Virus record (IMG/VR): IMGVR_UViG_3300037882_002350
Coordinates: 1-18,998 of that record
Length of the DNA stretch: 18,998 nucleotides
Origin: a virus
Lineage: Duplodnaviria; Heunggongvirae; Uroviricota; Caudoviricetes
Direction: 5' to 3' (one strand)
A model generated the notes under the pieces. It saw only the letters and a list, made by a program, of their open reading frames with translations, searched no databases and had not been told where the DNA came from. Position 1 is the first letter of the stretch; each line of letters opens with the position of its first letter. Below are positions 1-18,998 of this stretch, in pieces. The position numbers and the translations under genes were made by a program.

Positions 1-72
1 AGAGATATTGGGGCTCGTTTAATTATGAATGATCGAAGAGAAGTACGAAAAGCTTGGGAAAGCAAGAAATAA
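1..72 (+). CDS. 3' end of an upstream gene (partial, product unknown)
   Basis: Frame 1 is open from base 1 (RDIGARLIMNDRREVRKAWESKK) to TAA at 70-72. The stop runs into the AAAGGAG RBS of the next gene, which suggests an operon. Confidence 0.6.
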   Translation, partial: RDIGARLIMNDRREVRKAWESKK

Positions 73-82
73 AGGAGAATTA

Positions 83-2047
83 ATGGTTAGCACTAGAGCA
101 CAAATTATAACACGAAGAACTTACAACAGACCAAAAGATGATACGGGAAAATCATTTGAAACATGGAAGGAGACCGTATCACGGGTTCTAGATCACCAAG
201 AGTGGCTTTGGACTAGAGCTATAGGCGGGCGAGAATTAACTGATTTAGAATATGCTGAACTGTACGAATTAGAACAATTGATTTTAGATCGAAAAGTTTG
301 CGTTTCAGGACGAACACTTTGGTTGGGCGGAACTGATGTAGCAAAAACTCGCGAAGCGAGTCAGTTTAATTGTACCTTCACAGAGGTAGAAACTGCCTAC
401 GACATAGTAGACGTTCTATGGCTACTACTTCAGGGTTGTGGAGTGGGCTTCAAGCCAAAAGTAGGAACCCTTAATGGGTTCTCTAAACAAATTAAAAATA
501 TAGAGATTGTTCATAGTACACGGACCGCTAAAGGTGGTGTCGAAAATAACGTAGAGTCATGGAACCCTAAAACAGGGGAATGGCGTATTAAAGTAGGTGA
601 TAGCGCCGAAGCTTGGGCCAAAAGCATTGGTAAGTTAGTTGCAGGTAAGTATCCGGCACGAACACTAGTGTTAGATTTTAGTGAATTAAGACCTGCGGGT
701 GAAAGACTAAAAGGTTACGGCTGGATTAGCTCTGGTGATGGCGCTATATCAAAAGCCTATCTAGCTATAGCGAACATTTTAAATGGTAGAGCTGATGCTT
801 TACTTACTAGAATGGACATTATGGATATAGTTAACTGGCTCGGAACAATTTTAAGTTCCAGACGGTCTGCTGAAATCGCATTATTCGAATATGGTCAGCC
901 AGAATGGGAAGAGTTTGCAGTAGCTAAGAAAGACTTCTGGCTTCATAATAATGAACATAGAACCCAATCTAATAATAGTTTACTTTTTAATGAAAGACCT
1001 TCTAGAATTGATTTGGAGAAAATCTTTCATCTAATGGAAGATGCGGGAGGTTCTGAACCAGGTTTTATTAATGCAGTAGAAGGCACTAAACGGGCTCCTT
1101 GGTTTAGGGGTTGTAATCCTTGCGTTGAGATTTTATTAGGAAATAAGTCTTTTTGTAACCTAGTAGAGATTGATATTGGTAAGTTTAAAGGTGATAATGC
1201 TGGATTACATCGCGCCACTTATTTAGCGGCTCGTGCTAATTATCGACAAACTTGTGTAAATTTGAATGATGGTATTCTTCAAGAAGCTTGGCATTTAAAT
1301 AATCAATTTCTAAGGCTTTGTGGTGTTGGACTAACAGGTATAGCGAAACGTCCCGACATGGGTGGTTACGATTATGAATACTTGAAAAGAACTGCTACTG
1401 GTGCGGCTTTTGGTATGGCAGAAGAATTAGGGCTTCCTTATCCTAAAAATGTTACTTGTGTTAAACCAAGTGGTACATTATCCAAAATTATGGATACGAC
1501 CGAAGGTATTCATAAGCCTCTAGGTAAATATATTTTCAATAATGTTACCTTTGGTAAGCATGACCCTATAGTAGAAGTTGCTAAAGCGGCAAACTATAAA
1601 ACAGTTAATCACCCTACTGACCCTGATGCGGTGTTAATAACTTTTCCGGTTTGCTGGGATGATGTACCTTTTGATAAGGTTAATGGCTTAGAGGTTAACT
1701 TAGACTCTGCAATTGATCAACTAGATCGTTATAAATTGCTGCAAATGAACTGGACCCAGCAAAATACTAGTGTAACGATATCTTACAGTATAGATGAAGT
1801 ACCTGCTATTATAGACTGGTTATTGTCTAACTGGGATATTTATGTTGGTGTAAGTTTCTTGTATAGAGCTGATCCGACTAAAACCGCTAAAGACTTAGGT
1901 TATTTGTTCTTACCTCAAGAAGTTGTATCCGAAGAAACATTCCGAAAGTATTCAGCAACACTACTTCCAGTAGATCTTGAAGCAACTAATAGCTTCGAAG
2001 AGTTGCAGGATGAAGGTTGTGCAACCGGGGCCTGTCCAATAAAGTAA
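83..2047 (+). CDS. nrdJ: Class II (adenosylcobalamin-dependent) ribonucleotide reductase, monomeric RTPR type
   Basis: Motifs TYNRP, SGRTLWLGG, FNC, GCGVGF, NPCVEI (radical Cys at 1121-1123), CNLVE, TCVKPSGT and C-terminal redox pair CATGACPIK. There is no N-terminal ATP-cone. Start moved from 29 to ATG 83, which follows AAAGGAGAATTA (654 aa). Confidence 0.95.
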   Translation: MVSTRAQIITRRTYNRPKDDTGKSFETWKETVSRVLDHQEWLWTRAIGGRELTDLEYAELYELEQLILDRKVCVSGRTLWLGGTDVAKTREASQFNCTFTEVETAYDIVDVLWLLLQGCGVGFKPKVGTLNGFSKQIKNIEIVHSTRTAKGGVENNVESWNPKTGEWRIKVGDSAEAWAKSIGKLVAGKYPARTLVLDFSELRPAGERLKGYGWISSGDGAISKAYLAIANILNGRADALLTRMDIMDIVNWLGTILSSRRSAEIALFEYGQPEWEEFAVAKKDFWLHNNEHRTQSNNSLLFNERPSRIDLEKIFHLMEDAGGSEPGFINAVEGTKRAPWFRGCNPCVEILLGNKSFCNLVEIDIGKFKGDNAGLHRATYLAARANYRQTCVNLNDGILQEAWHLNNQFLRLCGVGLTGIAKRPDMGGYDYEYLKRTATGAAFGMAEELGLPYPKNVTCVKPSGTLSKIMDTTEGIHKPLGKYIFNNVTFGKHDPIVEVAKAANYKTVNHPTDPDAVLITFPVCWDDVPFDKVNGLEVNLDSAIDQLDRYKLLQMNWTQQNTSVTISYSIDEVPAIIDWLLSNWDIYVGVSFLYRADPTKTAKDLGYLFLPQEVVSEETFRKYSATLLPVDLEATNSFEELQDEGCATGACPIK

Positions 2048-2086
2048 ACAAAAAAGCCGGGAAGAGCTCTTCCCGGCTTTTTTGTT
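2047..2086. terminator. Bidirectional intrinsic terminator (perfect 40-bp palindrome)
   Basis: AACAAAAAAGCCGGGAAGAG|CTCTTCCCGGCTTTTTTGTT is a GC-rich stem with an A6 tract on the left and a T6 tract on the right. It fills the gap between the convergent nrdJ and endolysin stops. Confidence 0.93.
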
Positions 2087-2711
2087 ATTTCCACTCTCCA
2101 ATTGAAAGAGCTTTTTGAAATTTAATAGCATAATTAGCTATAGTATCTGCTTTATCTAGACCATTAATAATTCTTCGAGCTTGAATAAATTGATCTTTAC
2201 TTGCTGCACCGGTTGTTGGTAAAGAATTTTTACAACTTTTACCTGTAAACCAGCCCTCACTCATACCACTAACCATAATTTTTGCGGCAATATCATCTTG
2301 CATAGCTAGATCTGGATTTCCAACTAAGTCTTCTCCGGTAACTGTTGCGGCTTTTGAATAGTTACTCTTCCAAGTAAGCTGAACATAACCCCTACCTCGA
2401 TATTTTATACCATCACCCTTAGTAGTATTGCCCATTTTTTTAGCTAAAACTGGTCGTTCTCCTAGTAGGTCATACATTCGTGTGAAATACTTAGGTCCAC
2501 CATATTCAGCAATTGGTTGCATTGTATGCGCAGTTTCATGATATGCTGTCGCTAGTGCATAAGCTGCCCATGAAATGGGCCAGTTTGCAGCACTACATAC
2601 ATTGGTTATAGCTTGAAGACCTTCAAATTCTTTAGGGTCTAAAGAAGGCCCTAGCATTGAATCACTTCGAAGCCAATCGTAAAACGCATCAGCATTATTT
2701 AATTTAGTCAT
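2085..2711 (-). CDS. Endolysin, glycoside hydrolase family 19 (chitinase/lysozyme-like)
   Basis: AYALATAYHET (catalytic Glu), QPIAEYG, YRGRGYVQLTWKSNY and ARRIING motifs are typical of phage GH19 endolysins. AGGAG RBS is present. There is no signal peptide or SAR segment. Confidence 0.9.
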   Translation of the reverse strand: MTKLNNADAFYDWLRSDSMLGPSLDPKEFEGLQAITNVCSAANWPISWAAYALATAYHETAHTMQPIAEYGGPKYFTRMYDLLGERPVLAKKMGNTTKGDGIKYRGRGYVQLTWKSNYSKAATVTGEDLVGNPDLAMQDDIAAKIMVSGMSEGWFTGKSCKNSLPTTGAASKDQFIQARRIINGLDKADTIANYAIKFQKALSIGEWK

Positions 2712-3077
2712 TTATTTTTCTCCTAAAGACTCTAACGTAGAATGTCTTTGTCTTGCTTTAATAAATCTTGTTAGATTCATTGTGGAATCAGTTTCTACAA
2801 TTATGGACTCATTCAGTTCATTTATTGCTTCTCTTAAATCCTGTGATAATCTATGAGATTTTTTAGCATCAGATCTCTGCTCTTCCTGAACTTCTCTCAT
2901 TGTTTCTATTAACTCTTTTAAAAGTTTAGAATCTATAAAACTTGCACTTATGACGGAGTTATTATCTATTTTTTCTTCTGTCTTTAAGTACTTGATAACG
3001 CCTACAATAGCAGCAACTAGTGCTATAGCTATAAGGCTCGCACCTTGTGCCCAAATGGGTAAAGAATTAACGTCCAT
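2712..3077 (-). CDS. Single-TM membrane protein of the lysis cassette (holin/antiholin candidate)
   Basis: One hydrophobic segment (SLIAIALVAAIVGVI) followed by KYLK and a helical, charged C-terminal region. Its stop abuts the endolysin ATG. Confidence 0.6.
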   Translation of the reverse strand: MDVNSLPIWAQGASLIAIALVAAIVGVIKYLKTEEKIDNNSVISASFIDSKLLKELIETMREVQEEQRSDAKKSHRLSQDLREAINELNESIIVETDSTMNLTRFIKARQRHSTLESLGEK

Positions 3078-3080
3078 TAC

Positions 3081-3515
3081 TTATCTAATCTTACCCCTAA
3101 CTGACAAGTCTGCCAATTTAGCGTCGCCTGCGGCAAACCATAAAGATATTAAATCTAAAATCACCAGCATTGCGTAAATACCTGCAGTGGGCGTTAACCA
3201 CGGCAAACTTAATGCAGATATAAGTAAACTACCCCAAAGCAAAGCTCCGGAAGCACAACCTATAGCTCTTATATGGGCTGATGGTCTCCAGGCACCATTT
3301 ATAATTAAAAATATTAACCTAATAGTGCCAACTGTAGCGGCTACAGTTCCCCAAGTTACTTGGTCCATTAAAAGCAGAAGGGGGTGAAAATACTCCATTC
3401 TAATAAACAAATTAGTAGAAGCTAGTGTCATCAACCCCCATAAAAGCATGCCAGTAGATTGGACCCACTCTGGCATTCTTTGGCGAAACGTTTCTTTAAA
3501 ACGAACTATTAGCAT
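3081..3515 (-). CDS. Four-TM membrane protein, putative holin
   Basis: About four hydrophobic segments, a basic N-terminus and a location two genes upstream of the endolysin. Coupled to the upstream gene by a TAATG overlap at 3513-3517. Confidence 0.6.
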   Translation of the reverse strand: MLIVRFKETFRQRMPEWVQSTGMLLWGLMTLASTNLFIRMEYFHPLLLLMDQVTWGTVAATVGTIRLIFLIINGAWRPSAHIRAIGCASGALLWGSLLISALSLPWLTPTAGIYAMLVILDLISLWFAAGDAKLADLSVRGKIR

Positions 3516-3787
3516 TATGCAATAGGAACTGGTGCTGCGTTACTTATATTTGGAAACTGAGACTTAACCATTTCAATTACCTTGATTATATTTCCCATCT
3601 GACTGTATGCGACACTTCCTGTCACACAACCAGCCTCTATATCTTTCATTTCAGATATAAATTCTAGGGCAACAGGCGATTCCATAAATTTGGAAAACTT
3701 AACTATTTTTTCCTGCTCTTGAACTTGCATTTTTGCTCTTATCGCTTCAAAGGTTGCGATTTCTTCTTCTGTTACTATTGTTGTCAT
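3515..3787 (-). CDS. Hypothetical 90-aa soluble helical protein heading the lysis cassette
   Basis: Strong RBS (AAGGAGAATAAAATG) and a stop overlapping the next start. No recognisable motif. Confidence 0.7.
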   Translation of the reverse strand: MTTIVTEEEIATFEAIRAKMQVQEQEKIVKFSKFMESPVALEFISEMKDIEAGCVTGSVAYSQMGNIIKVIEMVKSQFPNISNAAPVPIA

Positions 3788-3826
3788 TTTATTCTCCTTT
3801 TTTATTAACTTCGCCTATTCTACTTG

Positions 3827-3855
3827 TTGACGAAGATTTTGTTTTTATCTATACT
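3827..3855 (+). promoter_or_regulatory. sigma70-type promoter for the inverted gene 3887..4273
   Basis: TTGACG (3827-3832), 17-nt spacer, TATACT (3850-3855). TAAGGA RBS at 3873-3878 precedes ATG 3887. Confidence 0.8.
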
Positions 3856-3874
3856 TTAATAAGTTATTAAAGTA
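3852..3874. promoter_or_regulatory. Perfect 11-1-11 inverted repeat overlapping the -10 box and start site (operator-like)
   Basis: TACTTTAATAA-G-TTATTAAAGTA has exactly complementary arms. Confidence 0.55.
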
Positions 3875-3886
3875 AGGAATTTATAT

Positions 3887-4273
3887 ATGTTTATTAAAAA
3901 ATTATTATTAATTGGATTGATTACTATGGTTCCAGTAACGGGAATTTATGCAGAGAGCATAAGTTCAATGTCGTCTGGTTCTAAAGAACAAGGTAAAGAT
4001 GGTTACTTCTTCAAATCCGAAGAATATAGTAAATCTGAAATTCTTGTGAAAATCGTTTATTTTGAATCACAGAAATCGCTTAATAAATATTACAATGAAA
4101 TGAATGGTATTCAGAAGGCGAAAACTAGTACTGCTCCTAAGGGGGCATTCGCAATTATACAAAAAAATTCTAAAGAATGCACTATATACATGGTGAAACC
4201 TTCGAGCAAATATTACAAACCAGAGTTATTAGGTCATGAGTTAACTCACTGCTTAATGGGTGAGTTCCATTAA
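3887..4273 (+). CDS. Small secreted protein with C-terminal HExxHxxxGxxH zinc-metallopeptidase-like motif
   Basis: N-terminal Sec-type signal (MFIKK-LLLIGLITMVPVTG-IYA|ES, no lipobox Cys) and C-terminal ELLGHELTHCLMGEFH*. It has two Cys, its own promoter and RBS, and runs opposite to all neighbours. Confidence 0.75.
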   Translation: MFIKKLLLIGLITMVPVTGIYAESISSMSSGSKEQGKDGYFFKSEEYSKSEILVKIVYFESQKSLNKYYNEMNGIQKAKTSTAPKGAFAIIQKNSKECTIYMVKPSSKYYKPELLGHELTHCLMGEFH

Positions 4274-4983
4274 ATAACACCTGATAGAATGATTCTGTCA
4301 TTGGCAAACCCAGAAGCTGGCGGGCCATAACCCGATACGGCTACATCTTTGATACTTATATTATTACCAATCATTTTAATTCCTGGAACCCAACCAGTTC
4401 TTGCGGAACTGGTTAATGGGGTTCTAGCACGGAAAGCTTTACCACCTGCAAACAATGCGATTCTTCCAGCAGCATTAAGAGATTGAGTTGTTCCCCCATG
4501 CGTTGTTGAAGACCATCTAAAACTGTTTTCAACCTTTAATGGATTCAAAGAATTATCCCAACACAAAGTACTATCAGCATTTAGCAATTGTAATCCAACT
4601 CCAGAAGCTGGGGGGCTCAACCCCCTCATACTTTTATAGGCCCACCATTCAACAGTATGGCTAGATAAGTTTGTTCTTTCGGAAGTTGGCCAATCTGCAT
4701 CTGTGAATGTACAAGGTTGTGTCGATATATAAAAACCATCGTTCCCTATTTCTGGAAAACAATAAGCGGAAGTGCACCTTAAACCAACCAATTCTACACC
4801 CGGTGCAGATATTAGAACAGGATTACCCGAGCTACCGTATAAAGCCCCTATATAAAATCCAGAAAAGATAGCGAATAAATCAACACAAGAAACTGATCCA
4901 GAATCTATCAAAGTAAAAGCGGATGAAGATGCATCAAATTGTAATTTTCCGTCTGATGTATAAGATTGAAAACCTACTGTCAT
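4270..4983 (-). CDS. Tail-tip protein, candidate receptor-binding protein (T1/phi80-type gene after the J-like fibre)
   Basis: N-terminus MTVGFQSYTSDGKLQFDAS matches the M..GFQ....G..QFD pattern of ~230-aa proteins encoded two genes after J-like fibres. It is beta-rich and has an AAGGA RBS. The RBP role is inferred from synteny. Confidence 0.55.
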   Translation of the reverse strand: MTVGFQSYTSDGKLQFDASSSAFTLIDSGSVSCVDLFAIFSGFYIGALYGSSGNPVLISAPGVELVGLRCTSAYCFPEIGNDGFYISTQPCTFTDADWPTSERTNLSSHTVEWWAYKSMRGLSPPASGVGLQLLNADSTLCWDNSLNPLKVENSFRWSSTTHGGTTQSLNAAGRIALFAGGKAFRARTPLTSSARTGWVPGIKMIGNNISIKDVAVSGYGPPASGFANDRIILSGVI

Positions 4984-4998
4984 TACTAAAGTTCCTTC

Positions 4999-5295
4999 TT
5001 AATAAGCTAGGGCATTTATTCTTGCAAAATAAGAACCGGTATCCTTAAATTTATACTGTAATTTATCATTTGTTACATCATAATTTACATCTATAACATC
5101 TTGGGGCGCTGAACCTGATTCTATAGATGCAGATGCAGCTATTAAATTGGTGGTTCCAGGAGGAAGAACAGTTACTTCTTGCGCAGCTGTTGTAGTCGCT
5201 TCCGCAACTACACTAGTAATTGATTTTAACACATAAGTTGATGTATCTATAATTAAAGTGCCAGATGTATCCCACACTTGTAAGCCTTGTGGCAT
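4999..5295 (-). CDS. Small tail-tip protein following the fibre
   Basis: N-terminus MPQGLQVWDTSGTLIIDTS is the typical pattern of ~100-aa proteins directly after J-like fibres. The AGGAG RBS overlaps the fibre stop codon. Confidence 0.6.
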   Translation of the reverse strand: MPQGLQVWDTSGTLIIDTSTYVLKSITSVVAEATTTAAQEVTVLPPGTTNLIAASASIESGSAPQDVIDVNYDVTNDKLQYKFKDTGSYFARINALAY

Positions 5296-5305
5296 ATTAC
5301 TTCTC

Positions 5306-8300
5306 CTACCAAATTCCTAGTCTAACGCGAAGCACATTAGACGCATCGTATACTCTAATCAAATCTTTCGTTATTGTAACACGAGCTCCACTCGTCCCAC
5401 CAACATTCAGTTCTCCCTTAAACGTGGATACGCCACCTACAATTTCAAGAGCTGGATCTGTTAAATTACCTAAAGATATTTTTGAAGCTCTTAAATTAAT
5501 AGCACTTGTAGTAATACCACCGCTATCTAATGCAACTAACTCTACTTCTGCTACGCCTGATCCTGCACTTACTCTATTTAAATATGTAGCCGTTCTTGCG
5601 TTAAGTGCAGTAATTGCTGTTGCTTGAGTTACTATCGAAGCTCCTTGAGTAGTAACTGTGCTATTTAAAGTAGCTATGGAAGATGTGTGTCCCCCAACAG
5701 TTCCTTCTAATGTAGTGATTGCTGTTGCTTGGGAACTGATCGAAGCGCCTTGAGTTGACACTGTGGAGTTGAGAGTAGCAATAGACGTAGTATGACCTCC
5801 AACAGTTCCTTGGAGTGTTGTGATGGCCGTAGCCTGTGAAGATATATTAGCTCCCTGTGTAAATACAGTGGAGTTTAGTGTGGCTATGGAAGACGTATGT
5901 GTAGCCAATGTGGATGCGTGTGTAGATACAGTTGCTTCCATAGGTGCAAGCACAGTCTGATCGCGTATCTCAGAGGCCGTTGCAGGCCGAACCGCTAAAT
6001 GATGTAGATCGACATATTTATACATCTGAGCGCCAAAACCGCCCCAGTTTAGCATAAGAACTACACCATATTGTGTCAAGTTGGTGTTACTCATCTGAAA
6101 AAGTTGAGTTGTTCTCATAAGTCTAAATGGTGATGCTCCTTGGTATGCAGTCAGACCATTTGTATCCTTCAAGCTATTCAACGCAAAAGATGGAGTTTCT
6201 ACTTCGCTACCAGATGAGTTTTTACCCGATAGGTAAACTCCGCCGCCCTGTAAGTTTCCGTCGATAAGTTCAAAGGTGCATTCCAACACATACCAACCCG
6301 GACGCATAGGATAATTGCTATTTGTAGCTATGCCGGATGTCCAGTTGGCGTTTGCCAAAAGTCTATAAGCATAAGGACTTACTACACCTTGTGATCTAGC
6401 TTGGTACGTAGGAGTTTGGAACCAATCTTGCCACACAGTAGCCGCGTATGAAGGAACTGCATCTGATAGGTCAGAGAAGGATGGATTAGGGTGCATGGAC
6501 AAGCCACCCGTTCGGCCAACTGTGTTAGTGATTGCCGTCAACTTGGTTGACTGTGTAGCCGCGCTTGCACTTAGAGTAACGATAGCCGAGGTATGCGTTG
6601 CAACTGTAGCTTCCATAGGAGCTAGTACAATTTGGTCCCGAATCTCGGCCGGGGTGGCGTCCCGCACAGAACATAAGTGCCATGTAATCGTCTTTGCAGG
6701 ATTGCTTCCATAACCAGCCCAATTTGATAGAGCATACAATAGCCAATTATTTTCAACGCCAACTATGCTTGTAATTTGGATTAGTTTTGTAAACTTATAT
6801 TTTCTTCCAGTCGAGCCAGCGCCAACAATACTGTTTGTTGTTGCTTCTTTTTCAATGGAGAATTTTATAGAGCCAAATTCACCTGCTGAATTACCCAAAA
6901 ATATAGCGGAGCTTTCAAGAGAACCAGATTCTAAGGTGACCTCGGCCTCTAGGACGTAGTATCCATTCCCTTTTTTACCATTCATAGAGGTTATACTTTG
7001 AAGTATTCCTCTAGAGGTTCCAGCTACTACAATCTGCCGGAAAGCAAACCCGCCTATATCTCCAGATACTTTAACATTATCATACCCTGCGGCCCAATCC
7101 GCCCAGTTGGCCGGATATGTGCCGCTCCCTCCTGCCCAATCGGCAAAGGTTGGGTTTTTATTGAGAGAACCCATACCGATTGACGCGCTAAGCACAGCAC
7201 TGATCTGCGCCGCCGAAGCCTGCGCGGTTGCAATAGCTGCTTGAGTTGTCGCTATTCCAGCTTGTGTTGATGCCGTAGTCGCATGCCCTCCCGCAGTAGT
7301 TGCAGAGTTTGCAGCATTTCCTGCGTAAGTTGCCGAGAGACTGGCTTGTGTCGTTGCTGTACTTGCTGCGCTTGTCGCTGTTGCTGCCTGTGTAGAGGCA
7401 ATCGTCGCACTAGACGCCGCTGTGATACTTTCTGTGACATCCTCTGCGTAGCAATAATCTATAGCACCCTGTGTCCCACTACCTCCGCCGGTATTAGCCC
7501 AAGAGAAAGGCATAGCATATGCCGCGTTTGAAGGTATTTGTGTGTCTCCTGTGCCAATACCGTCAAAGGTTGCGGTCAGGTCTACCCATGTACCGTTGAC
7601 ACCCAGAATATATGAATTGCCGTATCTCTGGCCCAGCCATGCTTTGTTGGCATCAAAAAACGACAGTCCTGTATATGCGTAATTTGTACCAGCCGTCCAT
7701 ACAGACGTCTTCACACGGTATCTACGATTGGGGTCTATAGCAAAGCACTTACCGGCGATCTGCAACGATGACCCAACAGGACCAGTAAAAACTCCTGTGC
7801 GTCCGTTAAACGAAGCTTGCCATCCGGAGGACGGTGTAGTTCCTCCGTCAAATAAAGAATAGTTGTCATTCCAAAGCAACCCGTTCTCAGTGAAGTGCGC
7901 GTTTGGTGTCAGCGCCAAGGTCTGACTGTAGGCATTAGCCCGATTAGCGTAAGTCGCCGATAGCGTTGCTTGCGTCGTTGCTGTGCTGGCAGCACTCGTT
8001 GCGACAGCGGCTTGCGCTGTTGAAATCCCTGCCTGTGTCGTTGCCGCATGGCTCTCCGTAATATCAAACAATTCAAAACTTACCCAGTCAACCAAACATG
8101 GCAGAATAGAGTTAAAATTGGAGAGTATTATAGGGGCGACGGCGACTGTGTTGGGTGGAAATTGACCTCCGGTTGTATATATTGGGTTGGCTAGACCCGT
8201 GTTGATCCCTTGGTAAATTTGCTCTCTGGTATACCCATCGCCTGCATTAAATGTCTGCCCTACTACGCTGTCAAAGTATATGTTTCCTAAATTATCGCCT

Positions 8301-9439
8301 GCTATGTTAAAACAGGTAAGACCCGCATAATTTTGAGTATTTCCGATATGCTGTAACCAAGTGACGGAAGCTTTATATCTTCTAGTTGGGTCAATAGATA
8401 TTTTTACCCCGCTCAATGAAGATAAGGTGCCACTATTCTGCCAACGGCCTCCCCAGAACGACGAGACGTCATAGGACATGTTATAGGCGGTCCAGAGAGC
8501 TGGGCCAGCCTCCATGTCGCCATTAGGTATTAGATTAGCCTTGGTATTTGAATAGCCTTTGGCCTCATCCCGATAGGCTGCCGATAAGGTTGAGGAGGTG
8601 GCGGCAGAAGAAGCACTAGCGGAGGCGTTCGTTGCCTGAGTAGTAGCGATGCCTGCTTGTGTAGCAGCGGTGTTCGCATGACCTGACGCTGTGGATGCAG
8701 AATTTGCAGCGTTGGTAGCGAATGTCGAGGATAGTGTCGCTTGGCTTGTAGCAGTAGCCCCTGCTGCGGTTGCTATCCCTGCTTGGGTTGTCGAGATACC
8801 GGCCTGTGTCGCTGAGGTAGCAGCATGAGTTGCGCTCAGACTAGCTTGAGTTGTGGCCGTTGAGGCACTAGCTGAGGCTGCTGCCGCTTGGCTTGTGGCA
8901 ATTCCTGCCTGAGTCGTGGCCGTGGTTGCATGTCCCGCTGATACCGACTGACTAGTTGCTGCTGCGGATGCTGCGTCTGTAGCTATTACAGCCTGACCGG
9001 TTGCCGTAGTAGCACTCCCCGCTGCGTTAGAAGCCGAAGTGGCAGCTGCATTTTTATGAGCTTCTGCTAGAGCTTCGTCAGCAGCCGCATTAGTACTGGC
9101 TGCTTGTGCTGCTATCTTTGCTAGTTCCGCATCCTCTAGTGCTGCTGCTGCTGCAATAGCACTAGCAAGCGCTCCACTAGCTGCATTTAAAGCTTCTTCT
9201 GCATCAGTAGCAGCTGCTGCTGCTGCGCTAAGCGCAGCTGCTGTATCAATAGCTGCAGATTCCGCTGCGATAACTGCTGCTGCTGCATCAGCAGCAGCAG
9301 CTTCAGACGTAATCACTGCTGTGCCTACGTCTGAAGTAATCTCTTCAATAATTGTTGTTGTTACAACAGGAATTGTGGTTCCTTTTTTTCCTTCATCTGT
9401 ATTATTAGGGAAAAAAGGTGAGAAATATGTTTGAGTCAT
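5306..9439 (-). CDS. Central tail fibre / host-specificity protein (1377 aa) with Ala/Thr-rich shaft, four globular inserts and a lambda-J-like C-terminus
   Basis: Follows the hub by an ATGA overlap. Long Ala/Thr/Ser heptad-like tracts alternate with four aromatic-rich domains of 160-180 aa. The C-terminus RVTITKDLIRVYDASNVLRVRLGIW is typical of J-type central fibres. Confidence 0.8.
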   Translation of the reverse strand: MTQTYFSPFFPNNTDEGKKGTTIPVVTTTIIEEITSDVGTAVITSEAAAADAAAAVIAAESAAIDTAAALSAAAAAATDAEEALNAASGALASAIAAAAALEDAELAKIAAQAASTNAAADEALAEAHKNAAATSASNAAGSATTATGQAVIATDAASAAATSQSVSAGHATTATTQAGIATSQAAAASASASTATTQASLSATHAATSATQAGISTTQAGIATAAGATATSQATLSSTFATNAANSASTASGHANTAATQAGIATTQATNASASASSAATSSTLSAAYRDEAKGYSNTKANLIPNGDMEAGPALWTAYNMSYDVSSFWGGRWQNSGTLSSLSGVKISIDPTRRYKASVTWLQHIGNTQNYAGLTCFNIAGDNLGNIYFDSVVGQTFNAGDGYTREQIYQGINTGLANPIYTTGGQFPPNTVAVAPIILSNFNSILPCLVDWVSFELFDITESHAATTQAGISTAQAAVATSAASTATTQATLSATYANRANAYSQTLALTPNAHFTENGLLWNDNYSLFDGGTTPSSGWQASFNGRTGVFTGPVGSSLQIAGKCFAIDPNRRYRVKTSVWTAGTNYAYTGLSFFDANKAWLGQRYGNSYILGVNGTWVDLTATFDGIGTGDTQIPSNAAYAMPFSWANTGGGSGTQGAIDYCYAEDVTESITAASSATIASTQAATATSAASTATTQASLSATYAGNAANSATTAGGHATTASTQAGIATTQAAIATAQASAAQISAVLSASIGMGSLNKNPTFADWAGGSGTYPANWADWAAGYDNVKVSGDIGGFAFRQIVVAGTSRGILQSITSMNGKKGNGYYVLEAEVTLESGSLESSAIFLGNSAGEFGSIKFSIEKEATTNSIVGAGSTGRKYKFTKLIQITSIVGVENNWLLYALSNWAGYGSNPAKTITWHLCSVRDATPAEIRDQIVLAPMEATVATHTSAIVTLSASAATQSTKLTAITNTVGRTGGLSMHPNPSFSDLSDAVPSYAATVWQDWFQTPTYQARSQGVVSPYAYRLLANANWTSGIATNSNYPMRPGWYVLECTFELIDGNLQGGGVYLSGKNSSGSEVETPSFALNSLKDTNGLTAYQGASPFRLMRTTQLFQMSNTNLTQYGVVLMLNWGGFGAQMYKYVDLHHLAVRPATASEIRDQTVLAPMEATVSTHASTLATHTSSIATLNSTVFTQGANISSQATAITTLQGTVGGHTTSIATLNSTVSTQGASISSQATAITTLEGTVGGHTSSIATLNSTVTTQGASIVTQATAITALNARTATYLNRVSAGSGVAEVELVALDSGGITTSAINLRASKISLGNLTDPALEIVGGVSTFKGELNVGGTSGARVTITKDLIRVYDASNVLRVRLGIW
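5585..5899 (-). repeat. Three tandem 105-bp (35-aa, five-heptad) repeats in the fibre
   Basis: HTSSIATLNSTVFTQGANISSQATAITTLQGTVGG, HTTSIATLNSTVSTQGASISSQATAITTLEGTVGG and HTSSIATLNSTVTTQGASIVTQATAITALNARTA, with His codons at 5899, 5794 and 5689. Confidence 0.92.
7169..8950 (-). repeat. Dispersed degenerate TQAGI[AS]T.QA...LSA..[YA] repeats in the fibre linkers
   Basis: About five copies (e.g. TTQAGIATSQA, ATQAGISTTQA, ATQAGIATTQA, TTQAGISTAQA, STQAGIATTQA) in the tracts 8537-8950, 7913-8050 and 7169-7426. Confidence 0.75.
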
Positions 9440-12400
9440 CCTTTAATAACCTTATGTCGAATCCAGTAGTATTTAACTACTCGACCGTTTATGCCTCCAA
9501 AAACATCTACAAAAGAATTTGTAGGCGTGGGAAGTGTTGTAATTAAATTAGCTGTTTGAACTACAATGTCCAAAGCTGTTCCATTTGATAGGCCTAAAAT
9601 AGGGCCACCTTTTGATTCGGATAAAGTGAACTGATTTGGAGCTGGGATTGATCTAACAAAATAACTTTTACCAGCTTCTAAATTATTCGCACTAGTTTGA
9701 CTAGTAATTAGTTCTCCTATTTTTAGTTCGTGACTAATTGTAGATGTTAATACATTTCCAACTATATTATCTATAGTAAGATAAAACTGTTGGGACGTAG
9801 AGCTATATAATTCAGTATATACATTTTTAGTATTTGCTAAAGCATTATTATTCCAGGTTAATTCTACTCCAGAATATGTTTCGTCTCCAGTATCTATACT
9901 AGAAGCTGTTAAATTTGTAGGACTTCCTATAGTAGTTATGGTACCACTTCCACCAGAACCAGATCCTGCTTGTCTACTTATGTTACTGATAGTATAAAAG
10001 CTATCATCATACTCTTCAGCAACAATGTCTACTGTACAATCCTGTTGGTGTGTAAGACTTATTATTCTAAATTTTTTACCTTCCCACCCGTATCGCGGAT
10101 ACTGAATCTGTATAACAGTACCAGACAGCAATAATAGCCCTCTAGGTGCTATGTTCATAGAAATAGTTAAACCAAAACGTGACCTATTTAAATATTTATC
10201 AGCTAATATTCTAGTATTATAATAATTAGTTATACCAGGTATAGAAATATTACCTTTTTTAGGTACATTTCTGTCAGATTTCAAGAATTCACTATTGAAA
10301 AAACTAATATTTTTTGACTCAAATTTATTACCTGGGTCCGCAAAAGCAGCTGTTAGCGAGTTAAAGGCACCTTTAGTACCTTCATCTGAAAGTCTTATTT
10401 TACCTATAATATGGTCAGAAGTTATGTTTCTAGGCTCGGAGTCCTCGACGCCTATTGCTCCTTCCGGTTCTTCTACACTTAGATAGTATTTACCCCCACT
10501 ATATGTGAGTATCCCTCCAAAATGTTCTAATAAGCTGTTTATATTATCGAATAATGGGAGAGATGTATCTATACTTAAGTTACCTTGATGTCTAGTAACG
10601 TATCTTTGACTAAATTCGTCCCATCCTAGGTATCTCCAGTAATTTATTTCATCGCAGTCATATAAAGAGTATCCTGATATCCTTGTACCATTTTTTGTAG
10701 CATGAATTGGGTTGCCAGTTACTGGCAAACTCAAAGTTACATCTCCAGTACTACTTACTAAGTCAATATTAGTACTTAAAAATTCTAAACCATTATTTAC
10801 ACCACTTGTATGGGTGGGTTCGGTGGTTTTAATTCCTGCATCAATAACTTTATACATTCTCGAGCCGCTATAGATTAACTCGTTTACTTTTAAAAATCTC
10901 CAGTTGTTCCATTGACTGGTTAGTTTTCCAATAACGTCAGTAAATTCAGTGTAACCATTTTCTGTACCTACAACAGTACCCTGCCATAAAATATCCCCTG
11001 TAGCAGGCCATCTATACTTATTATTTACTGAAGGGGTTGTTGCAGTATGTGCTACTGTAACGTTAGATCTTTCGTCACATTTTCTTCCAGCTTCTAACCA
11101 AGACTCTAGATTTAAATCATTAAAAATATCTAAACCTTTCCCGTAAGTATGCGAAGTCATATAGTCCAGAGTCTGCATAGCAAAGTTAATGCTCACTCTC
11201 TTATCAGAGTATGGAGGATATATTACAACAGTATCTCCAGCAGTAGGGGTTTGATCATAATCCCAAATATCATCAATTGTAGCTATTTTAGTAGTTCCGT
11301 TATATGCTATAATTTTTTTAATTTGAGTAGTTTGTTTATCACTAACAGAATCATATTTATATAGTGTTATGTAGTAGCCACTATAAAAGTTGTCTACGCT
11401 GCTGGAGCCAACTAATTTAATAGTATTTTTTGATGTAATGATTACATTATTACTTATAGCTTCATTGATTTCTATTAGAGCATCGCCTGCCGCATAAGGT
11501 ATATTTGTTGTAAATTGACCTGGTCCAGTATCTCTACCAGATAAAATTCTTCTGCCATTGAATATGTTTCCTTCAGAATAGGCATAGTCATCTACTTCAA
11601 AACCTATATAAGGAATATCATTTTGAATAGGATCTCCGCCTGAAAGGTTAGATCCACCAGTATAGTTAATAGCTATATAACCGGAATCATTAGCTACGGT
11701 AGTTGGGGTAGCTTCTATTTTTGAATCTACAACTCCTCGGAATTCCTCATAGTTCCATGTTACCATAGTCCATTTTTGATTACTAGTATTTTTCATATAG
11801 AACTTAGTAATATTAGGTACAGCATTTATATACCCCAAGTTAGGTGGAGTACTAAAACGGAAACGAGTATTTAAGGTTCCATCAGGATTTGAAAAAGTCC
11901 ATTTGTCTATAATTTGTACAGGAGAGCTAATAGCCACGTCTGACATATTGTATAAAGTAACGTATTCACCTAGTTTAAAGTTATCGGAAGATTCCCCCAA
12001 CTCCTTACTATAATGAGAATAACTAAAATCATAGTTATAGCAGTCTATATTTTTTCCTCTAAGTACAAATTCTAACTCTGGTATTGTTGTTTCGCCTTCT
12101 TCAATAATATACTTTACAACAACATACGCAGTATCTATTAATCTGTGATTTGGCCCCCAATATTCAGCTGTATCGGTTCCAGCCCAATAAGACATTTGAA
12201 TGTGAAAGTTTTCATTTTTCGCAATCTCAACTAACTGTGATGCGGCGCGCGCGCCAGATCGTCCTGAGAAAAAATCTATGTTTATTTTCTGCGGAGAAGT
12301 AAGAGCGATACTCTCCCCATCAATAACACCTTTACCTGTTGTACCCGCTAACGCTGCTGTGGGTTCGACATACGGCTGGTAGTTACTTAGTATAGTATAG

Positions 12401-13815
12401 TTATAATTAGAATCAGTATATAAGTACTCCCACCCTTCGTAATAGTTTATAGGAATACCTGCAGTAGACGTTGTGCCCCCCAGTACGTCGCCTCTATCTG
12501 CTCGACCTCTGCATACTAGTTCTACGGTGTTATCAGCGGTTTGGGCACTTCTAGCATCAAAATCACCTTTGTCGCTACAAATCAAGCTATTTCCATTTAT
12601 ATATATGTCATAGATACCACCTATTTCGCCTTCAGATAGCGCATAAACAACATACACTGTTGAACTATTATCATGTAGCGTATCCGCGAATACAGGAATA
12701 CCTTTGGTTGGTCTAACCCCGTAAATAACAGGTATAGATTTAGCTTGTAATTGAAAATCTAGTTCTGTTGTTCTATCTTCAGGTACAAAATATTTTTTAA
12801 CTTTAACTTTGCCACCAATACCTAAACCTAAGAATCCGTTTTTAACTTTAATATTTTGTTTTTCTACTTGAACAACATATGTAGATAGCATATTTAAAGA
12901 GGTTTCCGCATGAGCAAAACCTTTATCGTAAGCATATGCAGTTTTTAATGCAGATTGCGGTTGAGGTATCCCGTTAGCATCTAATGCTCTATGAAAGTCG
13001 TCTGAGGTAATTCTACCTTTAACTTGTGCAAAATCACCCCAGTGGCTTGTAAGCCCCCAAGTAACCTCGATGTTTTTTTCCGTATCGTCGAAAGATACAT
13101 TTGAGATAATGCCTTTAAATATAAGTACAGGAGTTCCAACTATTTGGCCTTGCTGATAGTAACCTCTATAAATAAATACCTCTCTATTTATAAAAGAAGC
13201 ATATTCAGGTACATTTTTATCTAAAAGGATACTTTTTATTTCTTCTGAAGATAAAGACATATTTACCGAACCCGTTCCCGGAGTCAATACATCGTCTATT
13301 TTAGATACTCTTATAGTATTATTAGCTCTGAAATTAACTATGTTAAATTCGCCTATATAAGAACCATCTAGAGTGATTTTATCACCTTCTCGAAAACCCG
13401 CACCTATTAAATTAGTTTCTAAAGGCCAAGCGATATCCCACGTAGATGGGTTAATTTGAGTTATTGTTATTGTTCCAGATACGAAAGCGCCTATACCATT
13501 ACCATCTAATGTAAGGTTAAAATTGTTAGCTTTAGCTTGGGTTTGCTCAGAAACAGAACCTACTTTCAAAACTTTATTAGCAATGTAAACCTGACTGCCG
13601 TTAGCAACACCATTTAAACTACTCGATCCATCGTCAAAATTAAGATCCCTACTAGCATCGGTTAAGTATGTATATCGTTCTTTAGATGTAGATACGCGCC
13701 CATTCGCATCAGGTCGCGAAGGACGTTCAAATTTTATTAAATGAGCATAAGAAAAAGGCTCATTGTTTAAGAGCATATTCTTTACGTCAATATGTACAGG
13801 TCTTTCGGTTAACAT
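9436..13815 (-). CDS. Baseplate hub / tail tip protein, T5 pb3-like, with multiple insertions (1459 aa)
   Basis: Blocks resemble T5 pb3 as recalled: DFAQVKGRITSDDFHRAL, ELDFQLQAKSIPVIYGV..GIPVFADT, VYVVYALSEGEI, YWRYLGW, FNSLTAAFADP, ITNYYNTR. It ends in an FnIII-like domain (SPTNLTAS...VELTW...YYWIRH). Start moved from 13902 to ATG 13815, downstream of AGGA. Confidence 0.88.
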   Translation of the reverse strand: MLTERPVHIDVKNMLLNNEPFSYAHLIKFERPSRPDANGRVSTSKERYTYLTDASRDLNFDDGSSSLNGVANGSQVYIANKVLKVGSVSEQTQAKANNFNLTLDGNGIGAFVSGTITITQINPSTWDIAWPLETNLIGAGFREGDKITLDGSYIGEFNIVNFRANNTIRVSKIDDVLTPGTGSVNMSLSSEEIKSILLDKNVPEYASFINREVFIYRGYYQQGQIVGTPVLIFKGIISNVSFDDTEKNIEVTWGLTSHWGDFAQVKGRITSDDFHRALDANGIPQPQSALKTAYAYDKGFAHAETSLNMLSTYVVQVEKQNIKVKNGFLGLGIGGKVKVKKYFVPEDRTTELDFQLQAKSIPVIYGVRPTKGIPVFADTLHDNSSTVYVVYALSEGEIGGIYDIYINGNSLICSDKGDFDARSAQTADNTVELVCRGRADRGDVLGGTTSTAGIPINYYEGWEYLYTDSNYNYTILSNYQPYVEPTAALAGTTGKGVIDGESIALTSPQKINIDFFSGRSGARAASQLVEIAKNENFHIQMSYWAGTDTAEYWGPNHRLIDTAYVVVKYIIEEGETTIPELEFVLRGKNIDCYNYDFSYSHYSKELGESSDNFKLGEYVTLYNMSDVAISSPVQIIDKWTFSNPDGTLNTRFRFSTPPNLGYINAVPNITKFYMKNTSNQKWTMVTWNYEEFRGVVDSKIEATPTTVANDSGYIAINYTGGSNLSGGDPIQNDIPYIGFEVDDYAYSEGNIFNGRRILSGRDTGPGQFTTNIPYAAGDALIEINEAISNNVIITSKNTIKLVGSSSVDNFYSGYYITLYKYDSVSDKQTTQIKKIIAYNGTTKIATIDDIWDYDQTPTAGDTVVIYPPYSDKRVSINFAMQTLDYMTSHTYGKGLDIFNDLNLESWLEAGRKCDERSNVTVAHTATTPSVNNKYRWPATGDILWQGTVVGTENGYTEFTDVIGKLTSQWNNWRFLKVNELIYSGSRMYKVIDAGIKTTEPTHTSGVNNGLEFLSTNIDLVSSTGDVTLSLPVTGNPIHATKNGTRISGYSLYDCDEINYWRYLGWDEFSQRYVTRHQGNLSIDTSLPLFDNINSLLEHFGGILTYSGGKYYLSVEEPEGAIGVEDSEPRNITSDHIIGKIRLSDEGTKGAFNSLTAAFADPGNKFESKNISFFNSEFLKSDRNVPKKGNISIPGITNYYNTRILADKYLNRSRFGLTISMNIAPRGLLLLSGTVIQIQYPRYGWEGKKFRIISLTHQQDCTVDIVAEEYDDSFYTISNISRQAGSGSGGSGTITTIGSPTNLTASSIDTGDETYSGVELTWNNNALANTKNVYTELYSSTSQQFYLTIDNIVGNVLTSTISHELKIGELITSQTSANNLEAGKSYFVRSIPAPNQFTLSESKGGPILGLSNGTALDIVVQTANLITTLPTPTNSFVDVFGGINGRVVKYYWIRHKVIKG

Positions 13816-13843
13816 TACAAAAATTTTCCTATTTATTAATAGA

Positions 13844-13869
13844 AATATCCGCCTATTAAAGCGGATATT
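13844..13869 (-). promoter_or_regulatory. Stem-loop in the 5' leader of the hub gene (possible attenuator or weak terminator)
   Basis: AATATCCGC (13844-13852) and GCGGATATT (13861-13869) with an 8-nt loop. On the - strand it is followed by UCUAUUAAU. Confidence 0.5.
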
Positions 13870-13886
13870 ATATCTAAATACAAGTG

Positions 13887-13915
13887 AGTATAGCAAGACC
13901 AAAACTTAAAGTCAA
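13887..13915 (-). promoter_or_regulatory. sigma70-type internal promoter upstream of the hub gene
   Basis: On the - strand: TTGACT (13915-13910), 17-nt spacer, TATACT (13892-13887), preceded by an A-rich tract (AAAAAATAAC). Confidence 0.78.
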
Positions 13916-13938
13916 GTTATTTTTTCGTCTAGGTATGC

Positions 13939-14670
13939 TTACGGCATAATCTCTTCCAGATCTAGAGAGAATTGGTATAGATTGTTAGTATCTAAACTGT
14001 ACTCTCTTAAGTCACTTCTTGCTATAACTCTAAATTTTGGTTTTATAAAATTAATTACAGAATTATCTGCTAAATTACGAGTAAGAGGGGGGCTAAAATG
14101 TATTCGCATTTCATTAAGTTCAGGTTGTGTAGTACTTGCTTGATACCTTGCATTAGTTTCAACTCTAGTTACTTTATAAGCTTTTAAGTGGTTAGTATTA
14201 CTTGTGTCAGTTATCGTAAACATATCTCCAGGACTTGCATAAGCTGGGAAATTTCCTCCGCAATCTAGCATCATACTAGTTATTCCAGATTCATAGCCTC
14301 CTTTGTTTCTAATAGTATTAGTTTCTGCGAAAGAAGCGAAAATTGCATTTTTTGGTTTAGAGTACTGAGGTAAAACCACAAAAAATGGGTCCCGTCTAGC
14401 ATTTCTAGAGGCCAGAAACGCGTCCACGGGATCAAATTGAAATCTAAACATTGGGTGGTATTTTATAGAAAAGCTCCAATATTGTACCTCCTGATCTCTA
14501 TGAACACCTCTTCCGCTGTTTGTTCTAGAGACTTGGGTTTCTCCATTAGAAATAAAATTAATAGCAGAAAAACCTGGTCCCGCAACACCAGTTGGATCAA
14601 TATCTCCTTGATCCGTAATTTTATTAATGGGATCAGGTAATATATCTGAAAAAAAGTTAAATGTTGCCAT
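13939..14670 (-). CDS. Distal tail protein (Dit), T5 pb9-like
   Basis: LPDP...GPGFSAINF, QYWSFSIKY, FFVVLPQY, GDMFTI...KAYKVT and LDLEE resemble T5 pb9 as recalled. It lies between tape measure and hub. Confidence 0.85.
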   Translation of the reverse strand: MATFNFFSDILPDPINKITDQGDIDPTGVAGPGFSAINFISNGETQVSRTNSGRGVHRDQEVQYWSFSIKYHPMFRFQFDPVDAFLASRNARRDPFFVVLPQYSKPKNAIFASFAETNTIRNKGGYESGITSMMLDCGGNFPAYASPGDMFTITDTSNTNHLKAYKVTRVETNARYQASTTQPELNEMRIHFSPPLTRNLADNSVINFIKPKFRVIARSDLREYSLDTNNLYQFSLDLEEIMP

Positions 14671-14671
14671 A

Positions 14672-17600
14672 TTATAGTTTACTCACATTAGGTCTGGTGT
14701 ATACATTAGTATCCACGGATTCTAAGAAGGTTTGCCCATTAGCATTAGCAGCTTCCCTCAACATTGAAATAATATTTCCTTTCTGTTGCTCCAATATCTC
14801 TGCTACGCCCTTAGAATCTAACGCATGGATATTGAATGTTGCATCTATAGCTCTGCTTCCGCCACTATTATCGTTAGCAGGTCTAACAGTAATAGGAGTC
14901 TCTGGTGTTATTGTCTCTGGACCTTTTTCACCAACTACATAAGCCGATGAGCCATAACCTCTAGGTAAATCACCACCGTAAGCCGAACCTATAACTTGGT
15001 AGTTGGACGAGTTAGTTCCCAGGCCTCTAGAACCTCTTAGATAGCCTATTTCTCCACCCACGTTAGTATTTTGTCTAGCTAGATCAACAGTGTCGCCTCT
15101 TTTACCTATATTAAGGGACGGAGAGGCAGCGCCAGCTCCAGCATTTGAAGAGTTTGCGCTTTGGTATTGAGTACCTGCAATAATAGCAAGTTGTGCTGCT
15201 CCCATTGCGCCGATTATACCAGCAAGTATAATACCTGGAGGACCTGGAAGGGAGCCTAGGGCTCCTGCGATACCTGCAGCAGTACCTATAACAGCTTGCG
15301 CCATCATTAGCTTTTTATTTGTATTAAACTGCTTGCGAGCTATGTCGTCTTTCTTCTTTTCTAGTGCGGCTATTTTTGCTACGCTCTCTGCACTTTTACC
15401 ATCTCTCTTCTGCTCAGCATCTATCTCGCGTTGAACCGCATCTTCTTTTGCTTGCGCCGAAGCTGCTAGAGCTGATTGAACCATACTTAGTGCCGAAGAA
15501 ACAACAGCGGCTACACTTACGAATTTATCTTCCAGTGAAGAACCCTTATCATTAAATACTTCAAAAGCTTTTATGCCTGTTTCAACAATATTTATCATAC
15601 CAGAAGAAATAGCTAAAACTATTTCTCCTTCAGGTCCTAGCTGACTAAGGCTTTCTTTTATTTCTGATACATAACCAGTAAAGTAGTCTAGAGTTTCCCC
15701 TAACGTTGCTTTTTGTTTTGCTGCTTCAGTACTAATTACTGTTGTATCACTTATAACATTTTCTGCAGCTTTTGATCCCTCTACAATTATTCCTTCTTTG
15801 GTATTATCATTAGCCGCATAAGATATACCTTTAGTGCCTGAAACTGTTACAGCTTCCAAAGCCTTTTTCGCTGCTAGTACCACGCTAATAGATTCGTTAC
15901 TAGCGGCTATGGAAGCTTCTTCAGCTAGTTTCACCGAAGCATCAGTTGCTTCAATAGATTCTAGAGCTGCTTTCGAAGAGCTTCCACCAAATAGATTCAT
16001 TAGTTCATTTCTGAACATATCTCTATTTACATGCCCTTCAGCAAATTCAGGATCGGTAAAGCGCCACTTAACAAACCGCGTCCCTAGTTGTTTTGCTGCT
16101 TTGTCGAAATCAACGGTACTCTTAGTTAGCGAAACAAATAGTTGTGGAACCATTTGTTTCATTTCATTAGCTAAAAATACAGCCTGACTATCTAAACTAG
16201 CTTGAGATTTTTTAAAAGAACCATTAGGATTTGTTAAGCCCTTCATATTTTTACGTAAGCTATCGCCACGATTACCTTGCCAACTGATTAATCCGGCATT
16301 GTGAGCCTTATTATAAGGATCACTATGACTTCCGAATATTAATTCGGGTCTAAAGCTATTTTCTCTACCAATTTCAGCACCTATAGCTATAGCTCCTTGT
16401 AGGGAAAATCCAGCTTTAACAAGTGCAGCTAAAGTTCCTTCCATCAACTTTTGCTTAGATCCACCAGAGCTAAAACTACCTAAAGATTTAATAGACCCAC
16501 CACTTAAATTAAGGACATCACTTTTTAGATCTGTTTTTGAGCTTCCAATTATTTTCTCTATAGTATTAATCCAGTCACCTATTTTGCTAACTAGGAGATT
16601 ATTGGAGCTTATTATTGGATCTGCTGCTGCTTCAAGGTCTTTCTTTTCAGCCATAGTTTCCGGTTTTACTATAACTTCAAATTTTCTGCTTGTAGCTTCT
16701 TTAAGTGTTTTTTCCGCCTCCAATTTAGCGTCTCTACGTTCATTGATACCCTTGCTTAAGGACGTAATTTCAGAGAAAATACCTCCTTGAACTACACTTC
16801 TAGTTAATGCTGTCTCTAGATTTAATTGAGCGCTCTCAACCTGCTTATCTAGAAGAGTCTTAGCATTATCAGCTACTACACTGAAATCTACATTTTCTAT
16901 TCTTCCTAGTACCGCTTCTATCTGCGCTAGACGAACGGCATTTTCTGGTTTAGAAGCATCTAAACCACTTTTGCGAAATCGTAATTCTGAAATTAATTGC
17001 TCTTTTTGAGCATCTAGTAAGGCAAACTCTAAATCAATTAAACCTCTCTTAACACTCACTTCATCTAAAGCCAACTTGTAAGCTTGATTAGCTGCACGTA
17101 TCTCCAAGGCTTGTTGCCCCGTTTGACCGATTTCAATACCTGATTTTTTATATGCAAGTTTAGTACGAGCTTCTACTATTTTTTGGGTTTCATCGTTTAA
17201 CGATTTAGTAGCGTCAAGTTCTTTTTGCATCCAGTCAAAAGATGTTTTTTGCCATTCAACCCCTTCTTTAGTAGTATCAAAATAAATCTTTTGAGCAAGA
17301 GCAAGTGCTTCTTGAGCATTAATCTGCCCAAGAGTTATATAAAGTCCTTGTTCTTGCAGTGTAATCTGTGTTCTAATATTCTTTGTTAGAATAATAGCTG
17401 CTTCTTTCTCTTCTTTAGATAAATTAGCTCTCTTACCTGCTTCAATAGCAACTCGCAAGTCATCCTTTAAGCTAGCTATTTGTTTTTTGGCTCCTATTTC
17501 TGCCGTGTCTCTTTGAACATTAAAAGATTTCTTTAACGTATTTACTTGACTTTCTAATGAATCAGTAGTACCTTTAACAATTTGATTAATGCTATCATAA

Positions 17601-18998
17601 ACCTCTAAAGTACTTAGGACAGTTTTTCTCTGTTCTTCTAAAGAAGTTAGAGCTGTTCTCTGAAATTCATTATCTGCTTGACGAATTAAAGCTAATTTTT
17701 GTCCAGCTGTTAAATTTTGTTCATTTAAAACAGCAATTTGATTTTTTAAATTAACAATATTTGCCTGAGCATCTCTAATAACGTTTTCGGTTGTTTCAAT
17801 GTCTTTTAAACGTGCTAATCTGTCTGCATCTATCTTTTCAGCTGACTTACTTAGTAGATTATAAGAATCTACTAAATTAGCTACATTCTTAGCGGTTTCT
17901 GTAGTTGGATCAGATACAGAACTTAAGTAATTTTGCTTAGTTAAGATACCTTGCTCTAGTCTAGCGAAATCATCAAATCCGCCTGTAGTGAGTTTTTCTA
18001 ATAAAACCGCTCTATTTAATTCGTTTTGAATAGACAGTAACTCTTCTTTTTTCTGAAGTTCTAAGTCAGCTGTTTTTAAACCTTCTAAGCGAATTTCTGC
18101 CTGAGCAATCATAGCCTGTTGAATATTTAATTCAGTCTGTAATTGGGTTGCTTGAATAGCACGTACTTTCTCTTCCTGAACTATTTTTGCACGCAAACCA
18201 GCACCCGCAGCCGCATAAAGAGCTCCGTTTGCTTGTATATGTGCATTTAGTAAATCAAGCTGCGATTTAGATGTTCTTTCTTGCATCTGTGCTTGCAAAA
18301 ATAGCTTACGTGTTTCGCCTATTTCTGTTTTTACACGATTTATTACTTCATCTTTATTTTTTAGGAAGCCTTCTGCATTAGATAAAACTATAGCTTGTTC
18401 TAATCTTAATTTACCGGTTTCATTTTTTTGTTTCTGTAATGTTTGTACAGTAGCTTCTTGAACTTTAAGATTCTCTAAAGCTTTCGCAGTATCTGGTGTT
18501 AATAGATTTAAAGACTGTGTGCCTAATTTAGTGAACAGATTCTTAATTTCAGCAGAATTACCCGCTCGTTTACCAGCTATTTCTAGTTGTGTTATGGCTG
18601 TACTTACTGAATTTAGATTTTTAACCATGTCATCGTACTTAGTTTTAGGTACGCTAGATATAACAAATGCCGCTGTTGCATCTTCAAGGCCTTTAAAAGC
18701 TTCTTCTAATTCTTTAACTTCTTGCGCTATGGATCCAAATCTATCTACAAGTTCTTTATTGATCTTATCAATAACTCGTAGTTGTCCGGCAATAGGTAGT
18801 TTAGAAAACTTCTCCCAGCCACCATTTAAATCTATAAGAGCATTTACAACTTCCGGAGCATCCTTAGCAAAGTTATTAAGAGCAACTGCTGCTCCCTTTA
18901 ATTGCATATAGTCTTCATTTTTACTTAGACCACCCAAGAAACCCTGGCTTTTTGCAAGATTTTCTCTTACAGACGCGAGTACTTTTGAACTTTTTTCA
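14672..18998 (-). CDS. Tape measure protein, T5 pb2-like (5' end outside the window)
   Basis: The frame stays open to the window edge (EKSSKVLASVRENLAKSQGFLGG...), so the listed TTG start at 18937 is not the true start. It is a long coiled-coil protein with the pb2-like blocks AEQKRDGKS, hydrophobic TM region, GEIGYLRG.RG.G and VGEKGPE.ITP. Confidence 0.92.
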   Translation of the reverse strand, partial: EKSSKVLASVRENLAKSQGFLGGLSKNEDYMQLKGAAVALNNFAKDAPEVVNALIDLNGGWEKFSKLPIAGQLRVIDKINKELVDRFGSIAQEVKELEEAFKGLEDATAAFVISSVPKTKYDDMVKNLNSVSTAITQLEIAGKRAGNSAEIKNLFTKLGTQSLNLLTPDTAKALENLKVQEATVQTLQKQKNETGKLRLEQAIVLSNAEGFLKNKDEVINRVKTEIGETRKLFLQAQMQERTSKSQLDLLNAHIQANGALYAAAGAGLRAKIVQEEKVRAIQATQLQTELNIQQAMIAQAEIRLEGLKTADLELQKKEELLSIQNELNRAVLLEKLTTGGFDDFARLEQGILTKQNYLSSVSDPTTETAKNVANLVDSYNLLSKSAEKIDADRLARLKDIETTENVIRDAQANIVNLKNQIAVLNEQNLTAGQKLALIRQADNEFQRTALTSLEEQRKTVLSTLEVYDSINQIVKGTTDSLESQVNTLKKSFNVQRDTAEIGAKKQIASLKDDLRVAIEAGKRANLSKEEKEAAIILTKNIRTQITLQEQGLYITLGQINAQEALALAQKIYFDTTKEGVEWQKTSFDWMQKELDATKSLNDETQKIVEARTKLAYKKSGIEIGQTGQQALEIRAANQAYKLALDEVSVKRGLIDLEFALLDAQKEQLISELRFRKSGLDASKPENAVRLAQIEAVLGRIENVDFSVVADNAKTLLDKQVESAQLNLETALTRSVVQGGIFSEITSLSKGINERRDAKLEAEKTLKEATSRKFEVIVKPETMAEKKDLEAAADPIISSNNLLVSKIGDWINTIEKIIGSSKTDLKSDVLNLSGGSIKSLGSFSSGGSKQKLMEGTLAALVKAGFSLQGAIAIGAEIGRENSFRPELIFGSHSDPYNKAHNAGLISWQGNRGDSLRKNMKGLTNPNGSFKKSQASLDSQAVFLANEMKQMVPQLFVSLTKSTVDFDKAAKQLGTRFVKWRFTDPEFAEGHVNRDMFRNELMNLFGGSSSKAALESIEATDASVKLAEEASIAASNESISVVLAAKKALEAVTVSGTKGISYAANDNTKEGIIVEGSKAAENVISDTTVISTEAAKQKATLGETLDYFTGYVSEIKESLSQLGPEGEIVLAISSGMINIVETGIKAFEVFNDKGSSLEDKFVSVAAVVSSALSMVQSALAASAQAKEDAVQREIDAEQKRDGKSAESVAKIAALEKKKDDIARKQFNTNKKLMMAQAVIGTAAGIAGALGSLPGPPGIILAGIIGAMGAAQLAIIAGTQYQSANSSNAGAGAASPSLNIGKRGDTVDLARQNTNVGGEIGYLRGSRGLGTNSSNYQVIGSAYGGDLPRGYGSSAYVVGEKGPETITPETPITVRPANDNSGGSRAIDATFNIHALDSKGVAEILEQQKGNIISMLREAANANGQTFLESVDTNVYTRPNVSKL
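15985..16445 (-). other. Phage tail lysozyme-like (Phage_lysozyme2-type) domain inside the tape measure protein
   Basis: GFSLQGAIAIGAEIGRENSF (putative catalytic Glu), AGLISWQGNRGDSL and SLDSQAVFLANEM follow the A..G..G....E[S/N]...G..QW...R...L...Q..F...E pattern. The segment is flanked by Ser/Gly/Ala-rich linkers. Confidence 0.7.

What the first reader, a model, noticed from the sequence alone, without database searches (positions are those of the whole stretch)
3827..4983. Inverted secreted mini-metallopeptidase paired with the candidate receptor-binding gene: possible protease-type superinfection exclusion
Seen: one + strand gene interrupts a contiguous - strand late region. It has a near-consensus promoter, a Sec signal without a lipobox, and ends in HELTHCLMGEFH*, and its stop overlaps that of the 237-aa tail-tip gene. 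Known: in T5 (llp beside oad/pb5) and in T1/phi80 (cor after the J-associated small genes), the gene next to the receptor-binding gene encodes a lipoprotein that blocks the outer-membrane receptor. Inference: here that slot holds a soluble periplasmic zinc-peptidase-like protein, which could cleave or inactivate the receptor or another envelope target instead of plugging it. I know no described exclusion system of this kind.
Basis: partly seen in the sequence, partly recalled or inferred. Interest (0 to 1): 0.8.

Follow-up and report, generated by a model that had tools for sequence, protein, structure and literature searches.

The report
Exported mini zinc-peptidase-like phage protein
A small gene set backwards at the end of a T5-like phage's tail operon encodes an exported 106-residue protein whose invariant residues form a zinc-protease-type site; it belongs to a large, unnamed, mostly phage-borne family, and nothing yet shows that it blocks superinfection.

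Summary
Window 3887-4273 (+) is a real 128-aa gene with a Sec signal peptide, no lipobox and a C-terminal GHELTHCLMGEFH. Its stop overlaps the stop of the convergent 237-aa tail gene.

It is not an orphan. An exhaustive search found 310 cluster representatives. C98, G116, H117, E118, H121 and H128 are invariant among the 149 aligned; C122 and G125 are 99% conserved. Most proteins end within ten residues of the last His. About half are lipoproteins.

There is no Pfam match, and the only PHROG match has no known function. The MSA-based model (pLDDT 84) has the beta-alpha-beta-beta-alpha layout of a zincin N-terminal half, with no C-terminal half. The nearest solved relative is selecase, which shares the HExxHxxxGxxH spacing, but the match is weak. 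A symmetric homodimer is predicted (0.80 against 0.16 for the best control).

The gene follows tail-fibre or J-like genes in several sipho- and podovirus lineages and in Sphingomonad prophages. Most homologues lie elsewhere, in T4-like replication and head regions. A distant sister family sits on Burkholderiales chromosomes.

An exported zinc-peptidase-like protein is therefore well supported; protease-type exclusion remains an untested guess. This scan had already met the family in an Alteromonas phage.

The parts
3827..3855 (+). sigma-70-type promoter-like site, TTGACG-17-TATACT
   Evidence: 10 of 12 matches. The relative L004 has TTGACT-17-TATAAT at the equivalent position.
3874..3879 (+). 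ribosome-binding site AAGGAA, 7 nt before the ATG
   Evidence: Read directly from the sequence.
3887..4273 (+). CDS of the 128-aa exported zincin-like protein (P0001)
   Evidence: 310 homologous cluster representatives. Single copy in the 83-kb record.
3887..3952 (+). Sec (SPase I type) signal peptide, residues 1-22, predicted cleavage IYA|ES
   Evidence: Sequence features. No Cys before residue 98. Homologues carry either SPase I-like signals or lipoboxes.
4178..4180 (+). codon of Cys98, the inferred disulfide partner of Cys122
   Evidence: C98 is invariant and C122 is 99% conserved in the 149 aligned sequences. They are the only two Cys of the mature protein. The disulfide itself is inferred.
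4232..4270 (+). C-terminal metal-site motif G116-H-E-L-T-H-C-L-M-G-E-F-H128; the protein ends at the third His
   Evidence: G116, H117, E118, H121 and H128 are invariant; C122 and G125 are 99% conserved. The motif lies on helix 112-124 of the model.
4270..4983 (-). convergent 237-aa tail protein (P0002); its stop overlaps the P0001 stop
   Evidence: phrog_4062, function unknown. 'Phage tail protein' clusters DUF6453/DUF8377. Synteny with the family gene is kept in L004 (75% identity) and in L007 (30% identity over the N-terminal 150 aa).
4999..5295 (-). 98-aa tail-associated protein (P0003); its N-terminal motif resembles that of P0002
5306..9439 (-). 1377-aa fibre-like tail protein
   Evidence: PHROG tail and tail-fibre hits. 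Homologous fibre pieces lie next to family genes in L077 and L007.
9436..13902 (-). 1488-aa baseplate hub / J-like protein (T5 pb3-like)
   Evidence: phrog_5616. tblastn hits to the hub / central-fibre J proteins of T5-like phages.

Best explanation
P0001 is an accessory phage gene with its own host-type promoter. Its product is exported by Sec and its signal peptide is cut off, leaving a soluble periplasmic protein of about 106 residues. After a Ser-rich linker this is a roughly 90-residue domain.

That domain is the N-terminal half of a zincin metallopeptidase: strand, backing helix, two strands, then the active-site helix. It is probably stapled by a C98-C122 disulfide. It would bind one zinc through H117, H121 and the C-terminal H128, with E118 as the general base.

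Because it lacks the C-terminal half that normally forms the lower rim of the cleft, it most likely works as a symmetric homodimer. The conserved N-terminal DGY segment and the P105-Y110-P112 loop would form the interface next to the two metal sites.

I infer that it hydrolyses a peptide bond of an envelope component of the infected (diderm) cell, or of something entering it. The target is unknown.

Shown: the gene, its export signal, family-wide invariance of the metal-site residues, and the fold class.
Inferred: zinc binding, the disulfide, the dimer, catalysis and the substrate.
For: Gene and signal peptide.

Family: 310 representatives at E<=1e-3. In the 149-sequence alignment C98, G116, H117, E118, H121 and H128 are invariant, and D38, P105, Y110, P112, C122 and G125 are at least 90% conserved. 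All members begin with a signal peptide, and 83 of 149 have a lipobox-like site.

Structure: the AF2 model with MSA has pLDDT 84.2 and a core above 95. Its elements run b53-59, a62-71, b87-91, b97-103, a112-124.

Metalloenzyme matches, all weak:
- selecase 4qhf: profile E=1.2 with identical HExxHxxxGxxH spacing; VIA Z 2.6, rmsd 3.1, 56 residues aligned, 29% identity;
- YbeY: Z 3.6, 73 residues aligned;
- abylysin and jannalysin: Z 2.7 and 2.5.

Homodimer prediction (residues 33-128 plus Zn): score 0.80, best of 3 controls 0.16. The mark was reached by 20 of 30 proteins solved as pairs of one chain and 1 of 23 proteins solved as single chains. The runs agree in 100% of contacts and the partner pLDDT is at least 80. 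Interface columns are somewhat more conserved than the rest (entropy 2.40 against 2.82 bits, one-sided p=0.026).

Independent expression: the promoter is conserved in L004.

Accessory character: GC is 31.8% against 39% for the genome. The protein is 51% identical to its L004 orthologue, while the neighbouring tail proteins are 73-75% identical.
Against: No C-terminal subdomain, Met-turn or Ser/Gly-turn exists, because the chain ends at H128. No characterised zincin is this short, so catalysis is not assured.

Structural matches to peptidases are weak (Z<=3.6). Glyoxalase-like beta-alpha-beta-beta-beta proteins, which are not related, score equally or higher (Z up to 4.0). Foldseek found nothing in the PDB. 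No Pfam family matches.

The dimer is a prediction only, run with my own alignment and a metal riding along, which is outside the tool's calibration. The predicted interface touches H117 and residues around the helix start, so the dimer could be an inhibited form rather than the active one.

No expression or biochemical data exist.
Confidence: 0.6

Rival explanations
1. One reading: a protease-type exclusion factor or receptor-destroying enzyme. Made early from its own promoter, the periplasmic peptidase cleaves the phage's receptor, a periplasmic partner of it, or the ejection proteins of incoming phages. This would stop superinfection and keep progeny from sticking to debris.
For: The gene has its own conserved promoter on the strand opposite the late tail genes. 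It is exported. It recurs right after tail-fibre or J-like genes in unrelated phage types and in Sphingomonad prophages, which is the classic moron/cor-like position. It evolves faster than the adjacent tail genes. About half of the family are lipoproteins, as Llp and Cor are.
Against: Most strong homologues are not next to tail genes, and 17 of the 26 strong viral loci with a called gene on both sides are co-directional with both neighbours. There is no similarity to T5 Llp. In T5 the llp-oad pair is divergent and lies far from the tail operon. The neighbour here has not been shown to be the receptor-binding protein. A distant sister family sits in housekeeping regions of Burkholderiales chromosomes. 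There is no functional evidence at all.
Confidence: 0.2
2. A non-catalytic zinc-stabilised binder. The His3 site and the disulfide only hold a tiny exported fold together, and the protein acts by binding a host envelope protein, whether by plugging, masking or inhibiting it, as Llp does to FhuA.
For: The substrate-cleft half of a zincin is missing, since the chain ends at the third His. The conserved surface residues D38, Y40, F42, P105, Y110 and P112 could form a binding face. The weak fold matches include non-peptidase metalloproteins such as YbeY and glyoxalase-like proteins.
Against: The Glu of HExxH is invariant (100% of 149), and a purely structural site does not need it. The helix-borne motif followed by Gly and then the third His is the catalytic arrangement of the metzincin and selecase types.
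Confidence: 0.15
3. A lysis or egress helper. The peptidase cuts envelope tethers (Lpp, OmpA-type links or peptidoglycan stem peptides) to help outer-membrane disruption, compensating for a lysis cassette that shows no o-spanin.
For: The gene lies 100 bp from the lysis block, which holds a 90-aa ORF, a 4-TM holin-like protein, a TM plus coiled-coil protein and a GH19 endolysin. No lipobox ORF resembling an o-spanin was found there. The protein is periplasmic.
Against: It is transcribed from the opposite strand with its own promoter, not with the lysis genes. Family-wide neighbours are not lysis genes. In L007 the gene ends a + strand operon of small genes. Known peptidoglycan peptidases use other motifs.
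Confidence: 0.08
4. Not a functional gene: a chance ORF with a chance HExxH in an AT-rich spacer.
For: The promoter-like site count is not above shuffles.
Against: There are 310 homologous cluster representatives with invariant motif residues. Synteny and the promoter are conserved in relatives. The MSA-based fold is confident.
Confidence: 0.01

Closest known systems
Selecase (Methanocaldococcus jannaschii MJ1213; PDB 4QHF-4QHJ), a 110-residue minimal metallopeptidase
   Same: It has the identical motif spacing HExxHxxxGxxH (HELLHLKYGKYH against HELTHCLMGEFH). It is similarly small. Its residues 19-80 align to model residues 48-128 with 29% identity. From my own knowledge, unchecked here: selecase also self-associates.
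   Different: Sequence similarity is not significant (E=1.2) and the structural Z is only 2.6. Selecase continues for about 30 residues after the third His, whereas P0001 stops there. Selecase has no signal peptide or conserved Cys pair. It is archaeal and cytosolic, not phage-borne and exported.
Minigluzincins (proabylysin 4JIU, projannalysin 4JIX) and other minimal zincins (SprT/Wss1, ArdC C-terminal domain, YbeY fold)
   Same: They share the beta-sheet, backing helix and HExxH helix core of about 100 residues. Structural matches are weak: Z 2.5-3.6. The language-model nearest named clusters are DUF6647, eCIS_core and SprT-like, at 0.76-0.77, which is below the noise level.
   Different: In gluzincins the third ligand is a downstream Glu on a further helix. 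Here it is a His seven residues after the second His, and no further helix exists. No profile match was found.
Metzincins (HExxHxxGxxH plus Met-turn)
   Same: They have three His ligands with a Gly turn between the active-site helix and the third His.
   Different: There is one extra residue before the Gly (HExxHxxxGxxH). There is no Met-turn and no C-terminal subdomain. MMP hits in Foldseek are at noise level.
T5 Llp and the Cor proteins of T1/phi80: receptor-blocking exclusion lipoproteins
   Same: They are small exported phage proteins with their own early promoter, encoded on the strand opposite an adjacent late tail gene. Many family members are lipoproteins placed behind tail-fibre genes.
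   Different: There is no sequence similarity. Llp has no metal motif and lies divergent to oad, away from the tail operon. P0001 itself has no lipobox. Most family members are not next to tail genes. No exclusion phenotype is known.
phrog_27783 (function unknown) and three unnamed, virus-only ESM Atlas clusters
   Same: These are the family itself. 52 of 149 members match phrog_27783. The atlas clusters have TM 0.57-0.65 and are 100% viral.
   Different: None carries a functional annotation. P0001 itself scores below threshold for the PHROG.

Membership tests
Zincin (HExxH) metallopeptidase fold | HExxH lies on an alpha-helix, with both His and the Glu conserved | tested here: met
   H117, E118 and H121 are invariant in 149 sequences. 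The motif lies in helix 112-124 of the model.
Zincin (HExxH) metallopeptidase fold | A third metal ligand lies downstream of the motif | tested here: met
   H128 is invariant and is preceded by G125 at 99%. The geometry could not be measured, because no coordinates were available.
Zincin (HExxH) metallopeptidase fold | N-terminal subdomain topology: sheet, backing helix, edge strand, active-site helix | tested here: met
   The model runs b53-59, a62-71, b87-91, b97-103, a112-124 with core pLDDT above 95.
Zincin (HExxH) metallopeptidase fold | A C-terminal subdomain forms the lower cleft and the S1' pocket | tested here: not met
   P0001 ends at H128. 130 of the 146 representatives that carry the full motif end within 10 residues of that His.
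Zincin (HExxH) metallopeptidase fold | Significant structural match to a solved zincin | tested here: inconclusive
   Best zincin-type Z values are 2.5-3.6, no better than unrelated glyoxalase-like folds. Foldseek PDB found none.
Zincin (HExxH) metallopeptidase fold | Zinc binding and peptidase activity | not testable with these tools
   This needs purified protein.
Metzincin | Motif HExxHxxGxxH | tested here: not met
   The spacing is HExxHxxxGxxH, one residue longer, throughout the family.
Metzincin | Met-turn beneath the metal site | tested here: not met
   There is no sequence after the third His.
Selecase-like minimal peptidase | HExxHxxxGxxH spacing in a domain of about 100 residues | tested here: met
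   Alignment to MJ1213 residues 66-87.
Selecase-like minimal peptidase | Detectable homology across the domain | tested here: inconclusive
   Profile E=1.2 over 22 residues. VIA Z 2.6, 56 residues aligned, 29% identity.
Llp/Cor-type exclusion lipoprotein | Lipobox with acylated Cys | tested here: not met
   P0001 has no Cys before residue 98, although 83 of 149 relatives have a lipobox-like site.
Llp/Cor-type exclusion lipoprotein | Sequence similarity to Llp | tested here: not met
   BLASTP E=11.
Llp/Cor-type exclusion lipoprotein | Consistent adjacency to the receptor-binding gene | tested here: inconclusive
   The gene is adjacent to tail-fibre or J-like genes in about ten independent loci but lies elsewhere in most. 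The receptor-binding identity of the neighbours was not established.
Llp/Cor-type exclusion lipoprotein | Blocks adsorption or superinfection | not testable with these tools
   This needs a phage-host experiment.

The most novel reading that the evidence does not exclude
Phages of many lineages carry the smallest exported metallopeptidase yet seen: a catalytic unit of about 90 residues that ends at its third zinc ligand and completes its cleft by homodimerising. It would act as a receptor-destroying or entry-blocking protease in the periplasm or at the outer membrane, which would be an enzymatic form of superinfection exclusion.
Probability: 0.15. Interest if true: 0.8.

Novelty: new variant of a known kind. 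Interest (0 to 1): 0.5.

Why it matters
If the protein is active, the family would set a new lower size limit for zinc peptidases and would show a half-zincin completed by dimerisation. That would interest enzymologists and protein designers.

For phage biology, it would add an exported enzyme to the set of small envelope-directed accessory genes. The examples I know of act by binding rather than by catalysis (Llp, Cor, Imm, Sp).

The family is abundant in environmental phages: 310 clusters at 50% identity. It has no Pfam match and its only PHROG match has no known function, so naming and characterising it would annotate many hypothetical genes. A distant chromosomal sister family in freshwater Burkholderiales suggests a cellular origin or counterpart that could be studied in culturable Limnohabitans.

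Tried and rejected
Searches that found nothing useful:
- The word-index homologue search with P0001 returned only itself, and with the A1 profile only 29 unnamed proteins.
- A single-protein scan of viral contigs found nothing.
I used a degenerate DNA pattern of the motif instead. The motif statistics from those loci are therefore biased by construction, and only the phmmer set counts for invariance.
- blastn and tblastn against GenBank phages gave no DNA match, no match for P0002, and only two records with a family member.
- Pfam gave nothing for P0001 or for the family.
- Foldseek against the PDB and against BFVD gave no significant named match.
- The single-sequence AF2 model was poor, pLDDT 52, and was replaced by the MSA model.

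Ideas rejected:
- No T5 pb5 homologue is detectable in the 83-kb record. This is an empty answer, not proof of absence.
- T5.134, a + strand ORF at the equivalent end of T5's tail operon, is unrelated and looks spurious.
- The G6-CTCAA-C5 hairpin with a T-run at 4609-4628 (+), 336 nt downstream, was considered as the terminator of the P0001 transcript. It is not conserved in L004.

Literature: searches for selecase/minigluzincin, for exclusion with metalloprotease, and for HEXXH with lipoprotein and tail fibre found no description of this family.

Full report
**Observation**

The window is the first 19 kb of an 83-kb IMG/VR virus record estimated at 75% complete. All long ORFs from 2085 to 18997 run on the - strand:
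- a GH19 endolysin;
- a TM plus coiled-coil protein of 121 aa;
- a four-TM holin-like protein of 144 aa;
- a 90-aa ORF;
- proteins of 237 and 98 aa;
- a 1377-aa fibre-like protein;
- a 1488-aa hub/J-like protein (phrog_5616);
- a Dit with the T5 pb9 A-domain;
- the tape-measure protein.

The one exception is the + strand ORF at 3887-4273. Its TAA (4271-4273) shares two bases with the stop of the 237-aa gene, which is the reverse complement of 4270-4272. The product, P0001, begins MFIKKLLLIGLITMVPVTGIYA|ES and ends GHELTHCLMGEFH. It has no Cys before residue 98, so it has a signal peptidase I signal rather than a lipobox.

TTGACG-17-TATACT lies at 3827-3855, and AAGGAA lies 7 nt before the ATG. 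On its own the promoter match is no better than chance in this AT-rich stretch (8 sites against 7.4 in shuffles). However, the orthologous gene on contig L004 has TTGACT-17-TATAAT at the same position. I therefore accept the promoter.

**The gene belongs to a large unnamed family**

The quick word-index search found only the query. The exhaustive phmmer search of 1.84 billion representatives found 310 proteins at E<=1e-3 and 37 at E<=1e-10. Nearly all are 100-150 aa long and match up to query residue 128.

In an alignment of the best 149 (A1), C98, G116, H117, E118, H121 and H128 are invariant. D38, P105, Y110, P112, C122 and G125 are at least 90% conserved. Every member starts with a signal peptide, and 83 of 149 have a lipobox-like site. 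So P0001 belongs to the soluble half of a family that is otherwise half lipoprotein.

Of the 146 representatives that carry the full motif, the chain ends at the last His in 4, within 3 residues in 49, and within 4-10 residues in 77.

No Pfam family matches the query or any member meaningfully. 52 of 149 members match phrog_27783, which has no known function. Three ESM Atlas clusters with the same predicted shape (TM 0.57-0.65) are 100% viral. Among 50,697 GenBank phage records only two carry a member: Phage C48C1 (Kyanoviridae) and Alteromonas phage vB_AemP_PT15-A5 (Schitoviridae). I found no paper on the family.

An earlier report of this scan (e1-1684986) described the same family from the Alteromonas phage. 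I reached the same homologue independently and confirmed its membership (hhalign probability 98.75%).

**What the protein looks like**

With the family alignment, AlphaFold2 gives a confident model: mean pLDDT 84, core above 95. After the signal peptide and a Ser-rich linker, an extended segment (about 36-52, carrying the conserved DGY-x-F motif) is followed by strand 53-59, helix 62-71, strands 87-91 and 97-103, a conserved Pro/Tyr loop, and helix 112-124 carrying HELTH. G125 turns the chain to H128, the last residue.

From my own knowledge of the fold, this is the order of elements in the N-terminal subdomain of zincin metallopeptidases. There is no C-terminal subdomain at all.

The only two Cys of the mature protein are the invariant C98, on the last strand, and C122, which follows the second His and is 99% conserved. 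In an exported protein this points to a disulfide stapling the active-site helix to the sheet. I infer this; I could not measure it, because model coordinates are not exposed.

Similarity to solved structures is weak:
- Foldseek found nothing.
- The exhaustive VIA search gave Z<=4.0. Unrelated glyoxalase-type beta-alpha-beta-beta-beta proteins lead that list. Metal-dependent hydrolases and zincins follow: YbeY (Z 3.6), abylysin (2.7), selecase (2.6, 29% identity over 56 residues), jannalysin (2.5), and collagenase and ArdC domains.
- A profile search of PDB sequences hit only selecase MJ1213, at E=1.2. The motif spacing is identical: HELLHLKYGKYH against HELTHCLMGEFH.

The spacing is one residue longer than the metzincin HExxHxxGxxH. 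The family is therefore best described as a new, truncated, exported zincin-like family whose nearest known relative is selecase. It is not a member of any described family.

**Dimer**

A half-zincin cannot form a normal cleft, so I tested self-association. Two copies of residues 33-128 with zinc scored 0.80, against 0.16 for the best of three controls. The mark was reached by 20 of 30 proteins solved as pairs of one chain and 1 of 23 proteins solved as single chains. The three runs agree in 100% of contacts and the pLDDT is at least 80.

The two-fold interface uses strand 53-58, the DGY segment, loop 104-117 and the start of the HExxH helix. This is where the non-catalytic conserved residues lie. 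Interface columns are modestly more conserved than the rest (entropy 2.40 against 2.82 bits, p=0.026).

This is a model, run outside the tool's calibration, with my own alignment and a metal riding along. It cannot tell an active dimer from an auto-inhibited one.

**Genomic context: the test of the exclusion idea**

The tail module is colinear with T5's pb2-pb9-pb3-pb4 block. The 98- and 237-aa genes therefore occupy the collar/side-fibre position. In T5, the receptor-binding gene oad and llp lie elsewhere and are divergent from back-to-back promoters. Here the pair is convergent. No pb5 homologue was detectable (an empty answer).

P0002 resembles clusters auto-named 'Phage tail protein' (DUF6453, DUF8377; score 0.96). 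In L007 only its N-terminal 150 residues are conserved. This fits a fibre-like protein with a variable distal part, but receptor binding has not been shown.

Synteny of the family gene with P0002 and P0003 is kept in L004. There the family protein is 51% identical and the neighbours are 75% and 73% identical. It is also kept in L007, where the family protein is 37% identical, the P0002 homologue is 30% identical, and a homing endonuclease is inserted. The family gene thus diverges faster than the tail genes beside it. Its GC is 31.8%, against 39% for the genome.

To sample the family more widely I scanned IMG/VR and GTDB genomes with a degenerate DNA pattern of the motif. 114 of 120 viral loci and 114 of 120 genomic loci hold an HMM-confirmed member. 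The members fall into groups:
- **Strong viral members (32 loci).** Their neighbours are mostly HNH endonucleases, clamp loader, SbcC, ligase, ParB and major head protein. These are T4-like genomes. Of the 26 loci with a called gene on both sides, 17 are co-directional with both neighbours and only 3 are inverted against both, as here.
- **Tail-adjacent members.** L109 has a 1075-aa phrog_5616 J-like protein. L068 has a phrog_8917 protein. L077 has a fibre homologous to the window's 1377-aa protein. The Alteromonas podovirus has its member between a tail protein and a tail fibre. Sphingomonad prophages L222, L192, L142 and L137 have theirs right after J-like or fibre genes.
- **A weaker-scoring viral sister class.** It lacks the DGY motif and has an extra Cys. 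It lies beside radical-SAM, DNA-polymerase and regulator genes.
- **A distant chromosomal class.** It is common in Limnohabitans and other Burkholderiales, often in several copies per genome and sometimes in tandem with degenerate copies. Its neighbours are housekeeping genes: Tex, SDR, a solute-binding protein, GST and a LuxR regulator.

The link to tail ends is therefore real and recurrent in siphovirus-like and temperate genomes, where it coincides with the usual moron site. It is not a property of the family as a whole.

**Interpretation**

Well supported: a Sec-exported, probably disulfide-stabilised protein with a zincin-type metal site, made from its own promoter, accessory in character, and acting in the envelope of a diderm host.

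Likely but unproven: zinc binding, homodimerisation and peptidase activity. The invariant Glu argues for catalysis and against a purely structural site.

Open: the target. Protease-type exclusion or receptor destruction remains a reasonable guess, at about 0.2. The position, the separate promoter, the fast evolution and the lipoprotein relatives favour it. The scattered family context and the lack of any functional data count against it. A non-catalytic binder (0.15) and a lysis helper (0.08) are the main alternatives. No o-spanin was seen in the adjacent lysis cassette, but the gene is not co-transcribed with that cassette.

**Limits**

Motif statistics from the pattern-derived loci are biased by construction. 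Neighbour genes were called with a simple greedy ORF rule. 

Noticed in passing
window 2085-3787 (- strand): The lysis block holds a GH19 endolysin (208 aa), a TM plus coiled-coil protein (121 aa, like an i-spanin or holin accessory), a four-TM holin-like protein (144 aa) and an acidic 90-aa ORF. No lipobox ORF that could be an o-spanin was found in any frame.
   Followed up: partly
window 4270-5295 (- strand); L004, L007: P0002 (237 aa) and P0003 (98 aa) share an N-terminal motif, M-x-x-G-x-Q-x(5)-G-x-L-x-x-D, perhaps a common docking segment. In L007 only the N-terminal 150 aa or so of the P0002 homologue is conserved, which suggests a swappable distal part.
   Followed up: partly
window 5306-9439 (- strand): The 1377-aa fibre-like gene has 47.7% GC, against 39% for the genome and 35% for the adjacent hub gene. 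This compositional outlier may have been acquired by recombination.
   Followed up: no
window 4609-4628 (+ strand): A G6-CTCAA-C5 hairpin followed by a T-run lies inside the P0002 coding region, antisense to it, 336 nt downstream of the P0001 stop. It is not conserved in L004, so it is probably a by-product of the repeated PPASG coding motif, which also occurs at about 4311-4335.
   Followed up: yes
L007:2187-2996 (- strand): A 269-aa gene with a faint NUMOD3 hit, a homing-endonuclease-type domain, is inserted between the fibre gene and the P0003-like gene of a related phage contig.
   Followed up: no
L130-L249 (for example L203, L205, L218, L195, L230; Limnohabitans planktonicus II-D5 loci L161, L162, L177, L181): Freshwater Burkholderiales chromosomes carry many paralogues of a distant sister family: lipoproteins ending GHE[VL]RHCFEG[HA]FH. 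They often lie in tandem. Some copies have lost the Glu or the last His (GHLVRHCFEGRL).
   Followed up: partly
window 29-2047 (+ strand): A class II (B12-dependent type) ribonucleotide reductase gene converges on the endolysin gene. The record's tail module is distantly T5-like (Demerecviridae-like), although there is no DNA match to any GenBank phage.
   Followed up: partly
L002:5911-6291 (Phage C48C1): The family member of this cultured-collection myovirus is a lipoprotein. It sits in a tRNA-rich stretch next to an HNH endonuclease, far from tail genes.
   Followed up: yes
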